Virus record (IMG/VR): IMGVR_UViG_3300006810_000037
Coordinates: 5,775 to 69,774 of that record
From: a virus
Length of the DNA stretch: 64,000 nt
Strand: one strand, 5' to 3'
Under the pieces are notes generated by a model. The model saw nothing but the letters and a program-made list of their open reading frames with translations, did no database searches and had not been told where the DNA came from. Both the position numbers and the translations under genes were made by a program. Positions 1-64,000 of the stretch are shown one piece after another. Numbering within the stretch: position 1 is the first letter of the stretch; each line of letters starts with the position of its first letter.

Positions 1-52
1 ACTCTTTAGTCTCAGAACTATTCTCCATGTAACTCCTGCACTTTTCTTAATT

Positions 53-721
53 TTACTCTAAAGCATAAAAGACATTCTCAATATCTTGGTGAAAAGGGAA
101 AAAATGTTTAGTTCCTAATTCGAATTCATTTGCAAATTCGGATAAGACATAAGGATTTACACTTTGTTCAAATTTTCTAATAGCGTTGACTTGCGCAAGA
201 GATGCCTCGTATTCTCTAAAAGCTTTTAATAAAATGTCAGGAGCTTTACAAAGGTAGCGCTCACAATTACTTAAAAATAAATCAGCTTCTTCACGTCTTC
301 TCTCTAGTAATCCTCCGATTACTTTATGCTCTGCATCAAAGATCCAACGGTTAAATTCATGTACAACTTCAGAAAAATCTTCTCTCTCAATGGCGTCAAC
401 AATTGAGCTATAAAACGCATCCCATCCTACTGAATGTATAAAAGAAAGCAACGCATTATGCATACAAGAATCAATATCTAAATTAAGAGATTGAACTTGA
501 CCATCAATTACATCTAATTCTGAAAGCAAATACTCAAGAGCTTTTTTCTTAGAAACAAGATGTCCTTTTAGTACAGGTGATCCGTCTGGATAAAACTCTG
601 AGCCATAACCAATCGTGTAAGGAGCTGCTCCTGTTAAAGGATCAGGACATGCACGCTCATTAAAACCTTCGTACTTTTTTACAATACAAATAGCGGACGA
701 AAAATCGTGCATGATAAACAC
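53..721 (-). CDS. Phage lysozyme (GH24/T4-lysozyme-like) with C-terminal extension
   Basis: YEGF..D...YTIGYG catalytic E/D/T pattern and the GLLERRREEADLF tail typical of phage lysozymes. Confidence 0.8.
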   Translation of the reverse strand: MFIMHDFSSAICIVKKYEGFNERACPDPLTGAAPYTIGYGSEFYPDGSPVLKGHLVSKKKALEYLLSELDVIDGQVQSLNLDIDSCMHNALLSFIHSVGWDAFYSSIVDAIEREDFSEVVHEFNRWIFDAEHKVIGGLLERRREEADLFLSNCERYLCKAPDILLKAFREYEASLAQVNAIRKFEQSVNPYVLSEFANEFELGTKHFFPFHQDIENVFYALE

Positions 722-745
722 AAATCTCAGCCAATTATAAACTAT

Positions 746-859
746 TTATTTACCTTGGCCTCGTAATTTTTTTCGCGTTCCTTTTGGTTTTGAATGTTTA
801 CCATTACCTTGTCTAGTTTTCTTAGGCTTTGCCTCTACGTATGTACCACCTTTTAACAT
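746..859 (-). CDS. Small basic phage protein (37 aa, not in ORF track)
   Basis: Hand translation gives MLKGGTYVEAKPKKTRQGNGKHSKPKGTRKKLRGQGK; the PKKTRQG...RGQG pattern resembles a conserved cyanophage peptide. Confidence 0.6.
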   Translation of the reverse strand: MLKGGTYVEAKPKKTRQGNGKHSKPKGTRKKLRGQGK

Positions 860-895
860 TTAATGAGTGCATCTACAATGAGCATAACACTTATG

Positions 896-1198
896 CTACC
901 ATTTTTCGCGGTCAGCCCAGTATGCTGCAGACATTTTTCCTTTGGCAATATTTTTTCCATGCCGTGCTTTAAAAGAGGCACGTTTCTTTTGCATCTTTTC
1001 TGACTCACCAGCTTTTGGTTTACCCGCTGTTTTAGCACCTTGCTCACCAAAACGAATTAGTTTTTCTTTGCCGCCTTCTTTTGCTAGGACCATATGAGAT
1101 TTGTTGGGATGATTAGGAGTTCTCACAGGCTTATTAGGCTTTAGCGAGTCCTTTGCTTTCTTTGCTGCTGATGCTGCTTTTAATCTTTTGTTAGACAT
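896..1198 (-). CDS. Basic conserved phage protein (LIRFG...RASFKARH...SAAYWA family)
   Basis: Motif pattern common in marine phages; co-oriented with the structural module. Confidence 0.7.
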   Translation of the reverse strand: MSNKRLKAASAAKKAKDSLKPNKPVRTPNHPNKSHMVLAKEGGKEKLIRFGEQGAKTAGKPKAGESEKMQKKRASFKARHGKNIAKGKMSAAYWADREKW

Positions 1199-1200
1199 AA

Positions 1201-4059
1201 TTAGAATCCGAAACCTGGTAAACCACCAAAGCCACCACCTGCTCCTCCTAATAAATCTCCTCCGAAATCGGAGGTGAAATCATCTAAGAAGCTTTGACCT
1301 GAAGTTGATTTCTTAGTTTTAATTGTAGTATTATTACCAAAATCTGCAAAACTATTAGGTGATTGTATCGAAGGTGTATCAAGAAAACTTCCGATAGAAC
1401 CCAAGGCCGCTTCTGGACTTGAAGTATTTAAACCTCCTAATATGTCGAAATCTCCAAATTCAGCCTTTACTTCTTCTTTGCTTTGCCCTGGGAAAAAAGT
1501 ATCATAAAACTCATTCTCTGTTCCTTTAAAACCTGCTTGTTGAAATATACCAAATAGACCTGCTCCTTCTCGTCCGCTTTCTTTATCTATTTCCCTTTCA
1601 ATATAATCCACTCCAAGTGTTTCTTGACTAATTTCTTCACCTGCCTCTGCAAGTGCTTTAATCCTTTCTCTTAAAGTAGCAGCATCTTGACCTTGAATCG
1701 TACTGATAAGAATATTTTTAACTTCATCTAATTCTCCTTCTCCTTTTACAAGTCCGAGTTGCCTTCCAATTTTAGTGTTAGGGCCAACACCTGCATTATC
1801 TAAAACACCTTCAGCAAATTCATCGGGTGAAATAAAATTACCAAAGACACCGCCGCCTAGTACATCGCGTTCGTCAAGAAGACTAGGTATAAGCTCAAAA
1901 TTTTTATACCTTTCAATACGATCCTGATCAATTGGATTATCAAAAGCAGCAAAGGTAATTGGAGCCCCGTCTAATAAAATTTCATTTCCATCAATATCCC
2001 TTCCGCCTCTGGTAATGTCGTATAAAGTTCTTGCAAAAGGCTCCTTTTGAATATCGTAAATTAAATTACCTTTATTGTCTTCAAAAGGTTGAGGGACAAT
2101 ACCTCGCACAAGAAGAGCATTAAGGTATTTAGGATCGCCTGACTGAGCCCGTTCAAATTGTTCTTTAAAAAAGTTTTTTTGAAACTCTAGCTTTCTTTCG
2201 TATCTTGAAGAATCTGCTGCTACTTGCTCTTTAACTGGACGATCAAAAAATGGATTTTCAAAAAATCTTGCATCAAAATTTGCATCTAATCCATCTACTG
2301 GCTTTAAGGCATCTAAAAAAGTTTTAGTCTGATCCAATGCTAAAACCTGCAAAGCATTTTTAGTAGACTGCGTCTGAAACGGAGTTTGCAGTTCTTCATC
2401 AACATCGATAAAATTTATAAACTCATTGATTGATTTAGACGCGTTAAATCTTGGGCGTAGATAATCATTAATAAAATCACGAGCAAATTGAGAATCAATA
2501 CCTTTGTAATTAAAATCAGGGTTATTTGGATTGTCTATAGCCTTAATTTCATTATCTATTTTTTTAATACGGTCAAACGTATCTATTTTTTTTCCACTAG
2601 GAACAAATTCTCTACCTGATATAGTAAATAAAATATCTCTGCCACCAGGTAGTTCTTTTAAATACTCCACTACGTCATCTGTTTTCTCAAAGCCTGTTTC
2701 TCTCAAAAACTCTCTGGTAAATTCACCAGAATCTTTATCAAAAACTTCGCCTTTTTTTTCTAAGGCTTGTGATCTAAACTCTTTTTTACTTCCATTTTTC
2801 GCATAAAAAGCTCTACCGAAATCAGCTTTTGATACTTGGCGGCCGTTTGCATTTGCTGATGAACCGAAACCTTGGTTGTTTGTTTTACTTACTACTTCTT
2901 CATAGGCTTCTAAAACTTTAGGATTAGTCTCTACATAAGCAATATAATCTTCTGGTTTTGGTTGAGCATTTTCTAAAATATCTTTTTCTAACTCAAGATC
3001 TGCGAATTTTTTTTCATAATCTTTTGCGTATTTTTCAACCAGATCTTTTTCAAAAAAGTTTTGCCAATTAACGATAGTGCTATTACCACCAAATTGTCCT
3101 AGAGCCCCTCCTAATGTTTTACTGATTTCATCTCTTACACCGGTTGGTAATAATCCTCCGGCATCGCCCAACAAGTCATTTGCTGCGTTACTTCCAAAAT
3201 TACTAAATTGAGAACCTAATAAATTATTTGTTATATCAAATTGCTGTTCTTCTCTTTTTGCACGCTCCAGTCTATTAATAGTAGTTCGTAAAACATCTTC
3301 TGAAAGCCGACCAAATTGTCTAGTTTGTAATAGACCTTCTTCACCTAGTGCCGTAGTTACACTGTCTTCAGCCAATTCGTCTTTTTTATCAGCTCTAAAC
3401 AGATTAATTGTTTGTTGAGTAACGGCAGGACCACCTTCAAAACCTAGCGGGTTGTCACCAACAAATTTTCCTTTACTTGCAAAAGCATTTGGCTCTCGAT
3501 TTTGCGTAGCTCCATTGAATTGATAATCTCCGGCAGCAAACGTGTTGATATCTGGGAAAGTACCCAGGATATCTAAATTGCCTTCTTCAACTGCTCGTTC
3601 ATATTCAGCTTTGACTTCTGGATACTTTTCTAAATAAAATACAGGGTCAAAAAAATTGTCGGCTGAAACAGGTCCTGATGTAAGAGATACAGGCGAGTAT
3701 CCAGGAACTTGTCTTGTGTCAAAAGGCTTGACAACAAAATCTTTATAAAAGTTATCATAAGATTTAAGCAATGCATTTTTCTTTCCGTCAGATATTTGTA
3801 GATTATTAAGTAAAAAATTCTTTTTAGTAAGGTATTGATTTTGGGTATTTAAAGAAGTTCTAGCTTCTTGTACAACAAGATCTATCGCCGCATTAATTCT
3901 TCTTGCTACATTTAATTGTTTACCAGAATAATCGTTTTCATTAAGCCTATTAACAATAAATTTATCTTTTTTTGCATTGTACCTAAAAATCTCATCTGGC
4001 AGTTTTGCCTGATTCATTCCTCCCGTCTGTGTTTCTGGCTGTGTCTGTGTGCTATTCAT
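1201..4059 (-). CDS. Large putative internal virion/ejection protein
   Basis: 952-aa ORF in the structural module with a Gly/Phe-rich C-terminus; function inferred from context only. Confidence 0.55.
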   Translation of the reverse strand: MNSTQTQPETQTGGMNQAKLPDEIFRYNAKKDKFIVNRLNENDYSGKQLNVARRINAAIDLVVQEARTSLNTQNQYLTKKNFLLNNLQISDGKKNALLKSYDNFYKDFVVKPFDTRQVPGYSPVSLTSGPVSADNFFDPVFYLEKYPEVKAEYERAVEEGNLDILGTFPDINTFAAGDYQFNGATQNREPNAFASKGKFVGDNPLGFEGGPAVTQQTINLFRADKKDELAEDSVTTALGEEGLLQTRQFGRLSEDVLRTTINRLERAKREEQQFDITNNLLGSQFSNFGSNAANDLLGDAGGLLPTGVRDEISKTLGGALGQFGGNSTIVNWQNFFEKDLVEKYAKDYEKKFADLELEKDILENAQPKPEDYIAYVETNPKVLEAYEEVVSKTNNQGFGSSANANGRQVSKADFGRAFYAKNGSKKEFRSQALEKKGEVFDKDSGEFTREFLRETGFEKTDDVVEYLKELPGGRDILFTISGREFVPSGKKIDTFDRIKKIDNEIKAIDNPNNPDFNYKGIDSQFARDFINDYLRPRFNASKSINEFINFIDVDEELQTPFQTQSTKNALQVLALDQTKTFLDALKPVDGLDANFDARFFENPFFDRPVKEQVAADSSRYERKLEFQKNFFKEQFERAQSGDPKYLNALLVRGIVPQPFEDNKGNLIYDIQKEPFARTLYDITRGGRDIDGNEILLDGAPITFAAFDNPIDQDRIERYKNFELIPSLLDERDVLGGGVFGNFISPDEFAEGVLDNAGVGPNTKIGRQLGLVKGEGELDEVKNILISTIQGQDAATLRERIKALAEAGEEISQETLGVDYIEREIDKESGREGAGLFGIFQQAGFKGTENEFYDTFFPGQSKEEVKAEFGDFDILGGLNTSSPEAALGSIGSFLDTPSIQSPNSFADFGNNTTIKTKKSTSGQSFLDDFTSDFGGDLLGGAGGGFGGLPGFGF

Positions 4060-4067
4060 TAAAAAAA

Positions 4068-4433
4068 CTAAGCTATTTTTAATTCTATAGGATGGTTTAT
4101 AAGGGAATAAATGTCAATAGTCTCTTGGTTTACCCATCTTTTAATTTCAACCAAACGTTCCTTACAAAAAAATTCTTGCTTTGTATACCACTGTTCCATA
4201 TCATGACTGGCCTTGTTAGAATTACACCTTTGACAAGAAGGAAGTAAATTGCAACGACTGCTGGGACCAGACTTATATCGTGGGATTATGTGGTCAAGAG
4301 AAGTTGCGGAGGCACCGCAGTAAGCACATTTGTTATCCCACGCATCATATATTGATTCTCTAAAACGTCTCTTCGCTCGTTTAGGTGTTAACTCAATGAG
4401 AAGGGCAAGTGGATCCTGTTCATTGTTAAACAT
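4068..4433 (-). CDS. HNH endonuclease
   Basis: CAYC...SLDHIIP...NLLPSCQRCNSNK HNH/zinc-finger motif. Confidence 0.88.
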   Translation of the reverse strand: MFNNEQDPLALLIELTPKRAKRRFRESIYDAWDNKCAYCGASATSLDHIIPRYKSGPSSRCNLLPSCQRCNSNKASHDMEQWYTKQEFFCKERLVEIKRWVNQETIDIYSLINHPIELKIA

Positions 4434-4517
4434 GCCTCTTGAGCAGTTATCTTATTCTAAGTCGACTTAATTCGTAAAATCGAATTTGACAAGCTTTAAA
4501 AAAACGATATCGTACTT

Positions 4518-4754
4518 ATGTACAACTGCTGCGGTCGCAGTATGAAGAACTCTCAAACTTGGAAGACGGCGCAAAAAACCGTCAGTGAGCTTGGCATCGA
4601 TAAGAAAACATTGTTTAAGTACAGAGACGACGGAACCTTGAAGCTTGGACCGCACTTCTTAGCTTTTTCTAACACTTACTCAAGGGACAGCTATCGCTGG
4701 AATGTGAATGCAGTTAAAAGGCAGCTAACAAGCAAGGGTTTGCTTGCAGCTTAA
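4518..4754 (+). CDS. Small winged-helix/HTH DNA-binding protein (excisionase/MerR-like)
   Basis: WKTAQKTVSELGIDKKTLFKYR HTH followed by a YRWNV wing; likely start is ATG 4542. Confidence 0.6.
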   Translation: MYNCCGRSMKNSQTWKTAQKTVSELGIDKKTLFKYRDDGTLKLGPHFLAFSNTYSRDSYRWNVNAVKRQLTSKGLLAA

Positions 4755-5129
4755 ATAACAGCATTTTTTTCTATTTCTATGAGCCGCTATTAAAGTATCG
4801 ACATTTAAATCGATCTTTCCGTTCTTTATAGCTCTTTCAAGTGATCTACAAAGAGTACTTAAACGGCCTTGAATATTTCTAGGCTGTTTTTTAAGTTCAA
4901 AAATTATTGCCCAATGAGGATGCATTGGTTTGATTGGTTTTTTCTTTCCTTGTAAAAGGACTGAGTTATCTGGACCCCAAGAAAAGTTTTTAAGCTGTGA
5001 AGGCTTTAAACCATAAGTAGCAATCATTCCATACAGCCACGCAAGGCTTTTGCTGCGTTCACCTCTATCTAAAGAAAAGAAATCATCAACTATGCGCTGA
5101 TCTAGGGGTGCGCCCATTGTAAAAACCAC
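4725..5129 (-). CDS. Truncated tyrosine-recombinase-like protein
   Basis: WLYGMIATYGLKPSQ resembles box I (YGLRPxE) of cyanobacterial integrases with R replaced by K; no HxxR or catalytic Tyr region in 134 aa. Confidence 0.5.
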   Translation of the reverse strand: MVFTMGAPLDQRIVDDFFSLDRGERSKSLAWLYGMIATYGLKPSQLKNFSWGPDNSVLLQGKKKPIKPMHPHWAIIFELKKQPRNIQGRLSTLCRSLERAIKNGKIDLNVDTLIAAHRNRKKCCYLSCKQTLAC

Positions 5130-5177
5130 AGGGGAGTAAGTTTTTAAAAGCTTGCGTCTAGTTTAACCCCTAGTAAT

Positions 5178-5459
5178 TTATGCGGGGCCTCCGCCCGTTA
5201 TAGTGGCTGCCCAAGCAGCCCCCATTGCACTGATGGTAGATGTTTCCCCTGAACCAAATGGTAGGTTGACTGTATCTCCAGCGTGGTATCGAGAAGGATT
5301 ACCTGAAAGTTTTACAGGACTTCTACCAAATTCTCTTTTACTTAGTTGAGTTTCTGAAAGATCAACTCTCGTTTGAATTATATCTCCAAATCCAGGTGTA
5401 TTAGACATTAGAAGGTCTGCCTCCTGAAGCAGGTACATAAGCTGAGCCGTCTTTATCAT
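5178..5459 (-). CDS. Hypothetical protein
   Basis: ORF continuing the operon; true start probably at MSNTPG (~5408). Confidence 0.55.
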   Translation of the reverse strand: MIKTAQLMYLLQEADLLMSNTPGFGDIIQTRVDLSETQLSKREFGRSPVKLSGNPSRYHAGDTVNLPFGSGETSTISAMGAAWAATITGGGPA

Positions 5460-6990
5460 ACATAGTAAAACCTTCTATCTTAATAAAATCTGCAGGAATA
5501 TTAAGCAATTTCTGCATCATGCTCACCATGATTGGACTTTGAATGTTTAAAGGAGGAACATCCATATATGACAGGCCATACGTGGTTATATTTTCAAATG
5601 CTTTCTGTTGATCTCTGCGTGTATCATCAACTAATTTTTGTTCCCATGTTACCTGCTCACTGGTAAAGGCAGGGTAATCAGAAGGCTCAGGAGGAAATAA
5701 ATCATCTGTATATTTCATAGCATAGATATGTTTGCAGTATCTATACTCATCTAACAAATGACTCCAAGTATCTTGAACCTGTATTAGTTGATTAGGTTCT
5801 CCTGCAGCTGCAGGAGGAATTGTATCGTAATCACCATATTTAACCATGCCCTCACTACGAGGTGCAGGGGCATCAGGGTTTTTAGGTAGGTCAGTACCTC
5901 TTAAATAAACATTTCCAAAGTCGCTAAAAACACCAGGGAAATCACGGTTTGTGTTCGATGGCTTGTTATTTATACCCGCAGAATTTACTGACTGATTATA
6001 AGGCAACTCATATCCAGAAGGAGCAACAATTGTTAGCGCTCTATTCTGTAAAGCTTCTTGCATAATTCTCTCATCAATTTCACCGGCTGTTGTTGTAACT
6101 TCATAACGCCCTGGTTTTAATGTTGCACATCTAGTTATAGGAAAGGTCGGACTTTTTCTCTTACCTAAAAATGTAGAAACATAATAGTATTGTCTACGTG
6201 TAAAATCTTGACAACTACAAGCATATTTAGATCCGTTAATAAAAAATCTTCCTACCTGAGGAGATCTCTGCGAAGGTGTGATTAAGACACTGTCAAATGT
6301 AGATTCAATAGAACCTTGCTTACGTAAAATTAATACGCCATTGTACGGTTCGATTGAATCCAATACCGCCGCTGTATACCCATACTTTATTCCTGTATCT
6401 GGATCAATTGTTTCTTTTGTAATAGGAATACCCGCTTGCGTTAGAACTCTATCTTCTAAAACATCTCCGTTTAAAGGAGTTAAGTTAGGTTGATTGCCAG
6501 GGGTTTCTATGAAGAGCGGAGGAGGCAGCGGATTATTCGCATCCCATGTTCCGTTTAATTGCACACGCCAAAAATTTCCTGAATCAGTAACAGATGCGAT
6601 AGATAATTCTGTATTATTTTGATCAACTAAATTGTCAAATCTAAGACTTCCTGCAAGGATAGATCCGCACCAATGCATTCCCAACTCTTTGTTTTTAGTA
6701 GGAAATCCCCTAATCAGTCCTGCCATAAGTGGCGGATTATCGCCATTCTGTGTAGAACCGGAAGGAAGAGGTATTCGATAAGAGAAGGGATATTCAAATG
6801 CTGCATAAGCAAGATTAGAAGTTGCTAACTCGTAACCTCTTCTCCAGCGATTCCAAGACGCCTCTTTATTGCTTGAATAAAGTGAGTCTGCAACACTACC
6901 ACCGAATTCGGAAACGATTGGAAAAGGACCTGCTTTTGCTTTACTTTGAGGTGGCTCCTTGAATCCAAAAGAATTGCCACGCGGTGACAT
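5401..6990 (-). CDS. Putative structural protein with split SWIM-type zinc finger
   Basis: YACSCQDF and YCKHIYAM half-motifs in a 529-aa ORF. Confidence 0.6.
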   Translation of the reverse strand: MSPRGNSFGFKEPPQSKAKAGPFPIVSEFGGSVADSLYSSNKEASWNRWRRGYELATSNLAYAAFEYPFSYRIPLPSGSTQNGDNPPLMAGLIRGFPTKNKELGMHWCGSILAGSLRFDNLVDQNNTELSIASVTDSGNFWRVQLNGTWDANNPLPPPLFIETPGNQPNLTPLNGDVLEDRVLTQAGIPITKETIDPDTGIKYGYTAAVLDSIEPYNGVLILRKQGSIESTFDSVLITPSQRSPQVGRFFINGSKYACSCQDFTRRQYYYVSTFLGKRKSPTFPITRCATLKPGRYEVTTTAGEIDERIMQEALQNRALTIVAPSGYELPYNQSVNSAGINNKPSNTNRDFPGVFSDFGNVYLRGTDLPKNPDAPAPRSEGMVKYGDYDTIPPAAAGEPNQLIQVQDTWSHLLDEYRYCKHIYAMKYTDDLFPPEPSDYPAFTSEQVTWEQKLVDDTRRDQQKAFENITTYGLSYMDVPPLNIQSPIMVSMMQKLLNIPADFIKIEGFTMYDKDGSAYVPASGGRPSNV

Positions 6991-6992
6991 GG

Positions 6993-7778
6993 CTAGAAGA
7001 AACCGCCCTGAGCAATGACCGTAACTCCAGGAGTGTAGCCTGAAGGATACGTGTTAGTTGGTAAAACACCCGCGTACAAGCGATCACCTTTTTCTAAATA
7101 AATGCCTCGCGCACGAACAGGCGTACCGCCTGACAAACCACTTGTATCGCCTGCTGCGGGAACGGGAGCGCTTAGTTGAGGTAGAACATCCGTGCAGTCA
7201 ACGTCTTGTGAACCAGAAGGTAAGTACTTAGTAAACAGCACAGCATAGTCACCGCTAGCAGGAATAGGATTAGTTGTTCCTCGAGTATGATAAAAGGTTA
7301 TTGTTACACCGTATTGCGCATAAATAAATTGTGACTCAAATGAAAATCCAGAAGCGATTAGTCCTGAATAATTTAAAGCTGTATTAACTCCCGTTAAAGT
7401 TGTTGAGCCCGTATATGTGTAATAACCTTTACCTGAAAACGGTGCTCCTCCTCCTGTTAATACTCCTGTTTCTTGAATAAATACTGTATTACCGCTTTCT
7501 AAAATAATTTCCGTTCCTGATGTTGTCGTATTTACAGTGTAGTCAGGAGGAATTTGATAATCGCTTCTTACAATCTTAACTGAATCCACAACCCCTCCAC
7601 TGTTATTGTCGTCTGACAAAGCAGCATCCATATCGACAATCAATGCAGGCGCTTGGCCTCCTTGGACTTGTAACGTTTTATTAGCTGAGCTACCTGCAAT
7701 TTGAGTAGTAAGTACTGAATGATCAATAAAAGGACGATCAATAAACAGGGGCTGCTTGTTGGTATTAGTTGAAGTCAC
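6993..7778 (-). CDS. Putative virion structural protein
   Basis: T/G/S-rich, beta-type composition; ends VIAQGGFF; structural module. Confidence 0.6.
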   Translation of the reverse strand: MTSTNTNKQPLFIDRPFIDHSVLTTQIAGSSANKTLQVQGGQAPALIVDMDAALSDDNNSGGVVDSVKIVRSDYQIPPDYTVNTTTSGTEIILESGNTVFIQETGVLTGGGAPFSGKGYYTYTGSTTLTGVNTALNYSGLIASGFSFESQFIYAQYGVTITFYHTRGTTNPIPASGDYAVLFTKYLPSGSQDVDCTDVLPQLSAPVPAAGDTSGLSGGTPVRARGIYLEKGDRLYAGVLPTNTYPSGYTPGVTVIAQGGFF

Positions 7779-7812
7779 TTTATTTTACTGAATAATTTTT
7801 ATTTTACCAGAG

Positions 7813-8115
7813 CTATACGCCCAAAAAACTATTGGCGCTAAATCCTGGTATGGTTCCGTTTACTAAAGGCTTGGGTAAAGTTTGAGAAATCTTTGCAGCG
7901 AATAACGCATTAGGATTACTACGTAAAGTTGCAAAAGTTTCAAAGGCCGTTGTATCCATTGGACCATCTCTCACTTCAGCAAGATCAAAATCCATGCGCA
8001 GTTGGTTTAAGGCATCAACCTTACTCATGGCATCCGTTCCATAGCTACTTGCTTGATACCTATAAACTTCTCCTGGAAAAAAATCCTGATCCATGTATTC
8101 ATAAAAACTATTCAT
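7813..8115 (-). CDS. Hypothetical protein
   Basis: ORF coupled to the upstream gene by an ATGA overlap. Confidence 0.6.
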   Translation of the reverse strand: MNSFYEYMDQDFFPGEVYRYQASSYGTDAMSKVDALNQLRMDFDLAEVRDGPMDTTAFETFATLRSNPNALFAAKISQTLPKPLVNGTIPGFSANSFLGV

Positions 8116-8762
8116 TGAAGAAAACCTCCTAGTGGATTTAATACATTATTAATAAGTTGTTCTTTCAAACTATTTACAAATTGATCTCTTAAAGAGGTAG
8201 CTTTATTGTCAGTTTTACGATATTCAGCTGGATCATATCTTAGTTTAGATAACACTTGCTCTACAGTCTGTCTTTGTGGCGCATTTGTACTCATCAATGA
8301 ATCTGTGTTAGAGCCATCAAACGGACCTAAAACTGTTTGGCTGTATTTATAAAGATCTCCACCTGGTAAAAGACTAGCTGTTGTATTTGCGACAGTAGTA
8401 TTGTTTGCGTCTGGCGCATTAATATTCGCATTTGGGTTGCCGCCAAGAATAGTTGCATAAGCTTTTTGTGGTCCCATACCAGTTTCAAAACCGCGCCCTC
8501 TCAGCCACCGTTCAACCGCAGGTAATTGTTCAGAAATTGTATAACTTTTATTCTTGATTTTTTCAGGGTCTAAGCCAGCCTCTCGTCTCTCCGGTCCACC
8601 AAATTGTATTAAGCCGTAGTAATTGCCTCCAGCTCCGCCCCAGATGTTTGGGTTGAATGATGATTCTTTCGCAATAATAGCGCCAAAAGAATAAGGATCT
8701 AAGCCTAATCTATCGGCCGTTGCTTTAATAGCTGCTTTGTCTGCTGCACTTAAATTCGCCAT
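8112..8762 (-). CDS. Lytic transglycosylase/lysozyme-fold virion protein
   Basis: AIIAKESSFNP catalytic Glu motif and YYGLIQF motif. Confidence 0.75.
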   Translation of the reverse strand: MANLSAADKAAIKATADRLGLDPYSFGAIIAKESSFNPNIWGGAGGNYYGLIQFGGPERREAGLDPEKIKNKSYTISEQLPAVERWLRGRGFETGMGPQKAYATILGGNPNANINAPDANNTTVANTTASLLPGGDLYKYSQTVLGPFDGSNTDSLMSTNAPQRQTVEQVLSKLRYDPAEYRKTDNKATSLRDQFVNSLKEQLINNVLNPLGGFLQ

Positions 8763-9985
8763 TACCCCGGTCCACCTGGCCTAAAGTTGTTTAATTGTTG
8801 AAGAAACATTTCACTATCTTCTGGACTCAGCACTGGCTCAAGGCCAGGCTCAGAACCCATGCCTTGTGTCTGCTGCTCCATCCTCCCATTACGATAATAG
8901 TCAGCAAGGGATTGAGCAGAACTCTGCTGGACTCCAACAGGGTTTTCCATATTGTAATTTCTGCCTTCCATCATGGGATTAGTCTCGTCATAAACAAGAC
9001 CAGCCATCAGAGGATTAGGGGTCTTAGGAGTCAGCTGGTCACCATACAAAGCACGGCTAATTGCCATTCCCTGTTCTGCGGTATAGTTCACCATACGAGG
9101 ACCACCTTCTCTGAAGAATGGATCTGCCTGCTGGGCTACCCTGGAAACTTCATTTTGATATGCGCGTCTCTCTAGTTCTTCTCGTGTAGGCAAGGGAGCT
9201 TCATATCTTGGTGGCGGAGGGGCAAATCCACCACCACCACCTGGCTGAAAGTTACGTCTAGGTACGTTGGTTTCAACTCTTGGCGGTTTAGGCAACGGAG
9301 CAAATCCACCGCCACCACCTGGCTGAAAGTTACGTCCAGGTACGTTGGTTTCACCTAGATTTGGCTTGGCAGTTGCATCAGTTGCCCTATCAAGAGTTTG
9401 ACCAATTGTAGGTAAACCAGTAAGACCAGCTAGTGTATTATAATACATAGGCAAACCTCCTGTAGAAAAATCTAGAAGTCCACCAAGGCCTCTTTGTTCT
9501 TGTCCTCTTCCAAATTCTTCTACGGCTCTTTGTCCAGGAAAATTTAAATTACTTACGAAAGAGTCAATTGCAGGTCCAACATTATTTAATGCTCCTTCAA
9601 TTTGACCGGTAATTCCACGTCCGCCACCCATTTCACTGGCCGCGAGTCCAACACCAGTCAATGCTCCAGCTCCTAGTGCAGCCCCTGTAGGAGACACAGA
9701 AAAGCCTCGTCCCCCCTGTGAACGTACATAGGAGGGTGCAGTATTTGGTTGAATAGTTCCCGTGTAAGGTGTATTATTCGGCCTTACATTAACACTAGAA
9801 GGTCGAGTAATAGGTCTTGCAACAACACCGGTCTCTAAGCTTCCGCCTCCAGGACCCATGCGGCCTCCAATTCCTGGATTCCTTGGCGGAACTCTTACCC
9901 TTCCAGTAGCTTTAGTAGCTTTAGCAGCCTTGGGGGCTCGACTAAAAGCTCCGCCTAGTGCTCTCATCAGAAGTTTAGTTATCAT
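8762..9985 (-). CDS. Gly/Pro-rich putative internal virion protein
   Basis: 407-aa low-complexity ORF with an internal duplication. Confidence 0.55.
   Translation of the reverse strand: MITKLLMRALGGAFSRAPKAAKATKATGRVRVPPRNPGIGGRMGPGGGSLETGVVARPITRPSSVNVRPNNTPYTGTIQPNTAPSYVRSQGGRGFSVSPTGAALGAGALTGVGLAASEMGGGRGITGQIEGALNNVGPAIDSFVSNLNFPGQRAVEEFGRGQEQRGLGGLLDFSTGGLPMYYNTLAGLTGLPTIGQTLDRATDATAKPNLGETNVPGRNFQPGGGGGFAPLPKPPRVETNVPRRNFQPGGGGGFAPPPPRYEAPLPTREELERRAYQNEVSRVAQQADPFFREGGPRMVNYTAEQGMAISRALYGDQLTPKTPNPLMAGLVYDETNPMMEGRNYNMENPVGVQQSSAQSLADYYRNGRMEQQTQGMGSEPGLEPVLSPEDSEMFLQQLNNFRPGGPG
9222..9353. repeat. Intragenic direct repeat (2 x 54 bp, 78-bp period)
   Basis: 9222-9275 and 9300-9353 are near identical and encode ETNVP[GR]RNFQPGGGGGFA twice. 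Confidence 0.9.
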
Positions 9986-9987
9986 GG

Positions 9988-10449
9988 CTAGCGGTAGTTA
10001 GCATTTAGGTAAACATTTGAACCTACAGCGTTATCTGCAGGACCTGGCAGGGCTTGGATGAACTCAGCACCTGAACGCTCATAGCGATAACGTGCTTGGA
10101 AGGGATCCTTGTAATTGGGAACGTATAAGATTGCGGCTAAGGCATTGGTCTCATACAGATAAATCTCATCCCATACTTTCAAGGATTCACGAGCATTGCT
10201 GGATGCAATTGTCCGGTCTACATCACCCTCGATCTTTTCGATACGAGTTGAAGGAGAGGTTGCAACTTCAGTCTTTCGCTCAGCTGTATCGCAACGACCT
10301 AAGTGATAAATGATCTTGCGATAAAAGAAAGAGTCAGGAATGGTGTTCATGGCCTCTTCAAGCCGTGCGTAATCACCCGCTGGTACAGACACCGTGAAGT
10401 AACCTAAATGATAACGTACACGGCTTTTATCAAAAGTAGATAACTGCAC
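9988..10449 (-). CDS. Putative head-tail connector/adaptor protein
   Basis: DKSRVRYHLGY N-terminal helix pattern; position near the capsid genes; function inferred. Confidence 0.5.
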   Translation of the reverse strand: MQLSTFDKSRVRYHLGYFTVSVPAGDYARLEEAMNTIPDSFFYRKIIYHLGRCDTAERKTEVATSPSTRIEKIEGDVDRTIASSNARESLKVWDEIYLYETNALAAILYVPNYKDPFQARYRYERSGAEFIQALPGPADNAVGSNVYLNANYR

Positions 10450-10494
10450 TGGTCGACCTCTTATATTCTTATTATATTAGGTTAAACCTTGAAC

Positions 10495-11244
10495 TTAATA
10501 GAATATATCAGGAGACTGCTGATACATTGCAGGTGAAGAATTTACGTAGGAGCTAAGAAAATCATCTCCAGCAAATGGATTAATTGCTTGTTGTATTAGC
10601 TGCATCTTGAGATTATCCATGAGTGACTCTCGAGTCGTTTTTTCTATTTTTCTTTTTCCTCCTCTGCTATCTAGAAATCCCTGTGCGTAAGCTTGATAAA
10701 TGTCTCTCTCGCGTTCTACTTCTGAATAAGGGCCTGGTGACAAGGGCGCGTTCGGATCCATGATCGGCGAAGTCGTCATGGTGTCATTCATGGAACTGTT
10801 CATCTTTTTCGATGGATCTAAATGTAAAACTTGAATGTTATACGGTCTGCCTTGAGCATCTGTAACGGATAAAGTTCCCATACCATCACCGGGAACAAAT
10901 GAACCTTTACCTTTGTAGCCAATTTTAGTTCCCGTACCCAGTCCTATATCAATTCCTGAATGGAATGTAGAAGCGCCTGCAGTAGGTGCGGATCTAGGTC
11001 CAAACCCAGATGTTATTGGATAGTTCCAGCTCCATTGCCCTTTCTCATTTTGCTGTACTAGAGGTGTATTAGTATCGCCTATGACAACATTCTGCAAAAT
11101 AGACCTTGCAGTTTTCGGGTCAATCTTTTGACCCTGATTTTTACCAAACTGAGGTATTACTCTGATATCAGCATGAGGACCTGTTGTGGCAAATCTATCC
11201 TTAGAAGGATCAATGACTGCTCCTATAGGTATAAAATTAGCCAC
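10495..11244 (-). CDS. M23-family peptidase-like protein
   Basis: ITSGFGPR...HSGIDIG (HxxxD), HL, and an N-terminal TGPHAD segment suggesting a permuted arrangement. Confidence 0.7.
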   Translation of the reverse strand: MANFIPIGAVIDPSKDRFATTGPHADIRVIPQFGKNQGQKIDPKTARSILQNVVIGDTNTPLVQQNEKGQWSWNYPITSGFGPRSAPTAGASTFHSGIDIGLGTGTKIGYKGKGSFVPGDGMGTLSVTDAQGRPYNIQVLHLDPSKKMNSSMNDTMTTSPIMDPNAPLSPGPYSEVERERDIYQAYAQGFLDSRGGKRKIEKTTRESLMDNLKMQLIQQAINPFAGDDFLSSYVNSSPAMYQQSPDIFY

Positions 11245-11302
11245 AACATCTACGTTTTTATTTATTATAAAATAAATAAGCTCTTAATTAGTGAGACTAA
11301 CA

Positions 11303-11713
11303 TTAGATACGAATCAAGTCAGCTGCCATCACAGCATCCCAATCCACTGTCTTAACTGTCTTTAACTGATCAAGGGTAGAGAATCTTTCACCCGAAAGAG
11401 ACATCTGAAGATCCTTGATCTTTTTTGCTGTTTTAATTCCAACTCCTTTAATATGATCTGCGATCATTTGAGCAGAAGCATTATTAATATTCAACCGTGT
11501 ATCAGGAGGAAAGTCTCTAGGCGTTTCCTTATTGGCACGATCTTTAATTTGTAAAGATTTTACTTTTTTAGTGGCTTGTGTATCCTCTTCAATCTCTTCA
11601 CGCCAAACAGTAAAAAGGCGACCTTCAGAGTCTTGGACCATCCTCCAATCGCCATTATCCCACTCTGTAATTACTTTTAGAGTGGCTCCCGTTTTTTTGT
11701 GACGGTATAACAT
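11303..11713 (-). CDS. Helix-hairpin-helix DNA-binding protein (ComEA-like)
   Basis: LNINNAS...IKGVGIKTAKKI...FSTLDQL HhH motif. Confidence 0.8.
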   Translation of the reverse strand: MLYRHKKTGATLKVITEWDNGDWRMVQDSEGRLFTVWREEIEEDTQATKKVKSLQIKDRANKETPRDFPPDTRLNINNASAQMIADHIKGVGIKTAKKIKDLQMSLSGERFSTLDQLKTVKTVDWDAVMAADLIRI

Positions 11714-11740
11714 AAGACCAGTAAAATTTACTGGTCTTAT
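11712..11740. promoter_or_regulatory. Perfect 14-bp inverted repeat overlapping the HhH start codon
   Basis: ATAAGACCAGTAAA-A-TTTACTGGTCTTAT. Confidence 0.7.
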
Positions 11741-11750
11741 TTTAACCTAT

Positions 11751-12563
11751 TCAGCTGCCGCTGCTAACAATTTTGTTAGGCAGATAAGCTTCAATGTCGT
11801 TATAGTCAGAAGCAACATCAGGTTGGATGTAGCAAAGCTCAACAACAATGTAGCCATAGGTTCCAGCAGTTGCATCTCCGGAAGAGATGTAGAAACCACC
11901 GGAAGTAGCAGTAGCATTACCGGATGCCTTTGCGTAGACCTTAAAGGTCGTAGCGGCAGTGTTTTCGCGGTATACCTTACCTGCGGTGACACCAGGAGCG
12001 CCGGTAGCGGTCAGGAAAGGCGTTGCGCTAGTGGCAGAAGAACCACCGGCAAAGTAAATCTCACCAGCTTGGCCTCCGGAAGTAGTGGAGGAAAGGTTGG
12101 CTTGAATCATTCCTTCGCCAACGCCTGAAGCGGCGACAGGTGAACCAGCGTTATCGCGACCGAAAGAGATCACATTTCCAGTGGCTGCATACACACCAGA
12201 AGCAACGCGGCGGTCTCCCCAGCCCGAAGCGATGGCGACAGTAGCGCGATAGCCGTAGGCAGGCAGGTCAGTAGAACCGGAGATCACCATTCCGGTGATG
12301 TCGGTACGGGTGTCGTCTTGCCGATAGGGGGAAGGAACGATCACATCAGCAGAGGCAACTGCGCCATCACCAGAAGTTGCGGTGACTTTGACATAACCAC
12401 GCTGTTGGAAGTAGCGGTAACCAGGGACAGCCAACACAGAGGTGGGGCCTGCCTTGGAAGAATTGTTAGTACCGTCTTGATTGGAATCAATGTTCTTGTA
12501 CCAACCGTTTAAGGCCTCTGTCCAGTTACCTGGATAGATTTTCTTAGCGGACAAGTAGGTCAT
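11751..12563 (-). CDS. Putative capsid decoration/minor capsid protein
   Basis: Directly downstream of the capsid gene, with an AGGAG RBS and the same GC-shifted codon usage. Confidence 0.6.
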   Translation of the reverse strand: MTYLSAKKIYPGNWTEALNGWYKNIDSNQDGTNNSSKAGPTSVLAVPGYRYFQQRGYVKVTATSGDGAVASADVIVPSPYRQDDTRTDITGMVISGSTDLPAYGYRATVAIASGWGDRRVASGVYAATGNVISFGRDNAGSPVAASGVGEGMIQANLSSTTSGGQAGEIYFAGGSSATSATPFLTATGAPGVTAGKVYRENTAATTFKVYAKASGNATATSGGFYISSGDATAGTYGYIVVELCYIQPDVASDYNDIEAYLPNKIVSSGS

Positions 12564-12602
12564 TTATCTCTCCTATTGAGGTTTTGTTTTAATTAGTCAG
12601 GC

Positions 12603-13754
12603 TCAAATAGTGCCGTCGTCTTGAACGAAGCTAAATGCGGTGGTGATGAAGTCCTTATTAAGAATTTCGAAACCAGCATACAGTTGCCAAATCAGAATAA
12701 TGAAGCGGCTGAAGTCATCATTATTGTTGATGAGCACCTGGGCGTTAGGGCCACCGATGCCAACACCGATTGACTGAGGACCGAAGAAGTAGCCCTGAGC
12801 GACTTCCTTGGAAGCATAGCTGCTGCCGCCGTCAAAAGACGTATTGACATTCTTGTTGGGGAAGTTGGTGGACTCGTAGAACTTCACACCTTCAAACTGA
12901 ACGCCAGTAGGCATAACAGGCTCACCAGCCAAGAAGTAGGCTTGGCCTGCCTGAGGACCCATGTAGAAGCTGGCGTTGTTAGGCATCATGGGGTTGCCCA
13001 TGTACATGCCTTGACCAGGATTACCGGCGTAACGAGCGATCTCACGGAAGTCCTCGTCACGACGCAGGTGCATCATGAAGGTGGGATCGCAAATACAACG
13101 ATACAGACCGTCAGCAAAGGTAGGTACGTTGCGCTTACGCATCTGCTTAACAACGTTCAGCAGGTCAGTACGCACGGAGAATTGCTGAACCTGAGCTTCA
13201 TACTCAGCAGTGGTGTAAGAGATACGGTTTTGACTGTCTTTCTCTTTAGCGCCTGCAAAATAGTAACCGCCGATGTCATCGGATGCAGCTCCATTAGCCT
13301 CAGCTTTGGCCATTTCGTCAATGAAGACGCGGTCGCGCCAACGACGATAGTCGTCCAGCAGAGTCAGAGAACCGATGCTCTGGTGGAACATGTTCAAGTT
13401 GCCGGTGTCGAGCAGCAGACGCTGAGCGGTAACCAGAGTCTCACGGGCAATTTTAAAGGTTGAAGGCTGGGTGGGATCGCCTGGATCAGCAGGACCGGTG
13501 TACTCTTTCAGCACAACAAGCACCTTCTCCTTGGTGATGTTGCGGCTGTTAGCAGTACCGATGGTCTGATCGGAGACGCGCTCACGGCTCTCCTTGGTTC
13601 CAGGGGTTCCCCAGAACTTGTAGCGATCAAGTTGCACCGTCTGGCCGGGCTGGCGAGTGAAGTCATGGACGACCACAGGCTCAGCAGCCATCTCGCAAAT
13701 GTAAGCGGGGTGAGGGCGATAAAGCTCCGCACCTAGCAGTTTTGGAAAATCGTT
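12603..13754 (-). CDS. Major capsid protein, exon 2
   Basis: Frame is open 21 codons upstream of the tracked Met (NDFPKLLGAELYRPHPAYICE-MAAEP...); GVKFYESTN and NNNDDFSR motifs; spliced product is 387 aa. Confidence 0.85.
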   Translation of the reverse strand, partial: NDFPKLLGAELYRPHPAYICEMAAEPVVVHDFTRQPGQTVQLDRYKFWGTPGTKESRERVSDQTIGTANSRNITKEKVLVVLKEYTGPADPGDPTQPSTFKIARETLVTAQRLLLDTGNLNMFHQSIGSLTLLDDYRRWRDRVFIDEMAKAEANGAASDDIGGYYFAGAKEKDSQNRISYTTAEYEAQVQQFSVRTDLLNVVKQMRKRNVPTFADGLYRCICDPTFMMHLRRDEDFREIARYAGNPGQGMYMGNPMMPNNASFYMGPQAGQAYFLAGEPVMPTGVQFEGVKFYESTNFPNKNVNTSFDGGSSYASKEVAQGYFFGPQSIGVGIGGPNAQVLINNNDDFSRFIILIWQLYAGFEILNKDFITTAFSFVQDDGTI

Positions 13755-14577
13755 CTCCTGGTCTCCAATTTCTTGAAGGGGTGGACCATCTCTTCATCCC
13801 AGAGGGATGCCGGACGCTGTATCTGGTATTACGTTACAAGATCGTGTAACACCCAGTGGCCTCTGCACGTTCCAATCACGGGCTTGATTGGCTTCGCTCA
13901 GGATTACCCTCGTCTTTACGTTAGGGCTTCCCTGAATTCATCCGGTTTTCACTTAACGATTGCTCGCTAAGGTGACAACGCTTGAGAAGTTCAGGTGAGG
14001 TAAAATTTGGAAACTTGTTCATAAACATCATGAATCCAAAATTAGTCTCAGGATTTGGTAATCTCTACTTAACTGAATCCGGAAGAGCTTTTGAAAAACA
14101 CTTGGACGATAATGACCAGGAGTATTTTGAAGAACTTCCTATACAACACACTAGTAAGTATGATCGTGTCTCAATCCTTGTTGACAGTAAAAGAAAAAGA
14201 TTTAATTTACACGTCTTAATGGCTGTTGCTTTCTTGGATTTAGATTTGCGTTCACATGGAACACACAACTTTTCTTTGCAAGTTAATCATATAGATAACA
14301 ACAAAAGAAATAACAATCTAAATAATTTAGAGATTGCTACTAAACAAGAAAACCTTATAAGAAGCTGGACTGAAAACAATCAAATTAACAATGGTTTTGC
14401 AAGTAAAGGAAAGGCGAAAACATCACTCAGGAAATTTTCTAAAGAAGATGTGAAACAAATTAAATCTTTAAAAGAAGCAGGTCTTTCATACAGAAAGATT
14501 GCTGAAAAATTTAATTGTAATCACGGTGCTATTTACCAAATGCTGAAAGGTAATACCTACCAGGATCTGAACTAGCT
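13755..14577 (-). mobile_element. Group I self-splicing intron (823 nt) in the major capsid gene
   Basis: 5' exon ends in U and intron ends in G; P AAUUCAGGGAAG, Q AAUCCUGAGC, R GUGCAGAGGCCA, S AAGAGAUGGUCC; P3 CCGGA/UCCGG; IGS CGUUGUCA (13980-13973) pairs with both exons. Confidence 0.92.
14030..14575 (+). CDS. Intron-encoded HNH homing endonuclease with C-terminal HTH (antisense to the intron)
   Basis: LHVLMAVAF...VNHIDNNKRNNNLNNLE...EN HNH motif; GLSYRKIAEKFNCNHGAI HTH; TAAAAT at 14001-14006 upstream. Confidence 0.88.
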   Translation: MNPKLVSGFGNLYLTESGRAFEKHLDDNDQEYFEELPIQHTSKYDRVSILVDSKRKRFNLHVLMAVAFLDLDLRSHGTHNFSLQVNHIDNNKRNNNLNNLEIATKQENLIRSWTENNQINNGFASKGKAKTSLRKFSKEDVKQIKSLKEAGLSYRKIAEKFNCNHGAIYQMLKGNTYQDLN

Positions 14578-14589
14578 ATCAATGAACAC
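14578..14589 (-). CDS. Major capsid protein, exon 1 (MFID)
   Basis: GGAGGA RBS then GTG TTC ATT GAT; unspliced RNA stops two codons later (AGC TAG). Confidence 0.85.
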
Positions 14590-14684
14590 TTTGGTTTATC
14601 CTCCAGTGTCAGGTTTATCGGGTGAAAGATAAAGCCAAACGGCTTATCTAACAAAATACTAGCATCAAGTAATTTTAAATACTA

Positions 14685-14709
14685 AGAGGGGGTAATAATT
14701 ACCCCCTCT
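14685..14709. terminator. Hairpin between scaffold and capsid genes (terminator or stabiliser)
   Basis: AGAGGGGGTAA-TAA-TTACCCCCTCT. Confidence 0.6.
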
Positions 14710-14716
14710 GTATTTA

Positions 14717-15763
14717 TCATTCCATTACAAACAGCTTGTTAGCCATTGTTGATGGATTTGCCTGGTTCAGGATACGCCAAGCGTTCTGCGGATCATTAAT
14801 CATCTGCTGGTCAAAAACATTCCAGAACTCACGGGTATTCTGTGGACTGGACTGCACGGGAGGAGCAGGCATAGCTGCGCCACGAGTAGGTTGGACGGCA
14901 GTCGGATAACCGCGAGTTTCTAGCTGTTGCGCGGACTCATAGACAGGGTAAGGTCCCTGGGGTCCGAAGAACTGCAAGGTGTAATCTGACAAAACATCGG
15001 GATTAGTTAAAATCTCGTTGTATGCCTTGTTTTCGACGTGCTCGTTGACTGCAAAAGCTGCATAATCGCAAAGCGTATCATGTGCCCAAATAGCATAGTC
15101 GGCATAGTCAGCCAGACACTGACGCTCATCTTGAGCCCAAATTACTGCGTCATCGAGAAGCTTTTCTAGATTTACCGCGTAATTGTTTAGAATCCCTGGT
15201 GCCTCTGGACCGAACGCGTTCAGAACCGCCCTGCTTTCCGGACTCAGATTGTAATAATCCGCTATCGCTCCGTCCACTTCCGCGTGGGCTTCCGCCGCCG
15301 CCCGACCGTATAGAGTCGAGGAGGTTGGGGAATAGCTGGGCGAGGATACCTGGTTGGGCGACCAAGTCAGGCGATCCGATTGTGAAATACCCGGGCTGAT
15401 CGCTTCCGCCTGTGCCCAGTTTCCCGGGATAGCTTGTGGGTATGTCTGGGCCGGAGCTGACGGTGCTGCCTGGAACGGGGATGGGGCTGGCTGACTCAGT
15501 GCGCCTACCACCTTGTTGAACGCCGCCTCCCATGGGTTGGACGGAGGAACCGCCGCCGGTTGGGATTGGGGGACGTATTGAGACGGGCTTGATGGGTAAT
15601 TGATAAGACCCGCCGGAGCCTGTTGGGGGTAATTCATACCCACCGGAATTTGAGCCTGAGGCAGCGCCACCGGAACCGGTGCTGCCGCCACGTAGCTGCT
15701 GGGGGCGACGGCCACTGGTGTTGGGCTCGTCGGTTGGATCGATTGGACGGTAGCGTCCTGCAT
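14717..15763 (-). CDS. Putative capsid scaffolding protein
   Basis: Lies between portal and capsid genes; AGGAG RBS 7 nt before ATG; P/Q/A-rich N-terminus and helical core. Confidence 0.7.
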   Translation of the reverse strand: MQDATVQSIQPTSPTPVAVAPSSYVAAAPVPVALPQAQIPVGMNYPQQAPAGLINYPSSPSQYVPQSQPAAVPPSNPWEAAFNKVVGALSQPAPSPFQAAPSAPAQTYPQAIPGNWAQAEAISPGISQSDRLTWSPNQVSSPSYSPTSSTLYGRAAAEAHAEVDGAIADYYNLSPESRAVLNAFGPEAPGILNNYAVNLEKLLDDAVIWAQDERQCLADYADYAIWAHDTLCDYAAFAVNEHVENKAYNEILTNPDVLSDYTLQFFGPQGPYPVYESAQQLETRGYPTAVQPTRGAAMPAPPVQSSPQNTREFWNVFDQQMINDPQNAWRILNQANPSTMANKLFVME

Positions 15764-17531
15764 AACTCATCTCCTGTTGTAATGCTTCTAAAGTTCGATA
15801 CAGATAAGGTGTTAAATCCAAACGTGGATCTGCAGCCATAGGTAAATCTGGTGACTGCGGGTGAGGGGTCTGCATCATTCCCGACACCAGGCGACTGAAT
15901 GCTTGGAAAGCTCCTTGCAATTCATTTACCATCCTGAATGGGAACCCCGATAACATCGCGGCTCGTTCCTCATCCGTTTTTTGTGGGAAAAGAAACTTCA
16001 GTGCTTCTATACTATCAACACCCAATTCTTGCAAGTTTCTAACAACAATTGAATTGTTAATTAGATCCTGAGAGGTGTCTTCGTAGACCGGTCCAAGCCA
16101 GCGCCATTGCACAGTTAAATCCCCATCTGGAATTAAACCAATGACAGATGGTGGAAGCATTTCAGTCTTAAGTGCGGCCATCATGATCCGCTTAATTTGC
16201 TGATCATAAGCAGCCATTGCATCTGCATATAGCTCCTCTTCTTGTGCCGTAGCTTCCTCAGACAAGTCAATCGGTTTTTCTAAACCAACAGCTGCGGCTA
16301 AGCTATCTCTGAAAAGCCTCTCTTCCTGATAAATAATTAATTCCATGCAACGTGCAATGCCATGCGTATAAATAGCGCGACATTTTTTCTTTGCAGTTGC
16401 AGCAACTCGACCGTAAATAGATTTAAGTTCAGTCGCAGTTACACTTGCCGAAATACTGATTTCATCCTGACCACCCAAGGCGGTACGGATTTCCTCACGT
16501 AAAGTACGGCTAAAAGATACCTGATCACCTGTAACAGCGTCGGGTATGATATAACCAACACGGTCGTTTGGCTCTAAATTAGCGATGACACGAGGAACAC
16601 GAATGTCTCCACCCATGCCACGCGAAATTGGATCTGCTTTAAACATTGATTTGCTTAAAGCGTTTGCACTCATGAAACCAGAATTAGCAGCAATTGATGG
16701 TCTTTGGACCGTCATGTCCCCTGATTCCATTAGATCAGTTTTTGGTCGCGAAGATAACAAGGTAGGATTGCCAAAGAACTGAATGTTCTTTCGCATGTTT
16801 TTAACCATGTCGTCGTGAAGACAAATTTGATCAGCTAAGGAATCAAAGTCACCTACACCTTCTGTCGCAAACCCTTTGGGATTGTTAAAAATCTCTACGC
16901 AAGGAATAAAACCTAATGTGTTTTTAAGCTTCTTAGTTTTACCAGGTGCTGCTTGATCTGGCATATCAAAAGAGATATGTCCATCTGAATGTGTTTCAGT
17001 AATTAAACGTTTTTTAATTGAAAGCTTAATATATTTTTTAGTGCCTGTTGCATTACCCATACCCAGATGACCTGTATGGCCTGTCATGGGAGAGTCGTCA
17101 ATAGTCACTGGCTGCATAGTGCCCCTACCTTGGCGCACTTTATAGCTATAGATGATTACAACTTCATCTAATTCGCCATCAACATTGTAATAAGTTCTGT
17201 ACTCGTGCTTCCTAAAAAAGTAAAGTCTGTAGTTGTTGTTAGTAGGTCGAATGTAAAATAAACCTTGACCGTCACAAAGAAAATAATCCCAAATAGAATC
17301 TAAACGTGTGTCTAATTGATTGTATTTAGCAACACGATCTAAAAAGTCTTTACGTTGGTTGCCAAAATTATCTTGACCGGGGAAGAATTCTACCCCTTGG
17401 CGAATGCCAAATAATCGCATCTGTGCTAGATGTCCAGCAACGATTCCGGTGTCGACTCCTGCACCACCATCTTTATCTAGATAAGCATTAACAATGTCCT
17501 TTAATCTTGCCTTGGAATCTACTGTCGCCAT
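15150..17531 (-). CDS. Portal protein with long low-complexity C-terminal tail
   Basis: Size and position between terminase and scaffold; KNTLGFIPCVEIFN and GVGDFD portal-like motifs. Confidence 0.75.
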   Translation of the reverse strand: MATVDSKARLKDIVNAYLDKDGGAGVDTGIVAGHLAQMRLFGIRQGVEFFPGQDNFGNQRKDFLDRVAKYNQLDTRLDSIWDYFLCDGQGLFYIRPTNNNYRLYFFRKHEYRTYYNVDGELDEVVIIYSYKVRQGRGTMQPVTIDDSPMTGHTGHLGMGNATGTKKYIKLSIKKRLITETHSDGHISFDMPDQAAPGKTKKLKNTLGFIPCVEIFNNPKGFATEGVGDFDSLADQICLHDDMVKNMRKNIQFFGNPTLLSSRPKTDLMESGDMTVQRPSIAANSGFMSANALSKSMFKADPISRGMGGDIRVPRVIANLEPNDRVGYIIPDAVTGDQVSFSRTLREEIRTALGGQDEISISASVTATELKSIYGRVAATAKKKCRAIYTHGIARCMELIIYQEERLFRDSLAAAVGLEKPIDLSEEATAQEEELYADAMAAYDQQIKRIMMAALKTEMLPPSVIGLIPDGDLTVQWRWLGPVYEDTSQDLINNSIVVRNLQELGVDSIEALKFLFPQKTDEERAAMLSGFPFRMVNELQGAFQAFSRLVSGMMQTPHPQSPDLPMAADPRLDLTPYLYRTLEALQQEMSYAGRYRPIDPTDEPNTSGRRPQQLRGGSTGSGGAASGSNSGGYELPPTGSGGSYQLPIKPVSIRPPIPTGGGSSVQPMGGGVQQGGRRTESASPIPVPGSTVSSGPDIPTSYPGKLGTGGSDQPGYFTIGSPDLVAQPGILAQLFPNLLDSIRSGGGGSPRGSGRSDSGLLQSESGKQGGSERVRSRGTRDSKQLRGKSRKASR

Positions 17532-17564
17532 TTACTGGGTCATCTAGATCATTTTATTTTATCA

Positions 17565-17771
17565 CTATTTTCCCTTATATCTCTTGGCTGCACGTGCGGC
17601 TTTACTTGCTTTCTTTGCAGTCTCTGTGTTTGGTACAAACTGCTTACCTTTTCTACTAGCTGCTTTTTTCTTTTCGTCAGTTTCTCTACGTTCTTCCTCT
17701 GACATCTTTGCCCAGGCAGCTTTGGGTAGATATCTTTCTGTTCTTCCTTTTTCTATAGCTTTATCTGCCAT
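17565..17771 (-). CDS. Basic protein, C-terminal half of a DUF5872-like family
   Basis: ERYLPKAAW...KKK...GKQFVPN motif. Confidence 0.65.
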   Translation of the reverse strand: MADKAIEKGRTERYLPKAAWAKMSEEERRETDEKKKAASRKGKQFVPNTETAKKASKAARAAKRYKGK

Positions 17772-17791
17772 TATATTCTGCTTATGTTCAC

Positions 17792-18421
17792 TTAAAGTCC
17801 AGGAGGAAATAACTGCACTGGTACTGTTCTTCTCGGAGGTACACGTCTTGGAGTGCCCTCAAGACCTACTCCAAAACTATATTTTTCTGCGCCGGGAGCT
17901 TCATACGTTCTTGGATCAATTCGATTATTTTTACTAAATCTAATCATGCCACTATAGCCAGGTGGTGGCGTTACTCCATCAAAATCCATGACTCCCGGCT
18001 GGTAACTGCCTTCAACTCCAAGCCGGAGTCCCTCTTCTGCAGCACCAATGGGAATTGTCGCTCCTCCTTGTAAAGCTCCCGTCGTAGGATTGTATGTTGC
18101 ATTAACGTTTGTTCCGTAAATATTTCTATATTCTGCTTTAATAGGAATATCTGTTGTATAAGCAGGTTGCATTCCTCCTGTCTGTATTGGTCCACCTATT
18201 GGTCCACCAAGGACTGGTCCAGGTCCTCCAAATGCTGACGGAGGAACTTGCTCAATTCCTCCCTGTCTCAATGCTTCAGGAGAAGATGTTCCTTCTAAAG
18301 CCTCTAAAGGAATACCTTGCTCTGGAATTAATCCCATTCCAGGTCCAATGGCTTCTGATGCAAGAAGTGTTTAAAAGCCAGCCATTGGCTTAAATTTTGA
18401 ATACTTACCGGCGAGTCTCAT
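17792..18421 (-). CDS. Hypothetical protein, probably interrupted by an in-frame TAA at 18371-18373
   Basis: ATG 18421, just after the upstream stop, reads MRLAGKYSKFKPMAGF*TLLASEAIGPG in frame into the tracked ORF 17792-18337. Confidence 0.55.
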
Positions 18422-18423
18422 GA

Positions 18424-18711
18424 TTAACTTTTTTTTGCTTTTTTTGCAGCGGTTGCCGCTTTCTTGGCCTTATTCTTATCATACTCTTCCTTAGTCTGCC
18501 AATCTTCTTTTCCCCACTTCTTCAGACTTTTTTGACTCTTACCTTCTCCTCCCTTATAACCTCCGCCTGCTTTTTTATATTCAGATGCAGTGAGTTGAGC
18601 TTTTCGCGCAGACCACTGGCCAGGCTTACCGCCTTTACTGCCAGCCATTACGCGATTCTTAATAGATTCGCGCAATCCCGGCTTTGTATATTTGGAATCG
18701 TCCTGTGGCAT
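18424..18711 (-). CDS. Basic protein, N-terminal half of a DUF5872-like family
   Basis: YTKPGLRE...GSKGGKPGQWSARKAQ...YKKAGGGY...SLKKWGKEDWQTK. Confidence 0.7.
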   Translation of the reverse strand: MPQDDSKYTKPGLRESIKNRVMAGSKGGKPGQWSARKAQLTASEYKKAGGGYKGGEGKSQKSLKKWGKEDWQTKEEYDKNKAKKAATAAKKAKKS

Positions 18712-19320
18712 TTAGCTAACAAATTTGTTGACAAAACCTACAGGAACTGAAGCAAGATTCGGATCGCTGCTATATCTCTTATTCTCCTCATCTTCTAGTC
18801 GAATTTGTTCTAATGCTTCTCTACGCAGTTGATCAATAGATCGTGGTCCGATGAAACCATCTCCCATTGGGATTTGATCTTGGTAGCCCGGCATGTTGTA
18901 GAAACCAGGACCTGAGGGTGCTTGGGGAAGAGTATCAACAAAGGTGGGCTGTTGAGCACCACCAGGTAATCTACCGCCAAAATATTCCGCATCTGTGCGG
19001 CCATAAAGGGAACCAAAATTTTGAAGGCCCGTCTCAAAGGCCCTCTTTAAAGGGTCCGTTAGCATATTCATGCTTGGAACCATGGTGTTCCGTTGAGGCT
19101 GCGGTCTGCCGTAAGGATCTCCGGCGACGACACCAAAGTTTCTCCGGCCCTCCAAAATATCAAGGACTGATCCATTTTGATCGAAGGCTAGTTGAGGGCC
19201 ACTGCCTTTATCCTGACCCCCAGTATTAAAGTTAAGGCCAACCATGTCCGCACCAAGGGTTGCCCTTTGCATACCCTCAAAATTACCAGGTGCACCTGGT
19301 CCCATACTGCTGTAATACAT
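18712..19320 (-). CDS. Hypothetical protein (G/P/M-rich)
   Basis: ORF with a GAGG RBS, in the operon. Confidence 0.55.
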   Translation of the reverse strand: MYYSSMGPGAPGNFEGMQRATLGADMVGLNFNTGGQDKGSGPQLAFDQNGSVLDILEGRRNFGVVAGDPYGRPQPQRNTMVPSMNMLTDPLKRAFETGLQNFGSLYGRTDAEYFGGRLPGGAQQPTFVDTLPQAPSGPGFYNMPGYQDQIPMGDGFIGPRSIDQLRREALEQIRLEDEENKRYSSDPNLASVPVGFVNKFVS

Positions 19321-19356
19321 TTAATAACCCTCTACATTTTGAAAGAAAAAGCGCTA

Positions 19357-19650
19357 TTACGCCTCTTCTTCAGCCCCCATAGAACCCATAGGACCCATAG
19401 GACCCATAGGACCCATAGGACCCATAGGACCCATAAGACCGCCTCCAGTGAGTTGCGCACCTGCGCTATACATACGCTTAACGTCCATTGGAGTTAAAGG
19501 TCCATACATGGCCATGCCGTTGATTGGCATTGAACGTTGTAGATAGCCCATCGCTCCGCTAGGACCCATTCCCATCATTCCTGCTTGCATGAGGGCTCCT
19601 GTGTTGCCAGGTGCGCCGGGCATGTTGGCATCGCCACCGCTCATCATCAT
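19357..19650 (-). CDS. Small G/M/P-rich protein with GPM repeats
   Basis: ORF track; collagen-like triplet repeat. Confidence 0.55.
   Translation of the reverse strand: MMMSGGDANMPGAPGNTGALMQAGMMGMGPSGAMGYLQRSMPINGMAMYGPLTPMDVKRMYSAGAQLTGGGLMGPMGPMGPMGPMGPMGSMGAEEEA
19376..19438. repeat. 9-bp tandem repeat (CCCATAGGA)n
   Basis: Five perfect and two imperfect units encoding Gly-Pro-Met. Confidence 0.9.
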
Positions 19651-19669
19651 GGTTCTAAAAGCTTTTTTA

Positions 19670-19849
19670 CTATTCTATTGGTATAAACTTTTCAGGATCA
19701 TTTACTTTTGTAAAAATAATGCCATTTCCTTTTAAGCGAGAATTGAGGACATCACCCTCGCTCCAATCAAGAATATCAAGCAGTTCATCTGATAAGATCA
19801 CATAGCAGCTGCCATCTGACAATTCATTGATCTCAGTAATTTCAATCAT
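19670..19849 (-). CDS. AbrB/MazE-like small DNA-binding protein (59 aa, not in ORF track)
   Basis: Hand translation MIEITEINELSDGSCYVILSDELLDILDWSEGDVLNSRLKGNGIIFTKV...; LDWxEGD motif. Confidence 0.65.
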   Translation of the reverse strand: MIEITEINELSDGSCYVILSDELLDILDWSEGDVLNSRLKGNGIIFTKVNDPEKFIPIE

Positions 19850-20070
19850 CTTTCAATTGTTCTTTCAACAAGCTTATCAAGCTTAATATTAATTTCTGAA
19901 AATGTATCGTTCATTCTCTGCATTTCTCTTATGTAATCTGCTTTTAATACATAATCAATTGGCATTCTATCTACTTTGTTTTCTATCTCTCGCATACGAT
20001 TGCCAAATTTCGAGAGAGTCCATCCACCCCCCGTTATTGCTGCTATGCCAACAGCTATTAAATGTTCCAT
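19846..20070 (-). CDS. Small membrane-anchored coiled-coil protein
   Basis: Hydrophobic N-terminus then MPIDYVLKADY...INIKLDKL, a common phage pattern. Confidence 0.65.
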   Translation of the reverse strand: MEHLIAVGIAAITGGGWTLSKFGNRMREIENKVDRMPIDYVLKADYIREMQRMNDTFSEINIKLDKLVERTIER

Positions 20071-20099
20071 GGGGGTGCCCTCTTTCCTTTATTATAATT

Positions 20100-21626
20100 T
20101 TAAAAATCCACTTGTAGATTACCTTTTCTAGACAAACCATTCAAGAGCCAAACCAAAGCATCAACGCAGTCATCATGACTAGCTACTCCAAAATTTGTAA
20201 GCTCTTCAAACATTGCCGTGAAGTTTCTATAGCGATTAAAGATTACTTTTCTTTCCTCAAATAATCCGATTGTACCTCTAAATCTAGCTAACTTATCAGA
20301 ACGAAAACCTTTAACTGGATGCCATACTAAGTTCCACAGACTTTCTTGATTTAAACAAACTCTTTTAAAATCAGCCTCAAGACTAGCTTGGTAAGCGACC
20401 GCTTCACTATAAATGTCACATGTAGACATGGTGGGATAGTAAAGACCTTTCTCATCCTGTCCAAGAATATTCCAATCAACTAACATCTCTTTTAACGCAT
20501 CTAATTTTTCTAAATTACCCATTACTCTTAGTCGACGGTAATCAATAATGTGTATTCGATCCTCAATTCTTCCTCCTAAGACCATGACTGTAAAATCATT
20601 TTTTTCTTTAACGCCTGAAGACAAATCAATTCCGACAGCGAGTGAATCGAATTCAGTAGCAATTTCAGCCTTGACTACTAACTCTGGGGCAAGGGAAAGC
20701 TCATGCTGCCTCACAATTTGATTCATATACTGAAAACTAAATGAAACGGGTGCCTGTCTTTTCTTCTCTAATAAATAATCAATTGACCAAAATTCAGGCC
20801 AATAACTAAGCTGCTCTCCTGTTTCTTCATCAGTGTTTATAGCAGCAAGCACAACTTGATTCCAATTATTATTCTCATTGAATGTGGTTGCATGAATATC
20901 ATCATGCCGAAAACGAGTGCCTAAACAAATAGCTCTACCTCCTTCAAACATCGTTGGTGCAATAACTGCATTCCAGTTATCTTCCATTTGTTTTCTAACA
21001 TCTGGATTGGCAATATCAGATGCTGATTTAATGGGGTCATCAATCATGACCAAATGTGAACGTTTTGATGTAACGGATCCTTTCAGGCCAGCTGCGCATA
21101 AAGTAAATTGCTCTTCGCCTGTAGTATCAATTCCTGCAAATCTATGATCAATTGACCAGTACTCATTGGAAGTTACGTTTTTAAGTAACTTAACTTTCGG
21201 AAAAACTTCTTGATATTTCTTACTTTCAATTATTCTTTTAATTGTCGCAGATTTAGAGCGTGCAATATCTACTGTGTAAGAAAGATAGAGTATCTGTAAA
21301 GGCTTACCTGCAGTCGTGTGAATACCAATAGCCCACGCAGTTAGTAAACCTAAGACAGTAGATTTAGCAGAGCCTCTTGGTGCAAGAAGATCAATGTTTG
21401 GTCCGCCTATTTTTAATAAGCATTGTGTATCCAGTCGAGTAATAAACTGTTTATTCCATTCTTTATGATGTGATGCTGGCGGTTTATCTGCTACATACTC
21501 ACAAAAGTAACCAAAATCATCACGCGCTTTTTCAAGTTGTTCGATATTTTTGTTGGGTTTAATTTGTTGCCTTGCTGCAGCTGCACGCGCATTTCTACGA
21601 TATGCTTGATAACTATAAGAAGGCAT
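20100..21626 (-). CDS. terL: Terminase large subunit
   Basis: Walker A APRGSAKST, Walker B LVMIDDP, GTRF coupling motif, RNase H-like GIDLS...D...HDDCVDA. Confidence 0.93.
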   Translation of the reverse strand: MPSYSYQAYRRNARAAAARQQIKPNKNIEQLEKARDDFGYFCEYVADKPPASHHKEWNKQFITRLDTQCLLKIGGPNIDLLAPRGSAKSTVLGLLTAWAIGIHTTAGKPLQILYLSYTVDIARSKSATIKRIIESKKYQEVFPKVKLLKNVTSNEYWSIDHRFAGIDTTGEEQFTLCAAGLKGSVTSKRSHLVMIDDPIKSASDIANPDVRKQMEDNWNAVIAPTMFEGGRAICLGTRFRHDDIHATTFNENNNWNQVVLAAINTDEETGEQLSYWPEFWSIDYLLEKKRQAPVSFSFQYMNQIVRQHELSLAPELVVKAEIATEFDSLAVGIDLSSGVKEKNDFTVMVLGGRIEDRIHIIDYRRLRVMGNLEKLDALKEMLVDWNILGQDEKGLYYPTMSTCDIYSEAVAYQASLEADFKRVCLNQESLWNLVWHPVKGFRSDKLARFRGTIGLFEERKVIFNRYRNFTAMFEELTNFGVASHDDCVDALVWLLNGLSRKGNLQVDF

Positions 21627-21682
21627 AAAAAATTCCCTATTCTTCTACACTAACAAAGAATAAGGAAATTTTAACAATAAAA

Positions 21683-22051
21683 TTAATTATCGCATTCTGC
21701 GGCGTGCTTCACGATTTGCCTTCCAGGTCCCATGTCCATACCTTCAACTTCTTCTTCTTCTTCTTCCATTCCCGGTGCCATTCCCGGTGCCTTTCCTTGC
21801 TCTGGGCCTCCCATATCACCAAGGGCAGCATTTAGCTGATTAGCAAAATCAGTTCGCTTCATGCTTGTTCCTTGCATGCCTCCGGTGTTATTTCCTTCTC
21901 CCACAACTGTATTCATGGGGTTTTCAGCACTATCCCCGGGAGTGTTGTACATGCCAAAATTTTCAGTTGATGCAGCGTCTTGACGCTCTAGCATCAGGTT
22001 TTGTAAATTCTCGTAAGTGTTATCACGAGCACGTTGATTTGACTGGCCCAT
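21683..22051 (-). CDS. Hypothetical acidic protein
   Basis: ORF track. Confidence 0.55.
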   Translation of the reverse strand: MGQSNQRARDNTYENLQNLMLERQDAASTENFGMYNTPGDSAENPMNTVVGEGNNTGGMQGTSMKRTDFANQLNAALGDMGGPEQGKAPGMAPGMEEEEEEVEGMDMGPGRQIVKHAAECDN

Positions 22052-22083
22052 CTTAAATACTGTATTTATTTATATTATAACAA

Positions 22084-22707
22084 CTATTCTTCAAGTTGCA
22101 TTCTCGCCCATACTGCCATTGAAGCTTCTTCTAACGGAATAGAGATAGGGTCATCTTTAAAAATTGCAAGCAATTCACGGATGGCCCTATCTGCTCCGGC
22201 AAGCAATAACCCCTTTCTATCTTTCATTGTGGTAAATTCTTCAACCTGGGCGATGTTGCCTCGAATCTCACGCTGCATTTGAGCATTCCTGGCAACACCT
22301 ACATCCCTTTTAATTAAACCGCTTTCAACATCTTCACGTAATTTACGTACATCCTCTGTCATTTCATTGATCTGAAATAAAAGAGTATGTATATGATCAG
22401 GCTTATCGAAAAGTGAAGTTACCCAAACATCACAATCCGCAACGGTTCCTTTGTAGCCAAGGAACCGTGCGTATATGTAAATTTCTACAACCGAATACTT
22501 GTCACAAGCAAAAGACATGAAAGTCTCTCTTGTAGAAGAATCCAAGTTCTCTACAAAGTGAGAAAAGACCTCAGAACTTATAAGCTCGTCGTGCTTGAGC
22601 GTTGTCTCGAGCTTCTTGTGTTCGCTCGGTTTTACGCTGTTCTGAGGCACCTTTTTCGATTGTTTGTCTTTCTTGAGCACCTTCTTCTCTGAGTTTACGT
22701 TCGCCAA
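22084..22707 (-). CDS. Hypothetical helical protein (small-terminase candidate by position)
   Basis: Upstream of terL and helical; start uncertain. Confidence 0.5.
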   Translation of the reverse strand: MANVNSEKKVLKKDKQSKKVPQNSVKPSEHKKLETTLKHDELISSEVFSHFVENLDSSTRETFMSFACDKYSVVEIYIYARFLGYKGTVADCDVWVTSLFDKPDHIHTLLFQINEMTEDVRKLREDVESGLIKRDVGVARNAQMQREIRGNIAQVEEFTTMKDRKGLLLAGADRAIRELLAIFKDDPISIPLEEASMAVWARMQLEE

Positions 22708-22834
22708 ATCGGTAGGCTAAGTCATAAGCTTGTTGATATCTATCAAGCTGCTCAGGACTAAAGAGTTCTTCACTCTTTCCTCCAAATTTGTTTTCCTCTT
22801 CCGAAAATGCGTCGACAACATTACTGGATGCCAT
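22571..22834 (-). CDS. Hypothetical protein
   Basis: ORF track; ends QARRAYKF. Confidence 0.55.
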   Translation of the reverse strand: MASSNVVDAFSEEENKFGGKSEELFSPEQLDRYQQAYDLAYRFGERKLREEGAQERQTIEKGASEQRKTERTQEARDNAQARRAYKF

Positions 22835-22854
22835 GACTCATTTATCGATCGGAA

Positions 22855-23118
22855 TTAGAAGTTACCGAACATACTGGAAAGGCCTCGTGAGTAGATGTTC
22901 TGACGCTCTTGAGCCTGTGCGTCACGGTTCTGGCGAATCTTGGATCCGGTCAGGCGGTTCAGAAGGAAGTTGAACTGCCCACGGTCAAAACTAGGGCCAT
23001 ACTCGTCTTGAACGATGCTAAATCGAAGGTCATTTTGCTGCTGCCTACTGAGCCTTTGAAAGCCTGGATCATTTTCAAGCGCTGACAATCTCTCATCGGT
23101 GCTGTATTGTCTGGACAT
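22855..23118 (-). CDS. Hypothetical protein
   Basis: ORF track; ends GLSSMFGNF. Confidence 0.55.
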   Translation of the reverse strand: MSRQYSTDERLSALENDPGFQRLSRQQQNDLRFSIVQDEYGPSFDRGQFNFLLNRLTGSKIRQNRDAQAQERQNIYSRGLSSMFGNF

Positions 23119-23167
23119 GATTGTGTTTCTAGAAACTACAAACTAATTATACAATAAGTTTATTTTT

Positions 23168-24451
23168 CTAACTAAACAAACCTGCAGCTAATCCCTGGAC
23201 CATTCCGTACTGTCCCTGGATAACAGCAAGCCGTTCTCTTCCTAGATCTTTAATATTTTGAAGACTCTTATCAATATCGCCCTGTAGACTTGTTAACCCA
23301 GAGTTATATAAATACTTGCGTTCATCGCGACGTTGCTGTTGAAAATCTTCAATTTCAGCAATCGTACCAGTGAACGTAAAGTCTTCTATTGGTTTTAATC
23401 CTGCTCTACGACGTGCTCTCTTTGTAAAGTTGTCAGGAGCAAATCTATATTCACGATCGTCAGTGATAACTTCACGTGTAGGGCCTATAGCTTCTTGGTA
23501 TTTAAAGCCTGGTGTTTCACCTCTGTCAATAGGTACTAGACCTTTACCTGTGTATGTGTCTACTAACTTAAGAGAACCTCTCTCAAGTTCACGAATCATA
23601 TCCTTTGAGCCGCCGACTACATTATCACCTGCAAGGTAATTTGGATTTTGTTTTAAATAATCAAGTAGCTCATCATCTGAATATCCTGCTTGCCTTGCTT
23701 TTAAAACGTCATAACCACCAAAATCATCACCGAGTCCATAACGCTTACGAATTGCGTCTAAAGAAGGACGCTGATACTCTTGTTGCTCTCCTTCTGGAAC
23801 AGCAACAGTTTCTGTAAGTCGTTTACCATAATATGAATCATAATACGCATCAAGAGCTCCGCCTGTTCCGAATTTGTCTTTATATTCCTGAGTTTGTGAA
23901 AGGTCTCCTAACAGTGATTGATAATCGTATCCAGGAATTCCCCCTTCAAATCTTGCCGTGTACTTAAGTATTTCATTACCCGTGGCTTCTCGGCCTAAAA
24001 CATTTTCAACCGCTCTTTTTACTTGCTCTTCATTTTGTTTAGGTACAACAGATTTACTGTATAGTCTGTTTATTGCATTTAAATCATCACCAAATCTTTC
24101 ATCTAAATCGAATAAATCGTTGCTCTGAATAAAGTTCTGTAATTGTAATCCAGCTGTAGTGGGTCCAACTCTTCCTGTTTGAACACCAAAGAGTAAATTA
24201 TTCCTGTAATCTTCGTAATTAGCAAGAGCGTTTTGTTGTCGTTGTGGTGAAGTGGTAAACGCAGAATTGCCAAAATTTCTTGCTGCATCTAGTCCCCCAA
24301 ATGCTGAATCTACAATTTCCTCTAATTTCTCATTCGGCTCTGGCTCGAAAACATCAGAGACTGATCCTCCGCTGCTCTTCGATCCTCCAAATATACTACT
24401 CACCGCACCTCCGATTAAAGGAGCAGCAACAGCGCCAAGTAAAGCAGTCAT
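23168..24451 (-). CDS. Putative DNA ejection/pilot protein
   Basis: Hydrophobic Gly/Ala-rich N-terminus (LLGAVAAPLIGGAVSSIFGG); GGAG RBS. Confidence 0.55.
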   Translation of the reverse strand: MTALLGAVAAPLIGGAVSSIFGGSKSSGGSVSDVFEPEPNEKLEEIVDSAFGGLDAARNFGNSAFTTSPQRQQNALANYEDYRNNLLFGVQTGRVGPTTAGLQLQNFIQSNDLFDLDERFGDDLNAINRLYSKSVVPKQNEEQVKRAVENVLGREATGNEILKYTARFEGGIPGYDYQSLLGDLSQTQEYKDKFGTGGALDAYYDSYYGKRLTETVAVPEGEQQEYQRPSLDAIRKRYGLGDDFGGYDVLKARQAGYSDDELLDYLKQNPNYLAGDNVVGGSKDMIRELERGSLKLVDTYTGKGLVPIDRGETPGFKYQEAIGPTREVITDDREYRFAPDNFTKRARRRAGLKPIEDFTFTGTIAEIEDFQQQRRDERKYLYNSGLTSLQGDIDKSLQNIKDLGRERLAVIQGQYGMVQGLAAGLFS

Positions 24452-24462
24452 TTTTTAACTCC

Positions 24463-25089
24463 TTAAGAAAATAAGATTGCGTTGTCGAGGGGGGACGACG
24501 ACCCGAACATCGCTCGGCTTTGTGCTATTCTACCTGCAACGTCTCTTTGAATCGCTAACCGGTTTTGGAAACGCTGCGCTTCTCTCGCTTCGGGAGTGTT
24601 AGCGAACTCAGCCGCTTGTGCCGCAGCTATACGATCTCTATCCCTTCTTACCCGATCAGCTTCACTAGCACGCAAAAAGTTTGCATTAGCGCCAAAACCA
24701 AATTGAGCATCTATATTAAGAGCATTATTAGCTAACTGAGCAAGAGTTGCTTCCCTTTGTGCATTTTGTGCAAATGCTAGCTGCCCTTTAGCAGTTTCTA
24801 AAGCAGCTTCTGTGGTGCGATTGGCTGTATTAAAAGCCAATCCTGTATTAAGACCTCCTAAGACACCTGTAGTAAGATTCCTCCCTGAACTACCACCAAG
24901 ACCGTCAAGGAAGCTACTAAAAAAGTCTCCGCCGCTGTTATTACTTGTATTCCCAAAACCTGAAAATCCGCCTGTGCCAAATAAGTTTTGACCTGCACTA
25001 ATTGAGTTTGCGAAGGAAGGAGTGTTGCTAGCAGCGCCGGGAGTAAACGCACCGAAAGTAGGATTAAAACCGCTGCCTGAAAAAGTCAT
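24463..25089 (-). CDS. Putative ejection/internal virion protein
   Basis: G/S/F-rich N-terminus and Ala/Gln coiled coil; GAGG RBS. Confidence 0.55.
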   Translation of the reverse strand: MTFSGSGFNPTFGAFTPGAASNTPSFANSISAGQNLFGTGGFSGFGNTSNNSGGDFFSSFLDGLGGSSGRNLTTGVLGGLNTGLAFNTANRTTEAALETAKGQLAFAQNAQREATLAQLANNALNIDAQFGFGANANFLRASEADRVRRDRDRIAAAQAAEFANTPEAREAQRFQNRLAIQRDVAGRIAQSRAMFGSSSPLDNAILFS

Positions 25090-25105
25090 GATAACACCTC
25101 TTTAA

Positions 25106-25603
25106 TTAACTAAAGTTGTAAGAGCCTGCTGGGTTAGTGCCGAAGCCTCCAATGGGAACATTGCCCATTCTCGCAAGCGCATCTGTGGCTCTTTGGGCAC
25201 CACCTAAAGCTACTGTTGCAGGCAATACAGCGCCCTGCATAATTGTTTTAGGAATCTGATACAGCAAGTTATAAGGAGCAGCCTGAGCCATTCTTTCTGC
25301 TTCAAACTCATTCTTTAATGCTAATTTTTTTCTAAAATTTTCAATGCTATTTGCATCTATGATATAATCCCAGACCTTATCGTCGCCGCTAACTGTATCG
25401 CTTTGTGCTAATTTAAGTGCGTCATCCACGGAATAGCCTTCATTTATCAGCTCCATTGCTTTTTGCTGTATCGGTCCAACTCCGGACATGTCACTTGGCT
25501 TATCATTAGACATGTCTTGCATTGCTGGAAAATATTTTCCACCTAACTCAATATCTGGTAATTGTGTGCCTAAAGAAAAGCCTGTTCTAAAACGATTAGT
25601 CAT
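25106..25603 (-). CDS. Putative internal virion protein
   Basis: ORF in the same cluster; GAGG RBS. Confidence 0.5.
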   Translation of the reverse strand: MTNRFRTGFSLGTQLPDIELGGKYFPAMQDMSNDKPSDMSGVGPIQQKAMELINEGYSVDDALKLAQSDTVSGDDKVWDYIIDANSIENFRKKLALKNEFEAERMAQAAPYNLLYQIPKTIMQGAVLPATVALGGAQRATDALARMGNVPIGGFGTNPAGSYNFS

Positions 25604-25613
25604 TTAAATCACC

Positions 25614-26129
25614 TCAAAGGCTAAGGCTGCTTACGCCGCTTAAACCTGTTTGTGCGTAGGGATTTGGATTGGACATTAAAGTTTGCAGTGTGCCGAGACC
25701 AAGCTGTTGGGCACCTCCAGCTAACTGGTAGCCATACTTTTGACGTGCAAGGTCACCTTGGATCTGTCCGACCTGTCGGGTTGCTTCCATACCACGACGC
25801 AGATTTTCATTTTGAAGCTGATTAATAAGTGGCAGCATTTCTTTTGTCTGCTGCACGTTAAGACCCAGAACCTTGCTAAGTAACTCAATGTTATCTTCAG
25901 TACTCATGCCGGGACCTTGTCCGCTAAGAGGAGCGCTACCCGTTGCTCTTCTATCACCTTGAATTACGTCCACACCTGCTTGGCCCAGCTTAGTGAGTCC
26001 TCCTAGCGCTAATGCTCCCCCTCCAATAATTGCTGCAGGCATGGCTACATTTTTTACAACAGGAGCAGCCGCTTTTCCTGCCTGAGACAGATAATCCATT
26101 AACTGCCCAAACCATTGTCCCTTAGCCAT
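25614..26129 (-). CDS. Putative ejection/internal virion protein
   Basis: AAIIGGGALALGG hydrophobic segment; AGGAG RBS. Confidence 0.55.
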   Translation of the reverse strand: MAKGQWFGQLMDYLSQAGKAAAPVVKNVAMPAAIIGGGALALGGLTKLGQAGVDVIQGDRRATGSAPLSGQGPGMSTEDNIELLSKVLGLNVQQTKEMLPLINQLQNENLRRGMEATRQVGQIQGDLARQKYGYQLAGGAQQLGLGTLQTLMSNPNPYAQTGLSGVSSLSL

Positions 26130-26169
26130 AATAAAAACTCCTTAATATGTTTTATTTTACAACAACTAA

Positions 26170-26784
26170 TTATGCATCAAAAGTTTGAACTTGATAGGGG
26201 CCAACGTTTAATATTGACCCTGCATTACCTGTTAAGGCGGTAGCTGCGTTTAAAGCAGTGAGAAGATCTTGGGAGTTAGCACTAAGTTGATTGCCTTGCA
26301 TCTGTGCTTGTGCTTGTAACTGCGCTAATTCGAGTTGTTGCTCAGGGCTAATTGTTTGCGAAGGAAGTGACCGTGTTCTTGGTGTTAATAAATTTGCTAC
26401 CGCACCTCCAGCAAGCTGTCCTGCAGCCCCACGCAAATTTGGGTTATTCGCTATGTCACGCACTCCTTTTGGTACTCCAGATACACTTCCTAAACCGGCA
26501 AGAATTCCTTGTGTGCCTACATTTGATACAAGAGATCCGGCTCCAGCCCCAAGGCCTTGGGTCAATGTGGAAATAATTGCTTCAGGTGCTGCAGCCACTA
26601 CTGCACTGTCAAGCGCACTCGACATAGCGGGAGACTTTAAATTACGTGCTCCGACTACTGTGCCTTTTCTGACTAGATTGCTAGCGCCGCCAGGGCCTAA
26701 AATACTGCTTATACCTTTACCACTCTTTAGCAATACCTTGGATAAAAGAGGGGCGAGCTTGCCTGCTAGTTGAAACCCAGCCAT
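26170..26784 (-). CDS. Putative internal virion protein (G/A-rich)
   Basis: ORF track and composition. Confidence 0.5.
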   Translation of the reverse strand: MAGFQLAGKLAPLLSKVLLKSGKGISSILGPGGASNLVRKGTVVGARNLKSPAMSSALDSAVVAAAPEAIISTLTQGLGAGAGSLVSNVGTQGILAGLGSVSGVPKGVRDIANNPNLRGAAGQLAGGAVANLLTPRTRSLPSQTISPEQQLELAQLQAQAQMQGNQLSANSQDLLTALNAATALTGNAGSILNVGPYQVQTFDA

Positions 26785-26827
26785 TTTATTTTATTATCTA
26801 ATATATTTCAATTATACTTTAAAAATT

Positions 26828-27430
26828 CTATTCACTTTGTTCCGTGCTTTCTTCCTCACTTATTTCTTCTTCTTTGCCTCCTTTGTTTGCAAGTAATTCT
26901 GAAATAGATGGGTCATCTGAATTATTACTCTCGACACTACTCATTGCCATCATTTGAATAAAACCGTTAGGATCAGGCCTAGCGTAACTTGGGTTGGGAT
27001 TTTTGGGTTTATCATCGGGATTCATCGTAGGGCTTATCTCAAAAGCCTTCATCCAAGTAGGATTAAAATCAGGTTGATCTTCAGGACGTTGTGCTGTTAA
27101 TGGTCTACCTGCTGTGAAATCATATTGCTCCTGACGATTAAACCTTCCAATCCCTTCAAATAACTCATGGCCTTCAGCTAATTTCGAACCATCTTTGAAG
27201 TAAGGCGAATTACCTACATTTTTTAAATCCGGATTTAATGTCACCTTACGGGTTTTCATCCGGCGCAATAAATCTTCAGATGTAAACCTTGTAGGGTTCC
27301 AGGGATATTGTCCACCTTCTGGTTTTGAACTAAAGAGATCATTAAAGTTTAACTTTTTTAATTGCTTACCTCTTTTATCAAAAGGATTACTTACGTAGCG
27401 TCCTAGATCTAAACGATGATCTCTTCCCAT
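26828..27430 (-). CDS. Hypothetical protein
   Basis: ORF track. Confidence 0.6.
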   Translation of the reverse strand: MGRDHRLDLGRYVSNPFDKRGKQLKKLNFNDLFSSKPEGGQYPWNPTRFTSEDLLRRMKTRKVTLNPDLKNVGNSPYFKDGSKLAEGHELFEGIGRFNRQEQYDFTAGRPLTAQRPEDQPDFNPTWMKAFEISPTMNPDDKPKNPNPSYARPDPNGFIQMMAMSSVESNNSDDPSISELLANKGGKEEEISEEESTEQSE

Positions 27431-27660
27431 TACCTTTTACTCTTATTACGTTTATTTAATCTAACAAGAGTTTCCCTTAGCTTTGCTTCTTCTTTTGTTT
27501 TTTCATCATATTCATCAGGGTTTTTTTCTACATTTGCCTGGAGCTGAGCAGTGGTAATACCCTTCTTTTTTGCTTTTGTGACAAAGCTATAGTTTTTATT
27601 TGTTGTATTTTTAGCTTTATCTTCACCCTTGAAAGACTTATTGGTTTTTTGATTAGCCAT
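27430..27660 (-). CDS. Small basic protein
   Basis: SFVTKAKKKG...AKLRETL pattern seen in phage basic proteins. Confidence 0.6.
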   Translation of the reverse strand: MANQKTNKSFKGEDKAKNTTNKNYSFVTKAKKKGITTAQLQANVEKNPDEYDEKTKEEAKLRETLVRLNKRNKSKR

Positions 27661-29347
27661 TGATCATTTGCCCTCTAATTGACTGTAGGAAATCTTGAGC
27701 TTCTTGACGTGCAGTAGGGCGACCACTTGTTTGAATACGACGCAGCCTTTCGGAAGCTTCAAGAGGTGACATGCGTTGTTGAGCAGCAGGAACCGTTTCT
27801 TCAATGATAGTCGTTTTCTTTACAGTAGGTTCTTCAGAAAGTGTCATTGAAGGAGCAACACGAGCAGGAGGTTGTTCTGAGACTGCCCTGAATTCTGGCC
27901 TAACATAATTAGGCACCATTTCAGGTGAAGGGGCGAAACGTGGAGTTTCTCTGGCGGCAACTTGCTCTTGAATTCTTTTATTTGATGCCTCATTATCATC
28001 CAGCATTTGTGCCATGAAGTTTTGCATCTGCTCTTGCGCTGCACCTTGAGCTGATGTGTTTTGAAGCGCTTGAGTGTACTTTTGCTCTGGCACTTCTTCC
28101 GCCCCACTTAAAATTCGCTTCATGTTGCTAATTCTCTCTCCTACATTTCGATAAAACCTTGCATCACTTTGTGCAAGGGCTTGCGCTTGTTGTAGGAACA
28201 TGTCTGCAAGTGAGCCTGAAGTAAAGCCTGGACCTTGCTCATCCCCTGAATAGATTGCATCCATCTGTTGATCTTGTACGAACGGCTCTCTATTTTTTTG
28301 TTGATTATATAATGTTTCACCGCGTAATTGACCCTGGAGAAGACCGCCGGAAGTACGAGGCTGATCTACTTCTGGATCTACTACCATCACAGTATCTGGA
28401 TCAATAGATCCTTTAGAAACTAAATACTTAGAAGCAAAGTTACCAAGATCACGTTCGCCTGTCTCAGGATTGGTTGGTAAATTTGCGTAGAAGTTAGCTA
28501 AGCTTTCTGCGTCCTCTTCTTTGCGGGCATCTCGTGCCATGGGTACACCGCCCTTGACTCCATAGGTTTCATTGAAACCCATAGGCTCTCTTGAGAGCAA
28601 AGGATTTGAACTACGTTTTGGAGCCACGTAAGCAGTCGATCTGCGCTCTGGCTCTGTAAAGGTAACGTCAATTGTTTGACTGGGAGCCTGACTTTGCAGA
28701 TTACGCATGGCCATTGCTTCCATACCTGCAGCAACGCCTTTTTCGTAATCACTAGGTTCTTCTGTTCTCTTTGGATAAGAAGCCGCTTCTCTCTCCAGTC
28801 CTTTGAGTCGATTCATCATGTCGTCATCGACCATTGCACTTAGGTCAGTGACAACCAAACCGGGCATCCGTTCGGCACGCGCTGCTTTGACTAACTCTTC
28901 ACCTTGACGGGTGCGTTCAGTCATTGTGGGTTCACTGCCCTTTAATAAACCGTAAGGGGCGTAGCCCTCGATTTGACTCGGTGCTTGCTCTGCTGCACCG
29001 GGCCTGGGTGGCGGACTTTCCGGAGGTTGTTCATTGAAGTTTTGATTCTCTCCCTGTACAGCACCTTTAGGTTGCTTATCAAAGAGTCCATAACCTCTGG
29101 CCATTTGATAAGCGTAATTAGCTCCTGTGCCAATGTTTAATGCTTTCCTTGTAAAATCTCTGAACCGATCGCCTAAATCTTTTTCTTCATCTCTTTTTCT
29201 TTGTTCAGGCTCAAAAGCATCGAGCAGCATGTTGCCTACACTGTTAGCTGCTTGTCCAATGAGAATATTTCTAACCATCCCTCGGTCACCTTCCGCATTG
29301 CGCATTGCGAATAAGGTGCCTTCCATGCTTGGCTGCTGGTAACGCAT
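27653..29347 (-). CDS. Large low-complexity hypothetical protein
   Basis: 564-aa E/Q/P-rich ORF. Confidence 0.6.
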   Translation of the reverse strand: MRYQQPSMEGTLFAMRNAEGDRGMVRNILIGQAANSVGNMLLDAFEPEQRKRDEEKDLGDRFRDFTRKALNIGTGANYAYQMARGYGLFDKQPKGAVQGENQNFNEQPPESPPPRPGAAEQAPSQIEGYAPYGLLKGSEPTMTERTRQGEELVKAARAERMPGLVVTDLSAMVDDDMMNRLKGLEREAASYPKRTEEPSDYEKGVAAGMEAMAMRNLQSQAPSQTIDVTFTEPERRSTAYVAPKRSSNPLLSREPMGFNETYGVKGGVPMARDARKEEDAESLANFYANLPTNPETGERDLGNFASKYLVSKGSIDPDTVMVVDPEVDQPRTSGGLLQGQLRGETLYNQQKNREPFVQDQQMDAIYSGDEQGPGFTSGSLADMFLQQAQALAQSDARFYRNVGERISNMKRILSGAEEVPEQKYTQALQNTSAQGAAQEQMQNFMAQMLDDNEASNKRIQEQVAARETPRFAPSPEMVPNYVRPEFRAVSEQPPARVAPSMTLSEEPTVKKTTIIEETVPAAQQRMSPLEASERLRRIQTSGRPTARQEAQDFLQSIRGQMING

Positions 29348-29405
29348 TTCTATATCTCTAATATATTTAATATTTTACCGCTGCTAAACTTGTCATGTAA
29401 ATTAC

Positions 29406-29639
29406 ATGCTTATTATGGACGAAAGTAAACTTTCTGATCGAGTCGCAGGTCTTGAAGATATTAAACAAAAAGCTTTAGATATGGCTGCTGCTGGTGCCGA
29501 TGACCTTACGGTTCGTGATTTTATTACCGATAGTAAAAAAGTACTTGCCTTCGCTGTTCCAGATGAGGATGCGATGCTTAGAGCTGCCGATGCAGCAAAA
29601 AGATTTAAGACTATGACTTTTAATGACAGCGCTGTTTAG
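29406..29639 (+). CDS. Hypothetical protein
   Basis: Divergent ORF preceded by TAAAAT and followed by a terminator. Confidence 0.6.
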   Translation: MLIMDESKLSDRVAGLEDIKQKALDMAAAGADDLTVRDFITDSKKVLAFAVPDEDAMLRAADAAKRFKTMTFNDSAV

Positions 29640-29656
29640 CTTCGCTTAACTCCTTT

Positions 29657-29692
29657 AAAAAAGGTCAGCGCTTTTTAGACTGACCTTTTTTT
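29657..29692. terminator. Bidirectional intrinsic terminator
   Basis: AAAAAAGGTCAG-loop-CTGACCTTTTTTT between convergent genes. Confidence 0.8.
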
Positions 29693-29827
29693 GTTTGTTT
29701 ATTAAATAAAGCTGTATTCGGATTAGCCTTTGGTTTGCCTTTAGGTTTTTGAACCAAAGACCTTAGTTTGCGCAGATCGTAATAATCCGGATTAGCCATT
29801 GTTAATTTCCGCTAATACTATCTTTTC

Positions 29828-30223
29828 TTATTTTTTTTTGCCATAATCTCTAATACTTTTTTCTTCATTTTTCCGTATTTCTGCTCTTCTTTTTGGAGTT
29901 ATCCTCCCACTTTCCTTAGCAGAGTCACGAGCTTCTCTTAACGCCTTAACAAGGCGTGTGTTTTCAGCAAGTACTTTATTGAATTCTTTCTGATTAGTAT
30001 CACTTTTAGCCTTTCGTGCTTGTCTTTCTTCTCTACGCTTTTTCCAATCGGGTCTTCCGGGAGCATTTAACTGTTCTGCAATACTTTTTCCTTTAACGGA
30101 CTCTCTTCTTTTAGCAGCAGTCTCTTTAGAAACCTTCACAGGCTTTAATGCATTCTTTACTCTATTATTTTGCTCACGAAGTTTTTTCAAAGCCTCTCTT
30201 TTAGTTACTTTTCCGGGTGCCAT
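29828..30223 (-). CDS. Highly basic hypothetical protein
   Basis: K/R-rich 131-aa ORF. Confidence 0.6.
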   Translation of the reverse strand: MAPGKVTKREALKKLREQNNRVKNALKPVKVSKETAAKRRESVKGKSIAEQLNAPGRPDWKKRREERQARKAKSDTNQKEFNKVLAENTRLVKALREARDSAKESGRITPKRRAEIRKNEEKSIRDYGKKK

Positions 30224-30289
30224 GCTACTTCTTTTGCTTTTATCTGTATTAATTCTAAAATAATTAACTTATCAGGGCCTTAATAGGGC

Positions 30290-30570
30290 CTATTTTTTTA
30301 AAAAAAATAATTTTTTTTGTTTTTTAAGGTTAAAATTTGGTTAAAAAAGCTATATATATAGGCCGATTTGGGAAAATATTCTGCTGATCATTCTAGCGCG
30401 GGTCTCATTTTTCCCAAACCGAGAGGAAAAAAAATAAACAGGGGATGTGCCTGTGGATAACCCTGGGGATAACGGGGCCAGGCCTGGGAAATGTGGGGAT
30501 ATCCTGACAATTCCTGGGGAGAAAGATGGGGAAATATTAAGATTTCCTGTAGATATCCTGTGGAAAACCA
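30290..30570. other. AT-rich tract plus cluster of DnaA-box-like sites
   Basis: Poly-A/T runs at 30290-30360; TGTGGATAA 30452 (perfect), TGGGGATAA 30464, TGTGGAAAA 30559 and four weaker co-oriented copies. Confidence 0.6.
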
Positions 30571-30699
30571 CCGTTCTAGCTGTGAAAAACGCTGAGATCC
30601 ATTGCGGCGCAAGGAGTTTCCTCAATTCCACAGGTGAGCCGGGCATGTATGTGGATGGTGTATGATCGCGCACGCATTCCTATGTGTTCGACGGAATGG

Positions 30700-30728
30700 T
30701 TGCAGCACTGCCGCTGATGGCCTATAGT
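30700..30728 (+). promoter_or_regulatory. Putative sigma70-type early promoter
   Basis: TTGCAG-N17-TATAGT. Confidence 0.5.
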
Positions 30729-30767
30729 GGATTCATCGGGGACGCCACGGGCTCTCCGGTCAATCGG

Positions 30768-30795
30768 TTGACAGGTCCGCCGGATCTGCTACGAT
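30768..30795 (+). promoter_or_regulatory. Putative sigma70-type early promoter
   Basis: TTGACA-N16-TACGAT with extended -10 TG. Confidence 0.6.
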
Positions 30796-30841
30796 TGAAC
30801 CAAGCGAGGCGGGTGACAGCCGCAGCGCTACAGTTATCCGA

Positions 30842-30875
30842 GCAGGTCACCACCCTGCGCACCTAGACAATTGAA
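30842..30875 (+). promoter_or_regulatory. boxB-like hairpin plus boxA-like antitermination element
   Basis: GCAGG-TCACCAC-CCTGC followed directly by GCACCTAGACAATTGAA, similar to cyanobacterial rrn boxA. Confidence 0.5.
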
Positions 30876-31033
30876 GAAGAGTACCGGCACCGATTGGTTG
30901 CAGGTGGGCGAACTAGAGCCAGCCCCAGTCCGGCCCGGATGCGCGTGACACCGATGGTGTGTGTCACAGCCAGGGGGAGACATCCTCTGTAGCTGAAACG
31001 TAGGCTTTTTGTAAGCTGATGGTAGGCAAATTG

Positions 31034-31120
31034 TGCGGAGTGGCAGCCGCAGCGGACTCATAGATTCACCGTTCCCGGTCCCAAGGGGGGACTGTGCAGG
31101 TTCGAGTCCTGCCGGGATCC
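31034..31120 (+). ncRNA. tRNA-like structured RNA (not a canonical tRNA)
   Basis: D-arm-like GCGG-AGTGGCAG-CCGC; T-arm GCAGG-TTCGAGT-CCTGC; acceptor-like GTTCCCG/CGGGATC lying 3' of the D-like arm. Confidence 0.65.
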
Positions 31121-31164
31121 TTGGCAGCAGTAATGTTGTCAATTGTCCTATCACCACTAAGACA

Positions 31165-31338
31165 ATGATTTCTTTTTCTAAAGTTGAAGCTGATTTTCTT
31201 TCTCATTGCATGGAAATTTTCGCTGATACTTTCAAGGAAGGTGAAGAGATGAACTTCACTGATTATGATCGTGAGAATATTCTTATGAATCATCTTCAGA
31301 TTGAAGAACTTTATCGGAAACTTCAAACATTAAGCTGA
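31165..31338 (+). CDS. Small early protein (57 aa)
   Basis: ATG follows the shared ATCACCACTAAGA leader; 3' part of tracked ORF 31033-31338. Confidence 0.7.
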   Translation: MISFSKVEADFLSHCMEIFADTFKEGEEMNFTDYDRENILMNHLQIEELYRKLQTLS

Positions 31339-31428
31339 TCCGTTCAAGCGGGTCCGGAGTGTGCAATCCCTCCGGCAGTTATTGTCAGCAGCAATGCTGA
31401 CATTCGTTCTATCACCACTAAGAACATG
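31333..31428 (+). repeat. Intergenic structured repeat, copy 1 (mini-tRNA-like fold, hairpin, leader)
   Basis: Near identical to 31775-31870; AGCTG/CAGTT, CCG-TTCAAG-CGG, CCGGAG-T-G-TGCAATC-C-CTCCGG, TCAGCA-GCAA-TGCTGA. Confidence 0.9.
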
Positions 31429-31761
31429 CCTGTTAACAATCCAGACTTACTCTGTGCTTACGGAAGTATGACTGAGCGTCAACAGAAACGCTATGACAAC
31501 TTGAAAGTTGAGCATAGATATGCACGTTTCTGTGCAGACAATGATCGTAACGGAAACCCTCGGAGAATCTGGGTGGTTTCTAACGACAAAGGTGAGGCAT
31601 TATTTGCCTGGGATGAAGGTTACCATGGCCGCAATTGTGTGCCGGGTAGTTTACGTCGATCCTTCGATGATCATTCTGTAAGGGTAGATTGTAACGTCGC
31701 GACTTATCAAATGTTGAAGAAGTTACCCTCCCCTGAATTCGTACCTAATTTCAATTGGTAA
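31426..31761 (+). CDS. Early hypothetical protein
   Basis: NDRNGNPRR...DEGY motif seen in phage early proteins; shared leader. Confidence 0.75.
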   Translation: MPVNNPDLLCAYGSMTERQQKRYDNLKVEHRYARFCADNDRNGNPRRIWVVSNDKGEALFAWDEGYHGRNCVPGSLRRSFDDHSVRVDCNVATYQMLKKLPSPEFVPNFNW

Positions 31762-31774
31762 TTACCATATTGAA

Positions 31775-31870
31775 AGCTGTTCCGTTCAAGCGGGTCCGGA
31801 GTGTGCAATCCCTCCGGCAGTTATTGTCAGCAGCAATGCTGGCAATTGTTCTATCACCACTAAGAACATG
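31775..31870 (+). repeat. Intergenic structured repeat, copy 2
   Basis: Near identical to 31333-31428. Confidence 0.9.
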
Positions 31871-32089
31871 GAGAAACCACTGATCACATCTGAGAGAATC
31901 CCTCACGATTGTGGACACTATCACGAGAGAATTTATAACCACGATACAATCGTGGCCTATATCTTGAGTGAACCTGGAAAGGGTACATATTGCTTCGTTA
32001 ACAACGAAGATCAAATGTGCTGGAAAGGTTATGCAACCGTGGCTGATGCCAAGGAAGCATTCTTCAAACTCCGTCCTGATCTTAATTAA
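31868..32089 (+). CDS. Early hypothetical protein
   Basis: Start defined by the shared leader. Confidence 0.7.
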   Translation: MEKPLITSERIPHDCGHYHERIYNHDTIVAYILSEPGKGTYCFVNNEDQMCWKGYATVADAKEAFFKLRPDLN

Positions 32090-32090
32090 T

Positions 32091-32153
32091 GACGAAACTA
32101 TCCCTCCGGGGATAGTCTCCGGACTTGGCATGTCCGGACTGATGAGTCTGCCA
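32091..32153 (+). ncRNA. Type II hammerhead ribozyme, copy 1 (predicted cleavage after C32117)
   Basis: GAC-GAAAC-TATCCC(TCCG)GGGATA-GTC-TCCGGAC(TTGGCAT)GTCCGGA-CTGATGA-GTC-TGCCA; intact core; loop-1 TGGCA pairs with 3' TGCCA. Confidence 0.93.
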
Positions 32154-32176
32154 CTTGTTCAATCACCACTAAGAAC

Positions 32177-32938
32177 ATGTCAAGTAACGGTTACGTTCTA
32201 CAGCGCGGACTTTCACCTATCAATGGTGAACCTTTCGTTGTAATCATGACAATGAAGTCTTCAAATAAGAAGACCAGTAATATGATCCAGGTCTGGATAT
32301 TGCATGAGGATGTTAATCCTGTTGATGCAATTAAATCAGGCTTAGATGAAACTATATGTGGATATTGTTCACATCGTTTTCGTCTACATCCTGATGGCAA
32401 GTTACATAGGACTTGTTATGTGAATCCAGGTCAAGCACCATTATCTATCTGGCGTGCATACAAGAGGGGTTTATACCCAGGCATTAACAGCTGCTTTAAT
32501 GTTGTCCGGTTATTATCGGGCCGTCATATTAGATGGGGTGCTTATGGGGATCCTTCTGTGATCGACCCTTCTATTGTGAAATCTTTCAATGAGAAAGCTG
32601 AGGGCCACACTGGATACACTCATCAATGGAAGCATTCATTTGCTGATGCTTTCATAGGTGTGTTCCAGGCATCATGTGATTCTTTCGGTGATTATCTTGA
32701 GGCCTCTTCTAAGGGGTGGAAATGTTTCTCAGTTGTTAACAAGGGCGATACCAATGTGGCTAACATCGGCAAGCTATGTCCGACTGAGGTTCCAAACTCA
32801 CAAGCTAAGTGTCAATCATGCACTCTATGTGATGGTTCAAAGACTGATATTTTCATCCCTGCTCATGGCACGGGTGGCAAATTAGTCTCCTATGTAAGCC
32901 AAGATGTGCACGAGCTTTCTGAGCTGCTGTTCAATTGA
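32177..32938 (+). CDS. Cys-rich putative Fe-S/radical-SAM-like phage protein
   Basis: SSNKKT...CGYCSH...CYV...IRWGAYGDP...TGYTHQW...ASCDS...CP...CQSCTLC...AHG. Confidence 0.7.
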   Translation: MSSNGYVLQRGLSPINGEPFVVIMTMKSSNKKTSNMIQVWILHEDVNPVDAIKSGLDETICGYCSHRFRLHPDGKLHRTCYVNPGQAPLSIWRAYKRGLYPGINSCFNVVRLLSGRHIRWGAYGDPSVIDPSIVKSFNEKAEGHTGYTHQWKHSFADAFIGVFQASCDSFGDYLEASSKGWKCFSVVNKGDTNVANIGKLCPTEVPNSQAKCQSCTLCDGSKTDIFIPAHGTGGKLVSYVSQDVHELSELLFN

Positions 32939-32942
32939 TCTC

Positions 32943-33005
32943 GACGAAACTATCCCTCCGGGGATAGTCCTAGGGTTTAGCATCCCCTAGCTGATGAGTC
33001 TGCCA
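32943..33005 (+). ncRNA. Type II hammerhead ribozyme, copy 2 (predicted cleavage after C32969)
   Basis: Same core and stem III; different but fully paired stem I CTAGGG(TTTAGCATC)CCCTAG; CTGATGA-GTC-TGCCA. Confidence 0.9.
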
Positions 33006-33025
33006 CTATTCTTTTCAACAATCCA

Positions 33026-33397
33026 ATGCACAATCACAACATCCTTCGGGCACTTAATGTGCTGTCAATTCTGATCCAAACTAGTTACGAACTAGGCTAT
33101 GAAACCGGTAAGTTTTACCGGCAACACTTACATCATCACGTTGTTTCTGGCATCGCTTTATTAATCACAGTTTGTGTACACTTATATGCAAACCGTAAAC
33201 GATACAGAAATAAGATAGAGGCTTTGTTTGTATATCGATACGAAACAACCATTAACCTTGCGCCAGCTGTTCATCCTCTGTATGCTTCGATGGAATCATT
33301 AATGATTCAAACGAGCAGAGACCTTCGTGCGATCACTGGCATCAAACGTAAGGTCTCTAAGGTAAGGATGACAGATCAGTACCTTTCCATGGTCTGA
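33026..33397 (+). CDS. Early hypothetical membrane protein
   Basis: YELGYETG...hydrophobic helix...APAVHPL pattern. Confidence 0.65.
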   Translation: MHNHNILRALNVLSILIQTSYELGYETGKFYRQHLHHHVVSGIALLITVCVHLYANRKRYRNKIEALFVYRYETTINLAPAVHPLYASMESLMIQTSRDLRAITGIKRKVSKVRMTDQYLSMV

Positions 33398-33404
33398 GCA
33401 CTGT

Positions 33405-33503
33405 GATCTGGGCTGCATCTTGGCGTGACTGTGTGGTGCTTTCGCGCCATGATTCTCTACAGCGTAAGACCCAGGTTTGGGGGGTTGCGCCTACAACTCC
33501 CCT
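33405..33503 (+). ncRNA. Intergenic long hairpin with TAAGA bulge plus second hairpin
   Basis: GATCTGGG/CCCAGGTT closing stem; TGGTGC-TTTC-GCGCCA apex; GGGGGTTG...CAACTCCC downstream. Confidence 0.5.
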
Positions 33504-33563
33504 AGCATTCAATCAACAAGGCTTCATCACCACTGAAGTCTCACACATACATCAACTAAACCC

Positions 33564-33836
33564 ATGATCAATTCATTTCGCCTCGGTAAGAACAAATTTC
33601 TCACGCTTGACACGTATTGTCGCCAAGACTATCCCACAAACACAATGCACTTTTTCCAATCTTTCTTGTCAATTATTGCTGGTATTGGTATTGGAACATT
33701 ATTAACAGTCGCAGCCCAAAAAGAGATTAATAAACATGTTGAAACTACCTGTTATGGACCAGCGGATCAGATTGCATCTGTCCGTTCTTTCATGGGTACA
33801 GTCAAGTATTGCGTTAAGGGGGGTATCAAGCAATGA
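33564..33836 (+). CDS. Hypothetical membrane protein
   Basis: One hydrophobic segment; start uncertain. Confidence 0.55.
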   Translation: MINSFRLGKNKFLTLDTYCRQDYPTNTMHFFQSFLSIIAGIGIGTLLTVAAQKEINKHVETTCYGPADQIASVRSFMGTVKYCVKGGIKQ

Positions 33837-34102
33837 AAAGAATCGAACGTATCAAAGCTTTGATCGATGAAGCTGGCTCTAGCTATGTTTCTGTCACCTT
33901 TATCAAAAAGGATGGCAGCGAACGTCAGATGACATTCAATCCAAAGGATGTGAATGACATCAAGGGTACTGGAGACACCAGTAATGTTGACGCGAACATC
34001 TTTCGTGTTCGTGATAACAAGATACAACAATGGCGTTCATTTGATGCACGTCGTGTGATCAAAATTAAATCCAAAGGAACAATCACTGAATTCAATGACT
34101 AA
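33833..34102 (+). CDS. WYL-like/SH3 beta-barrel protein
   Basis: VTFIKKDGSERQM...WRSF motif. Confidence 0.7.
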   Translation: MKRIERIKALIDEAGSSYVSVTFIKKDGSERQMTFNPKDVNDIKGTGDTSNVDANIFRVRDNKIQQWRSFDARRVIKIKSKGTITEFND

Positions 34103-34340
34103 ATCTAAAGGGTTTGACTGGATGCCCACCATAATTATGGTGGGCTGTTTCATCCTCGTTCCAGGAGGTGGGTTTCTCTTAGGTGTCTTATGCTCCACCC
34201 TTTATTATCTCGGCAGGTTTGTCCTCGACCTCGCAGCTGACGCGGAAGAGGAAGATAAGAAGCAGACCAAAAGTAAACACACCCATACTGGGCCGTTGCT
34301 TCCTAAGCCTCGTCCAAATGTTACCAGGAATGACTCATGA
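34095..34340 (+). CDS. Hypothetical membrane protein
   Basis: Hydrophobic helix; overlaps the upstream stop. Confidence 0.55.
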   Translation: MTKSKGFDWMPTIIMVGCFILVPGGGFLLGVLCSTLYYLGRFVLDLAADAEEEDKKQTKSKHTHTGPLLPKPRPNVTRNDS

Positions 34341-34680
34341 TTAATTACTATGCGCTGCTCACTTCAAAGGATACATCATGGATGGCGGGCGAGGGTGTCT
34401 GACTACGATAATCTACGATTCAGCAGAGGGGACCCTTCGTTTAATACAACTTTCCTTGTTGTACCCAAGGAGTATCTTACTAGAACGCAATAGGCTCAAG
34501 AGCTCACTTCCAAAACCACAGAAAAGACATGACTGAACAGGAGATCAAGATCTATCTTCGGGACACAACGTCATTAACTGAAGACCAATTGGAATTACTT
34601 GCTTATCAAGTAAAGAGCCGACTCGATTACACAAACATCTATGATCAAATTGATCAAATCAAAGACAGATTAGTTGACTC

Positions 34681-35106
34681 ATGAACATGATCAGCAAACA
34701 TCTTCAGAAAGATCTCGAACGACAAATGATTAGGGTGAGAGCCTTAAACTCTCACAGGATCAAACGTGTGAAAGCTTCAAGACCAAAGAGCAACTTTCGA
34801 ATCATCAAACAAATGAACAACAACGCCATGCACATTTCAGCCAACACCAAAGGTCACCTCTTACTTTTGATCGAGCAAAGTAAACATGATTACAGAAAGA
34901 AGCTAGGTAGTAAGGGAGCATGTCGTCATGCTGATCCAGAGAATCTTTCGATTGCCTTTGGTATGAATACGATCAGCATTGAGCTTACCTATACAGAGGT
35001 GATTAGTCCCACTGGCTTCCCTTTTAACAGGCTGGTTTGCAAGCTGCGACTCGACGGTGCTGCTATTAGTCTCAAGCAACTTAAGGAGGAACTCAACAAT
35101 GATTGA
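34681..35106 (+). CDS. Hypothetical protein
   Basis: ORF track. Confidence 0.5.
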   Translation: MNMISKHLQKDLERQMIRVRALNSHRIKRVKASRPKSNFRIIKQMNNNAMHISANTKGHLLLLIEQSKHDYRKKLGSKGACRHADPENLSIAFGMNTISIELTYTEVISPTGFPFNRLVCKLRLDGAAISLKQLKEELNND

Positions 35107-35425
35107 CATCGATTACGAGCGCTCCCTAGAAGAGCAACTGCCCCTTAACAAGACCGTGTTCCGATCTAAGGACGGTGTCAGGTGCACCAGGACAGTCAAC
35201 GGCAAAGAACGGACAAAGATCAACGGCAAACTTCAGCGTATGAATGGAGACGTTGCGGGCTTCAAGGGTGTCCTGAAGCTCTGGTGGAACGGCAAGTGGC
35301 ATGAGGTGCCATCAATGGCTGCCTTTCATGAGTGGACGATGGACAGCGTCTGCCCCACGCCTGATGGAGATGTCGTTGAACCAGACCATGAGGATTCATG
35401 GTTGCGTCTGGCTGGGCTGGTGTGA
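35099..35425 (+). CDS. Hypothetical protein
   Basis: DSVCPTPDGDVVEPD...SWLRLAGLV tail, a common phage motif. Confidence 0.7.
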   Translation: MIDIDYERSLEEQLPLNKTVFRSKDGVRCTRTVNGKERTKINGKLQRMNGDVAGFKGVLKLWWNGKWHEVPSMAAFHEWTMDSVCPTPDGDVVEPDHEDSWLRLAGLV

Positions 35426-35621
35426 TGCGCACGAGCTGAGTGGAGCTACTGAAAGGTAGCAAGTAACAGGGGAGATGCAATAAGGAATCAAGAGGGGCGA
35501 GATGATACCACGCGAGCAAGGCGAAGCTGTATTTGAACTTAATGCACTTGAGTGAATCCCTGTGGTGCCAATGCATCTCAGGGATTTTTGCTGTAACAAT
35601 CGAGAAAATCAGTGCACAAAT

Positions 35622-35810
35622 ACCGATTACACCCTTGTTTTATTTAGCTATAGAGAAAACGTACACAAGAGGGTCTTATGTACAGAAGCTGAGTCTCATC
35701 TGATCCAATCAAGACAATCTCATTAATCTTTTTTGAGACTAATGATCTGTACATTAACTCCCCTAGTGTACGTTTTTCTATAGGGGGATTTGCGAAGGGG
35801 TGTAATCGGT
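35622..35810. repeat. Large imperfect inverted repeat made of two bipartite GTGTACGTTT-N24-GTGTAATCGGT motifs
   Basis: Minus-strand copy 35622-35666 and plus-strand copy 35766-35810; further copies at 36597 and 56333. Confidence 0.85.
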
Positions 35811-35933
35811 TTTTTTGTGTCATTTAATTTCCGATTATGAGTGACCGCAAGGGATCTCAGCTAAGCTGTAATCGGAAAACATGCACACCCAACACTATTG
35901 AGAACCCATCTCAGTAACAACACCACAAGACCT

Positions 35934-36233
35934 ATGAAAACCACGAACAAGATCATTGAGGTCATCTCAGTTGACGTTGATCTCATCGACAAAGAAGGGA
36001 CCACGCATTACATCGCCACTGCGATCCTTGAGGATGTCTACAAGGTGCGTACGAGCCTGCTTGATCCAGCGGAGTGGCGGCCAGGGCAATGCTCAGGTGG
36101 CTTCGAGGTGCCACTAGATGGCGAGCAACCACCGCTCAAGAGCGAGCACGCAGAGCTGTTGACCTATCTCTGTGAGCAAGAGATCGACTGGCGATGCGAC
36201 GACGAAGGTGATGATATGTACATGACTACATGA
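35934..36233 (+). CDS. Hypothetical protein
   Basis: DPAEWRPGQC motif; ATG 35934 within the tracked ORF. Confidence 0.65.
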   Translation: MKTTNKIIEVISVDVDLIDKEGTTHYIATAILEDVYKVRTSLLDPAEWRPGQCSGGFEVPLDGEQPPLKSEHAELLTYLCEQEIDWRCDDEGDDMYMTT

Positions 36234-36267
36234 ACTAACCCTTAGCTAACCCACTGGACTAACCACC

Positions 36268-36474
36268 ATGACACTTGAAGAAATTAAATGCGCCGTGATG
36301 AACGGTCACACCGTTCACTGGGAGAACGAGGCTTATGTCGTTGAGTATGCGCCAGCCATTGATGATTTCTTGATTCGCTGTGTGTTAAATGACACCAGCA
36401 TCGGTCTGACTTGGCAAGACAACGTAACCATGAACGGCAGAGAGGATCAATTCTTCATTGCATCAAAACAATGA
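36268..36474 (+). CDS. Hypothetical protein
   Basis: MTLEEIK..V..G.TVHW....Y.V...IGLTW.D pattern common in phage early regions. Confidence 0.7.
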   Translation: MTLEEIKCAVMNGHTVHWENEAYVVEYAPAIDDFLIRCVLNDTSIGLTWQDNVTMNGREDQFFIASKQ

Positions 36475-36596
36475 TCATTTACATATGACAAAAGCAACCA
36501 CTGATCGCACCACAACAACACAAAGCATGCACAAAACTCGATTACACCTACCCCGATCACACTTATCCACAACCAAAACATACACTTCTACCCCTT

Positions 36597-36641
36597 GTGT
36601 ACGTTTCTTTAGTACCAAGATAATTTATAGGTGTAATCGGT
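36597..36641 (+). repeat. Bipartite motif, copy 3
   Basis: GTGTACGTTT-N24-GTGTAATCGGT; perfect DnaA box TTATCCACA at 36563-36571 just upstream. Confidence 0.8.
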
Positions 36642-36878
36642 TTTTATACACACAAACTTGTACAATCCCCCTGTACATTCAACCCACCCCGACTTGTACA
36701 ATTACCCGTACATTCAACCCACCCCGATGAACATGGACCCAAACGAATTGTTAAGAGAACCTGAAGATTGCATGGATGAATTCATCTACGTGCTAGGTGA
36801 GGACGGTTACTTAGAGCCGGTGTCCATTGCAAGCAAAGAACAAACTGAAGATCAATCAGACGACATCTACATTGACTT

Positions 36879-37160
36879 ATGACTGACAACTACACGGCCA
36901 GATGGAACCTCCAGATGCAGGAGCTCCACCCGAACTGGTATGACCACCTCGACAAAGTAGAAGCTGCCATCCTTGGACAGGATCGGATCTTCAAACTTAG
37001 AGAGGAATCAGGGTGGGAGCTTGATGAAGAAGGCTGGATGGCCCCAGATCCTAACAACCCAGACAACCTCATCCCCGAAGGCGAATGGATAGACCACGGA
37101 CTCCTGCCACCAGAGCAGATCTCCGATTCAGCGGAGAGGGATGCACCCTCAACTACATAA
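36879..37160 (+). CDS. Hypothetical acidic protein
   Basis: ORF track; ATGA overlap. Confidence 0.6.
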   Translation: MTDNYTARWNLQMQELHPNWYDHLDKVEAAILGQDRIFKLREESGWELDEEGWMAPDPNNPDNLIPEGEWIDHGLLPPEQISDSAERDAPSTT

Positions 37161-37355
37161 TCGAACTGTCGCCCCACCTCTCAAAGCCAGTGACAGTAGC
37201 CTTCAGCTCAGTTCAGGCTTTGTATGACTGGCTGAATGACGACTGGATTCTCCTACGAGCTACCCATACAGCATGGATAACTCGCATTGAAATAGGAATC
37301 ACAGTAGTCTATCCAGGCCCCTGCTTTAAATTCGAATCCACTTCAACCTCTGATC

Positions 37356-37865
37356 ATGACCAACAAAAACGAGACAAAGACCAACACAAAAAACCGCCGT
37401 ACTAATGCGGAGCGGGATGAGCACATCGCTTTCGCCAAGCGCATGCTTGATCTCAACGTGCCTTCTTATGCAATCGCACTGCAGATGCAGAAGCGTTTCT
37501 CACTTTGCCGGAGCAGTGCCTTTAGAGACATCGCTATCGCCAACAATGAGAGGGCAAGCAAAGACGAAGGTGGTCTTAAGGCAACACCACCAGCTATGGA
37601 GATGCGTGATGTACTCATCAACATCCTGTTCCAATCAGTCCTTGATGCTTCAACCGAAAGCGATGCCAAAGCACTACCTCGTCTCACAAAAGAGATCAGG
37701 GAGCTCATGAAGCTCGGCGGTCCCGGCGTCGGTCGTCACCCACAGGCTGGGCCGGACAATGAAGAGCAACTGCTTTCTCAAATCCAATACATGTATAACC
37801 GTCGCATGGAGCAAGAGAAAGCAGCGCAGGAGACACAAGCCACCCAAGCACAGGGTCACGCATAA
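37356..37865 (+). CDS. Putative HTH DNA-binding protein
   Basis: IALQMQKRFSLCRSSAFRDI helix-turn-helix-like segment. Confidence 0.55.
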   Translation: MTNKNETKTNTKNRRTNAERDEHIAFAKRMLDLNVPSYAIALQMQKRFSLCRSSAFRDIAIANNERASKDEGGLKATPPAMEMRDVLINILFQSVLDASTESDAKALPRLTKEIRELMKLGGPGVGRHPQAGPDNEEQLLSQIQYMYNRRMEQEKAAQETQATQAQGHA

Positions 37866-37933
37866 CCCTGTGCCATAGTCCCACAATTTTATGGGACTAG
37901 CCCACGTTTCTATCCCACTAAACCATCTGCACC

Positions 37934-38404
37934 ATGCAAACAACTCACGGCACAATGTTCAAAGCTCTGCACTCTAAAGATAGACCTTTATCTCTTTACG
38001 ATTTCAAAGAATTAATCAGTGACGAAATTGCAATCAACAACCACTTCATCGATGTACTGACTGATGGATTTAGTAAAGCTCAAAGGATTGAGCACATAAG
38101 AGAAACATCAAAAAACATTTCTATATATAGGCAAAGAATTGATGGACTTAAATCTCTACGCAACCGAATCGAAGATGCCATTGACAGGAGCAACGCGATT
38201 GAGACTAACGCCTATGCAGAGAAATCTATTGAGGTATGTCCGCCACCATTACAAAAAATACCCACAGGCCCCTTGTTTCCTTCCAAGGCATGCGTCAAGT
38301 CAGAAGAGATATCTGGAACAGCTCCAGAGAATGGAGGAGAGAAACTTGATCAAGGTAAAAAGAGAAGGGGTAAACTACATGCAATGGCAGGTAACCTTAT
38401 GTAA
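37934..38404 (+). CDS. Hypothetical coiled-coil protein
   Basis: ORF track; an alternative frame (38139-38423) overlaps its 3' half. Confidence 0.5.
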   Translation: MQTTHGTMFKALHSKDRPLSLYDFKELISDEIAINNHFIDVLTDGFSKAQRIEHIRETSKNISIYRQRIDGLKSLRNRIEDAIDRSNAIETNAYAEKSIEVCPPPLQKIPTGPLFPSKACVKSEEISGTAPENGGEKLDQGKKRRGKLHAMAGNLM

Positions 38405-38427
38405 AAAGCTAGGGGAAGTGTGAAATG

Positions 38428-38454
38428 ATCCCTGCTTCGGCAGGGATTTTTTTT
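38428..38454 (+). terminator. Intrinsic terminator
   Basis: ATCCCTGC-TTCG-GCAGGGAT followed by a T run. Confidence 0.88.
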
Positions 38455-38572
38455 GTGTAGCTTGATGTGTGCAAATGTTAAATGAATATAAAGAATCAGT
38501 TTGGATGTCATGATCTCCTGAACATTGCGAGACACTTAATCGAATGCAGACTACGTTTGCTTTGTCCGAATC

Positions 38573-38632
38573 AGCTAGGCATCCGGTAGGTAACGCCGCC
38601 TCCAGGAGACACCGAAAGTGTAAGTCCTAGTT
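38573..38632 (+). ncRNA. Structured motif with TAAGT bulge
   Basis: AGCTAGG-CAT...GTG-TAAGT-CCTAGTT; related to 39263-39298. Confidence 0.5.
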
Positions 38633-38860
38633 ACTACTATCAATTTATTTTATTAAATACATTATTAAAACAACCATGTCTACTATCATTTCAATCCATG
38701 CAAACCACCAATACACAGGAAAACAACCGATGACTGAAGAACAACAAGAACTGTATGACATTGTATCTGACTGGTGGGATAAAATTTTTATTGAAACCAC
38801 CAAAGGTCGGTCTGCCTGTATTATTGATTTAGTTAATTCTATTATTGAGCGGAAAAACAA

Positions 38861-39232
38861 ATGAGCATCCCCAATTTCAAAAACCAAAACGACTACCAAG
38901 AGTTTCACAACATCTTTGATGATCAATGGCAATGTAAGCTAGCACTGCTGAATCGTGTGAAGGATGATTTGTTTCCTGACCCTGAATATTCTTGGGATTA
39001 TCTTCAACCGAAGACTTTGGAAGTGATCAATGACATGGTGCAATATATTTTGTATGATGTAAATCGTCAGTTCAAAGAGACACACCAGGACTACAAGACT
39101 GAAGAGGATGACATCTTCATTCCTTATCGTTCTTTCAAAGAGAATGTAACAGAAGAATTGAAAGAAGCATTGGAGAGTCAGAACGATGTTCTCTTATGCT
39201 CAGAGGACGCACAAAAATATTATGATGAATAA
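38861..39232 (+). CDS. Hypothetical protein
   Basis: ORF track; ATGA overlap with a small upstream ORF. Confidence 0.65.
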   Translation: MSIPNFKNQNDYQEFHNIFDDQWQCKLALLNRVKDDLFPDPEYSWDYLQPKTLEVINDMVQYILYDVNRQFKETHQDYKTEEDDIFIPYRSFKENVTEELKEALESQNDVLLCSEDAQKYYDE

Positions 39233-39301
39233 TAAATAACTTTGGGGTCTTCGGACCCCCTTCTAGGCATCCACTCTCCGACGTGATGTAAGTCCTAGCC
39301 A

Positions 39302-39390
39302 GGGAGCGTGCTGAAATTGGTAGACAGAACGGACTTAAAATCCGCCGAGCTGTAAAGCTCATGTGGGTTCAAGTCCCGCCGCTCCTACCA
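39302..39390 (+). tRNA. trnL: tRNA-Leu(UAA) with encoded CCA
   Basis: Acceptor GGGAGCG/CGCTCCT; D-loop AATTGGTAG; anticodon loop CT-TAA-AA; long variable arm GAGC/GCTC; T-arm GTGGG-TTCAAGT-CCCGC. Confidence 0.95.
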
Positions 39391-39408
39391 AACAAACCAA
39401 ACCAAACA

Positions 39409-39621
39409 ATGATGGAACTCACTGAATCAAAACGGGTAACGAAGTCAGTCACTCTAGATGGTCTTTGCCATCTTGCATCACGACCTGACTATATCGAAGC
39501 TACTGAATGGACAAACGGAGAAGGTCTTGACTTCCATGTAGAAAGTCGAGGCGGGAAAGAAAAATTCTCTCTTACTTATGGAGAGGTAAAAGCAATCACT
39601 CTCCTTGGAACTCTTTTCTGA
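39409..39621 (+). CDS. Hypothetical protein
   Basis: DYIEATEWTNGEGLD...FSLTYGE conserved phage pattern. Confidence 0.7.
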   Translation: MMELTESKRVTKSVTLDGLCHLASRPDYIEATEWTNGEGLDFHVESRGGKEKFSLTYGEVKAITLLGTLF

Positions 39622-39643
39622 TCCCTTACATCAATTCAATCCA

Positions 39644-39943
39644 ATGCCAAGAAAGAAACAGCCTTACAGTCGTTTGCAACCTGGTCAAAGAGTTGTGAAA
39701 AAATCAAACATGACTTTGATAGGCAATCAAATTAGCATGCAGCAAAGAAAGCTACCCAATATATTGCACGGAGAAATTATAGAAATAATTACTATTAAAA
39801 ATAAGAGAGGTTCATACCATCCTTATTGTAAAGTTAGATGGGATGAGAACGGAAGAGTAGACTTGGTGTTAGCCAGTCGCTTACATCTAGAAAAAGATAA
39901 AGATTTAATGATCGCATCTCAGGTTGAATCTATCGGTGCATGA
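39644..39943 (+). CDS. SH3/KOW-like hypothetical protein
   Basis: LQPGQRVV...GEII...KVRWD pattern. Confidence 0.55.
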   Translation: MPRKKQPYSRLQPGQRVVKKSNMTLIGNQISMQQRKLPNILHGEIIEIITIKNKRGSYHPYCKVRWDENGRVDLVLASRLHLEKDKDLMIASQVESIGA

Positions 39944-40179
39944 AAGATACTATCAAGCTTAAGCTTGCCCAATGCCCTAACTGTAAACAAAAGTCTTACC
40001 GAATTACATGCACTGATAAAACTTCCACTGCTACTCGCAGACGTTATGTTTGTGACCTTTGTAAGTTTAAAGAATCCAAGTATGAATTGGATGAAGAAAC
40101 TTATGAGAAGTGGAAACGCTATGAGTATGTACTAGGAAAGATTAAAGAACTAGTAACCTACCTTAAATTCAAATACTGA
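39940..40179 (+). CDS. NrdR-like zinc-ribbon protein 1
   Basis: CPNC...TRRRYVCDLC...YE. Confidence 0.65.
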   Translation: MKDTIKLKLAQCPNCKQKSYRITCTDKTSTATRRRYVCDLCKFKESKYELDEETYEKWKRYEYVLGKIKELVTYLKFKY

Positions 40180-40460
40180 TGCCCCAAAGAAAATTCTATC
40201 CCGCTCCAGCTTGCCCCGATTGTAAAAGAGAAGGTCCGGGATCTTCTTACGTTAAGGACACAGTTTATACAGGGGATGGTTTCATTCTCCGCTTCAGAAA
40301 CTGTGCTTGGTGTGAAGGAAAATGGTGGACTAAACAAAGTCCAGAGATGAATATTGATCCTTCAAAGGAACGTGTTGTTCATCCCCCTAAGTATAAAAAC
40401 ATGCCACGCGATATGAAACGCACCTTTTATTTAAAGCCATTATCTATTTCTAACAAATGA
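40179..40460 (+). CDS. NrdR-like zinc-ribbon protein 2
   Basis: CPDC...VKDT...ILRFRNCAWC...WWT. Confidence 0.6.
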   Translation: MPQRKFYPAPACPDCKREGPGSSYVKDTVYTGDGFILRFRNCAWCEGKWWTKQSPEMNIDPSKERVVHPPKYKNMPRDMKRTFYLKPLSISNK

Positions 40461-40777
40461 AATGTCCTGTTTGCAATGCTAAAAAAACAAAAGTCACCTG
40501 CACACAACATAAAGATTCTTTCACTGCGCGTTACTGCAGGTGCTTAACCTGTGATGTTAAATTTAAAACAGTTGAGAGGTATGCATTACGTGAAGAGTGC
40601 AGAACAAACAGCTACGGTTTCATGCGTGGCTCTTCTCATATAGATGAAGACGCTATAAAAAATATTCGTAGGCTAAAAAGAAATGGATATAGCATCAAAC
40701 GTATATCAGAAAAAGTTTCGATTAAACCTGAAGTTGTAGATAAGATTGTAAGGTATCAATCATTTACAAATGTCTAA
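40457..40777 (+). CDS. NrdR-like zinc-ribbon protein 3 with C-terminal HTH
   Basis: MKCPVC...TKV...RYCRCLTCDVKFKTVE; GYSIKRISEK HTH. Confidence 0.7.
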   Translation: MKCPVCNAKKTKVTCTQHKDSFTARYCRCLTCDVKFKTVERYALREECRTNSYGFMRGSSHIDEDAIKNIRRLKRNGYSIKRISEKVSIKPEVVDKIVRYQSFTNV

Positions 40778-40964
40778 AAAGAAAAGGCTTCAGAAATTAA
40801 TTCAGAAGCCTCTTCGGTTTCATCATCAAGACATTCATGAAGAGCTTGATGCAATCAAGCAGCAGCTCGCTCTTCAGAATGAGCTGTTGGCTTGTATCGG
40901 TCTAGATCTCGCTCAGACTTATCCAGTTGTGAGCGAAAGTTTAGAAGATAGCGAAGCTCAATAG
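40770..40964 (+). CDS. Hypothetical protein
   Basis: KPLRFHHQDIHEEL resembles a conserved cyanophage peptide. Confidence 0.6.
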   Translation: MSKKKRLQKLIQKPLRFHHQDIHEELDAIKQQLALQNELLACIGLDLAQTYPVVSESLEDSEAQ

Positions 40965-41084
40965 GAGAACGCTTGTAGCTGATTCCCCTGTAGCAAAGTG
41001 TTTCCATGGTCAGTTCATCGTCAAATCTCAGGCCCCGTTCCCTGCCTGAAGAAGTGCGCCGGTGTAAACCGGTGAACGTTCTCC
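40964..41084 (+). ncRNA. Candidate multi-stem ncRNA
   Basis: GGAGAACG/CGTTCTCC closing stem with three internal hairpins. Confidence 0.4.
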
Positions 41085-41150
41085 AATTATATCGGTGCTA
41101 AATCCAACAAACCTATTGCTTTATTTTTCATCAGGGCTAAATTTATTTCG

Positions 41151-41834
41151 TTGATCACCAACACAATGTCAGTTCTCAAGATCCAACCCAACTCAAATCG
41201 CTCCCCCGATGTGCGTACACCTGAACCATTGCAAGGAGACCACACAACTTGGGATGAATTCTTTGCACTCGTAAAGCCTAGGCTTCGTGCCAGGGCTGAT
41301 GGCTTTGAGAAAATATTTGAATACATCAAAGAACATTTGCTAGATGATCTCGTTATCGTGGAGACAGGTACATATCGTGAGGTGAATAACTATGAAGGCG
41401 ACGGTTGCTCTACTCTTCTCTTTGATGCTTTTATTAAGTATCACGCAGGGTTATTAGTGTCTATTGATATCGATCCCGCTGCTTGTGAGCTGGCTCGTAG
41501 AAGCACAGAGCGTGCTTATGTGACTCAAAGTGATAGCGTTGTTTATCTGAGTTCTTTTATTCATCCAATATCAGTTCTTTATTTAGATTCTTTTAATATT
41601 GATGATTGGAATCATGACCATGATTCTGCTGCTCATCATCTCAAAGAACTGTTCGTTGCAAAAGAACTATTGGAAGATGGCTCCTTAGTAATCGTAGACG
41701 ATAATATTAAAAGCCCTTATGATCAAAAGCTTATCGGCAAAGGTCGTTTGATTAGAGAGGTTCTTCATGACACTCTTGGTATGAAACTTCTTGTCGATGA
41801 TTATCAGCAGGCATTTATCTGGAGTAACTCATGA
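41151..41834 (+). CDS. Class I SAM-dependent methyltransferase
   Basis: IVETGT, SIDID, SDSV, LYLDS and IVDD motifs. Confidence 0.8.
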   Translation: MITNTMSVLKIQPNSNRSPDVRTPEPLQGDHTTWDEFFALVKPRLRARADGFEKIFEYIKEHLLDDLVIVETGTYREVNNYEGDGCSTLLFDAFIKYHAGLLVSIDIDPAACELARRSTERAYVTQSDSVVYLSSFIHPISVLYLDSFNIDDWNHDHDSAAHHLKELFVAKELLEDGSLVIVDDNIKSPYDQKLIGKGRLIREVLHDTLGMKLLVDDYQQAFIWSNS

Positions 41835-42061
41835 GCTACGTAATAGCTACAAACATAAGCGGCATCACTCATTGCATAAAGCCTGATCAAGATGCAGGAA
41901 AGTTTGTTCTCATTCCTATCAACAGTGCATCAGATGTAGCTCGTGCTTTTAATGCCCCACAACAAACCATTGCCCTTCAAATTTTAAACTGGCTAAAAGA
42001 AAATGATTCCATCCTTTCTTCGCACGACTTCGAAGTTTCCTCTGCCTCCAAGTTCGGATAA
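41831..42061 (+). CDS. Hypothetical protein
   Basis: ATGA overlap. Confidence 0.55.
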   Translation: MSYVIATNISGITHCIKPDQDAGKFVLIPINSASDVARAFNAPQQTIALQILNWLKENDSILSSHDFEVSSASKFG

Positions 42062-43868
42062 AGTAGTTCTTCTTTTTGACATAGAAACGAACGGATTTTA
42101 CAATGATGTTAACAAGATACATTGTATCGTTATTAAAGATGTCAACTCAGGACAGACTTTTAGTTACAGGCCTGACCGCATTAGCAACGCTCTTGTTCAT
42201 CTGGATTCAGCTGATGTTGTCATTGGTCACAATATAATTTTCTATGACATTCCTGTAATAGAAAAGCTGCATCCGGGTGCAATAGATTTCTCTACTAAAG
42301 AAGTAATTGACACCTTGGTCTGTGTGAGATTGCTGTGGCCTAAAGAAAAACTTTACGAAATAGATCAAGTTGATTTCAATCATGTTCCCTCCCGTCTTAT
42401 GGGCTCTGCTTCTCTGGAAGCCTGGGGCCACCGCTTCAAAGACTACAAAGGTGATTTCAAAAACTTTGGTACATTCACACAGGAAATGCTTGATTATTGT
42501 TTACAAGATGTCAGTGTCTCGTTCAAGTTATACAAACTGTTGTGTGATCAGCCCCGTAAATACGAACGAGCGCTGCGTCTGGAACATGACTTGGCTCGAT
42601 GTATTGAAAGACAGATTAGATCTGGCTTTGGATTTGATGTTGATGCGGCTAATGATTTGGTGGCTGAACTTGAAAAGCGAAAGGATGAATTAGAGGGCCA
42701 GCTTAGAGAGGCTTTCCCTTCAAAGGATGAGGGTGATTGGTTTACACCAAAGGTAAACAACAAGAACAAAGGTTACGTAACGGGAGTGATGGTATGGAGG
42801 CCAAACGTTATTGAGTTTAATCCTGGTAGCCGTCAGCAGATTTGCGAAAGGCTTAAAGAAAAATATGGGTGGGAACCTACTGCAAGAACAGAGAAAGGTA
42901 ACCCAATTCTTGATGACGAAGTATTAGAAAAACTTATATATCCTGAGGCAAAACTTCTCTCAGAATATATGCTCATCAAGAAAAGGCTGGGACAAATTAA
43001 GGAGGGTTCTAATGCATGGCTAAAGCTAGTTACAGATGATAATTTTATACATGGTGATCTCATTACCAATGGCTGCATCACTGGTAGAGCTAGCCATAAG
43101 TCTCCCAACATGGCACAAGTTCCGGCTGGGTACTCGCCCTTTGGAAAAGAATGTCGCTCCTTGTTCTTACCCCCTGATGGTTTTGATCTTATCGGCGTAG
43201 ATGCTAAGGCACTTGAACTGAGATGCTTGGCTGGTTACTTAGCTATCTATGATCAAGGTGAGTATGGAAGATTAGTTTGTGATGATGATATAGATATACA
43301 TAGTTTCAATCAAGAAAAGTTTGGTGTGGCGACAAGAGATATAAGTAAAAGACTTCTTTACGCAGTGTTGTATGGAGCTGGTTACTACAAAGCAGGTACA
43401 ATCGTTGACCCAAATGAAACAGACTCTGAAAAGATTAAGCAGCTTGGAAGAGAGGCAATCAATTCTTTCATGGCTGGTGTGCCAGCACTAGCTCTTTTAA
43501 AAAAATCTCTCAGCTCAAATTTAGAACGGCGTGGGTTTCTTCTTGGTCTTGACAAACGTCCTTTGTTCTGTAGATCTGAATTTAAATCTTTAAATGTTTT
43601 ACTGCAAGCAGCTGGTGCTGTTCTGATGAAGCAAGTTGTGATTAATATTCATCGTAATTTAAATTCGCAAGGATTGATTTATGGTATTGATTGGCAACAA
43701 CATGCCTTTGTTCATGATGAAGTACAGCTTTCATGTCGTCCTGGCGTGGCTGACAAGGTAAAAGAATTATCTTTAAAGTCTTTTATAGAATCAGGAAATG
43801 ATTTTAAATTTAGAGTTCCTATTGAAGGTGATGCGAAACTAGGATCATGTTGGTATGAGACTCACTAA
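42003..43868 (+). CDS. DNA polymerase family A (T7-like) with 3'-5' exonuclease
   Basis: FDIET and GHNIIFYD exonuclease motifs; DAKALELR motif A; KRLLYAVLYG motif B (Tyr762 type); VHDEVQ motif C. Confidence 0.95.
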   Translation: MIPSFLRTTSKFPLPPSSDKVVLLFDIETNGFYNDVNKIHCIVIKDVNSGQTFSYRPDRISNALVHLDSADVVIGHNIIFYDIPVIEKLHPGAIDFSTKEVIDTLVCVRLLWPKEKLYEIDQVDFNHVPSRLMGSASLEAWGHRFKDYKGDFKNFGTFTQEMLDYCLQDVSVSFKLYKLLCDQPRKYERALRLEHDLARCIERQIRSGFGFDVDAANDLVAELEKRKDELEGQLREAFPSKDEGDWFTPKVNNKNKGYVTGVMVWRPNVIEFNPGSRQQICERLKEKYGWEPTARTEKGNPILDDEVLEKLIYPEAKLLSEYMLIKKRLGQIKEGSNAWLKLVTDDNFIHGDLITNGCITGRASHKSPNMAQVPAGYSPFGKECRSLFLPPDGFDLIGVDAKALELRCLAGYLAIYDQGEYGRLVCDDDIDIHSFNQEKFGVATRDISKRLLYAVLYGAGYYKAGTIVDPNETDSEKIKQLGREAINSFMAGVPALALLKKSLSSNLERRGFLLGLDKRPLFCRSEFKSLNVLLQAAGAVLMKQVVINIHRNLNSQGLIYGIDWQQHAFVHDEVQLSCRPGVADKVKELSLKSFIESGNDFKFRVPIEGDAKLGSCWYETH

Positions 43869-44188
43869 TGTTTTCATTTATTCGCGAACCTTCTGAGGAA
43901 CCTGTTTTGGATCCAAACCACGACTTGATCTGTGACCTCATCTACTTGATGAAGCCCAGTCAATATAAAACTGCAATTGAATATTTAGTTGAACTTCTGG
44001 TGTCAGATATGGGTACAGAAATACTAGAAGGGTTAACTGGAAATAAAACTGGTGATGATGAAGCTCAACAAATGCTGTTAATCTTTTATGATGCAGAGGG
44101 TATTTACACCTGTCTGTCTGACTCTCTTAAACTATTGAGCAACGACAAAGTCTGCTCAGCTCTCAACAAACTTTTTTCACCGCAATGA
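43868..44188 (+). CDS. Hypothetical protein
   Basis: TAATG coupling to the polymerase gene. Confidence 0.6.
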   Translation: MFSFIREPSEEPVLDPNHDLICDLIYLMKPSQYKTAIEYLVELLVSDMGTEILEGLTGNKTGDDEAQQMLLIFYDAEGIYTCLSDSLKLLSNDKVCSALNKLFSPQ

Positions 44189-45021
44189 ACTTCTCCTCTC
44201 TCACTGTCACTCTTATTGGTGATCCTCTCCCTGACAACAGTAATCCTAATTGGTTTGTATCTAAATGCTTGGCCAACGTTACGCAAGCAGGGAAAAACAG
44301 AATAGACACTCCGCTCGAACTAGTAGTTGTGGGTGAACGAGCAAAGATGTTTCAAGAATGTGCGCATGCTGGCATGAAAATCTTTGTTAATCGCGGTACT
44401 CTACGTCACGACTTAGAAACAAAAAAGTTTTCTGTCATCTCAGGTTCAGTTGAACCTGTTGGTGATGGCTTCACACGTTTCAACGATGTCCTTTTGGCTG
44501 GACGTTGTATTAAAGACATCGATGAATCAGATCCTAAAAATGTAAAGAGAACAAGCGATGGACTCTTGATAGTTAACCAAACACTTCAAGTTCGTACCGG
44601 TGATGGGCAGAGTGATCTGTTTAATTTGGTGGCAATCAATGGAGCTAATGACAAGTTGCCTATCGCAAGACTCATGGCTGACTTCACCCGTAAAGGATCA
44701 GGTCTCACAATCCTAGGCAGACTATCTACAAGAGGTTGGGTTGACCAAACTACAGGTGAACCTCGTCAGATAACTCAGATCTCTGTGACCAAAATGACTC
44801 TTCCTCCTAGGCCACAACCGGGAGCAACTCCTGAGATCAAACCTAAAGTAAACATCTCTGATGGAAGCGTTGCGAAATCTCTGTGGCCAGAAAGCTCTGA
44901 GAATGGTTGGACTATACAAGAGACACCGCCAGCTCAGGTGAATGCATTCGATGACAACGAGCATTTTAAGGCTAACATTTCAGAGTTGGGAGCATCGCCT
45001 AGGTGCTTCCAACTGTTTTAA
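44185..45021 (+). CDS. ssb: Single-stranded DNA-binding protein (tandem OB folds)
   Basis: NDVLLAGR...DFTRKGSGLTILGRL...W.D..TGE.R SSB motifs. Confidence 0.72.
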   Translation: MNFSSLTVTLIGDPLPDNSNPNWFVSKCLANVTQAGKNRIDTPLELVVVGERAKMFQECAHAGMKIFVNRGTLRHDLETKKFSVISGSVEPVGDGFTRFNDVLLAGRCIKDIDESDPKNVKRTSDGLLIVNQTLQVRTGDGQSDLFNLVAINGANDKLPIARLMADFTRKGSGLTILGRLSTRGWVDQTTGEPRQITQISVTKMTLPPRPQPGATPEIKPKVNISDGSVAKSLWPESSENGWTIQETPPAQVNAFDDNEHFKANISELGASPRCFQLF

Positions 45022-45045
45022 TCACGTACCATCACGAACAATCCC

Positions 45046-46029
45046 ATGCCATCAAGTATCAAAAAGCGTTCAGCCAGCGACTTCCAAATTTTCTCAAGTG
45101 CTAAATACAAATCAGGTTATCAGACACTTGCTACTCTCCAGCCCCTAAATAAATCAAAGAGGATGGGCTGGTTTCTGAAAGAGCAAGACCTTCAGCATTG
45201 CGAATGGACAGCTTCTGAGAAAGACATGGAATACCCTGAGCATCCTAAAGGTGCTGTCATTTTTAATTACGAGCAAAGCTTTGGCGGCCATGGCTCAGCC
45301 AAAAAAGTAGAGAAGGGTATCAACTTTACATCCATCCGCTTTCAAAGATTGCATGTTAGTCCTCTGATTATTCAAGAGACAGTTGGCAATAAAGAAATGA
45401 TTGGTACTTTCGATCATCCCATCGCCAAGCAATTGTTTGACGAGGACAAAGAGAATGCAGCAAAGGAAAGTGATTACAAACGTAAGTACACTGTACGTAC
45501 AATGTATTGTGTGTATATACTGACAAAAGATAACAAGCGTGCACATAACAAGCCTCTTGTCCTATCAATCAAAGGTCTCAATGGTGTAGATCTTTCTAAC
45601 AAGACAAAAGAATTTGACAGGGCTGTGGAGTCCTGTCTTAATCGAGTGAATGAAGAAGAGGTAAGCGCAACCTTCTCCCAACAAGTTCATGCTCTTTCTG
45701 TGTTCAGCTGCTCTTTTGAGCGTGCAATGGAAGGAGAGCGTGGCGTTGAGATCTGTGGCATCGAAAGCTACGAGATGCCTCTTGCTGGAAGCGTTGATGA
45801 AGCAGCTGAAGCTCTTGATAAGTTCATGATTAGAGAGGAGGACTACGAAAAGACCTGGTCTGATCAAGAGAAATACAAGGGCTACATCCAGTCCTACTGC
45901 GAGATGATCGCAGCAAAGCTCAATGGTCAATATGGAATCAAGGAAGGAGTAGAAATCCTTCCCGCTGCTCCGCGTGAAACCAAAGCCCTTCCTGCCTCAA
46001 ACCCTACAGGAGAGGACGCGTCACTTTGA
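45046..46029 (+). CDS. Conserved cyanobacterial/phage protein (DUF5895-like)
   Basis: GWFLK...W...Y.VYILTKDN...H..PL.L.IKG..G pattern; located in the replication module. Confidence 0.55.
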   Translation: MPSSIKKRSASDFQIFSSAKYKSGYQTLATLQPLNKSKRMGWFLKEQDLQHCEWTASEKDMEYPEHPKGAVIFNYEQSFGGHGSAKKVEKGINFTSIRFQRLHVSPLIIQETVGNKEMIGTFDHPIAKQLFDEDKENAAKESDYKRKYTVRTMYCVYILTKDNKRAHNKPLVLSIKGLNGVDLSNKTKEFDRAVESCLNRVNEEEVSATFSQQVHALSVFSCSFERAMEGERGVEICGIESYEMPLAGSVDEAAEALDKFMIREEDYEKTWSDQEKYKGYIQSYCEMIAAKLNGQYGIKEGVEILPAAPRETKALPASNPTGEDASL

Positions 46030-46221
46030 ACCAAGCTCAGCGTCCATTAGTGCTTTTGTAAGTCCGTTAATCACTCCCGCTCTTTGTGTCGCGATTCTAG
46101 CGAGCAGGATCGCGAGTTCTTTTAACTCGCTTGTTGTTTCCATTGACTCTATTGCTCTCTTTATTTTTTCTTCCCAAAATAAATCCTTAGTGGCTGGCTC
46201 AAACTTCAGTTCACTGAACAT
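46021..46221 (-). CDS. Small helical-hairpin protein (NblA-like candidate)
   Basis: 66 aa; F.EEKIKRAIE...SELKELAILL helix-loop-helix; resemblance only. Confidence 0.4.
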   Translation of the reverse strand: MFSELKFEPATKDLFWEEKIKRAIESMETTSELKELAILLARIATQRAGVINGLTKALMDAELGSK

Positions 46222-46411
46222 GATCTTTATATGTTTTAAATTATTTTAATCACTTTCTTTTCAATGAATCTTTTTATTTTCAAAAGCTCTATGAGACTTA
46301 TCGGTCTTGTCACGACTGCTACACTTTTTGCTCTTGTGCTCTGCAGTGGGCTCAAGGCACATGCTAAGGTTTGTGAAGAAGTGGATGATCCAATTCTTTT
46401 CATCTGATTAA

Positions 46412-46801
46412 ATGACACTCTCAACTTTTCATTCAGCACTCACTCCAAAATACAAGACACATGTTGACACAGTTCCATCAGGTAGATGGTCTCATCTGCA
46501 CCCACACTTGAACGCAACATTTTATGAAAAGCTAAAGGCTCCTAGTTCTCAAAAGGAAGCTAAGTTTCTTTCACGCACTCATAAAGATGCTGCTGAAGAT
46601 TTTCAAATGCAAATAGAAGTTGTCGATCAGGAAATACTTATTTTAAAGGATCCGATTGACTCTTCTGTTCCTGAGTACAATTGTAATTTGTATGAAGATT
46701 TTCTAGAAAAAAAGAAACGTTTAATGATGAGCAAAAGATTTCACGTGAATGCAATGAATGCTTATGACTATTTCTGTTATTGTAAAAGTAATGTTCTTTA
46801 A
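46412..46801 (+). CDS. Hypothetical protein
   Basis: ORF track. Confidence 0.6.
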   Translation: MTLSTFHSALTPKYKTHVDTVPSGRWSHLHPHLNATFYEKLKAPSSQKEAKFLSRTHKDAAEDFQMQIEVVDQEILILKDPIDSSVPEYNCNLYEDFLEKKKRLMMSKRFHVNAMNAYDYFCYCKSNVL

Positions 46802-46816
46802 GTTAATTTAACTGTA

Positions 46817-47080
46817 ATGAATCACGAACAAGCTACGCAACTTTGCGATCTACTTACAAGATTCACGCAAGATGGTACTCCTTTGCAGGCAGTGCTTGGA
46901 GATAAATTTGAATTGGGCGTGACCTTACTTACTTGTGCAATGGTTTCTAATGAAAATCTAGCGGCTTGCATGGAGCCTGACGAGCAGGTCAGAGCAGCTA
47001 TCAATTACTACAACATTATTCAAGAACAAATAGCGAAGTATAAGGGGAATCAAGCACACAGTTTGGAGAAGCTTTTATGA
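46817..47080 (+). CDS. Hypothetical protein
   Basis: ORF track. Confidence 0.6.
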   Translation: MNHEQATQLCDLLTRFTQDGTPLQAVLGDKFELGVTLLTCAMVSNENLAACMEPDEQVRAAINYYNIIQEQIAKYKGNQAHSLEKLL

Positions 47081-47108
47081 TAAAGTTAAAAGACTTTCAC
47101 AAACAAAC

Positions 47109-47303
47109 GTGTCCAGCGCAGTTGCTTGCATCTCTTTCAATGTTGAAGTAGAGATTGAGTATGATTCCTTTAAAGGAAAAACTTTAGAACAGTTCACAGA
47201 AAGTGTCGAAGATGAATTGCATTCATTGATTGCAGAGTTGCGTCCAGATGATGTTACTTGTTTCATCACCAGTACTAAAGATTTTCGTCTGCTTGACCAA
47301 TGA
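47109..47303 (+). CDS. Hypothetical acidic protein
   Basis: ORF track; ATGA overlap with the next gene. Confidence 0.55.
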   Translation: MSSAVACISFNVEVEIEYDSFKGKTLEQFTESVEDELHSLIAELRPDDVTCFITSTKDFRLLDQ

Positions 47304-47593
47304 ATAAACCACGTGCGGTCGGCAATTCCCTAATTGATTGGGACGTTAATGAAGAAAACAAACGTATTGTTTTTCTAGAACACATGTATCGCTGTGATGG
47401 TAGAGAGGATACCGCCCATCCCAGGCATGCAACCTACACAGGTTTGTGGCAAAACTTCTGTCTCAACGAAGCTGGAAAGGCAATGCGTGACCAGTGGTTC
47501 GAGCGGATGGAAGCGGCTGACAAATACATACGGGAGAATCAGGAACTAAACGACGCAACGCAACGTCCTTTTATTTCTGGCTTTGATGATTAA
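47300..47593 (+). CDS. Hypothetical protein
   Basis: LEHMYRCDGR....HP.H.TYTGLW conserved cyanophage-like pattern. Confidence 0.65.
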   Translation: MNKPRAVGNSLIDWDVNEENKRIVFLEHMYRCDGREDTAHPRHATYTGLWQNFCLNEAGKAMRDQWFERMEAADKYIRENQELNDATQRPFISGFDD

Positions 47594-47922
47594 TCAGTTC
47601 AGTGTCGAGGCCAGGTATGTCTGCACCATTTTTTGAAATGTGTGCGGCCCTTTTATAAAAGAAACAATCGGTTTTACCTGCTTCTTCAAGAGCTACTTTG
47701 ATCTTCTTCCAGTTCTCTACTTGGTACTTTTCCATCGGTCGAATCCTACTTTGTGGTTTACTTTTTTAGCTTTCTTTAGAATCTTTTTAGCTTCCTCCCT
47801 GGTCGTACATTGCTCTGCTTTAACATTAAGGGTTGCTAATTTTTTATATTGTTTTAATAAATTCATTACTACCTCCTTAAGATCAGCATAACTTTTTATT
47901 ATCTTAGCGTATCCATTTGACT

Positions 47923-49206
47923 TTACCTATTTGTTTCTTGCCATCCTACTGAAGCTAGTACATCTGCACCTGCAGTATCACTAGATGCAACGAGGATAAG
48001 TTCGATAGGAGTGCTGGTGAAGCTGTTGCGTTCAAGCTGGAATTCAAATAAATTATCACGGTGCAGTTCTGAAGCAGTGGAGCCTTGGTTTGAACCAACT
48101 GCGTAGCCTGCTGTTAACACTTCGCCTGCACCAAGGCTGTAACTTGTTGCTGTGATGTTGTACTCAACTAATGAAGAACTACTATTTGTAACCCAAGTGC
48201 CTCCAGAAGTCGTGCCTCCTTGTACAATTTCCCAACAATAGTTTGCATTGTTAGTAATACCTAATACATTTAATGAATCCAAGATTGCTATGCCGTCAAT
48301 GCGTGTGCTCTTTAGACGTAATGAAATAAGAGGATACACTGTTGAAGCAACTGTAAGATCTCTTGGAGAACCGATTGGTAACTTTGCTTCTGCTGCGTTA
48401 CCCCTTATTTCATAGCCACCCTCTGAAATGACTGTCATACAAATTTGTTTCAAAGTACTACTGCTAGCCGTAGTGTCAGTGTTTGTAAGTTCAACACGCA
48501 AGGGTAAGCAAGCTGTAGTTATGTACGTTCCTGAAGTAACATTTGCGTGCTGGAATGAGTGGCAATGAATGAAGACACCATCTATTACAAATCCGCATCG
48601 GACTGTACCGGAACCGAGCCACTCAAAATCAAACCAAACAATTTGAACCTTTGATAGATCTAAAGTAATCCCTGAAGGTCCGTTGCCATCTAAGGTGTCA
48701 ATATTCCACTCCGTTTTCGATACTTCTGTATTGACTAGGGATCCTGTAACAGAACTTCTCTCAACAAATGAAGGTTCATTAGTACTGTTTAGTTCCAAGT
48801 AGAGGCCATTCTCTGTACCAAAGTATCCGATTCGCTGCCTAAGATTATTTTTAGCTTCTTCAAAATTAAAAGATAAAATAGCAAGCAGAGATTTTCCAGG
48901 TTGATAATTAAATACTTTTTTAGTTTCTCTTAATACTTGTGAGCCTGATGCAGTTGTGACTGTCATGTCAAGTAAGCCTGCATCTGCATTAAAGGCAGAA
49001 GAACCTCCTGCTGCTGTTGACTCAACCCATTCGCCATTGTCTACATAGCGATGAGAAGACTCAAACAAAGTATAAGGATTCGAAACCCTTAGCCTGCCAA
49101 AAGCATCATTGCTTGTAGTTCCAGATGTGCTTATAGCTGTCGTTAAAGGATTAACTACATACACATCTTTAACTAATTCAGAATTATAATAACGACCTTG
49201 TGGCAT
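47923..49206 (-). CDS. Putative virion structural protein (beta-sandwich/lectin-like)
   Basis: DAFGRLRVSNP, YQPGKS and EWLGSG.VR.GF motifs common in phage structural proteins. Confidence 0.7.
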   Translation of the reverse strand: MPQGRYYNSELVKDVYVVNPLTTAISTSGTTSNDAFGRLRVSNPYTLFESSHRYVDNGEWVESTAAGGSSAFNADAGLLDMTVTTASGSQVLRETKKVFNYQPGKSLLAILSFNFEEAKNNLRQRIGYFGTENGLYLELNSTNEPSFVERSSVTGSLVNTEVSKTEWNIDTLDGNGPSGITLDLSKVQIVWFDFEWLGSGTVRCGFVIDGVFIHCHSFQHANVTSGTYITTACLPLRVELTNTDTTASSSTLKQICMTVISEGGYEIRGNAAEAKLPIGSPRDLTVASTVYPLISLRLKSTRIDGIAILDSLNVLGITNNANYCWEIVQGGTTSGGTWVTNSSSSLVEYNITATSYSLGAGEVLTAGYAVGSNQGSTASELHRDNLFEFQLERNSFTSTPIELILVASSDTAGADVLASVGWQETNR

Positions 49207-49313
49207 AACTTTAATCCATATACTTTATCTCTAACATTCTAATGCCCTTCAGGTAAACAAGGGCAACATGCCTTAAAATAAAGAATATAGAATTATAATC
49301 CTGATTAAAACAA

Positions 49314-49751
49314 ATGTTATATGACCTGTTCGGGGACTTCAGCGGTGGAATAAAAGCGAGTGAAAACAGTGCGTCATTCGATGGTAAGACGCTGGGTGAA
49401 TTTTTAAGGAGTGATTACGATTACTTCAGAGGAAATAACAGAAGGGGCGGAGGTTTTAGCGGCAGAGATCCTGAAGATTTATTTGTAGCTTCTTTGATTG
49501 GTGCTGGTCCAAGGTCGAGATTCTTTGCTCCGCTAAGAAATGCAGGTATTGATACACAAGACTATCAATACTATGCAGACAAAGCTGGGATTAAAAATGT
49601 GAATAGTCAAAACGATCTTGATCAAATCATTACAGCGTTTAATGAAGACAGGAGACAAGCTATGGAAATGCCTCAAGAAATGAAAAGTGAAATGGTACCA
49701 CAACCAAGTGCGCCAGTGCCTATGGCTGGTAAATACTTAGGGTTCTTCTAA
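49314..49751 (+). CDS. Hypothetical protein
   Basis: ORF track; ends MAGKYLGFF. Confidence 0.6.
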   Translation: MLYDLFGDFSGGIKASENSASFDGKTLGEFLRSDYDYFRGNNRRGGGFSGRDPEDLFVASLIGAGPRSRFFAPLRNAGIDTQDYQYYADKAGIKNVNSQNDLDQIITAFNEDRRQAMEMPQEMKSEMVPQPSAPVPMAGKYLGFF

Positions 49752-49816
49752 ATTATTAGATACATATTAAATGAAAATATATTCTAGAATATGGCACGTA
49801 GCTTCAACACTTACTG

Positions 49817-50347
49817 ATGGCCCACTTCCCAGATCCCTTCGCAGACAATAATAAAGAAGCTGTTGCACAAGAGGTGCAGCCAACAGTTAAGTATAAGAAA
49901 GATGATAAGACAGCAAAGTTTGTATCAGAGTTGACTCGTGTTTGTGCTACGCTTGACCACCTGCGTATTCAGTCACACCTCATTCATCTAAACTATGAGG
50001 CTTCAAATTTTTTGGGTGTGCATAAGTTTCTGAAAAAGCAGTACGAAGCGCATGCAGAACAATTTGATCGGGTGGGTGAGTACATCCGTTCGATGGATTA
50101 CCTTCTTCCAATGTGCGAGAAAGGTTTGAAATCCGCATCAAAAGGTGTGAAGCATGTGGAATCATATGAACCCAGCAATATGCTGCTCACTTATTATACA
50201 AACCTAGAGAACTTTGCGGTCAACCTTAAAGGCATTAGGAAACAAGCAGAGCGCATTGATGCTCCTGACATTGAAAACTATATTGCCGAGCTGGTTGGTG
50301 AAATGTTCCTGGCAGCTTGGAAGATTAAATCGATGCTAAGAAATTAA
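49817..50347 (+). CDS. dps: Dps/ferritin-like protein
   Basis: HLIHLNYE..NFLGVHKFL..QYE....QFDRVGEYIR ferroxidase-centre pattern. Confidence 0.8.
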   Translation: MAHFPDPFADNNKEAVAQEVQPTVKYKKDDKTAKFVSELTRVCATLDHLRIQSHLIHLNYEASNFLGVHKFLKKQYEAHAEQFDRVGEYIRSMDYLLPMCEKGLKSASKGVKHVESYEPSNMLLTYYTNLENFAVNLKGIRKQAERIDAPDIENYIAELVGEMFLAAWKIKSMLRN

Positions 50348-50500
50348 GACTCTTCTGCCTTAATCCTTGCTTCATACATTGCATCATACTTAGAAGGCAG
50401 AGCCTTTTCCCTCCAATCGGAGGGGGGCTCTGGCATCCAGCGAGCAAGTTCTCTGAAATACTTAGCGAAGCGTTCTGCATCAGCTTCCGCTTTCTTATCC

Positions 50501-50704
50501 TCATCCAAATTTATTCACCTTTAAGTGACGGTCTAAGTCATCACACAATGCATCCATGAACTTAAGCGACTCAATCTTTGCAACGATGTCAGTAATTGCG
50601 CTGATCAATACAGGATTTTCAGCGCGTGCGGCAAATGCAAGTGCTTCTCTCATCGCCTGATTTGCTGTGTCTACAGGAATTTGAACTTGAGTTGCCAAAG
50701 CCAT
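50501..50704 (-). CDS. Conserved cyanophage hypothetical protein
   Basis: REALAFAARAENP pattern. Confidence 0.65.
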   Translation of the reverse strand: MALATQVQIPVDTANQAMREALAFAARAENPVLISAITDIVAKIESLKFMDALCDDLDRHLKVNKFG

Positions 50705-50826
50705 GAAAATTTTATAACTATTAAAAGTATAGCCTTAATGAATTAAAGCTGCATGATGCCAATTACAAATTCGAATTAGTAATAATCTAAAAATAGAATT
50801 ATATTATTTTCTTAATACATAAAGAA

Positions 50827-51651
50827 TTGATGACTTGCAAAAAGGTATGGAAAAAGGATCAAATGGAGGCGCTAAACAATAAGGAGTGTCGCATAACTAT
50901 CAATGGCAAAAGACACTACACTACTCCCTTTGGTCCGGCACCTTCGGTTACTACCATACTCTCAGAGATTGCGAGCGAAGCTGATAAAAAGAAATTAGAG
51001 ATGTGGAGTAAGGCAAACCCTGGAGTAAAAGAAGCAGCAGCAGAAAGAGGAACAGCAATTCATGCTGCCATGGAACACTACCTAGCTGATGGAATAAAAC
51101 AACCAGAAATAAAAGAAGACTATGCAGATTTTTGGACGGGTATGCCAGCAGTGCTAGATCAATTTGATAGTTGCATATGGGCAGAAAGGCCTCTTTTAAA
51201 AGAACATCAATTCACTGTTGGCGGTGATGGTGTGGCTAGAGTGTTTGGAATTAATGAGGAAGGTCACTGCTTTGCTGGGGCACCAGATGTAATCGGTTAC
51301 GTTAAAGGAAAGCTTGTACTTGCTGATTTAAAAACTTCAGTTAAACCTTACTCAAGACGTTGGCCTGACACTTTGAAAAAGGGTTCGCAAGAGTGGAGAG
51401 ATCTACTAGGTGGCTACATGAAATTTAAAAAAACTATTAAACAGTTAGCTGCGTATGATATTGGTATTGAAAATACGCTGGGACTTAAAGTGGATCAGGC
51501 AGCTATCCTTGTTTCAACACCGCTGCGTACACAGGTTTTTAAAATTAGTAGAAAATTCTTAGACTCTTTAAGGGACGATTGGTGGAAGTGTTGCGCAGAA
51601 TACTTTGAACAACTGGATAAGTTCGGCCCTGTTGACAAAGATCTTATCTAA
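50827..51651 (+). CDS. PD-(D/E)XK exonuclease
   Basis: PSVTTIL, RGTAIH, AGAPD...LADLKTS, QLAAY. Confidence 0.85.
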   Translation: MMTCKKVWKKDQMEALNNKECRITINGKRHYTTPFGPAPSVTTILSEIASEADKKKLEMWSKANPGVKEAAAERGTAIHAAMEHYLADGIKQPEIKEDYADFWTGMPAVLDQFDSCIWAERPLLKEHQFTVGGDGVARVFGINEEGHCFAGAPDVIGYVKGKLVLADLKTSVKPYSRRWPDTLKKGSQEWRDLLGGYMKFKKTIKQLAAYDIGIENTLGLKVDQAAILVSTPLRTQVFKISRKFLDSLRDDWWKCCAEYFEQLDKFGPVDKDLI

Positions 51652-51944
51652 TGACAAAAAATATGTGCGAAAAAAAGAAATCAATGAGGGCTAAAGATTT
51701 AAAAAAAAGATACGGGATAAGCGTTGAACAGTATGAACAAATGCTTATAAACCAAAACAATCGGTGCAAGATTTGCGGTTCTAAAGATCCCGGACATAAG
51801 AAAAAACATTTTTCCGTTGACCATTGCCATGAGACTAAAAAGGTAAGAGGCTTGCTATGCACGAGCTGTAACTTAGCCCTAGGTTACTTGAAAGATGATG
51901 TAATTTTGTTAAAGTCTTGTATAGATTATTTTCAATCACTTTGA
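51651..51944 (+). CDS. Endonuclease VII-like protein
   Basis: YGIS...QNNRCKIC...VDHCH....VRGLLC..CN.ALG. Confidence 0.9.
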   Translation: MTKNMCEKKKSMRAKDLKKRYGISVEQYEQMLINQNNRCKICGSKDPGHKKKHFSVDHCHETKKVRGLLCTSCNLALGYLKDDVILLKSCIDYFQSL

Positions 51945-52250
51945 CATGCTTGAGTGCGCTCGCTTTATTACCGTAAGTTTTTTTACTTATTTATATTTGA
52001 AAATAATTGACACTTATCTTAACGTTGAGAATAGGCTTACAAAAAGGCGGAGCAATAATTAAATTAAAGGCGAGGGCGTTGATGCCCTTAGTAGTACTGG
52101 TTACTTTAAAGGGCACCGCACAAATCCCCTTGCAGCCACTGCCTTTTCTTATCTTGTTTTTTTATTTTCTTGATTGTCTTCTATTCAATTTACTTATAAT
52201 TGATTATTGAATTACCGGATCTAAAATAAAAACAGCTGCAAATTCAATCA

Positions 52251-52433
52251 ATGAAATACGTCGTTCAACCGGCGGAGTTTTCTCGTGCCATAAAATCCAT
52301 CATCGCTAACGCTGTAGATGGTGACGTTCTGATTGTGCCTTTTGCGATGCAGTTACATGCTTTCAATTTGTTGAAATCGAATATATGTCCTGACAAAAAT
52401 ATCACCGTACAATTACTAGACGCAAGGAACTAA
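52251..52433 (+). CDS. Hypothetical protein
   Basis: Preceded by TAAAAT; directly upstream of the primase gene. Confidence 0.55.
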   Translation: MKYVVQPAEFSRAIKSIIANAVDGDVLIVPFAMQLHAFNLLKSNICPDKNITVQLLDARN

Positions 52434-52434
52434 T

Positions 52435-55038
52435 ATGTCTATTGATTTTCAACTCAAGCCAGGTGAAATTCGCCTAGATCTGATTCCTAGTTCATGGCCC
52501 CTCACTCCACTTGGACAAGATAAAGCCCCCTACATTTTAGGGTGGCAAAAAAATCCACTGTCAGTTTCTGAAATTGCAGAGGAAGTTTATTCGAACAAAG
52601 CAAAAGCAGTTGGATTACTTTCTGGGCCGGTAGGTAACGAGCCCTACGGTTTGTTATGGGTTGATGTTGATGGTAAAAGTGCTTTCGACATTGTCGAAAA
52701 GCTATCGACAGAAACCTTTGACAAAGCTCTACCGCCTACACTAGCAATTGCAAGTGGGAAGGAAGGACGTTTACGAAAGCTTTATAAAGTATCAAAGAAT
52801 GACTTTGATGTATTCGCGAGGTCAAAGTATCGCTGGCTTGGAGAAACAAATGAGCAACTAGAAGTTCTCTGGACAAAGCGCCAGGGTGTACTCATGGGTA
52901 AACACCCTGATACAAAAGGGTTTTACACAATGCCAGGGCAAGGGTTTGAGCATTGTAAAGATCTTCCCTTTGTTCCAGAGTGGATCATCGCAAATGTTCA
53001 TGCGCAAAATAAAAAGAAAGGGACTCCTTCAATCGAGAGGCAGCGTTATGTAGGAATTAATTTTGCAATCAATAGTGAAATTACAGTTGAAAGAGATATT
53101 CGTATTGCTAGAAATGCAATCTTTAGTTTACCGATTGAGCATTGCGACACCTATGACAGCTGGATTTCTGCCGGTCAAGCTCTGCATTCTATTGATGACA
53201 GCTGCTTAGAAATTTGGGATGAATGGAGTCAGCAATCTAAAAAGTATAAGCCTGGAATATGTGCGTCCAAATGGAAAACATTTGACCGGGAAGGAGGTGC
53301 GGGGATTGGATCCCTTATTGAGGAGGCTAAAAAGTATGGCTTCAGTATCAGCCAAGACTTTAAAGCCCATTCTGTTTCAGACACAGAGGTTGCTGCTGCG
53401 GAACAATTCTTAAAAAACTTTGAGCACGAGGAGAAACAAGATCCGATTGAACTGCTTGAGCAGGAAATGATTGCTTTTCTACAGGAAGATAAAAAACAAC
53501 TTGTGGGTTTTTATGGAGGAGGCAGCCAATTGAAACAAACAAGGAAGCAAAAAGGCTCATTGAATCAAAGTCAAATTTTTCATTTACTCGTACAAGCATA
53601 CGATGACAACTTGAGATACTGCGAAACGCTTAGGCAGTTTCGTTTATTCGATGCAAGCACTGGGCAATGGTTGCTTCTCTCTGATAATAAAATGGGTGCA
53701 GACTTAATGGAACGTTTGGATATCTTAACTGAGTCTGGTCTTATCAGTGGTTATGATAATAAATTAATTAATGACATTAAAAATCTTTTAAGTAATAAAT
53801 TTAACTTTAATAATTGGTATGAAGATCGAGAATATCTTTTATTTACAAATGGAATACTCCATGTGCCTAGTAAAAAACTTATTCCTTTTAACAAAAACGT
53901 TAAATTTGTACACGATCTTTTTCTGATTAATCGTCAGCCATATGCCTACGACGAAACGCAAGTGCCTAGCAGCATCATTGAATGGCTGCACTGGACTCAA
54001 GATGAGCGTGAAGACCGTGTCCAACTCTTACGTGCGTTCATGAGGGCTGTACTCTTGCAGCATCATGAGATCCAGCGCTTCCTCGAGATCGTAGGTTACG
54101 GAAAGACTGGCAAGTCGACCTTCGCAAACTTGTGTGTTGCTCTTGTTGGGCGCGACAACATTGCTACAACTAGCTTCAAGGAAATGGAAAGCAATAAGTT
54201 TGAGCTGACTAACTTTGCAGGAAAGAAGTTAATTGTCTTGCCAGACCAAGATAAGTATGGGGGAAGTGTTGGCGTTCTGAAAAACTTAAGTGGGGGAGAT
54301 ATGGTCCGCAATGAAGTCAAGAATAAAGCAAATGTTACTTCGTTTCAATACAAAGGAATGATTATCATTACAGCTAATGCAGAAATTCAATCCACTGATA
54401 AAAGTACTGGGCTTCAAAGAAGACGCATTACTTTATATTTTAACCGTGTGTTTAAAGGTAAACCGTCCGAACAGCGAAATCTCATTTCATTTAGCAAGAC
54501 TGGAGAACCAGGTGGAGAATTTTCTAAGGAACTACCGGGCTTGATCAACTGGTTACTTTCAATGTCGGAAGAGACGATGAAAGAATATTTAATGGCCACT
54601 TCGTCTTGTGTTGAGGGTTACCACAAGGAAGAGAGTGAGCGCGATCGTCGCGTTTCAACACTCCATGATTGGTTAGGAGAATACATAATCTATGATCCTG
54701 ATTATTGGACTGCAATTGGTGTGAGCAGAGAGAAGCCTTTCAACCAAGAGGGCAATCATAAGTATGCAAACTTTAACACTGAGCTCTACCCAAGTTACTT
54801 AGAGCATTGTTCCAATATCGGACAGAAGTCTTCTACGCGAGGAAATTTTATTTCAAATTTAATCGAATACTGTCGCACAAATAATTTGGCTGTTACTAAA
54901 GAAAAATATAAACGTGCAAATGGTTTGAGGGGACTTCGCATTAGAAATGAGAGCTCTGTTGTGAAGCAGAATGAGTGGCCGTCTGTTCTTGAATACGTAA
55001 ATGACAAAGAGAACTATAAGAATATCTATGAAAAATAA
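52435..55038 (+). CDS. Primase-polymerase / PriCT-2 / D5-like SF3 helicase
   Basis: WVDVDG prim-pol; YDSWISAGQALH...WDEWS PriCT-2; GYGKTGKST Walker A; IIITAN motif C. Confidence 0.9.
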   Translation: MSIDFQLKPGEIRLDLIPSSWPLTPLGQDKAPYILGWQKNPLSVSEIAEEVYSNKAKAVGLLSGPVGNEPYGLLWVDVDGKSAFDIVEKLSTETFDKALPPTLAIASGKEGRLRKLYKVSKNDFDVFARSKYRWLGETNEQLEVLWTKRQGVLMGKHPDTKGFYTMPGQGFEHCKDLPFVPEWIIANVHAQNKKKGTPSIERQRYVGINFAINSEITVERDIRIARNAIFSLPIEHCDTYDSWISAGQALHSIDDSCLEIWDEWSQQSKKYKPGICASKWKTFDREGGAGIGSLIEEAKKYGFSISQDFKAHSVSDTEVAAAEQFLKNFEHEEKQDPIELLEQEMIAFLQEDKKQLVGFYGGGSQLKQTRKQKGSLNQSQIFHLLVQAYDDNLRYCETLRQFRLFDASTGQWLLLSDNKMGADLMERLDILTESGLISGYDNKLINDIKNLLSNKFNFNNWYEDREYLLFTNGILHVPSKKLIPFNKNVKFVHDLFLINRQPYAYDETQVPSSIIEWLHWTQDEREDRVQLLRAFMRAVLLQHHEIQRFLEIVGYGKTGKSTFANLCVALVGRDNIATTSFKEMESNKFELTNFAGKKLIVLPDQDKYGGSVGVLKNLSGGDMVRNEVKNKANVTSFQYKGMIIITANAEIQSTDKSTGLQRRRITLYFNRVFKGKPSEQRNLISFSKTGEPGGEFSKELPGLINWLLSMSEETMKEYLMATSSCVEGYHKEESERDRRVSTLHDWLGEYIIYDPDYWTAIGVSREKPFNQEGNHKYANFNTELYPSYLEHCSNIGQKSSTRGNFISNLIEYCRTNNLAVTKEKYKRANGLRGLRIRNESSVVKQNEWPSVLEYVNDKENYKNIYEK

Positions 55039-55069
55039 GTTACACTTACTCAGGAAGTAGCAGTTTTTT

Positions 55070-56278
55070 ATGACTAAGAAAAAGATTTTATGGAGTGGTG
55101 ACGTTGTTGCCATGACCGGCTTCGCTCGCGTAACAGAAAATTTAATTACCCGACTCGATGATAAATATGAAATCATTGTTCTCGGAAACAATTGGTGGGG
55201 TGATCCCGCACCTGAATTGCAAAACAGATTCAGGATGTATCCATCTTCCAATCGACACCAAACAGAACCATTTGGTGTGCAGCGTATCCGCGAAGTTGTG
55301 GAACGTGAAAAACCTGACATTGTCTTTGTAAACAATGATGTTTGGATTGTTAACCAAATCTATTCACAGATTGAAAATCTACATAAGAAAGGGGACTTCA
55401 AGTTTGTCGCTTACTGTCCCATGGATTCTTATGAGTGGGCAGGCGGCTTACTTGATAAGAGTCCTGCTTGGGATAAACTTATTATCTACACCCAGTTTGG
55501 CGCTCGCGAATTTATGAACGCGGGATTCCCTAAAGAAATTGTAGTTATTCCGCATGGCGTTACAACTTCTCAGTTCACAACTTTAGATAAAGCTGAATGT
55601 CGTAGAGAGCTTGGTCTCAAAGAAGAAAGCTTTATCGTGTTTAATGGAAATAGAAACCAAGCACGTAAGCGTCAAGACGTGACCATTGAAGCCTTCGCTA
55701 AATTTGCGGAAGACAAGCCTGATGCAATGCTTTATATGCACATGGGGCTTAAAGATCAAGGCTGGGACATCATGTCATTATTTGCACAAGAAATGAATAA
55801 GCGTGGCATTGATGCAAATGGGCGCATCATCATGACATCAAATAGTCCGCACCCTCCTAATGTTCCAGTAAGACTTTTAAATGTTATTTATAACGCAGTA
55901 GACGTGGGTGTAAATACCTGTAAAGGCGAGGGGCATGGTCTTGTCAACCATGAACATGCTGCCTGTGGTGTGGCGCAAGTTGTACCAGATCACACTTCTT
56001 TAAAAGAAATTTTCCATGGCGCTGGACTTCTTATTGATACTGCATTCGTTGATGTAGACATGAATTTTAATCGAAGAATGCCAGTCCCTTCCGCTGATCA
56101 TCTTGCTGAGATTCTTAATGACCTGTATCATGATCGAGAAAAATTAAAGGCAATCGGAATGGCATGTAAGGAACGAGCTCTGGATCCTATGTACCAATGG
56201 GAAACAATTGCCGCGAACTTCGAAGAGGTATTCGATGAGGTGCTGGAAGAGAAGGTGGACACAGAGCAGGCCGCCTAA
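55070..56278 (+). CDS. GT-B fold glycosyltransferase (GT4-like)
   Basis: TGFARV, VIPHGV, NRNQARKR, GEGHGLVNHEHAACG (E-x7-E). Confidence 0.88.
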   Translation: MTKKKILWSGDVVAMTGFARVTENLITRLDDKYEIIVLGNNWWGDPAPELQNRFRMYPSSNRHQTEPFGVQRIREVVEREKPDIVFVNNDVWIVNQIYSQIENLHKKGDFKFVAYCPMDSYEWAGGLLDKSPAWDKLIIYTQFGAREFMNAGFPKEIVVIPHGVTTSQFTTLDKAECRRELGLKEESFIVFNGNRNQARKRQDVTIEAFAKFAEDKPDAMLYMHMGLKDQGWDIMSLFAQEMNKRGIDANGRIIMTSNSPHPPNVPVRLLNVIYNAVDVGVNTCKGEGHGLVNHEHAACGVAQVVPDHTSLKEIFHGAGLLIDTAFVDVDMNFNRRMPVPSADHLAEILNDLYHDREKLKAIGMACKERALDPMYQWETIAANFEEVFDEVLEEKVDTEQAA

Positions 56279-56297
56279 GCTCAAAGGCCAAGAAGCA

Positions 56298-56322
56298 GCC
56301 CCTTGAATAAGGGGGTTTTTTT
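56298..56322 (+). terminator. Intrinsic terminator
   Basis: GCCCCTT-GAAT-AAGGGGG followed by a T run. Confidence 0.75.
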
Positions 56323-56332
56323 AATATTCTTA

Positions 56333-56377
56333 GTGTACGTTTTCTTTTGTCTTAGTTAAAATAAAGGTGTAATCGGT
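56333..56377 (+). repeat. Bipartite motif, copy 4
   Basis: GTGTACGTTT-N24-GTGTAATCGGT. Confidence 0.8.
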
Positions 56378-56381
56378 TTTT

Positions 56382-56780
56382 GTGATGTCTTCATTGACTC
56401 GCCGTCGCTACAAAGCACTTCCATTTAACTCGCTCGAACAGGCCCAGGAATACTTGAAACTTTCTGATAAATATCCAAGCGGACTAGAGTGGGTTTACGA
56501 GGACGGCTGGCGCACTAAGGGTGAAATGTGCGGTAAGTGGAACGCAACTGGTGAGTACTATGTCGTCCGCTTGTTTGGAGAGCAATACCATGCACACCGA
56601 ATTGTTTACTACTTAAGGACAGGAGAAGACCCTTCGGGTAAAGACATTATCCACGGAGAAACAAATAAATCTAAAGACAACAGAAAGGATCTTATGGCAT
56701 GGGAAGGGCTTAGGGTCAACAATGTGTCTCACAGGGGCGCACTCCGTTTTCGTACTATCAAAGAAAAGAAAAGTGCCTGA
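56382..56780 (+). CDS. Degenerate HNH-endonuclease-like protein
   Basis: YHAHRIVYYL.TG..P...IIH.....DNR resembles phage HNH proteins with an altered active site. Confidence 0.55.
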   Translation: MMSSLTRRRYKALPFNSLEQAQEYLKLSDKYPSGLEWVYEDGWRTKGEMCGKWNATGEYYVVRLFGEQYHAHRIVYYLRTGEDPSGKDIIHGETNKSKDNRKDLMAWEGLRVNNVSHRGALRFRTIKEKKSA

Positions 56781-57414
56781 GAAAAAGCAACGTATCGTTC
56801 TTCCATTTCACAAGGACATTGATATCCTCGATGCTGAAGGCCTGGAAAACCTAGGGCTCTATCGAGGAATGGATTGCATTCACGGGCACAGCATACGTAA
56901 CATCAAAGACAAATGGTGTTACCACTGTGCTCACAGAATCTCAGTGAACTCCTGCGGGTTTGACATTAACTATATAGATAGCGAATATAAAATTCGCTTT
57001 CTAGAATTTTTAAAACATGTAGATGTAAAAGGCACTAATGATTGCTGGCCCTGTGACATAAAGAGTAAGAGGATGACATTTCCTTCTTATAGATCAGAGT
57101 CTTCAAAAGCATTCTCTGAGAATTTGATGGTTGCGAAGATTATGTACACTGCAGCATGGGGGGATATAGGTTCACTAAGACTAACCAGGAAAAAAGATGT
57201 TTGTACAGTTGACAACTGTGTAAACCCCCTTCACTGGGAGTGTGTTTTAAATATTGACGTAGCTCCGAAAACAATTCATCCTCTGGTGTATGAATTAGAT
57301 TTTGCAAAAATAAAACACTATGGAATTTTGAAGCAGCAAAAAAAGGTAGAGGATTATCGCCTTTCTCAATTCAAAAAGCACATCATTCACCCATCTTTAT
57401 TAATACAAGGCTAA
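56773..57414 (+). CDS. His-Me finger-like zinc-binding protein
   Basis: CIHGH...CYHC, DCWP and VC....CVNPLH motifs; GTG start inferred. Confidence 0.55.
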   Translation: MPEKKQRIVLPFHKDIDILDAEGLENLGLYRGMDCIHGHSIRNIKDKWCYHCAHRISVNSCGFDINYIDSEYKIRFLEFLKHVDVKGTNDCWPCDIKSKRMTFPSYRSESSKAFSENLMVAKIMYTAAWGDIGSLRLTRKKDVCTVDNCVNPLHWECVLNIDVAPKTIHPLVYELDFAKIKHYGILKQQKKVEDYRLSQFKKHIIHPSLLIQG

Positions 57415-57457
57415 AGAACATCTTCGACTAAAATTAAGTTAATACAGTTAACTTATA

Positions 57458-58315
57458 ATGTCACGCATATCGCAAACTACTCCTCAAAGAGGGAGAAATG
57501 CAAACACTCCGTTCCCTTTAGGTACCTTTAACCAGCTTACCCTCCGCGTTATAACAGGTGAATTAGGGCCTGTCTATAAGCCAGTGGGTTTTTCTGATAC
57601 CCTTAGAAACTCTAATGGCGGAATGGGAGGAGGTACATACAACGCTTGGTACCAAGTAGAGTTGGCTGTTCCAGCTTGGATAATCCTAACGAAAGGTTCT
57701 TTTAAGCCTAGAGATTTAAATATATCTGTCTATGATACAAATCAAATAGAAAAATTTGGCAGAAACATATTCGAGAAAACTGGAATAAGTACTGAAGTTG
57801 CTGTCCAAGATTTTAGTATTGATCCGGCTTCTGTAACTATTTCCATGCCTGCTCTTGCGCGTAAAGCTTTCACTGATTGGGCAAAAATTTTCTCGGGAGA
57901 GACCTTTAATTACTATCCCTACTACAATACTGTTGCTGCCACTGGTTCAGATTTATACAATACTTATGAAGCTTACAGTCTAGATAAAGGGGATGACATG
58001 TATTACCCATTGCCTGTGGGTAAATATCTAATCTGCATTTCTATGACAAAAAATGAACCACGTGCTTATGAAGTTGGTTTAGTTGTTGAGCCAAAGGATG
58101 ATATTGTTTACGTTCTTTGTGAAGATGTTTCTGTTGTAAATCTAGGGCTCGAGGATACTACAAGTTCGAGCAATTTATTGGGCGATGCTACACCTGGTTT
58201 CTTTGACACAACCCATGATCATTCCTTGTCTGATTGGGAAGCGGCGTGGAAACGGGATAATAAACCTAATTCTCAACTGCCTGTCATATTTTATCCTTTG
58301 TTAAACAGAGGATAA
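57458..58315 (+). CDS. Hypothetical (possibly structural) protein
   Basis: ORF preceded by TAAAAT; beta-rich. Confidence 0.6.
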   Translation: MSRISQTTPQRGRNANTPFPLGTFNQLTLRVITGELGPVYKPVGFSDTLRNSNGGMGGGTYNAWYQVELAVPAWIILTKGSFKPRDLNISVYDTNQIEKFGRNIFEKTGISTEVAVQDFSIDPASVTISMPALARKAFTDWAKIFSGETFNYYPYYNTVAATGSDLYNTYEAYSLDKGDDMYYPLPVGKYLICISMTKNEPRAYEVGLVVEPKDDIVYVLCEDVSVVNLGLEDTTSSSNLLGDATPGFFDTTHDHSLSDWEAAWKRDNKPNSQLPVIFYPLLNRG

Positions 58316-58354
58316 GCATTTTGCCCTTTAGAATAAAGTATTAGCAAAACGAGC

Positions 58355-58513
58355 ATGTCGGAAAAAGTATTAGTTTCAGAAAAAGTAAAGGATCTCATTG
58401 CTTCCTACTGGAGCGGGCCAGCTAAACAGCATAAATCGAATCCTACAAAAGCTTTTGAGCGGTATTGCAAAGAGGAGCCCTAGCAGTTAGAGTGTAGACA
58501 ATATGATACTTAA
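58355..58513 (+). pseudogene. CP12 C-terminal-like peptide with an in-frame TAG
   Basis: MSEKV...AFERYCKEEP*QLECRQYDT; C-x8-C..YD matches the CP12 C-terminal loop; TAG at 58481-58483. Confidence 0.6.
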
Positions 58514-58515
58514 AT

Positions 58516-59292
58516 GTGTCAACACTTATCACTAACATCCCGCCCCAAAAAGTCTGGGTACGTAAAGAGTATCTTAGGGATTTACGTGATGGGTTTGGTG
58601 AGTACGTGCTTGGTTATTGGGTCTCTCTTAAGTCCTTACCGGGGAGGCCGTTTTACTTTGAAACCTACTTACCGGAATATGGTGCGCTCTATGACAAGCT
58701 ACCGATATCTGCTTTTCTAAACTGGGATTCAGATTCTCCTGAATGTCCTGTCGCTCCAGATCCAGATCTTGATCTTGAAAACCTGCAATTTTGGAATTGT
58801 TTTAGCCATGATATTGTCACACTTGAAAAAAATCTTACTTATACAATGCGGTGGGAAATACGTACTAAGACCTTTGGCACTCTTTGTGGTGATTACTTGT
58901 TTACTATCGACAGCTTTAACGGTGATCGCAGCCGCACAGACATCAGTTTCGCGGAAACCCCAGACGAACACAAATCCTTCAATGTCATCGCACTGCAAAA
59001 TGGTCAGCTTGCAGCCTATCCCAACAACAGATGCCGTCTTATTGATCCTTCTCTGTCACCCGAAGAACTCAAAACCCCAGATTTTCTTGTCTCCACGCGA
59101 TACTTTAATGTCGAGTATCCCAATGAAAAGTTTGGAAGACTAGGGAAGTCTGAAGAATATTTCTGGGAAACCAATACTGAAAAGCAAAGAACAGATGATC
59201 ATAAGTTTATTGAAAGCGTTTACCAGAAGGTAACTAATCGGGACTATAAGGTTTTTGTTCCTGATAATGATGACGAAGCCTTCGACCTGTGA
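58516..59292 (+). CDS. Conserved marine phage protein
   Basis: VWVRKEYL, YDKLPISAF, EHKSFN and NGQ.AAYPNNR motifs. Confidence 0.75.
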   Translation: MSTLITNIPPQKVWVRKEYLRDLRDGFGEYVLGYWVSLKSLPGRPFYFETYLPEYGALYDKLPISAFLNWDSDSPECPVAPDPDLDLENLQFWNCFSHDIVTLEKNLTYTMRWEIRTKTFGTLCGDYLFTIDSFNGDRSRTDISFAETPDEHKSFNVIALQNGQLAAYPNNRCRLIDPSLSPEELKTPDFLVSTRYFNVEYPNEKFGRLGKSEEYFWETNTEKQRTDDHKFIESVYQKVTNRDYKVFVPDNDDEAFDL

Positions 59293-59704
59293 AAGAAGAA
59301 AGAAGCTTACTTTTATTAAACGTTTTGATAATGGTCAGCTTCTTAAAGCTTTTTTGACGCCCGTTAATGTCAAAAACAATAAATGCATATGGAATTTTGC
59401 CATCGCAATCAGTCGTTCCAACAGGCAAATAAATGATTGGAATAGTTGCAGGAAAAACAAACGTGTAAATAAAATTAAATCCAAGCTAACTGGTAATGTT
59501 GGAGCCAAGTCTTTAATAGAAGCTGCACGCATTACTAGGAAATGCTTTTTGCATATACAAAAAGGAGATTCAATAATTTTTAAATGCGAATCATCAATAC
59601 CTAAAAAACAGCTGAGGGTTTTTAAAAAGTGGCTCATAGGCAGGGAAAAATTAAATTGGGAATATTTAGAAGATCTTAATATTTTCTTTATCTATAAAAA
59701 ATAG
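59255..59704 (+). CDS. Hypothetical basic protein
   Basis: ORF track. Confidence 0.55.
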   Translation: MFLIMMTKPSTCERRKKLTFIKRFDNGQLLKAFLTPVNVKNNKCIWNFAIAISRSNRQINDWNSCRKNKRVNKIKSKLTGNVGAKSLIEAARITRKCFLHIQKGDSIIFKCESSIPKKQLRVFKKWLIGREKLNWEYLEDLNIFFIYKK

Positions 59705-59740
59705 AAGCAATTATAATTAAAGATGTTAAACATTATTAAC

Positions 59741-59887
59741 ATGGAAGACATTCTTACCAATCCTTACTTTTGGATCGTGATTGCAGCCTTGTCTGAAATC
59801 ATTGGCATTTCTCCCTTGAAAGACAATAGCATCGTGCAGTTAGTTATTAAGGCTATCAACTCGCTCAAGCCTGTAAAAAAGGGCTGA
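59741..59887 (+). CDS. Small membrane protein, holin-like (48 aa, not in ORF track)
   Basis: MEDILTNPYFWIVIAALSEIIGISPLKDNSIVQLVIKAINSLKPVKKG; near the endolysin. Confidence 0.65.
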   Translation: MEDILTNPYFWIVIAALSEIIGISPLKDNSIVQLVIKAINSLKPVKKG

Positions 59888-60108
59888 TGCCACCGGATGG
59901 TAAAGTAATCTTCACTATCAGCAATAGGTCATTTCTTGACGACGTTAACCGCGAGGTAAGTCGTCAAAAGTTTTATGCAACTTTGTCTAGTAAACTAGAT
60001 AACGCAGAAGAAGAGTGGCATGAAAGTCAACCTCCTTCTGTACCTCCTCCCATAGAGCTGGGAGATTTGCATATTCGTGCGCCCTGGCATCAATCATCTA
60101 GTGGCTGA
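59887..60108 (+). CDS. Hypothetical protein, possible -1 frameshift extension of the holin-like gene
   Basis: In the -1 frame directly after A-AAA-AAG. Confidence 0.6.
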   Translation: MPPDGKVIFTISNRSFLDDVNREVSRQKFYATLSSKLDNAEEEWHESQPPSVPPPIELGDLHIRAPWHQSSSG

Positions 60109-60322
60109 AACCAAAAGATGATTCCATTTTCTTTTTGAATGCTTTTACGTAGAGCGTAGGCTTGATCCTTTGATAGGGTTTCACACCTACGCTCTTTATT
60201 AATTTCCCAACAAACATTAACACGCAATAATTTATCTTTTTTCATCTTGTTTTACTGATGATGATTAAGATACCAGAAGCAATTGCCCAGCTTGTTAAAA
60301 ACTATATATATATATAATAAGA

Positions 60323-61009
60323 CTAGAGAATCTCAAAGACTTTTTTACAGATCTGATACTTGGCAAGTCTATCATCGTACCCATTCCAACCGCCGTTAAT
60401 GCGATAACAGCATTGATCAAATCCTTGATGGATACAAACATCTAATAGTTTGTTGTCTTCGATCCAGCTAATAGCAGAACGGAAAGGATATTGATCAGCT
60501 ACGTAGTCACATCCGCGTTCAACAATTTTAGGGTCGTGTAGCTTCTCCGCGCAACGCTCATAGTTATAGCGTCCTGTTAATTGCAATACACCAGCACCTT
60601 TAAATTTAGGGCCATCACCTGGCTGTATATTGCCAAGATCTGTACGTCCTTCATAAGCCCAGCCATCGGCTAGCTCTTTGAGCCATATAAAATTGTTTGT
60701 TTCATGCATTAAATTTGCAGTGAGCATGGCAACAGCAAAGTCGAATTTATCGAATCCTGTTGCCATTAATAGCTTATTGAAATCACCACAGAAGGTCGCA
60801 TCAAATTTATCTGCAGCGTAGCCGGTAAGCTGCTGCATGACCTGTGGCGTGATTATGTTTTTAGCTGGATCAGCCGGGCCAGCACGGTAAAGTTCTGCGA
60901 ATTCATCAAGCACATCTTCTGGAATTTTAGATTCCAAAAAATTGAATGCCGCAATTTGATGCGGCAATTCCTTGTAGTACTTTGCTGCGTTATTTAGGTT
61001 GATCGGCAT
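60323..61009 (-). CDS. GH19 chitinase-like endolysin
   Basis: HET, YEGRTDLGN..PGDG..FKG.G..QLTGR.NY, INGG.NG..DR; ATG 61009 with a GAGG RBS. Confidence 0.9.
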   Translation of the reverse strand: MPINLNNAAKYYKELPHQIAAFNFLESKIPEDVLDEFAELYRAGPADPAKNIITPQVMQQLTGYAADKFDATFCGDFNKLLMATGFDKFDFAVAMLTANLMHETNNFIWLKELADGWAYEGRTDLGNIQPGDGPKFKGAGVLQLTGRYNYERCAEKLHDPKIVERGCDYVADQYPFRSAISWIEDNKLLDVCIHQGFDQCCYRINGGWNGYDDRLAKYQICKKVFEIL

Positions 61010-61163
61010 CACACACCTCTTCCTCTTCAGGATCGAAATCAAGAGTGTCAATTAATTTTTTAATTAAGTCTAAGGAAAATGCAATAAGGTTGGGATCACC
61101 TGTGACCCTGGCTGAAGCAAAAGAATTAATGCCAGAGACCAATTCGCTTTTTTTGCAAGACAT
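60990..61163 (-). CDS. Small hypothetical protein (57 aa, not in ORF track)
   Basis: MSCKKSELVSGINSFASARVTGDPNLIAFS... Confidence 0.55.
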   Translation of the reverse strand: MSCKKSELVSGINSFASARVTGDPNLIAFSLDLIKKLIDTLDFDPEEEEVCDADQPK

Positions 61164-61196
61164 GAAAACAAATGAACTTCAATAAATATAACATAA

Positions 61197-61505
61197 TTAC
61201 CAAGGAACTCCGCGAGCAGTTGTCGGATTTAAAATTTCTTCTTCTTGTGCTGCTAGGCCTGATTCGATTGAAGTAACTGTTTCATTTCCCAGTGCATCTT
61301 TTGCCCATTGCACTGCTTGTTCTTGGGTAATTTGATCATAAGGAGTGTAATTATCTGGGTCAGGTTCCCCTAATCCTACGCTTCCATAGCTATTTGTTTG
61401 TCCTAATTGTGCTGTCCAGTGTAACGTGGTTACCAAACCCTCTGGAGGTGTATCTCCATCAGGAAGATCCCTGACCATTGAAACTACATTCCAAATTACT
61501 GCCAT
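61197..61505 (-). CDS. Tail-fibre-associated small protein
   Basis: W.V..M.R...G.V..LHW...YGSVGL...TPYDQIT.E....W...ALG...GVPW family found after fibre genes. Confidence 0.7.
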   Translation of the reverse strand: MAVIWNVVSMVRDLPDGDTPPEGLVTTLHWTAQLGQTNSYGSVGLGEPDPDNYTPYDQITQEQAVQWAKDALGNETVTSIESGLAAQEEEILNPTTARGVPW

Positions 61506-61582
61506 GATTAAAAATTACTGATATTCATATTTTAAATCATGTATTGATTGTTTTTATAAATTTATTTTAATTTAAACATTTT

Positions 61583-61705
61583 TCAAAGAACAGCAGAATA
61601 GGCCTCGCCATCTGTAGCATTAACCGTGTAGTGAGCGGTATAAACAAAACCATCAGCGGTTTCCCGCTCAAGATTTGCGATGGCCCATGTGAAAGCGATG
61701 GTCAT
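61583..61705 (-). pseudogene. Truncated paralog of the tail-fibre-associated protein
   Basis: MTIAFTWAIANLERETADGFVYTAHYTVNATDGEAYSAVL* stops before the YGS.GL motif. Confidence 0.6.
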
Positions 61706-61774
61706 AGTTATTAGTAACCTGTTGTGACTGTAGTAGAAAAGCACCGATTTTGCGCGGGGCGGGTTGCCGAAGCA

Positions 61775-64000
61775 TCAGAGCTTGATGCGAAGCTCACCAG
61801 TTGAAGTCTTGTAGACGTCTCCAGTGACGAGTCCACCAGCTCCAGCTGCAGCATCGTCTGCATATGTAGCGAGTCCAGTAAAATTAATATCAGTGGCTTT
61901 TATTGTTCCGTTTACTTCTAGCTTCTCTCCAGGATTCGTCAACCCGATTCCGACTCGGCCGCCGGAGGTAATTCGCAGAGCTTCAGAACCTGGATTAGCA
62001 TTAGCAGTGTCTGGAGACCAGCCTATAGAGCCTGTATAAAATGCCAAAGCTGTTGGCATATCGCTAGCACCATTAAAATCTCCATCTGCGACACCTATGA
62101 GGGCTGCTGAATACAGAATGTTTGCTTCTGTACCATCAGTATGGTTGCCTCCGAAAGAAACACTTCCCAGCTGATTGTCTTCCACAATAGCAGCCTCTGT
62201 TCTATTCCTAGACAGCAAAAGCTTCCCAGAAAAGCTAGTGCTATTGTTAGCGTCGCCTCGCTTTGCAATTACTTCAATTCCTGGAGAAGATGCAGATGTA
62301 CTGCTATCAACAATTTTGATACCGCCAGTTGTGTTTGTTCCTACAATAGATAACTTTGCTTCAGGAGCCGTCGTACCGATCCCGACGAGGCCGCCGGATG
62401 TGATGTGTAGGCGATCATCATTATTAACCCTAAACGCTAAGTCGTCATCTAAATGATTATAAATTATTGCTCCAACATCTTCCTCGTCACTATCTCCAAA
62501 ATATACTGCGCTGGTTGCATTATTACCAGCTCCAAACTGTAAGTGAGTAGGCGAAGTATTTACGTTGTTACCGTTGTGAATGAATAATGTAGTCCCAGCA
62601 GCAGGAGCAGCTCCAGTCCAGGCCGCCCCTAAACGAGCAACTTCGAGTTTTACAGAAGGAACCGACGTCCCGATTCCAACGAGGGCGCCGGACGTGATGC
62701 GCATTCGTTCGTTTTGATTCGTACCAAAGGTAAGATTGCGGCTGTTTTTAGCGTTAAATCCCCAATCCAAATTGCCGTTAGTAATTATCTCTAGTCCATC
62801 GGGAATAGTGCTATTACCAAACGCTGCTACAGTCTCAGCAGTGTTAAACAGTGGGCTTTTAACATTTAAAAGTGAGACAGGAGCCGTCGTACCGATTCCG
62901 ACCAGGCCGTTTTTATCTACAACAAGACGTGGCGTTTCAGATGTATCAGTAGTTGTACTATCTTGCGTGCATAGTTCAATGCGAGTTGGCTTAAAGTTGG
63001 GTTCTACAGCAGACCAACTGCTACCGTCTTGCCTAAAAATAATAGAGCCAGCAGGCCCATAAACACTATTTCTTTGTCCTTCAATTCCAAACTTAAAGAC
63101 TTGCTCAGTTCCACCAGTTACATTAATTGAGCTTGTATTTGTACCCTTAAATTCAGCTACGCCACCCCGTATATGAAGCAACTCATCAGGAGCCGTCGTA
63201 CCGATTCCGACGTTGCCTGTACCGTCTAGATGCAGCGCTGTATTTTGTGCTGTTTGACCTCCACTAGGATCGTGAATTTTGAATTGAATGTAATTGTTTC
63301 CTGTGGTTGTTGTTGCGCTTTGTCTTGCAACAATAGAGTGATACCTTACACCGGAGTCTGTCCTAGAAGTGCGCAAAAATTCGCCTTCTACGTCAAGTGC
63401 TGAATGCTGAATAATCTGCGTTGGATATGTTCCGCTTGTTCCTTTAATGTCTAATTTCGCCCCAGGAACCGACGTTCCGATTCCGACGTTGCCGTCGGAG
63501 GTAATACGGAATCTTTCTGATCCTCCTGTCTCAAAAATTGTGCTTCTTGTTGTTGCTCCATTTACAAGAACGAAATCGCCAGAGTTTCTCTGAGTAAACT
63601 GGACATCACCCGCTGCATCGTCGTCCCTCAAGAAAATACTAGGAGAAATGGCTTGATCGTTTACCCTGAGATTTCCTGTTACGTGAAGTTTTTGGCTAGG
63701 ATTCGTCGTACCGATACCCACCCGGCCTGTATCATCAACAGTCAAACGATCAGTACCATTGGTTGTAATGCGAACTTCATTTGCAGCAGCATTATAAAAA
63801 CCAGTATTTGTATTATCAACAAAAGTAATCGAAGGCTCACTTTCTGTACCAGAAGCAAACAGTCCTGTGCTTAAAATTAAACCGCTTATTTCAAGATCTG
63901 TGAAAGAACCTGTTACAAAAATTCCACTAGTTGCTTGAATCGTATCTCCAGTAATTGTCGAGCCTGAAAGGTTTGTAAATACACCGCTCGTTCCTGAGAT
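61775..64000 (-). CDS. Tail fibre protein (5' partial)
   Basis: Frame is open to the window edge; repeated [RH]I...G.VGIGT..P...L units. Confidence 0.88.
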   Translation of the reverse strand: MSGTSGVFTNLSGSTITGDTIQATSGIFVTGSFTDLEISGLILSTGLFASGTESEPSITFVDNTNTGFYNAAANEVRITTNGTDRLTVDDTGRVGIGTTNPSQKLHVTGNLRVNDQAISPSIFLRDDDAAGDVQFTQRNSGDFVLVNGATTRSTIFETGGSERFRITSDGNVGIGTSVPGAKLDIKGTSGTYPTQIIQHSALDVEGEFLRTSRTDSGVRYHSIVARQSATTTTGNNYIQFKIHDPSGGQTAQNTALHLDGTGNVGIGTTAPDELLHIRGGVAEFKGTNTSSINVTGGTEQVFKFGIEGQRNSVYGPAGSIIFRQDGSSWSAVEPNFKPTRIELCTQDSTTTDTSETPRLVVDKNGLVGIGTTAPVSLLNVKSPLFNTAETVAAFGNSTIPDGLEIITNGNLDWGFNAKNSRNLTFGTNQNERMRITSGALVGIGTSVPSVKLEVARLGAAWTGAAPAAGTTLFIHNGNNVNTSPTHLQFGAGNNATSAVYFGDSDEEDVGAIIYNHLDDDLAFRVNNDDRLHITSGGLVGIGTTAPEAKLSIVGTNTTGGIKIVDSSTSASSPGIEVIAKRGDANNSTSFSGKLLLSRNRTEAAIVEDNQLGSVSFGGNHTDGTEANILYSAALIGVADGDFNGASDMPTALAFYTGSIGWSPDTANANPGSEALRITSGGRVGIGLTNPGEKLEVNGTIKATDINFTGLATYADDAAAGAGGLVTGDVYKTSTGELRIKL

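Follow-up and report, generated by a model that had tools for sequence, protein, structure and literature searches.

I-HmuI is a phage protein encoded within a group I intron, and its gene lies on the sense strand of an intron within a DNA-polymerase gene; at the locus described here the endonuclease gene is antisense and the interrupted gene is that of the capsid. In the mycobacteriophage LittleE, according to the accessible part of the published account, the capsid gene carries a spliced intron with an endonuclease ORF on the bottom strand, the splicing having been shown by RT-PCR and N-terminal sequencing, and a related intron of BAKA lacks the ORF and measures 265 bp (Pope et al. 2013, PMC3706429). 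An earlier note on the present DNA had taken as background that phage group I introns lie mostly in DNA-metabolism genes or psbA and carry sense-strand endonuclease genes, which understates the precedent, since capsid introns have been published, one of them with a bottom-strand ORF (PMC3706429, same part). Antisense genes are also described among the group I introns of nuclear rDNA, whose endonuclease genes are located in peripheral helices including P1, in sense or antisense orientation; in one of these introns, Dir.S956-2, expression of the antisense I-DirII gene is driven by a promoter of its own (PMC3679873; PMC3073962).

The window analysed here, a stretch of 64,000 nt from a viral genome of 69,774 bp, contains a capsid gene whose insert is a group I intron (Table 1). 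With the Rfam covariance model RF00028 (gathering score 50) the window scores 87 bits (E 3.9e-22), the match running end to end (model positions 1-253 of 253) over 13994..13762 (-), and this is the only match of the model in the whole genome. The intron follows codon 4 (GAT) of the major head protein gene and precedes codon 5 (AAC), and its last nucleotide is the terminal guanosine of the group I type (G 13755). The signal is far above chance, and three lines of evidence behind it do not depend on one another: the E-value of the Rfam match, the covariation, and the polymorphism in presence or absence at the exact site. We hold with good confidence that the major capsid gene of an S-EIV1-like cyanophage is interrupted here, 12 nt from its start, by a putatively mobile group I intron, apparently of the phage IA-like type and, judged from its sequence, probably self-splicing. 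What the earlier note had observed, a capsid gene split after its fourth codon by a group I intron, is confirmed as real: the model search and the covariation bear out the intron, and the direct fusion of the two exons in intronless alleles bears out the point of the split. Its main interpretation is supported.

Table 1. Features of the interrupted capsid locus; positions are those of the window.
Feature	Position	Strand	Basis or remark
Group I intron	13755..14577	(-)	823 nt; RF00028 match, intronless alleles, RNA contigs
RBS of capsid gene, GGAGGA	14599..14604	(-)	read from sequence; kept as GGAGGAT in nearly all relatives
Capsid exon 1, GTG TTC ATT GAT (M F I D)	14578..14589	(-)	same 12 nt fused to exon 2 in S-EIVl and 60/80 IMG/VR loci
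Capsid exon 2, 383 codons + stop	12603..13754	(-)	phrog_1357 E 4.7e-14; 79% DNA identity to S-EIVl
CTAG palindrome, stop on both strands	14572..14575	both	UAG closes unspliced exon-1 frame, TAG closes HNH
Terminator-like hairpin, 11 bp	14685..14709	both	between upstream gene and capsid gene; 110 nt beyond HNH stop
Putative HNH homing-endonuclease gene, 181 codons + TAG	14030..14575	(+)	antisense to intron; I-HmuI-like; HNH_3, phrog_59 and 1u3e matches
Candidate -10 element, TAAAAT	14001..14006	(+)	29 nt upstream of HNH ATG
P1 5' strand, UGAU|AGC	14575..14581	(-)	across splice site; pairs 13979-13973; invariant in 14/14 distinct alleles
Internal guide sequence CGUUGUCA = P1 3' strand	13973..13980	(-)	Rfam first-hairpin 3' strand, read as P1, over same stretch
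P1a 5' strand, GUUCAG	14567..14572	(-)	pairs CUGAAC; invariant in 14/14 alleles; kept in all ORF-less alleles
P1a 3' strand, CUGAAC	13989..13994	(-)	conservation and both folds
P1b 5' strand, AGGUAU	14553..14558	(-)	pairs 14002-13998, 5 bp in window allele; closes HNH insert
P1b 3' strand, UACCU	13998..14002	(-)	covariation
Ribozyme core	13762..13994	(-)	Rfam match and alignment of alleles
P2	13971-13952	(-)	compensatory changes
P3	13945-13939 with 13816-13810	(-)	
P4	13935-13930 with 13903-13898	(-)	
P5	13926-13923 with 13910-13907	(-)	
P6	13897-13895 with 13869-13867	(-)	compensatory changes
P6a	13891-13886 with 13877-13872	(-)	compensatory changes
P7	13863-13857 with 13788-13783	(-)	compensatory changes
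Extra arm	13856-13823	(-)	compensatory changes
P8	13809-13795	(-)	compensatory changes
P9	13778-13763	(-)	compensatory changes

The split gene is a phage major head protein gene, as had been claimed: its product matches the major head protein profile phrog_1357 over residues 31-373, and a Pfam search with the same protein returned zero matches. It is located within a 30-kb stretch of minus-strand ORFs, where its upstream neighbours, read from their sequences and with no profile match, would form a head module (portal/scaffold). Exon 1 ends with U 14578, the 5' splice site; in the unspliced RNA its frame continues through AGC TAG and ends at five codons. Exon 2 opens with AAC GAT TTT CCA from 13754, in frame with a 362-aa ORF starting MAAEP (13691), and the capsid ORF drawn by gene callers is 25 residues short (4 + 21). 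The ribosome binding site, both exon ends and the five-codon stop of the earlier note could each be verified on the sequence, and so could the truncation. Two relatives, L050 and L053, have GGAGAAT at the ribosome binding site, against GGAGGAT in nearly all other intronless and intron-bearing relatives, and an ATG start codon instead of GTG. At the CTAG palindrome every HNH-bearing allele compared reads AGCTAG, and 6 of the 12 listed ORF-less alleles read AGCTGG. The Rfam family sraA gave a match at 14611-14718 (+) of 26.5 bits (E 0.36), well under its gathering score of 56, which was rejected as being the terminator hairpin. As a separate point, the deposited S-EIVl record misannotates even its intronless capsid gene.

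Homologues occupy the same site with and without the intron. S-EIVl (L001 2968..) and 60 of 80 IMG/VR capsid loci are intronless, joined exactly at GAT|AAY, so that they read GTGTTYATTGAT and then directly AAYGAYTTTCC, which confirms the proposed junction; the other 20 loci carry the intron at the identical point. A scan with the core pattern yielded 115 loci, with the same capsid site wherever the flank is readable. The HNH-bearing intron is represented by more than 60 distinct alleles, and ten introns of 271-277 nt are ORF-less, with a small covarying hairpin in the place of the HNH gene. A form of 325 nt (L150) still has the HNH ORF at its two ends, which marks it as an internal deletion; the 271-277-nt forms may be either ancestral or deletion products, only L150 being clearly a deletion.

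Helices P3 to P9 of the ribozyme core, including the P3/P7 pseudoknot, are present, with compensatory changes in P6, P6a, P7, the extra arm, P8 and P9 and also in P2. Over 74 base pairs and 14 distinct alleles, 98.1% of the cells are paired, against 27-41% in a control with slid partners, and 13 of the 74 pairs show both-side (compensatory) changes, a result reached by none of 500 shuffles. The earlier note had described a variant P7; the pairing GGCCA/UGGUC (13861-13857 with 13788-13784) is indeed there, but it is no odd variant: it represents the canonical GACUA/UAGUC, found in 8 of the 14 alleles, in compensated form (C-G replacing U-A). The extra arm consists of two covarying helices with GUA after the inner one, and in one allele (L057) it has a different sequence and the same fold. 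Subgroup IA2 is defined, in the available part of PMC3428280, by P7.1 and P7.2 between P7 and P3', linked by G-U-A; the arm of the present intron is positioned likewise, but its two helices are nested, not side by side as those of IA2. Intron-like stretches from 114 phage records of GenBank show 71-83% identity to the core.

The two strands of the substrate helix are separated by 595 nt. The guide GUUGUCA (13979-13973) and UGAU|AGC (14581-14575) form a P1 of 7 bp that places U 14578 opposite G 13976; this U.G pair, characteristic of group I introns, marks the 5' splice site and is unchanged in 14 of 14 alleles, and CGUU (13980-13977) is able to pair with exon-2 AACG as P10; these pairings, proposed earlier, hold on the sequence. 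The idea of an open L1 of about 590 nt does not, since the loop is closed by the additional helices P1a and P1b. Minimum-energy folds of the short and long forms both contain P1 and P1a (z-scores -2.45 and -3.94); as both helices are invariant, their backing is conservation and folding, with no covariation. P1b covaries, with a switch between A-U and G-C at its position 5 and a U.G at position 4 in 19 of 35 distinct strand combinations. The first hairpin of the Rfam alignment (~13990-13971) was rejected as a local P1, as it includes several non-pairs and the intronless and ORF-less alleles demand the long-range P1.

The HNH gene lies within an ORF of 197 aa on the opposite strand (13982..14575, (+)), in the loop of P1 as the earlier note had placed it, and the ORF-less alleles have their short hairpin at the same spot. 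Residues 99-124 match Pfam HNH_3 (28.9 bits, cut-off 24.8), with the catalytic motif present, and the phrog_59 'HNH endonuclease' profile matches with E 7.5e-23. The only meaningful match to a solved structure is a weak one, to I-HmuI (PDB 1u3e; E 0.008, HNH residues 43-175), and HTH_38, which would indicate a C-terminal helix-turn-helix DNA-binding module, stays under its cut-off (24.7 bits against 27). All 13 of 13 alleles are intact, with zero indels and dN/dS of 0.09-0.16, and all 59 alleles scored have a gene of 181 codons. By this pattern of substitution the gene is evidently live and under strong purifying selection, which implies that a function exists without telling which. A tblastn search of 50,697 GenBank phage records with the HNH protein (E 1e-5) gave no match, and a search of its own genome found no second copy.

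The TAAAAT that had been assigned to the HNH gene is present, and it sits within P1b. Of 59 scored alleles, 47 have a TAnnnT that starts precisely at -29, and all 59 have one starting within -35 to -28, these being raw counts over related alleles; the inner bases of the element vary among them. A sigma-70 consensus scan of 13600-14800 returned 0 promoters, with 2.6 expected by chance. Given this empty scan, it is the conserved TAnnnT at about -29 that suggests a possible promoter element.

Concerning expression, all four metatranscriptome runs compared contain assembled, unstranded contigs in which exactly 823 nt are missing; the gap runs between 13753 and 14577, its placement being ambiguous by one base. 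A single RNA contig of 1404 nt crosses the joint, with 215 nt and 524 nt on its two sides. The spliced junction on which the earlier note had staked its reading is thus found in every run, and exon ligation is precise, the junction being identical in the intronless alleles. In the runs X1 and X4 the contig depth of exon bins exceeds that of intron bins, and in X2 and X3 the two are roughly the same, though such depths cannot rank gene parts.

From these data the following working of the element is proposed. The capsid pre-mRNA would be transcribed from the minus strand, and the guide (13980-13973) would reach over ~595 nt to the boundary between exon 1 and the intron, forming P1, with P1a and P1b holding the two ends of the large loop close to each other. 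Next, the ribozyme would excise the 823 nt and ligate GAT to AAC, giving a capsid ORF of 387 codons from the GTG at 14589, while unspliced RNA would yield a five-residue peptide only. The HNH gene, on the opposite strand of the loop, would probably be transcribed from its own -10-type promoter, and its product would most likely nick or cut the intronless capsid alleles of co-infecting relatives, whose repair would copy the intron in. The HNH target site and the homing of the intron are here inferred from sequence.

A different origin of the joined RNA contigs has to be weighed. An IMG/VR contig, L198, is precisely without the intron, with flanks 98.3-99.8% identical to the window; it is either an intronless genome or an assembled transcript, and its existence means that such a near-identical source could in principle supply the joined contigs, for which DNA carry-over is also possible. 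As the RNA evidence is unstranded and at the contig level, and MAAEP (13691) offers an ATG, the intron might stay unspliced and the capsid begin there, the joined contigs coming from a co-occurring intronless strain or from carried-over DNA. We consider this very improbable. Position 13482 is A in all four RNA runs, as in the intron-bearing DNA contigs L122, L169, L200 and L005, which is the intron-bearing haplotype; L198 has T. Moreover, the 25 upstream residues, the start codon and GGAGGA are kept in S-EIVl and in the 60 of 80 intronless relatives, and a dead insert would hardly retain 13 compensatory pairs, the guide and the terminal G over 14 diverged alleles. A further proposal, in which the HNH gene would be an invader standing free of the intron and the true exon 1 would lie beside the ribozyme core, has already been refuted. 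It draws on the local first hairpin in the Rfam alignment (13990-13971) and on a small ATG ORF from 14031, yet that hairpin has several non-pairs, the intronless alleles lack the whole 823 nt, HNH included, as one insert, the ORF-less alleles share the 5' splice site 12 nt past the GTG, and the RNA contigs skip all 823 nt. The 36-aa ORF at 14031..13921 (-) is accordingly ruled out as exon 1, the 5' splice site being fixed at 14578 by the intronless alleles, the RNA contigs and the ORF-less alleles.

The intron could also splice while the HNH protein is not, or is no longer, the homing enzyme of the capsid site, and for example attacks the DNA of competing phages like the PhiPA3 intron endonuclease, or aids RNA folding. 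Purifying selection shows a function and not its kind, and the use of an intron endonuclease in competition between co-infecting phages is described in the accessible part of PMC11620839. Such another role seems unlikely, because the presence, absence and ORF-less state at one site in close genomes are the footprint expected of homing with occasional loss of the endonuclease, and the build of HNH plus putative helix-turn-helix is that of I-HmuI-type intron nickases. As to RNA folding, ORF-less forms persist, so the HNH protein is dispensable for splicing.

Returning to a splicing intron with a homing endonuclease, the HNH mRNA is fully complementary to ~550 nt of the P1 loop of the capsid pre-mRNA. 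It is conceivable, if rather doubtful, that this antisense layout is a regulatory circuit. Early HNH transcripts would pair or collide with capsid RNA and hold back P1 closure and splicing, and strong late capsid transcription would silence HNH. In this reading a ribosome on the start codon and helix P1 would also be mutually exclusive, with just 12 nt between that codon and the 5' splice site, so that splicing should precede productive translation; if all this is true, capsid and endonuclease production would be timed against each other.

The locus matters for several reasons. A cyanophage lineage that is widespread in the environment would make its most abundant structural protein solely after RNA splicing. 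Intron-minus, ORF-less (in several versions), ORF-deleted and HNH-bearing forms at one site constitute a data set for the gain and loss of homing endonucleases in wild phages, and the intron offers a compact system in which to ask how a ribozyme deals with 595 nt inserted into its substrate helix. In the main texts of the literature searched, no account was found of an intron in S-EIV1-type capsid genes, nor of a phage intron whose P1 holds an HNH gene in antisense orientation.

A capsid intron with a bottom-strand endonuclease is already known in kind from LittleE. As far as the accessible part of PMC3706429 describes it, both have an intron in the major capsid gene (819 bp and probably of group I in LittleE, 823 nt here), an exon 1 ending in U and an intron ending in G, a bottom-strand endonuclease frame, and an intron that is optional among close relatives. 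They differ in phage lineage and host, in the ORF, which is LAGLIDADG-like with an HNH-related tail in LittleE and I-HmuI-like HNH here, and in the junction, located just past the capsid maturation site in LittleE and after codon 4 here. The likeness to I-HmuI, the HNH nickase of the DNA-polymerase intron of Bacillus phage SPO1, is carried by the weak alignment to 1u3e, which spans the HNH motif and the C-terminal DNA-binding end.

The Pf-WMP3 intron with I-PfoP3I is, in the part of PMC3428280 available, likewise a cyanophage group I intron with an extra arm (in Pf-WMP3 of P7.1/P7.2 type, subgroup IA2), an HNH enzyme (a nicking one in Pf-WMP3) and a P10 of 4 bp; unlike the present one it interrupts a DNA-polymerase gene, its sense ORF extends from P6a through P7.2 and it has no P2, whereas in the present intron P1 carries an antisense ORF and there is a P2. 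T4 segD resembles the HNH gene in being a homing-type gene opposed to the surrounding late genes, adjoining the major capsid gene and having no recognisable promoter of its own, but is free-standing, of the GIY-YIG type and outside any intron (PMC2988022, accessible part). The nuclear rDNA cases, in contrast, concern eukaryotic rRNA genes and IC1/IE ribozymes, not phage protein-coding genes, with Pol II-type expression, a spliceosomal intron and a poly(A) tail (PMC3679873; PMC3073962). With its possible promoter lying in a helix of the intron, the antisense HNH gene would represent a bacterial-type counterpart of these nuclear antisense endonuclease genes.

The major head protein gene of the window is divided after its fourth codon by an 823-nt insert, a group I intron with an HNH gene on its opposite strand. 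In the unspliced frame exon 1 continues as AGC TAG directly after GAT and stops there, the CTAG at 14575-14572 ending both the unspliced exon-1 frame (as UAG) and, on the other strand, the HNH gene (as TAG). The frame of exon 2 runs into a 362-aa ORF with a MAAEP start (13691) and an end at 12603, whose product corresponds to a major head protein (PHROGs, phrog_1357, E 4.7e-14).

Positions of the split capsid gene and its antisense gene in the window
Feature	Position	Strand	Remark
Ribosome-binding site GGAGGA	14604-14599	minus	read in sequence
Exon 1, GTG TTC ATT GAT	14589-14578	minus	3' of GGAGGA
Group I intron	14577..13755	minus	between codons 4 and 5
Exon 2 start, AAC GAT TTT CCA	from 13754 downward	minus	opens frame
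HNH gene	ATG 14030 (conserved) to TAG 14573-14575	plus	181 codons

The earlier note had claimed that the capsid gene is split, and intronless homologues with joined exons bear this out. Among GenBank phages, DNA similarity is found with Synechococcus phage S-EIVl only (locus L001), at 79% identity from inside exon 2 on. Its capsid homologue is a single unbroken GTG-initiated ORF of 383 codons (L001 2968-4119), where the identical ribosome-binding site and GTG TTC ATT GAT are followed at once by ACC GAC TTT CCT. The best 80 of the 596 IMG/VR relatives encoding this capsid protein were also compared: in 60 the intron is absent and GTGTTYATTGAT runs straight into AAYGAYTTTCC, and the other 20 carry the insert at exactly this joint. 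S-EIVl and the 80 loci therefore fix the junction at 14578|13754. Group I introns require a U before the 5' splice site and a G as last intron base, and both are present here, the latter being G 13755. The capsid gene starts with GTG in 78 of these 80 loci, as it does in the window and in S-EIVl, and the ATG found at this place in L050 and L053 backs the GTG codon at 14589 as the true start.

Concerning the S-EIVl record (KJ410740.1), L001 2893-4119 is annotated as a minus-strand 'hypothetical protein' (2893-3654) and a partial plus-strand CDS (3649-4119); judged from its sequence, the capsid gene of this reference isolate is mis-annotated. Further upstream in the window, two long minus-strand ORFs overlap by 614 nt (15150-15763) in different frames: one of 793 aa (15150..17531), whose tail is rich in Gly/Ser/Arg, and one of 348 aa (14717..15763), whose start is rich in Gln/Pro/Ala. 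Both frames are open also in S-EIVl (L001 1396-2373 vs an annotated CDS end at 1949) and in locus L008.

The Rfam group I intron model matches end to end at 13994..13762 (-), with 87 bits vs a gathering score of 50 (E 3.9e-22), which upholds the earlier assignment, and in the complete 69,774-bp viral genome this is its sole match. The coordinates and motifs reported in the earlier note are all present. Helices P1 to P9, including the P3/P7 pseudoknot, were written out on an alignment (A1) that unites 13 long alleles (823-826 nt) with a short one of 276 nt, 14 distinct alleles in all. Over these alleles, 98.1% of the cells of 74 pairs hold standard pairs, vs 27-41% after the 3' partners have been shifted by 1-3 columns. 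Both sides change in 13 of the 74 pairs, and this both-side count, like the covariation score and the paired percentage, was matched in none of 500 shuffles; further standard pair types in A1 (18 observed) show no excess, being equalled in 499 of the 500. Compensatory changes are located in P2, P6, P6a, P7, the P7-P3' arm, P8 and P9. The P7 described earlier as variant, GGCCA/UGGUC, is present; it simply has C-G at a pair where the eight alleles with the canonical GACUA/UAGUC have U-A. In the allele of L057 the P7-P3' arm (A1 columns 743-776) is unrelated in sequence and folds into the same two helices. Subgroup IA introns have P7.1/P7.2 between P7 and P3'; the two helices of the arm at this place are nested here, for which reason the subgroup is left unassigned. 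Stretches 71-83% identical to this core occur in 114 GenBank records, covering Vibrio, Klebsiella, Staphylococcus, Escherichia, Bacillus and further phages, hence the core belongs to the intron stock common among phages.

P1 pairs UGAU|AGC (14581-14575) with GUUGUCA (13979-13973), and its strands lie 595 nt apart, in line with the roughly 590 HNH-bearing nucleotides claimed beforehand; the same two strands are 51 nt apart in L044, whose 276-nt intron has no ORF. An IMG/VR scan with a 26-nt core motif yielded at least 118 stretches in at least 115 loci, partly the same contigs as in the 80-locus capsid set, and wherever the flank is visible it is capsid exon sequence. Both intron ends were located in 94 of these loci, 83 at 821-827 nt, 10 at 271-277 nt and L150 at 325 nt, while in the remaining 21 one end is missing, either beyond the contig or missed by the search patterns. 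The short forms keep a further helix, P1a (GUUCAG...CUGAAC), capped by a small hairpin that covaries (AAACAA/UUGUUU, AAGCAA/UUGCUU, AGGCAA/UUGCCU). In the long forms P1a (14572-14567 with 13994-13989) is invariant in 14 of 14 alleles, and the HNH-bearing segment takes the place of the small hairpin, closed by helix P1b, in which AGGU[A/G]U faces A[U/C][A/G]CCU. In a set of 35 distinct strand combinations, P1b has A-U at position 5 in 23, G-C in 6 and a mismatch in 5, and U.G at position 4 in 19; as a U.G pair is a C-A mismatch on the opposite strand, P1b belongs to the intron RNA. RNAfold returns P1 and P1a for the short version of 72 nt (z -2.45) as well as for the window version of 620 nt (z -3.94, 20 shuffles), and does not recover P1b in the allele of the window. 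Of the HNH codons, L150 keeps a few at each end with the middle gone, which implies an internal deletion of the ORF; it is a clear case of endonuclease-gene decay within a still intact ribozyme. The 271-277-nt forms may be either ancestral or older deletions.

The antisense gene proposed earlier is likewise supported, since the plus-strand ORF 13982..14575 inside the minus-strand intron matches Pfam HNH_3 above its cut-off; several helix-turn-helix families fall below theirs. Two bases separate its TAG from the 5' splice site. For the protein, PHROGs gives phrog_59 'HNH endonuclease' (E 7.5e-23), and among solved structures it matches I-HmuI (1u3e) only (E 0.008, residues 43-175); tblastn gave no match at E 1e-5 in 50,697 GenBank phage records, and no second copy was found in its own genome. 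The gene is intact and indel-free in all 13 long A1 alleles, and its dN/dS between pairs of alleles is 0.09-0.16, with dS reaching about 2. Among 65 distinct long alleles, all 59 scored by their start pattern have 181 codons, the other six having a different second codon and being unscored. In the minus-strand gene run from 53 to 30223 it is the only real plus-strand ORF of at least 130 aa; the two at 12942 and 26291 were taken as shadow frames of the longer minus-strand ORFs that enclose them.

A consensus scan found no sigma-70 promoter in 13600-14800. The TAAAAT noticed earlier upstream of the HNH gene is found at 14001-14006, as one case of a conserved TAnnnT whose three inner bases vary among alleles and which TGn precedes in many non-window-type alleles. 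By raw count over related alleles, it starts exactly at -29 from the ATG in 47 of 59, at -28 to -30 in 52 and at -35 to -28 in all 59; given such a count, TAnnnT is a lead to a candidate HNH promoter element and no demonstration. A perfect 11-bp hairpin (14685-14709), with T-rich tails on both strands and terminator-like on both, is situated between the capsid gene and its upstream neighbour, 110 nt beyond the HNH stop codon, and accounts for a sub-threshold Rfam 'sraA' match at 14611-14718.

Part of the stretch occurs in 13 RNA-labelled runs, of which the best four (X1-X4; four coded studies, possibly one campaign) were examined as assembled contigs and scored for the joined form. Each of them has a contig in which 13753 is joined to 14577 with 823 nt left out, a joint that a one-base ambiguity makes identical to 13754|14578, so that the GAT|AAC junction expected from the earlier reading is found in four of four runs, in contigs that carry no strand and from RNA libraries, which can contain DNA. 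The shorter side of the joint measures 29, 30, 30 and 215 nt; one 1404-nt contig of X4 unites 215 nt of exon 2 (0 differences) with 524 nt upstream (six differences). Unspliced contigs through the splice sites are also found, e.g. X2 record 14 (13752-14606). A 30-nt exon-2 probe finds nine IMG/VR contigs, eight with the intron and one, L198, from which it is precisely absent. L198 (3723 nt) equals window 11587-13754 plus 14577-16136, 99.8% and 98.3% identical on the two sides, and could be either a strain or genome without the intron, and so a target for homing in nature, or the assembly of a spliced transcript. At base 13482 all four runs have A and no other base, as do the intron-bearing L122, L169, L200 and L005, whereas L198 has T; this one weak point favours splicing as the source of the joined RNA contigs.

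In the mechanism we propose, P1, P1a and P1b of the folded capsid pre-mRNA would bring guide sequence and 5' splice site together, the ribozyme would cut out the 823 nt, and the ligated mRNA would give the full 387-residue capsid protein. The HNH gene would be read from the opposite strand by its own signals, and in mixed infections the most likely role of its product is to nick or cut capsid alleles that lack the intron, whereupon repair would copy the intron in. We infer here the splicing chemistry, the HNH promoter, and the activity and target of the enzyme. Homing endonuclease genes follow a known cycle of gain and loss, which the population picture fits: intron-minus, ORF-less, ORF-deleted and many HNH-bearing alleles occur at one site, at times in nearly identical genomes. 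That the antisense HNH transcript might tune capsid splicing is an idea.

The finding is real and the first reading of it essentially right, and a capsid intron with an antisense HNH gene is not a new kind of element. Capsid-gene introns are already in print: in Pope et al. 2013 (PMC3706429), the major capsid gene of LittleE has an 819-bp intron, its splicing shown by RT-PCR and N-terminal sequencing, with an endonuclease ORF located on the bottom strand, and the capsid intron of lactococcal phage Tuc2009 is cited. Nuclear rDNA introns have endonuclease genes in P1 and in antisense orientation, the antisense I-DirII gene having its own promoter (PMC3679873, PMC3073962). The known intron-encoded cyanophage HNH enzyme, I-PfoP3I, lies on the sense strand of an intron in a DNA-polymerase gene, where it is placed between P6a and P7.2 (PMC3428280), and T4 endonuclease genes are all oriented as their neighbours except segD, which adjoins the capsid gene (PMC2988022). 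The words 'antisense', 'capsid', 'opposite' and 'orientation' are absent from a review of bacterial group I introns (PMC3984707) by word search, and the main-text literature searched, the original S-EIV1 paper aside, gave no account of an intron in the capsid genes of S-EIV1-type phages. Compared with these systems, what is new is the S-EIV1-type lineage, environmentally common with well over a hundred contigs, the antisense HNH gene inside an extended P1, the mere 12 nt that separate the start codon from the splice site, and the rich natural series of ORF-bearing and ORF-less alleles.

Follow-up and report, generated by a model that had tools for sequence, protein, structure and literature searches.

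Why should each of the first six genes of a virus be preceded by a folded RNA, and by folds as different as a ribozyme, a tRNA look-alike and a bulged hairpin? This is the arrangement found in a cyanophage-like virus, in a stretch of 64,000 nucleotides (hereafter the window; positions 5,775 to 69,774 of IMG/VR record IMGVR_UViG_3300006810_000037), where hammerheads, tRNA-like elements and a bulged hairpin separate the first six genes, presumably early ones, judging by position alone. A sequence-only reading had proposed a structured module ahead of each of these ORFs, and one was indeed found upstream of all six AUGs (31165, 31426, 31868, 32177, 33026 and 33564), 1-14 nt separating the upstream stop codon from the start of the module. 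Comparison of about 30 related contigs showed that every named module is a conserved, covarying RNA structure, and all of them sit where that reading had placed them (Table 1). We consider it probable that the six small genes are carried by a single promoter-driven transcript and that equivalent modules in each gap define where it is cut.

The case for more-than-chance structure is based on covariation in the relatives and not on folding energy, the z-scores of single sequences being modest (-0.9 to -4.6). Every helix shows compensatory changes when dozens of copies are compared, which points to selection on the RNA fold. Three repeat families were also detected in the array region.

Table 1. 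Promoter, RNA structures and repeats, in window coordinates.
Feature	Position	Strand	Remarks
Candidate early promoter	30768-30795	+	TTGACA, 16 nt, TACGAT, preceded by TG; scores 10/12
Module A, tRNA-like element	31071-31120	+	structural alignment with relatives
Module A acceptor stem, 7 bp	31071-31077 with 31113-31119	+	one U.U mismatch
Module A T arm	31096-31112	+	loop UUCGAGU
Module A discriminator	31120	+	
Hairpin 3, first slot	31121-31142	+	GNRA-capped; 100% paired in alignment, 2 compensatory pairs
Leader hairpin 1	31143-31167	+	stem UUGUC/GACAA, loop holds AUCACCAC; last stem base is A of AUG 31165
Module B copy 1, three-way junction	31333-31380	+	alignment; minimum-energy fold is the same junction, z = -2.1
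Module B copy 1 P1	31333-31337 with 31376-31380	+	
Module B copy 1 P2	31339-31352	+	
Module B copy 1 P3	31354-31375	+	T-loop-like loop
Hairpin 3, second slot	31383-31402	+	
Leader hairpin 2	31406-31425	+	then AUG 31426
Module B copy 2	31775-31822	+	96% identical to copy 1; z = -1.9
Hairpin 3, third slot	31823-31846	+	
Leader hairpin 3	within 31823-31870	+	then AUG 31868
Type II hammerhead 1	32091-32153	+	Rfam RF02276 match and structural alignment
Hammerhead 1 stem II	32091-32093 with 32146-32148	+	
Hammerhead 1 predicted cut	between C32117 and U32118	+	
Hammerhead 1 stem I	32118-32138	+	
Hammerhead 1 pseudoknot tail	32149-32153	+	
Leader hairpin 4	32156-32179	+	stem UGUUC/GAACA; then AUG 32177
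Type II hammerhead 2	32943-33005	+	repeat copy, structural alignment, minimum-energy fold
Hammerhead 2 predicted cut	between C32969 and C32970	+	
E-long, bulged hairpin	33408-33474	+	comparison with L001 and L154; no Rfam match
E-long P1		+	CUGGG/CCCAG
E-long P2	33421-33449	+	conserved loop CUGUGUGGUGCUUUC
G/C hairpin	33479-33502	+	downstream of E-long
Leader-type hairpin	33519-33541	+	loop AUCACCAC; AUG 33564 22 nt downstream
Short E-like hairpin in 5' leader	38575-38630	+	47 nt ahead of AUG 38677
Short E-like hairpin	39263-39298	+	3 nt upstream of tRNA-Leu; fold shows 5-nt UAAGU bulge
tRNA-Leu(UAA), genuine	39302-39390	+	next AUG 39409, 18 nt on
47-nt repeat family	31121, 31382, 31824, 32133		4 copies, 64-85% identity to reference copy
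97-nt repeat	31332, 31774		2 copies, 96% identity
65-nt repeat	32091, 32943		2 copies, 83% identity

Both hammerheads of the window are of type II, with a pseudoknot between loop I and the 3' tail. In an alignment of 42 distinct copies from the window and its relatives, the core CUGAUGA...GAAA and a GUH triplet are invariant (42/42), the triplet being GUC in both window copies, so that the core and NUH triplet typical of the class are present; 98.3% of cells are paired and compensatory changes occur in 12 of 23 pairs. Stem III is paired throughout (100%), stem I in 99.7% and stem II in 93.7%, with compensation in 10 of 18 pairs, and loops close stems I and III while stem II is open, which is the three-helix layout of type II. 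The pseudoknot (helix 4) is 96.7% paired, with two compensatory pairs. In none of 500 shuffles did the share of paired cells, the count of compensatory pairs or the score for covariation reach the value observed, and slid alignments left 28-49% of cells paired. Against the Rfam model Hammerhead_II (RF02276), hammerhead 1 (32090-32156) scored 35.4 bits (E = 1.1e-4), slightly short of the gathering score of 37, and a homologous copy (L160, 7226-7292) scored 38.2 bits, above the curated cut-off of 37. Hammerhead 2 did not appear among the Rfam matches at E <= 10; it has the invariant core and all helices, with one A.C mismatch in the pseudoknot, and its minimum-energy fold is the hammerhead fold. 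The hammerhead 3' product folds with z = -0.98. Hammerheads whose core and pseudoknot are intact are predicted by their chemistry to be cutters, and stem I starts at the predicted cut.

Structural alignment placed the tRNA-like element (module A) at exactly the coordinates given earlier. Besides its 7-bp acceptor stem it has a D-like hairpin, which is short, and a T arm of canonical form, but no anticodon arm, and only 17 nt separate the 5' strand of the acceptor from the T arm. The T loop resembles GGUUCGANUCC, and the last two bases of the D-like loops are GG. Aligned together with hairpin 3 in 16 distinct relatives, it has 97.0% of its cells paired, with compensatory changes in 9 of 19 pairs, against 32-55% paired in controls slid by 1-3 columns. 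The folding z-score of module A is -0.93, its centroid being tRNA-like and its minimum-energy fold not.

The 96-nt repeat (module B) is present twice, as had been noted, its first copy containing the UGA stop codon of ORF1 (31336-31338). A correction is needed here, since the repeat is itself, by its predicted fold, a tRNA mimic, of a second design beside module A. In 73 distinct aligned copies pairing holds in 98.5% of cells, and compensatory changes affect 10 of 16 pairs. The invariance of P2 and of the P3 loop is partly built in, because the search used the P2 sequence and the filter used the loop. P1 (5 bp) stacks on P3 (7 bp) to give 12 bp, which is the length of the acceptor-plus-T stack of a tRNA, and the P3 loop, closed by a G-C pair, reads UGCAAAC or, more generally, UGCAA(A/U)C. 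In A (7 + 5 bp) as in B (5 + 7 bp), an acceptor-like stem stacked on a T-like arm reaches some 12 bp and the arm bears a loop of the T-loop kind, as expected of tRNA-like processing signals such as t-elements and mascRNA; the yardsticks are the T-loop consensus of tRNAs and their 12-bp stack. Modules A and B were also considered as true tRNAs and rejected: there is no cloverleaf with an anticodon arm, and neither ARAGORN nor the Rfam tRNA model (RF00005) called them, so they are filed as tRNA-like. The strict conservation of module B could reflect something besides recognition by RNase P or RNase Z.

Downstream, a hairpin-plus-leader 3' end is common to all module types. The shared leader described earlier stands in that four copies converge on it, but it is not a plain sequence: it is a 5-bp hairpin, whose different stem types covary across the relatives while its AUCACCAC loop is invariant, and it ends on the A of the AUG. 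Hairpin 3 begins 1 nt past the module A discriminator. At the first slot hairpin 3 and the leader hairpin together reach -13.2 kcal/mol (z = -2.9), and at the second (31383-31428) -15.4 kcal/mol (z = -3.9); the leader hairpin is itself weak, at -2.7 to -4.9 kcal/mol for most copies. The motif ATCACCACTAAGA occurs exactly four times (31150, 31411, 31853 and 32162), and the variant expected near 33526 was recovered with three mismatches, a tolerance that yields 30 matches where shuffled sequences yield 19.15 +/- 4.17. CACCACT[AG]A is confined to these five leader places in the whole 69,774-bp genome. Hammerhead 2 is followed by a plain leader to its AUG, without the AUCACCAC hairpin. As candidate roles for this loop we rank first a ribosome-landing site or an operator site.

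The sixth ORF is preceded by the long bulged hairpin (E-long), confirmed a few bases from the position 33405 first proposed. Covariation in its P1 and P2 is seen when the window is compared with L001 and L154, its 3' internal strand ends in GUAAGA, and it folds with z = -1.7; the segment that follows (33479-33541) reaches -23.7 kcal/mol (z = -4.6; 0/200 shuffles as stable). E-long is the long form of an uncatalogued "E-like" family with a UAAGU bulge. The short member at 38575-38630 lies about 120 nt downstream of a strong terminator (38427-38455). Members of the family also adjoin phage tRNA-Leu genes, 2-4 nt upstream, as happens in the window, where the tRNA-Leu lies so close to the next AUG that a real tRNA occupies the same kind of slot. 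For these hairpins a processing site or a protein-binding site are the favoured candidate roles.

That different devices occupy one slot is borne out by the relatives. The 76 leader-associated ORFs fall into 20 families, 13 of them with at least two members, and in 7 of these 13 the orthologues lie downstream of different module types, so the equivalence of the slots is real. In family 3 the module is a hammerhead six times and B twice; family 7 has B, hammerhead and tRNA-like element, and family 11 B and tRNA-like element. It must be taken into account that the rows of this comparison are loci and not independent genomes (L144 and L170 are the same contig in two collections, and others are near-identical), and that two rows first labelled without a module carry module A. 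The alignment of relatives, which had been proposed as a check, thus shows module types replacing one another before orthologous genes, and this replacement suggests that all modules may mark cut points of one long message. Module A does not follow the free exchange that had been supposed: it is the first module in every locus holding it, and for this reason its equivalence with the internal modules rests on gain and loss of cassettes and not on substitution in place.

A candidate promoter lies upstream of the array and is the only sigma-70-like site on the + strand from 29600 to 34113. Visual inspection shows both hexamers, with unchanged spacing, in L001, L163 and L144. In the reading that we favour, transcription from this conserved promoter (30768-30795) would yield one transcript through the first six small genes. 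The hammerheads would cut themselves after C32117 and C32969, while A and both copies of B would mimic the acceptor/T-arm minihelix of a tRNA, with its elbow, and probably be cut by enzymes with which the host processes its tRNAs: RNase P would act at the 5' edge, and RNase Z, or RNase E in the NNAUU spacer, at the 3' edge. Domains of RNA polymerase, RNase or RNA ligase were absent from 30 window proteins scanned with Pfam, and host enzymes are therefore the likely actors. Each cut would leave a downstream mRNA that starts directly with a stable hairpin, formed by stem I and the pseudoknot for the hammerheads and by the GNRA hairpin 3 for A and B; in four of the six slots the weak hairpin with the AUCACCAC loop follows a few bases on and ends on the A of the AUG. 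The outcome would be hairpin-capped single-gene mRNAs, whose stability and translation would be independent of their neighbours. We infer the cutting from hammerhead chemistry, tRNA mimicry, the one conserved promoter and the hairpin-capped geometry of the products; co-transcription, every cleavage, the enzymes involved and the stabilising effect are likewise presumed. The modules would also have a second function, their common 3' half providing homology for gaining, losing and swapping gene cassettes.

It is unlikely that the modules set the expression of each gene without being cut. In that role they would serve as structural insulators, translational operators or protein-binding sites, perhaps by way of a phage RNA-binding protein or of loop-loop pairing with E-long. 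In support, the invariant AUCACCAC loop lies next to the AUG within a weak hairpin, CACCAC has its complement in the GUGGUG of the E-long loop, and a conserved ORF of 89 aa (33833-34102) weakly matches the Sm-like WYL_2 fold (24 bits, cut-off 26.7). Moreover, among assembled contigs from four RNA-library runs, one from a relative (X5 record 23; 750 nt, 58 differing letters) covers 32858 to 33607 and spans the cut site of hammerhead 2, so that uncut RNA, or contaminating DNA, exists. However, hammerheads whose core and pseudoknot are intact are cutters by chemistry, the exchangeability of three unrelated folds would be unexplained if each bound a different partner, and both complementary loops are invariant and so offer no covariation in favour of their pairing.

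We also think it improbable that module B, the E-like hairpins or both are new self-cleaving ribozymes, in which case every internal slot would be autocatalytic, without need of a host enzyme. New ribozyme classes were earlier found beside known ribozymes in similar contexts, which speaks for this possibility, as do the replacement of hammerheads by B before orthologous genes and the fact that B and E-like alike show high conservation and wide distribution (for B, in viral contigs) and have no Rfam entry. B, E-long and E-like gave only weak matches to unrelated families in Rfam 15 (best E = 1.3), and six loci holding canonical B and E-like copies gave no Rfam match at E <= 0.5. Against it, the conserved bases of B lie in its two loops, as an elbow-like pair, and not in the junction, whose strands have 0-2 nt; the 12-bp stack with a T-loop-like loop suits tRNA mimicry, and the smallest E-like copy has 27 nt. 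With similarly little likelihood, B would be a self-cleaving class interchangeable with the hammerheads, E-like maybe another, and GUGGUG of E-long would coordinate the AUCACCAC loops in trans. If this were true, the lineage of the cultured phage S-EIV1, which has two copies each of B and E-like, would possess a natural "toolkit" in which at least three RNA cutters, catalytic or enzyme-recruiting, serve a single purpose.

It is less probable still that the modules matter chiefly as DNA, being portable blocks of homology or junctions of mobile cassettes, with RNA folds that are relics of carrier elements. The earlier suggestion that the repeats serve as recombination points is supported by relatives that differ by whole cassettes, with junctions in the shared hairpin or leader; one RNA-library contig joins 31390 to 32154, and the near-identity of the two B copies fits as well. 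The compensatory changes described above argue against relics, as does the scan of the 30 proteins, in which no integrase or recombinase domain was seen. A DNA-level reading is compatible with processing of one transcript rather than opposed to it.

We give very little credence to the idea that every module amounts to, or contains, a promoter or terminator of its own, making the genes separate transcription units. In both B copies hairpin 3 agrees with a loosely defined terminator pattern, but the tails are not U-runs; E-like hairpins stand at short, fairly fixed, promoter-like distances before ORFs and just before tRNA-Leu, but the spacing of their two conserved halves varies from about 10 to 50 nt. 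In addition, there is no sigma-70-like site inside the array on the + strand, and promoters do not need covarying helices. Hardly credible at all is that the modules serve as RNase III sites like those of T7, since, despite their analogous position between genes of an early operon, the longest helices have 8-10 bp, the enzyme needs about two turns of duplex, and no module forms an irregular duplex of about 20 bp.

The T7 analogy drawn earlier nevertheless holds in function. The early genes of T7 are separated by intercistronic RNase III sites, and here too intercistronic processing of an early polycistronic transcript is proposed, with hairpins left at mRNA ends; fold, enzyme and chemistry differ, and the stems are too short. 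Synthetic insulators include ribozyme-plus-hairpin parts of the RiboJ type and tRNA-spaced guide arrays. The likeness to these lies in a cutter followed by a hairpin as new 5' end, with expression freed from context, the present system being a natural one evolved in a phage lineage. The phage regulatory RNAs C4 (P1/P7) and CI (P4) are processed by RNase P, and the 3' end of MALAT1 is a mascRNA-type signal. These are non-tRNA substrates that recruit tRNA-processing enzymes by mimicry of the acceptor/T arm, as proposed here, but each gives one small RNA or 3' end, whereas here a repeated module would punctuate an operon.

Clustered hammerheads flanking single genes are known from prophages and cleave in transcripts of about 2 kb in vitro (Perreault et al. 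2011, PMC3088659). As in the window, those are type II, with capped stems I and III, a short open stem II and a pseudoknot; they lie between small phage genes of inconstant identity, and their proposed role is the cutting of a long phage transcript into gene-length mRNAs. Here, in contrast, the hammerheads carry a common leader hairpin downstream and share their slot with non-ribozyme tRNA mimics, a mixing that the available part of that paper does not report. The t-elements of plant mitochondria, which lie at mRNA ends, have been put forward as RNase P/Z signals (Forner et al. 2007, PMC1920247); they and organellar tRNA punctuation share with modules A and B the use of non-decoding tRNA-like structures as proposed processing signals, but our mimics belong to a bacterial phage, lack an anticodon arm, come in two fixed designs and alternate with ribozymes. 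A catalogue of viral structured RNAs from IMG/VR lists 10,006 unnamed covarying motifs, including tRNA-like ones and motifs upstream of genes (PMC10690425); its text, which was the basis of comparison for B and E-like, gives no function or slot-sharing. Hammerhead arrays in prophages are already known; neither their mixture with tRNA mimics nor the two new motifs have appeared in print, as far as the searched literature extends.

If the favoured reading is true, the phage relies on exchangeable RNA parts to turn one early transcript into independent mRNAs, some parts cutting themselves and others borrowing host tRNA-processing enzymes. Such a system would bring to phages the tRNA punctuation known from organelles and would explain the clustering of ribozymes in phage early regions. 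Module B and the E-like hairpins are two candidate new RNA families, widespread and uncatalogued, with clear consensus structures. The design of the modules, with a cutter, a 5' hairpin and a start-codon hairpin, would be a natural counterpart of synthetic insulators, and their shared ends are a possible concrete mechanism for the high turnover of small early phage genes.

Comparison with related loci upholds the proposal, made by the sequence-only reading, that RNA modules of different kinds occupy one and the same slot before the first rightward genes. All the modules that it listed were recovered in the window by repeat search, motif search and ORF mapping. When the 76 ORFs that follow leaders were clustered, 13 families had at least two members, and in 7 of the 13 more than one module type stands before the orthologues; the remaining six are uniform. 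In this tally the label "none" that the script gave to the L161 and L163 rows was corrected to module A, the tRNA-like element. The genes between modules also differ among relatives. In the related locus L002 two different genes lie between module B (the 96-nt repeat) and the hammerhead, and in an RNA-library contig from a relative, hairpin 3 of B, the GNRA-capped hairpin after the module (31390), is followed after 14 other letters by the leader of the 253-aa gene (32154). The junctions of these cassette differences coincide with the hairpin 3/leader block common to all module types.

Module types before orthologous genes in the seven families with more than one type
Family	Modules
1	hammerhead in seven, none in two
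3	hammerhead in six, B in two
5	hammerhead in four, A in two, one cut
6	B, hammerhead, none in two
7	B (window), hammerhead (L152), A (L161)
11	B (window), A (L165)
12	hammerhead, A

The two ends of the 69,774-bp genome overlap, and the window covers 64 kb of it. The leftward arm, from about 30,300, carries structural genes (terminase, portal-like protein), and the rightward arm runs from small ORFs to DNA polymerase A, SSB and primase. The array stands at the start of the rightward arm, and the label "early" is inferred from this position only. The nearest named phage is Synechococcus phage S-EIV1 (77.6% identity in the large terminase); a DNA similarity search against deposited phages gave no match. 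The structural genes include a group I intron, and the terminase match to S-EIV1 is likewise in two pieces. The non-coding region between the divergent arms has an extra hairpin with a AUCACCAC loop in L144 and L163, and a relative's RNA-library contig over 30300-30861 had a depth of 169, the highest seen. Further along the rightward arm, two non-coding stretches with inverted and direct repeats may be an origin or regulatory region.

Positions of the features in the window
Feature	Position	Strand	Remarks
Group I intron	13762-13994	-	Rfam 87 bits; amid structural genes
Divergent non-coding region	30300-31070		about 750 nt; conserved among relatives
Sigma-70-like site	30768-30795	+	upstream of array; kept in relatives
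Module A	31071-31120	+	tRNA-like element
Module B, two copies	31333, 31775	+	96-nt repeat
ORF1 stop UGA	31336-31338	+	inside conserved CUGAUCCG of B copy 1
Hammerhead 1	32091-32153	+	predicted cut 32117/32118
Hammerhead 2	32943-33005	+	predicted cut 32969/32970
E-long hairpin	33408-33474	+	GUGGUG in apical loop of P2 (33421-33449)
Leader loops with CACCAC	31150, 31411, 31853, 32162, 33526	+	
AUGs of the six ORFs	31165, 31426, 31868, 32177, 33026, 33564	+	each module starts 1-14 nt past the preceding stop codon
89-aa ORF	33833-34102		just past array; conserved
Non-coding stretches	35430-35900, 36480-36730		inverted repeats with arms of 43 nt and 20 nt; several occurrences of GGTGTAATCGGTTTTT
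Two direct repeats of ~35 nt	directly 5' of AUG 36728		
E-like hairpin, tRNA-Leu(UAA) and next AUG	39263-39411		tRNA at 39302-39390 with encoded CCA; between two same-strand ORFs
Glutamine-II riboswitch aptamer	41027-41081	-	47 bits; opposite strand to adjoining + genes

The relatives were gathered by several routes. The exact leader pattern led to a single viral contig, L001, and its degenerate form to 28 metagenome contigs. A protein search with the 89-aa ORF returned 80 loci, with L002 as the only close relative (92% identity in a downstream protein). Scans of viral contigs for the loop of E-long (the long bulged hairpin of the array) and a loose leader gave mostly chance matches, the only true relatives being L001, L002/L119 and L144; L035, in which the leader match lies inside coding sequence, was ruled out as unrelated. 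The pattern and protein searches were pooled as the W-clade, 32 loci in 216 kb, and since some of its contigs are the same or near-identical, our tallies are of distinct sequences and not of independent genomes. Rfam at its gathering threshold found nothing but a tRNA in 11 related loci.

Type II hammerheads with their pseudoknot, clustering round single prophage genes, have already been published (PMC3088659). Our pattern scan gave 46 distinct strings. Two of them were false positives in coding sequence (L169:1153, L173:765) and two were longer duplicates (L156:1657, L162:2898); the other 42 were aligned. The type II structure with pseudoknot is paired in 98.3% of 966 cells, with compensatory, both-sided changes in 12 of 23 pairs, and none of 500 shuffles reaches its paired share, its number of compensatory pairs or its covariation score; sliding the structure by 1-3 columns leaves 28-49% paired. 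The pseudoknot itself covaries (G-C to A-U, C-G to U-A), and in copy 2 it holds one A.C mismatch, the same in L156 and L162. In Rfam, window copy 1 reaches 35.4 bits against a cut-off of 37 and copy 2 is without a listing, while an aligned homologue stands above the cut-off at 38.2 bits. A stricter scan found 57 hammerheads of this type across the 32 W-clade loci, none in 53 kb of S-EIV1 and, among the matches listed, none in 117 loci with the B pattern (990 kb).

Module A, aligned in 16 distinct copies, consists of the 5' strand of a 7-bp acceptor stem, two spacer bases and a 4-bp hairpin with a loop ending in GG, a short linker and a 5-bp T stem with a GUUCGANUC-type loop, and the 3' strand of the acceptor. 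It has no anticodon arm, and tRNA finders make no call on it. Over the acceptor stem, the T arm and the GNRA hairpin next to it, 97.0% of 304 cells are paired and 9 of 19 pairs show compensatory changes, against 32-55% paired in slid versions. A single U.U mismatch in the window copy is restored to a pair in two different ways among relatives. In every locus that holds it, A is the first module after the divergent non-coding region.

Module B has as its core a three-way junction of three helices: P1 (NCUG/CAGN), P2, an invariant small hairpin (CCG-UYAAAG-CGG), and P3, with 7 bp, a loop UGCAA(A/U)C and a G-C closing pair; NNAUU and then a hairpin lie 3' of the junction. The 16-nt P2 pattern occurs in at least 117 viral contigs, and among the matches listed the P3 loop is present in 74 distinct of 126, the remainder being apparently chance. 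In an alignment of 73 distinct sequences, from the matches listed and the W-clade copies, 98.5% of 1168 cells are paired and 10 of 16 pairs show compensatory changes. The invariance of P2 and the P3 loop is partly built in, because the search used P2 and the filter used the loop; this design does not account for the covariation of P1 and P3, each of which has several pair types, and slid versions are 31-53% paired. P1 is stacked directly on P3, giving 5 + 7 = 12 bp, and the acceptor-plus-T stack of tRNA is 12 bp long. In tRNA numbering, the loop also retains U54, C56, R57 and A58 of the T loop, along with the closing pair G53-C61. The stack and the T-loop positions together mark B as a second kind of tRNA mimic. 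Rfam has no match for the window or canonical copies. In 185,579 species genomes B was found in only 3 MAG contigs, so that it is essentially viral and a mimic of a host RNA was ruled out. In cultured S-EIV1 (L180, record 39000-44100, minus strand) two B copies and two E-like hairpins, short relatives of E-long, sit in gaps between small genes of unannotated function, and none of them is annotated in the record. In window copy 1 of B the stop codon of ORF1 falls inside the repeat, and translation therefore ends within the module; copy 2 is without that UGA, the ORF2 stop lying 14 nt earlier.

The array holds three repeat families: four copies of a 47-nt repeat, two of a 97-nt repeat that are 96% identical, and two of a 65-nt repeat at 83% identity. 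The SD-less leader claimed for the modules is indeed shared, ATCACCACTAAGA standing in the same place in four exact copies within 1 kb with a variant at 33526, and its core motif has no occurrence elsewhere in the genome; it is actually a hairpin, however, with a 5-bp stem whose final base is the A of AUG and a loop (U/A)AUCACCACUAN. Among relatives the loop is constant while the stem varies in compensating forms (UGUUC/GAACA, UUGUC/GACAA, UAGUU/AACUA, CUUC/GAAG, CUCAC/GUGGG and others). Its stability is low, most copies folding at -2.7 to -4.9 kcal/mol. CACCAC in the leader loops is the exact complement of GUGGUG in the E-long loop, and each E-long copy has a CACCAC-containing stretch within about 90 nt downstream. 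Both loops are invariant, hence show no covariation with each other; being complementary, they could pair in cis or in trans.

In L001 and L154 compensatory changes maintain P1 and P2 of E-long, the apical loop of which is invariant; E-long is the long form of the small E-like family. In that family P1 has 5 bp, mostly CYRGG/CCYRG, P2 continues it directly, beginning C-G after a one-base 5' bulge, and a 3' bulge of 5 nt, UAAGU, is conserved. A scan requiring P1 complementarity gave 83 distinct matches vs 24 in shuffled loci; when only the motif was required, all three outer P1 pairs were present in 70 of 247, and the next three bases outward paired in 6 of 243. P2, which was not selected for, was aligned in 24 copies of 33-36 nt, drawn from 47 of 27-41 nt (70 in all), and is 91.3% paired with compensatory changes in three of four pairs. 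Rfam matches neither E-long nor E-like hairpins. They lie 20-50 nt upstream of ORFs, and in the window, L261, L185, L193 and L241 one lies 2-4 nt upstream of tRNA-Leu(UAA), at 3 nt in the window. Helix covariation and variable spacing ruled out a promoter. An attC-like integron site was dropped because it lacks the core sites and Pfam showed no integrase among the 30 window proteins scanned; so was an N4-type hairpin promoter, the window having no ORF for a giant virion RNA polymerase.

In the literature searched, on phage and cyanophage hammerheads, tRNA-like RNAs, RNase P and S-EIV1, no paper describes a slot shared between tRNA mimics and ribozymes, or the B or E-like motifs; the two motifs may be listed in an existing catalogue that holds 10,006 viral RNA motifs without names (PMC10690425).

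Some observations count against processing at the modules. One RNA-library contig spans the hammerhead 2 site, A and E do not stand out when folded as single sequences, and the window's own hammerheads score under the Rfam cut-off. The RNA data are assembled contigs of low depth from four RNA libraries of 11 runs, which neither support nor refute cleavage, and stretches without cover are uninformative.

The 89-aa ORF has a weak match to WYL_2, an Sm-like domain (Pfam, 24 bits against a cut-off of 26.7), and relatives in many phages (113 loci confirmed by tblastn), and at some of these loci (L051, L053, L066) type II hammerheads stand in tandem a few kb upstream of it. Its product is a candidate RNA-binding partner.

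The array is read here as a probable punctuated operon because it has one promoter-like site, with no further sigma-70-like sites on the + strand up to 34114; because a real tRNA-Leu stands in an equivalent slot elsewhere in the genome, 18 nt before an AUG; because domains of RNase, RNA ligase and RNA polymerase are all missing from the 30 window proteins scanned with Pfam; and because of the geometry at the predicted cuts. Every predicted cut would leave the downstream RNA with a stable hairpin at its extreme 5' end: stem I starts at the predicted hammerhead cut, and hairpin 3 starts 1 nt past the discriminator of A and 1-3 nt past P1 of B. Hairpins at the 5' end and 5'-OH ends protect bacterial mRNAs. 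In such an operon the hammerheads would cut themselves, A and B would draw in RNase P and RNase Z of the host (alternatively RNase E, at the AUU spacer), and the products would be single-gene mRNAs capped by hairpins.

What the first reader, a model, noticed from the sequence alone, without database searches (positions are those of the whole stretch)
31333..31870. Duplicated mini-tRNA-like RNA motif with a TGCAATC T-loop
Seen in sequence: two near-identical 96-nt copies fold as a three-way junction with closing stem AGCTG/CAGTT, hairpin CCG-TTCAAG-CGG and arm CCGGAG-T-G-TGCAATC-C-CTCCGG, followed by a GCAA-tetraloop hairpin. In copy 1 the upstream stop codon overlaps the closing stem. Inference: a T-arm stacked on an acceptor-like stem is the shape read by RNase P and RNase Z. 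Alternatively this is an unrecognised self-cleaving ribozyme, since it occupies the same slot as the hammerheads and twister-sister ribozymes use a similar UGCAA loop.
Basis: partly seen in the sequence, partly recalled or inferred. Interest (0 to 1): 0.75.

Follow-up and report, generated by a model that had tools for sequence, protein, structure and literature searches.

The report
Widespread tRNA-like punctuation RNA in phages
A 47-48 nucleotide RNA fold that imitates the acceptor/T-arm half of a tRNA sits between the small early genes of many phages, in the very slot where sister phages carry self-cutting hammerhead ribozymes, so it most likely marks where the long phage messenger is cut into pieces.

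Summary
The window holds two 97-nt repeats (96% identical), each with a 48-nt three-way junction (3WJ), a GCAA hairpin and a start-codon hairpin.

The 3WJ belongs to a large family that Rfam 15 does not match. My model found 137 copies in 86 sources, including cultured cyanophages S-EIV1 (2 copies) and S-SBP1 (1 canonical copy plus variants). Covariation supports 13 of 15 pairs.

The consensus has a 5-bp closing stem plus a 7-bp arm, a 12-bp stack like a tRNA's acceptor plus T stem. Its 7-nt loop keeps G53, U54, C56, R57, A58, Y60 and C61; only position 55 differs.

In sister phages the same slot, sometimes before the same gene, holds a type II hammerhead. The first slot holds a canonical anticodon-less tRNA-like element joined to the same downstream hairpin.

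Best reading (about 0.45): a tRNA-minihelix mimic that lets a host tRNA 3'-processing nuclease (RNase Z type) cut polycistronic phage mRNA after the closing stem. The next mRNA then starts with a protective hairpin. A 5' cut by RNase P is unlikely as the main event, because the upstream stop codon often lies inside the closing stem.

No cleavage was observed. A new self-cleaving ribozyme is not excluded (about 0.17).

The parts
31333..31380 (+). 3WJ motif, copy 1: closing stem 31333-31337/31376-31380, hairpin 1 31340-31351, T-arm-like arm 31354-31375
   Evidence: 81 bits with R1; 64.4 bits with family model R3
31336..31338 (+). TGA stop of upstream ORF 31165-31338, lying inside the closing stem
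   Evidence: the same arrangement in at least 62 of 125 family contexts
31381..31383 (+). AUU linker; predicted cut after A31381 (inferred, not shown)
   Evidence: AUU follows the motif in 104 of 123 contexts
31383..31402 (+). 8-bp hairpin with GCAA loop; proposed 5'-end protector of the downstream mRNA
   Evidence: a hairpin begins 1-4 nt after the motif in 108 of 123 contexts
31406..31428 (+). start-codon hairpin GUUCU-AUCACCACUA-AGAAC followed by ATG 31426
   Evidence: invariant loop, covarying stem in 56 modules
31775..31822 (+). 3WJ motif, copy 2
   Evidence: 59.8 bits with R3
31823..31846 (+). linker A plus GCAA-loop hairpin after copy 2
31847..31870 (+). start-codon hairpin and ATG 31868 of the 73-aa ORF
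31071..31120 (+). canonical anticodon-less tRNA-like element (TLE) in the first slot: 7-bp acceptor, D-like hairpin, T arm GCAGG-UUCGAGU-CCUGC, discriminator C
   Evidence: 64.2 bits with R2; family covariation in 10 of 16 pairs
31121..31167 (+). GUAA-loop hairpin (31121-31142), start-codon hairpin and ATG 31165 after the TLE; the same downstream module as after the 3WJ
   Evidence: (family D1)
32090..32156 (+). type II hammerhead in the next slot; predicted cut C32117|U32118; no separate hairpin, its stem I takes that place
   Evidence: 35.4 bits, gathering 37, E 1.7e-4; counterparts in L005 score 35.9 and 36.0 bits
32942..33006 (+). second hammerhead-like element, identified by eye (GAAA, GUC, CUGAUGA, three stems)
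   Evidence: its counterpart L005:1424-1490 scores 36.0 bits, but cmscan did not report the window copy

Best explanation
The 3WJ is a member of a widespread phage RNA family that mimics the acceptor/T-arm minihelix and elbow of a tRNA. It is transcribed inside polycistronic early mRNA, directly after (often overlapping) the stop codon of one small gene and 10-49 nt before the next start. The proposed mechanism is inferred, not shown. A host tRNA 3'-end endonuclease of the RNase Z type docks on the T-loop/elbow mimic. It measures the 12-bp stack and cuts after the unpaired A that follows the closing stem (A|UU). The upstream mRNA keeps its stop codon and ends in a compact tRNA-like fold that shields its 3' end. 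The downstream mRNA starts 2-3 nt before a stable hairpin that shields its 5' end. The element therefore does, with a host enzyme, the job that type II hammerheads do by self-cleavage in the same slot of sister phages. Shown here: the structure, its conservation, its tRNA-like signature, its placement, and its interchange with hammerheads and with canonical tRNA-like elements. Inferred: the cleavage, the enzyme and the end protection.
For: (1) Structure. 137 copies in 86 sources. 98.2% of 1411 cells are paired. 13 of 15 pairs have compensatory changes, against a shuffle mean of 8.0 (0 of 500 shuffles reach 13). The covariation score is 0.568 against 0.161, and slid controls give 4-6 pairs and at most 0.137. 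58 G.U pairs fit the gene strand only.
(2) tRNA signature. The 7-nt loop is closed by G-C and carries U, C, R, A, N, Y at T-loop positions 54, 56-60. Two members have the canonical U at 55. The stack is 12 bp in 69 of 95 sequences. An unpaired A follows in 104 of 123 contexts.
(3) Same slot as real tRNA-like elements. 22 of 24 sources of the window's lineage have exactly one TLE, in the first slot. It is 49-50 nt (59 nt in one, L056), against 48+1 nt for the 3WJ, and is joined to the same hairpin. The family model run with filters off puts 4 TLEs, aligned in register, among its best sub-threshold hits (8.7-10.7 bits). Cultured phage S-SBP1 has a graded series ahead of gp01, gp02 and gp03: a canonical-T-loop element, an intermediate and a 3WJ.
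(4) Same slot as hammerheads. Of 56 start-hairpin modules, 21 follow TLE+hairpin, 8 follow 3WJ+hairpin and 27 follow a hammerhead. The 81-aa 'MRTI' orthologues (71-77 of 81 identical) follow the 3WJ in 5 loci (three full-length, L044, L046, L052, plus two contig-truncated, L035, L047) and a hammerhead in 5. The 62-aa 'MTYS' orthologues follow the 3WJ in L031 and a hammerhead in L045.
(5) The extra hairpin occurs with TLE and 3WJ but not with hammerheads, whose stem I would end up at the new 5' end. It begins 1-4 nt after the motif in 108 of 123 contexts.
(6) A 3' rather than 5' cut. The upstream stop codon lies in the closing stem in at least 62 of 125 contexts. This includes the annotated gp02 of S-SBP1.
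(7) Background. RNase Z, RNase P and the CCA-adding enzyme read the elbow and the distance from it (PMC4810234, passages read).
Against: No RNA end was observed. The only RNA data were short metatranscriptome contigs that cannot show ends.
ARAGORN, the Rfam tRNA model and my TLE model (default filters) do not detect the motif.
The acceptor-like stem has 5 bp, not 7, and the side hairpin branches at a different place from a tRNA D arm. Position 55 is G. Whether RNase Z accepts this is unknown.
Hairpin 1 (CCG/CGG), both junction dinucleotides and both loops are far more conserved in sequence than a shape-only signal needs. The D-like hairpin of the canonical TLE varies freely. This points to an additional specific contact or chemistry. 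Part of that conservation is by construction, because 62 of 95 distinct sequences match the 23-base pattern used to fetch loci.
The preference of RNase Z for U after the cut and the protective effect of 5' hairpins are recalled, not checked here.
Confidence: 0.45

Rival explanations
1. It is a new class of small self-cleaving ribozyme that substitutes for hammerheads in phage operons.
For: It shares slots with type II hammerheads and replaces them before orthologous genes. That genomic association is how several ribozyme classes were found (PMC5737381, passages read). About 25 of 47 positions are nearly invariant, including the junction and both loops. This also holds in the 33 of 95 distinct sequences that do not match the fetch pattern. 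The motif occurs in contigs binned with very different organisms, as would suit an element that needs no specific host factor.
Against: The junction has only 2+2+0 unpaired nucleotides. The arm loop reads as a T-loop position by position. No Rfam ribozyme model matches it. The added downstream hairpin and linker are shared with an obviously tRNA-like element, which places the functional boundary at the motif's 3' edge. I recall no known small ribozyme that cuts there. A graded series from canonical T-loop element to 3WJ exists in S-SBP1.
Confidence: 0.17
2. It is the binding or cutting site of another protein, phage-encoded or host (for example RNase III, RNase E, or a dedicated phage endoribonuclease or translational regulator). 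The tRNA likeness would then be incidental.
For: The high sequence conservation of hairpin 1 and the loops fits sequence-specific protein recognition. The motif sits with a second conserved hairpin on every start codon in the window's lineage.
Against: The motif occurs in unrelated phage types: S-EIV1-like, T7-like S-SBP1, and contigs binned with Ktedonobacteraceae, Clostridia and an archaeon. No shared phage protein was identified, though I did not search for one systematically. The T-loop signature and the 12-bp stack would then be unexplained coincidences.
Confidence: 0.13
3. It acts in translation. It could be a tRNA-elbow mimic, or a double T-loop module that binds a tRNA elbow or ribosome site. 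It would hold terminating ribosomes and hand them to the next start (termination-reinitiation coupling).
For: The stop codon lies inside or next to the closing stem (at least 62 of 125 contexts). The next start lies 10-49 nt after the motif in 113 of 125 contexts. Both loops fit the five-nucleotide T-loop pattern U-N-N-R-A. Paired T-loops are the known RNA device for docking tRNA elbows (PMC4810234, passages read).
Against: Hammerheads, which cut RNA and would separate the two cistrons, replace it before the same genes. In the horse-gut contig the stop codons lie 6-13 nt upstream and the next starts about 45-65 nt downstream. Some orthologous genes lack any element (L046, L074).
Confidence: 0.1
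4. It is excised on both sides and works in trans as a small tRNA-like RNA, for example as a decoy for a tRNA-binding host factor or defence.
For: There are up to 3 tandem copies per locus. A discrete 47-50-nt tRNA-like unit could be released by RNase P plus RNase Z. Canonical TLEs sit in 5' leaders where both cuts are harmless.
Against: A 5' cut would remove the stop codon of the upstream gene in about half of the contexts. There is no anticodon arm and no encoded CCA. Hammerheads can replace it.
Confidence: 0.1

Closest known systems
tRNA punctuation and plant-mitochondrial t-elements (tRNA-like folds cut by RNase P / RNase Z to make mRNA ends)
   Same: A tRNA-shaped fold between cistrons of a polycistronic transcript that would define mRNA ends through tRNA-processing nucleases (PMC8003010, passages read).
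   Different: This is a phage of bacteria, not an organelle. The fold is a 47-nt three-way junction without an anticodon arm, with a 5+7 bp instead of 7+5 bp stack and G at T-loop position 55. The stop codon inside the stem argues for a 3'-only cut. Processing is not shown.
Tandem type II hammerhead ribozymes in phage and prophage polycistronic RNAs
   Same: It occupies the same intergenic slot, in the same lineage and before orthologous genes. Tandem hammerheads cutting polycistronic RNA are documented (PMC3088659, passages read).
   Different: It lacks the hammerhead core (CUGAUGA, GAAA, cleavage triplet). The junction is almost without unpaired bases. It needs an added downstream hairpin that hammerhead slots lack.
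Canonical anticodon-less tRNA-like element (TLE) of the same phages (window 31071-31120)
   Same: It has the same length (49-50 nt against 48+1 nt), the same three-way architecture and the same linker and downstream hairpin. The family model aligns TLEs in register at 8.7-10.7 bits.
   Different: The TLE has a 7-bp acceptor, a 5-bp T stem, a GGUUCGANUCC-type loop and a freely varying D-like hairpin. It occurs once per phage, only in the first slot. The TLE model does not find the 3WJ.
RNase III processing sites between the early genes of phage T7 (recalled, not checked here)
   Same: These are host-nuclease sites that punctuate an early polycistronic phage mRNA and leave protective hairpins. 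S-SBP1 is a T7-like phage and carries the 3WJ in its early region upstream of the RNA polymerase gene.
   Different: The fold is different and the nuclease would be different.
tRNA-like ends of long non-coding RNAs and viral tRNA-like structures (TYMV type)
   Same: They mimic the T-loop/D-loop elbow to recruit tRNA enzymes (PMC4810234, passages read).
   Different: Those are terminal elements of eukaryotic or plant-virus RNAs. This one is internal, repeated and bacterial-phage encoded.
Interdigitated double T-loop modules (L1 stalk, RNase P S-domain, T-box stem I)
   Same: Two loops each fit the five-nucleotide T-loop pattern within about 50 nt (PMC4810234).
   Different: Those modules bind tRNA elbows rather than imitate them. 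Whether the two loops here interdigitate cannot be told from sequence.

Membership tests
tRNA-like element (acceptor/T-arm minihelix mimic) | 7-nt T-loop closed by G53-C61 with U54, C56, R57, A58, Y60 (positions recalled from textbook tRNA numbering) | tested here: met
   Of 95 distinct sequences: G 95, U 95, C 94, A/G 95, A 95, pyrimidine 89, closing C 93.
tRNA-like element (acceptor/T-arm minihelix mimic) | U (pseudouridine) at position 55 | tested here: not met
   G in 93 of 95 and U in 2 of 95.
tRNA-like element (acceptor/T-arm minihelix mimic) | 12-bp helix from T-loop to the 3' end, followed by an unpaired discriminator | tested here: met
   12 standard pairs in 69 of 95 and 11 in 23 of 95. 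There are no unpaired bases between arm and closing stem on the 3' strand. A follows in 104 of 123 contexts. Coaxial stacking itself is not testable here.
tRNA-like element (acceptor/T-arm minihelix mimic) | D-loop/T-loop elbow contact | not testable with these tools
   Candidate partners are nearly invariant: G of hairpin-1 loop in 94 of 95 and C of arm loop in 94 of 95. No covariation is possible.
tRNA-like element (acceptor/T-arm minihelix mimic) | recognised by tRNA gene finders or models | tested here: not met
   ARAGORN finds only tRNA-Leu. Rfam tRNA gives no hit at E<=10. TLE model R2 gives no hit.
tRNA-like element (acceptor/T-arm minihelix mimic) | cleavage by RNase Z and/or RNase P | not testable with these tools
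   Only contig-level RNA data were available.
Hammerhead ribozyme | three-way junction with the CUGAUGA / GAAA core and a cleavage triplet | tested here: not met
   The junction strands are AU, GU and none. Rfam hammerhead models hit only 32090-32156.
Twister-sister, pistol, hatchet, twister, HDV-like (Rfam models) | match to the family covariance model | tested here: not met
   No match at E<=10 on 6 kb, 451 nt and 141 nt stretches.
Interdigitated double T-loop module | two five-nucleotide T-loops that intercalate | tested here: inconclusive
   Both loops fit U-N-N-R-A. The three-dimensional arrangement is not testable.
New 3WJ family defined here (model R3) | RRCUG-AU-CCG-UNNAAG-CGG-GN-(6-7 bp arm ending RGG)-UGCAAWC-(CCY...)-CAGYY | tested here: met
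   The window copies score 64.4 and 59.8 bits with R3.

The most novel reading that the evidence does not exclude
The 47-nt three-way junction is a new class of small self-cleaving ribozyme. Its two T-loop-like hairpin loops would dock to build an active site, and phages would swap it freely with hammerheads. A variant of this reading: it is a double T-loop device that grips host tRNA elbows.
Probability: 0.17. Interest if true: 0.92.

Novelty: new variant of a known kind. Interest (0 to 1): 0.8.

Why it matters
If the reading holds, phages of cyanobacteria and other hosts punctuate their early operons by borrowing the host's tRNA-maturation machinery. They would use a minimal tRNA mimic and treat it as interchangeable with self-cleaving ribozymes.

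That would give a concrete biological role to the long-puzzling tandem hammerheads of phages: cutting plus end protection. It would extend the tRNA punctuation principle from organelles to phages. It would also add a well-supported RNA family that Rfam 15 does not match and that has over a hundred members.

Two cultured phages carry the motif: S-EIV1 with its Synechococcus host PCCC-A2c, and S-SBP1 with WH7803. The question is therefore directly testable.

If the motif instead cuts itself, it is a new ribozyme class.

Either way, a 47-nt insulator or processing element could be useful for building synthetic operons.

Tried and rejected
**Searches that found little or nothing**
- The first pattern was built from the window's own loops. 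It gave 0 hits in viral contigs, because the bulged U and the UUCAAG loop are lineage-specific.
- Relatives were sought through the neighbouring 253-aa protein. Of 14 loci, only 1 (L005) carries the RNA elements.
- The start-hairpin pattern gave 15 loci. Only 2 are relatives (L031, L032); the rest are coding-sequence chance matches.
- The metagenome scan gave 41 loci. I kept 20 by eye as relatives and dropped 21 as chance matches.

**RNA and sequencing data**
- Sequencing runs: freshwater DNA runs hold the stretch, and six metatranscriptome runs hold small shares.
- Laying four RNA runs gave only short low-depth contigs. Contigs begin at 32134-32148 in four runs, 16-30 nt after the predicted hammerhead cut. 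One contig ends inside the repeated 3WJ, as assemblies do at repeats. No verdict on RNA ends or expression follows.

**Model and database checks**
- Rfam was scanned at gathering and E-value thresholds. Nothing matches the motif. The window's second hammerhead-like element is not reported either.
- TLE model R2 does not find the 3WJ.
- The 3WJ copies of the closest relatives alone (8 copies, 6 distinct) gave no covariation: 14 of 15 pairs never vary.
- A regex for hammerheads in the 80 S-EIV1-like loci gave matches in 8 loci, and about 2 look convincing. This is a crude screen.

**Partial match**
- In Bacillus SPO1-like phages only the arm hairpin matches (16.1 bits), so they are not members.

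**Literature**
- Paper searches found no description of this motif.
- The supplements of PMC10690425 list 10,006 candidate structured RNAs from IMG/VR. They are closed, so the motif may be listed there anonymously.

**Tool status**
Full report
**What is in the window**

The window is bases 5775-69774 of a 69.8-kb phage record with terminal repeats. Its DNA polymerase is 57.6% identical to that of the freshwater cyanophage S-EIV1. Rfam also finds a glutamine-II riboswitch, a group I intron and a tRNA-Leu.

The reported repeat is real: 31332-31428 and 31774-31870, 97 nt, 96% identical. Each copy folds into three parts:
- a 48-nt three-way junction (3WJ; 31333-31380 and 31775-31822);
- a GCAA-loop hairpin that starts 2-3 nt later;
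- a hairpin with the loop AUCACCACUA whose 3' strand runs into the ATG.

The TGA stop of the upstream ORF (31336-31338) lies in the closing stem of copy 1. Folding energy alone is not striking for the 3WJ (z -2.1 and -1.2). It is better for the whole module (z -3.4 and -2.6).

**The slot**

The four start codons at 31165, 31426, 31868 and 32177 are each preceded by the same start-codon hairpin. What differs is the element in front of it:
- a tRNA-like element (TLE, 31071-31120) plus hairpin;
- the 3WJ plus hairpin, twice;
- a type II hammerhead (32090-32156; 35.4 bits against a gathering score of 37).

A second hammerhead-like element follows at 32942-33006. I identified it by eye. Its counterpart in the 94%-related contig scores 36.0 bits, but cmscan did not report the window's copy.

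**The window's own lineage**

A pattern built on the hairpin and start-hairpin module fetched relatives. It gave 3 viral contigs and 41 metagenome loci, of which I kept 20 by eye.

In the window plus 23 loci there are 56 start-hairpin modules. Of these, 21 follow TLE+hairpin, 8 follow 3WJ+hairpin and 27 follow a hammerhead (regex classes checked with models). The separate hairpin goes with TLE and 3WJ and is absent from hammerhead slots.

The TLE occurs once per locus in 22 of 24 sources and is always the first element. It has a 7-bp acceptor stem, a D-like hairpin, a T arm with a GGUUCGANUCC-type loop, a discriminator and no CCA. It is 49-50 nt long (59 nt in one locus, L056, which carries an extra small hairpin). 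Covariation supports it: 10 of 16 pairs have compensatory changes and 92.6% of cells are paired, while slid controls give 0-1 pairs.

Orthologous genes show that 3WJ+hairpin and the hammerhead are interchangeable:
- The 81-aa 'MRTI' protein (71-77 of 81 residues identical) follows the 3WJ in L035, L044, L046, L047 and L052. It follows a hammerhead in L038, L040, L045, L060 and L069.
- The 62-aa 'MTYS' protein follows the 3WJ in L031 and a hammerhead in L045 (57 of 62 identical). It follows nothing in L046 and L074.

Within this lineage the 3WJ hardly varies. In 8 copies (6 distinct), 14 of 15 pairs never change. So this lineage gives no covariation for the 3WJ.

**The wider family**

The model of the window's copies hit the cultured phage S-EIV1 twice, at 47.2 and 38.1 bits. 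The arm helix there is completely re-written but still paired. The two copies sit in about 100-nt gaps between small genes.

The model found 137 copies at E<=0.001 in 86 sources. Counts per source were 47 with one copy, 27 with two and 12 with three. Copies in one source are always on the same strand, with a median spacing of 334 nt.

On the 95 distinct sequences:
- 98.2% of 1411 cells are paired;
- 13 of 15 pairs carry compensatory changes, against a shuffle mean of 8.0 (0 of 500 shuffles reach 13);
- the covariation score is 0.568 against 0.161;
- slid controls give 4-6 pairs and at most 0.137.

There are two caveats. The alignment was fitted to the model. Also, 62 of the 95 sequences match the 23-base fetch pattern, so conservation of the closing-stem core, hairpin 1, the junctions and part of the loop is partly by construction. 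The arm helix was free, and it is the part that covaries most. The 33 sequences that do not match the pattern keep the same core.

The consensus is RRCUG-AU-CCG-UNNAAG-CGG-G(U/A/C)-NNNNRGG-UGCAA(A/U)C-CCYNNNN-CAGYY. The typical length is 47 nt. The window's lineage adds one bulged U.

No Rfam family matches, even on 141-451-nt stretches at E<=10.

A scan of 185,579 species genomes gave 10 loci. The model confirmed copies in 7 of them at E<=3e-5, with an eighth (L197, the Cyanobacteria MAG) only a marginal partial match at E 0.0012. All are MAG contigs. They are labelled Ktedonobacteraceae (one with 3 copies), Clostridia (rabbit), Bacteroidetes (pond), Cyanobacteria and an archaeon (horse faeces, 4 copies between co-oriented genes). 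So the motif reaches well beyond cyanophages.

A BLAST with the S-EIV1 copy found the T7-like cyanophage S-SBP1. Its early region, upstream of the RNA polymerase gene, has three tandem elements ahead of gp01, gp02 and gp03:
- one with a canonical GGGUUCGAGUCCC T arm (587-633; 8.6 bits);
- an intermediate (928-976; 20.5 bits);
- a canonical 3WJ (1325-1371; 64 bits).

The annotated gp02 ends on the 3WJ's UGA.

**Why it reads as a tRNA mimic**

- The arm loop has 7 nt closed by G-C. It shows U, C, purine, A, any base and pyrimidine at the places of T-loop positions 54 and 56-60, in 89-95 of 95 sequences. Only position 55 is G, and two members have U there. The tRNA numbering is recalled.
- Closing stem (5 bp) plus arm (7 bp) gives 12 pairs in 69 of 95 sequences and 11 in 23 of 95. 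That is the length of acceptor plus T stem.
- An unpaired A follows in 104 of 123 contexts, then UU.
- The canonical TLE has the same overall length and the same junction to the same hairpin.
- With filters off, the family model aligns 4 TLEs in register among its best sub-threshold hits (8.7-10.7 bits, E about 0.5-2.6). This is weak, but it is consistent with the S-SBP1 series.

**Placement and what it says about mechanism**

I examined 125 distinct contexts.
- The longest upstream open frame ends on the UGA at motif nucleotides 4-6 in 62 of them. This is a lower bound, because my rule sometimes picked frames that run through the motif.
- The next ORF starts 10-49 nt after the motif in 113 of them.
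- A hairpin starts 1-4 nt after the motif in 108 of 123 contexts. The mean folding energy of the next 32 nt is -9.1 kcal/mol, against -5.1 for control stretches.

A canonical RNase P cut 5' of the closing stem would strip the stop codon from about half of the upstream genes. A cut after the discriminator-like A keeps the stop codon. It leaves the tRNA-like fold on the upstream 3' end and puts a hairpin at the new 5' end. That mirrors what hammerhead cleavage yields: stem III on the upstream piece and stem I on the downstream piece.

RNase Z reads the elbow with its flexible arm. RNase P and the CCA-adding enzyme also measure from the elbow (PMC4810234, passages read). tRNA-like folds are already known as mRNA processing signals in mitochondria (PMC8003010, passages read). 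Tandem hammerheads are known to cut phage-type polycistronic RNAs (PMC3088659, passages read). That RNase Z favours U after the cut, and that 5' hairpins protect, I recall only.

**What remains open**

No cleavage was seen. The RNA runs that hold the region are assemblies of short contigs and gave no verdict.

Hairpin 1, the junctions and the loops are much more conserved than the canonical TLE's D-like hairpin. That leaves room for a specific chemistry (a ribozyme) or a specific partner.

I put the host-nuclease punctuation reading at about 0.45. The rivals are a new ribozyme at 0.17, another protein partner at 0.13, a translation-coupling role at 0.10 and a trans-acting tRNA-like RNA at 0.10.

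My eight paper searches found no description of the motif.

Noticed in passing
window 31143-31167, 31406-31428, 31847-31870, 32157-32179; similar hairpin about 33517-33545: Every early gene start in this lineage sits at the foot of a hairpin with an invariant loop (C/U/A)AUCACCACUA(N) and a covarying stem (GUUC/GAAC, UUGUC/GACAA, GUAGU/ACUAU). No Shine-Dalgarno sequence is visible. It looks like a dedicated translation-initiation or regulator-binding signal. It is seen in all 56 modules.
   Followed up: partly
window 31071-31120: A canonical anticodon-less tRNA-like element of 50 nt with no CCA. It occurs once per phage, always in the 5' leader before the first early gene, and is supported by covariation. 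ARAGORN and the Rfam tRNA model do not detect it.
   Followed up: yes
window about 30570-31070: A GC-rich stretch of about 500 nt without a convincing ORF lies between the iteron region and the TLE. Parts are shared with distant relatives (for example the string around GCUGCUACGAUUGAAC in L032 and the corresponding region of L034). It may be a large structured leader or non-coding RNA. Rfam finds nothing there.
   Followed up: no
window 30440-30570: A cluster of DnaA-box-like repeats (TGTGGATAA and variants) lies between the divergent gene blocks. The same kind of repeats lies upstream of the TLE in L034. It is a candidate replication origin.
   Followed up: no
window 32942-33006: A second hammerhead-like element has a G-to-A change in the stem I loop that would weaken the loop-tail pseudoknot. 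cmscan does not report it, although its counterpart in L005 scores 36.0 bits.
   Followed up: partly
window 33398-33563: A structured 165-nt intergenic region is conserved in L031. S-EIV1 has look-alike intergenic elements (CCCUGGGC...GUCCCAGG). No Rfam match. It may be yet another element of the same slot system.
   Followed up: no
window 13762-13994 (-), 41027-41081 (-), 39302-39390 (+): A group I intron (87 bits) lies next to the major head protein gene. There is also a glutamine-II riboswitch (47.2 bits) and a tRNA-Leu(UAA).
   Followed up: no
L206 (Bacillus phage Goe3, KY368640.1) 4001-4019; 41 Bacillus phage records: A hairpin GCUAG-GUGCAAAUC-CUAGC with the same unusual T-like loop sits inside the tRNA gene cluster of SPO1-like Bacillus phages. 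It lies among further unannotated T-arm-like hairpins. It is not a full family member (16.1 bits, arm only).
   Followed up: partly
L196 (MAG contig labelled archaeon, horse faeces) 2024-3748 (-): Four family copies have the closing stem ACCCU/AGGGU and no UGA inside. Each is followed by a run of U. The junction dinucleotide AU is kept, so its conservation is not only a stop-codon effect.
   Followed up: partly
Read laying records 9 and 12 (runs X16, X17), window 32136-32181: RNA-library contigs share the hammerhead 3' part, the start hairpin and the ATG with the window. They then continue into different genes. The RNA modules are therefore shuffled between gene cassettes in related phages.
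   Followed up: no
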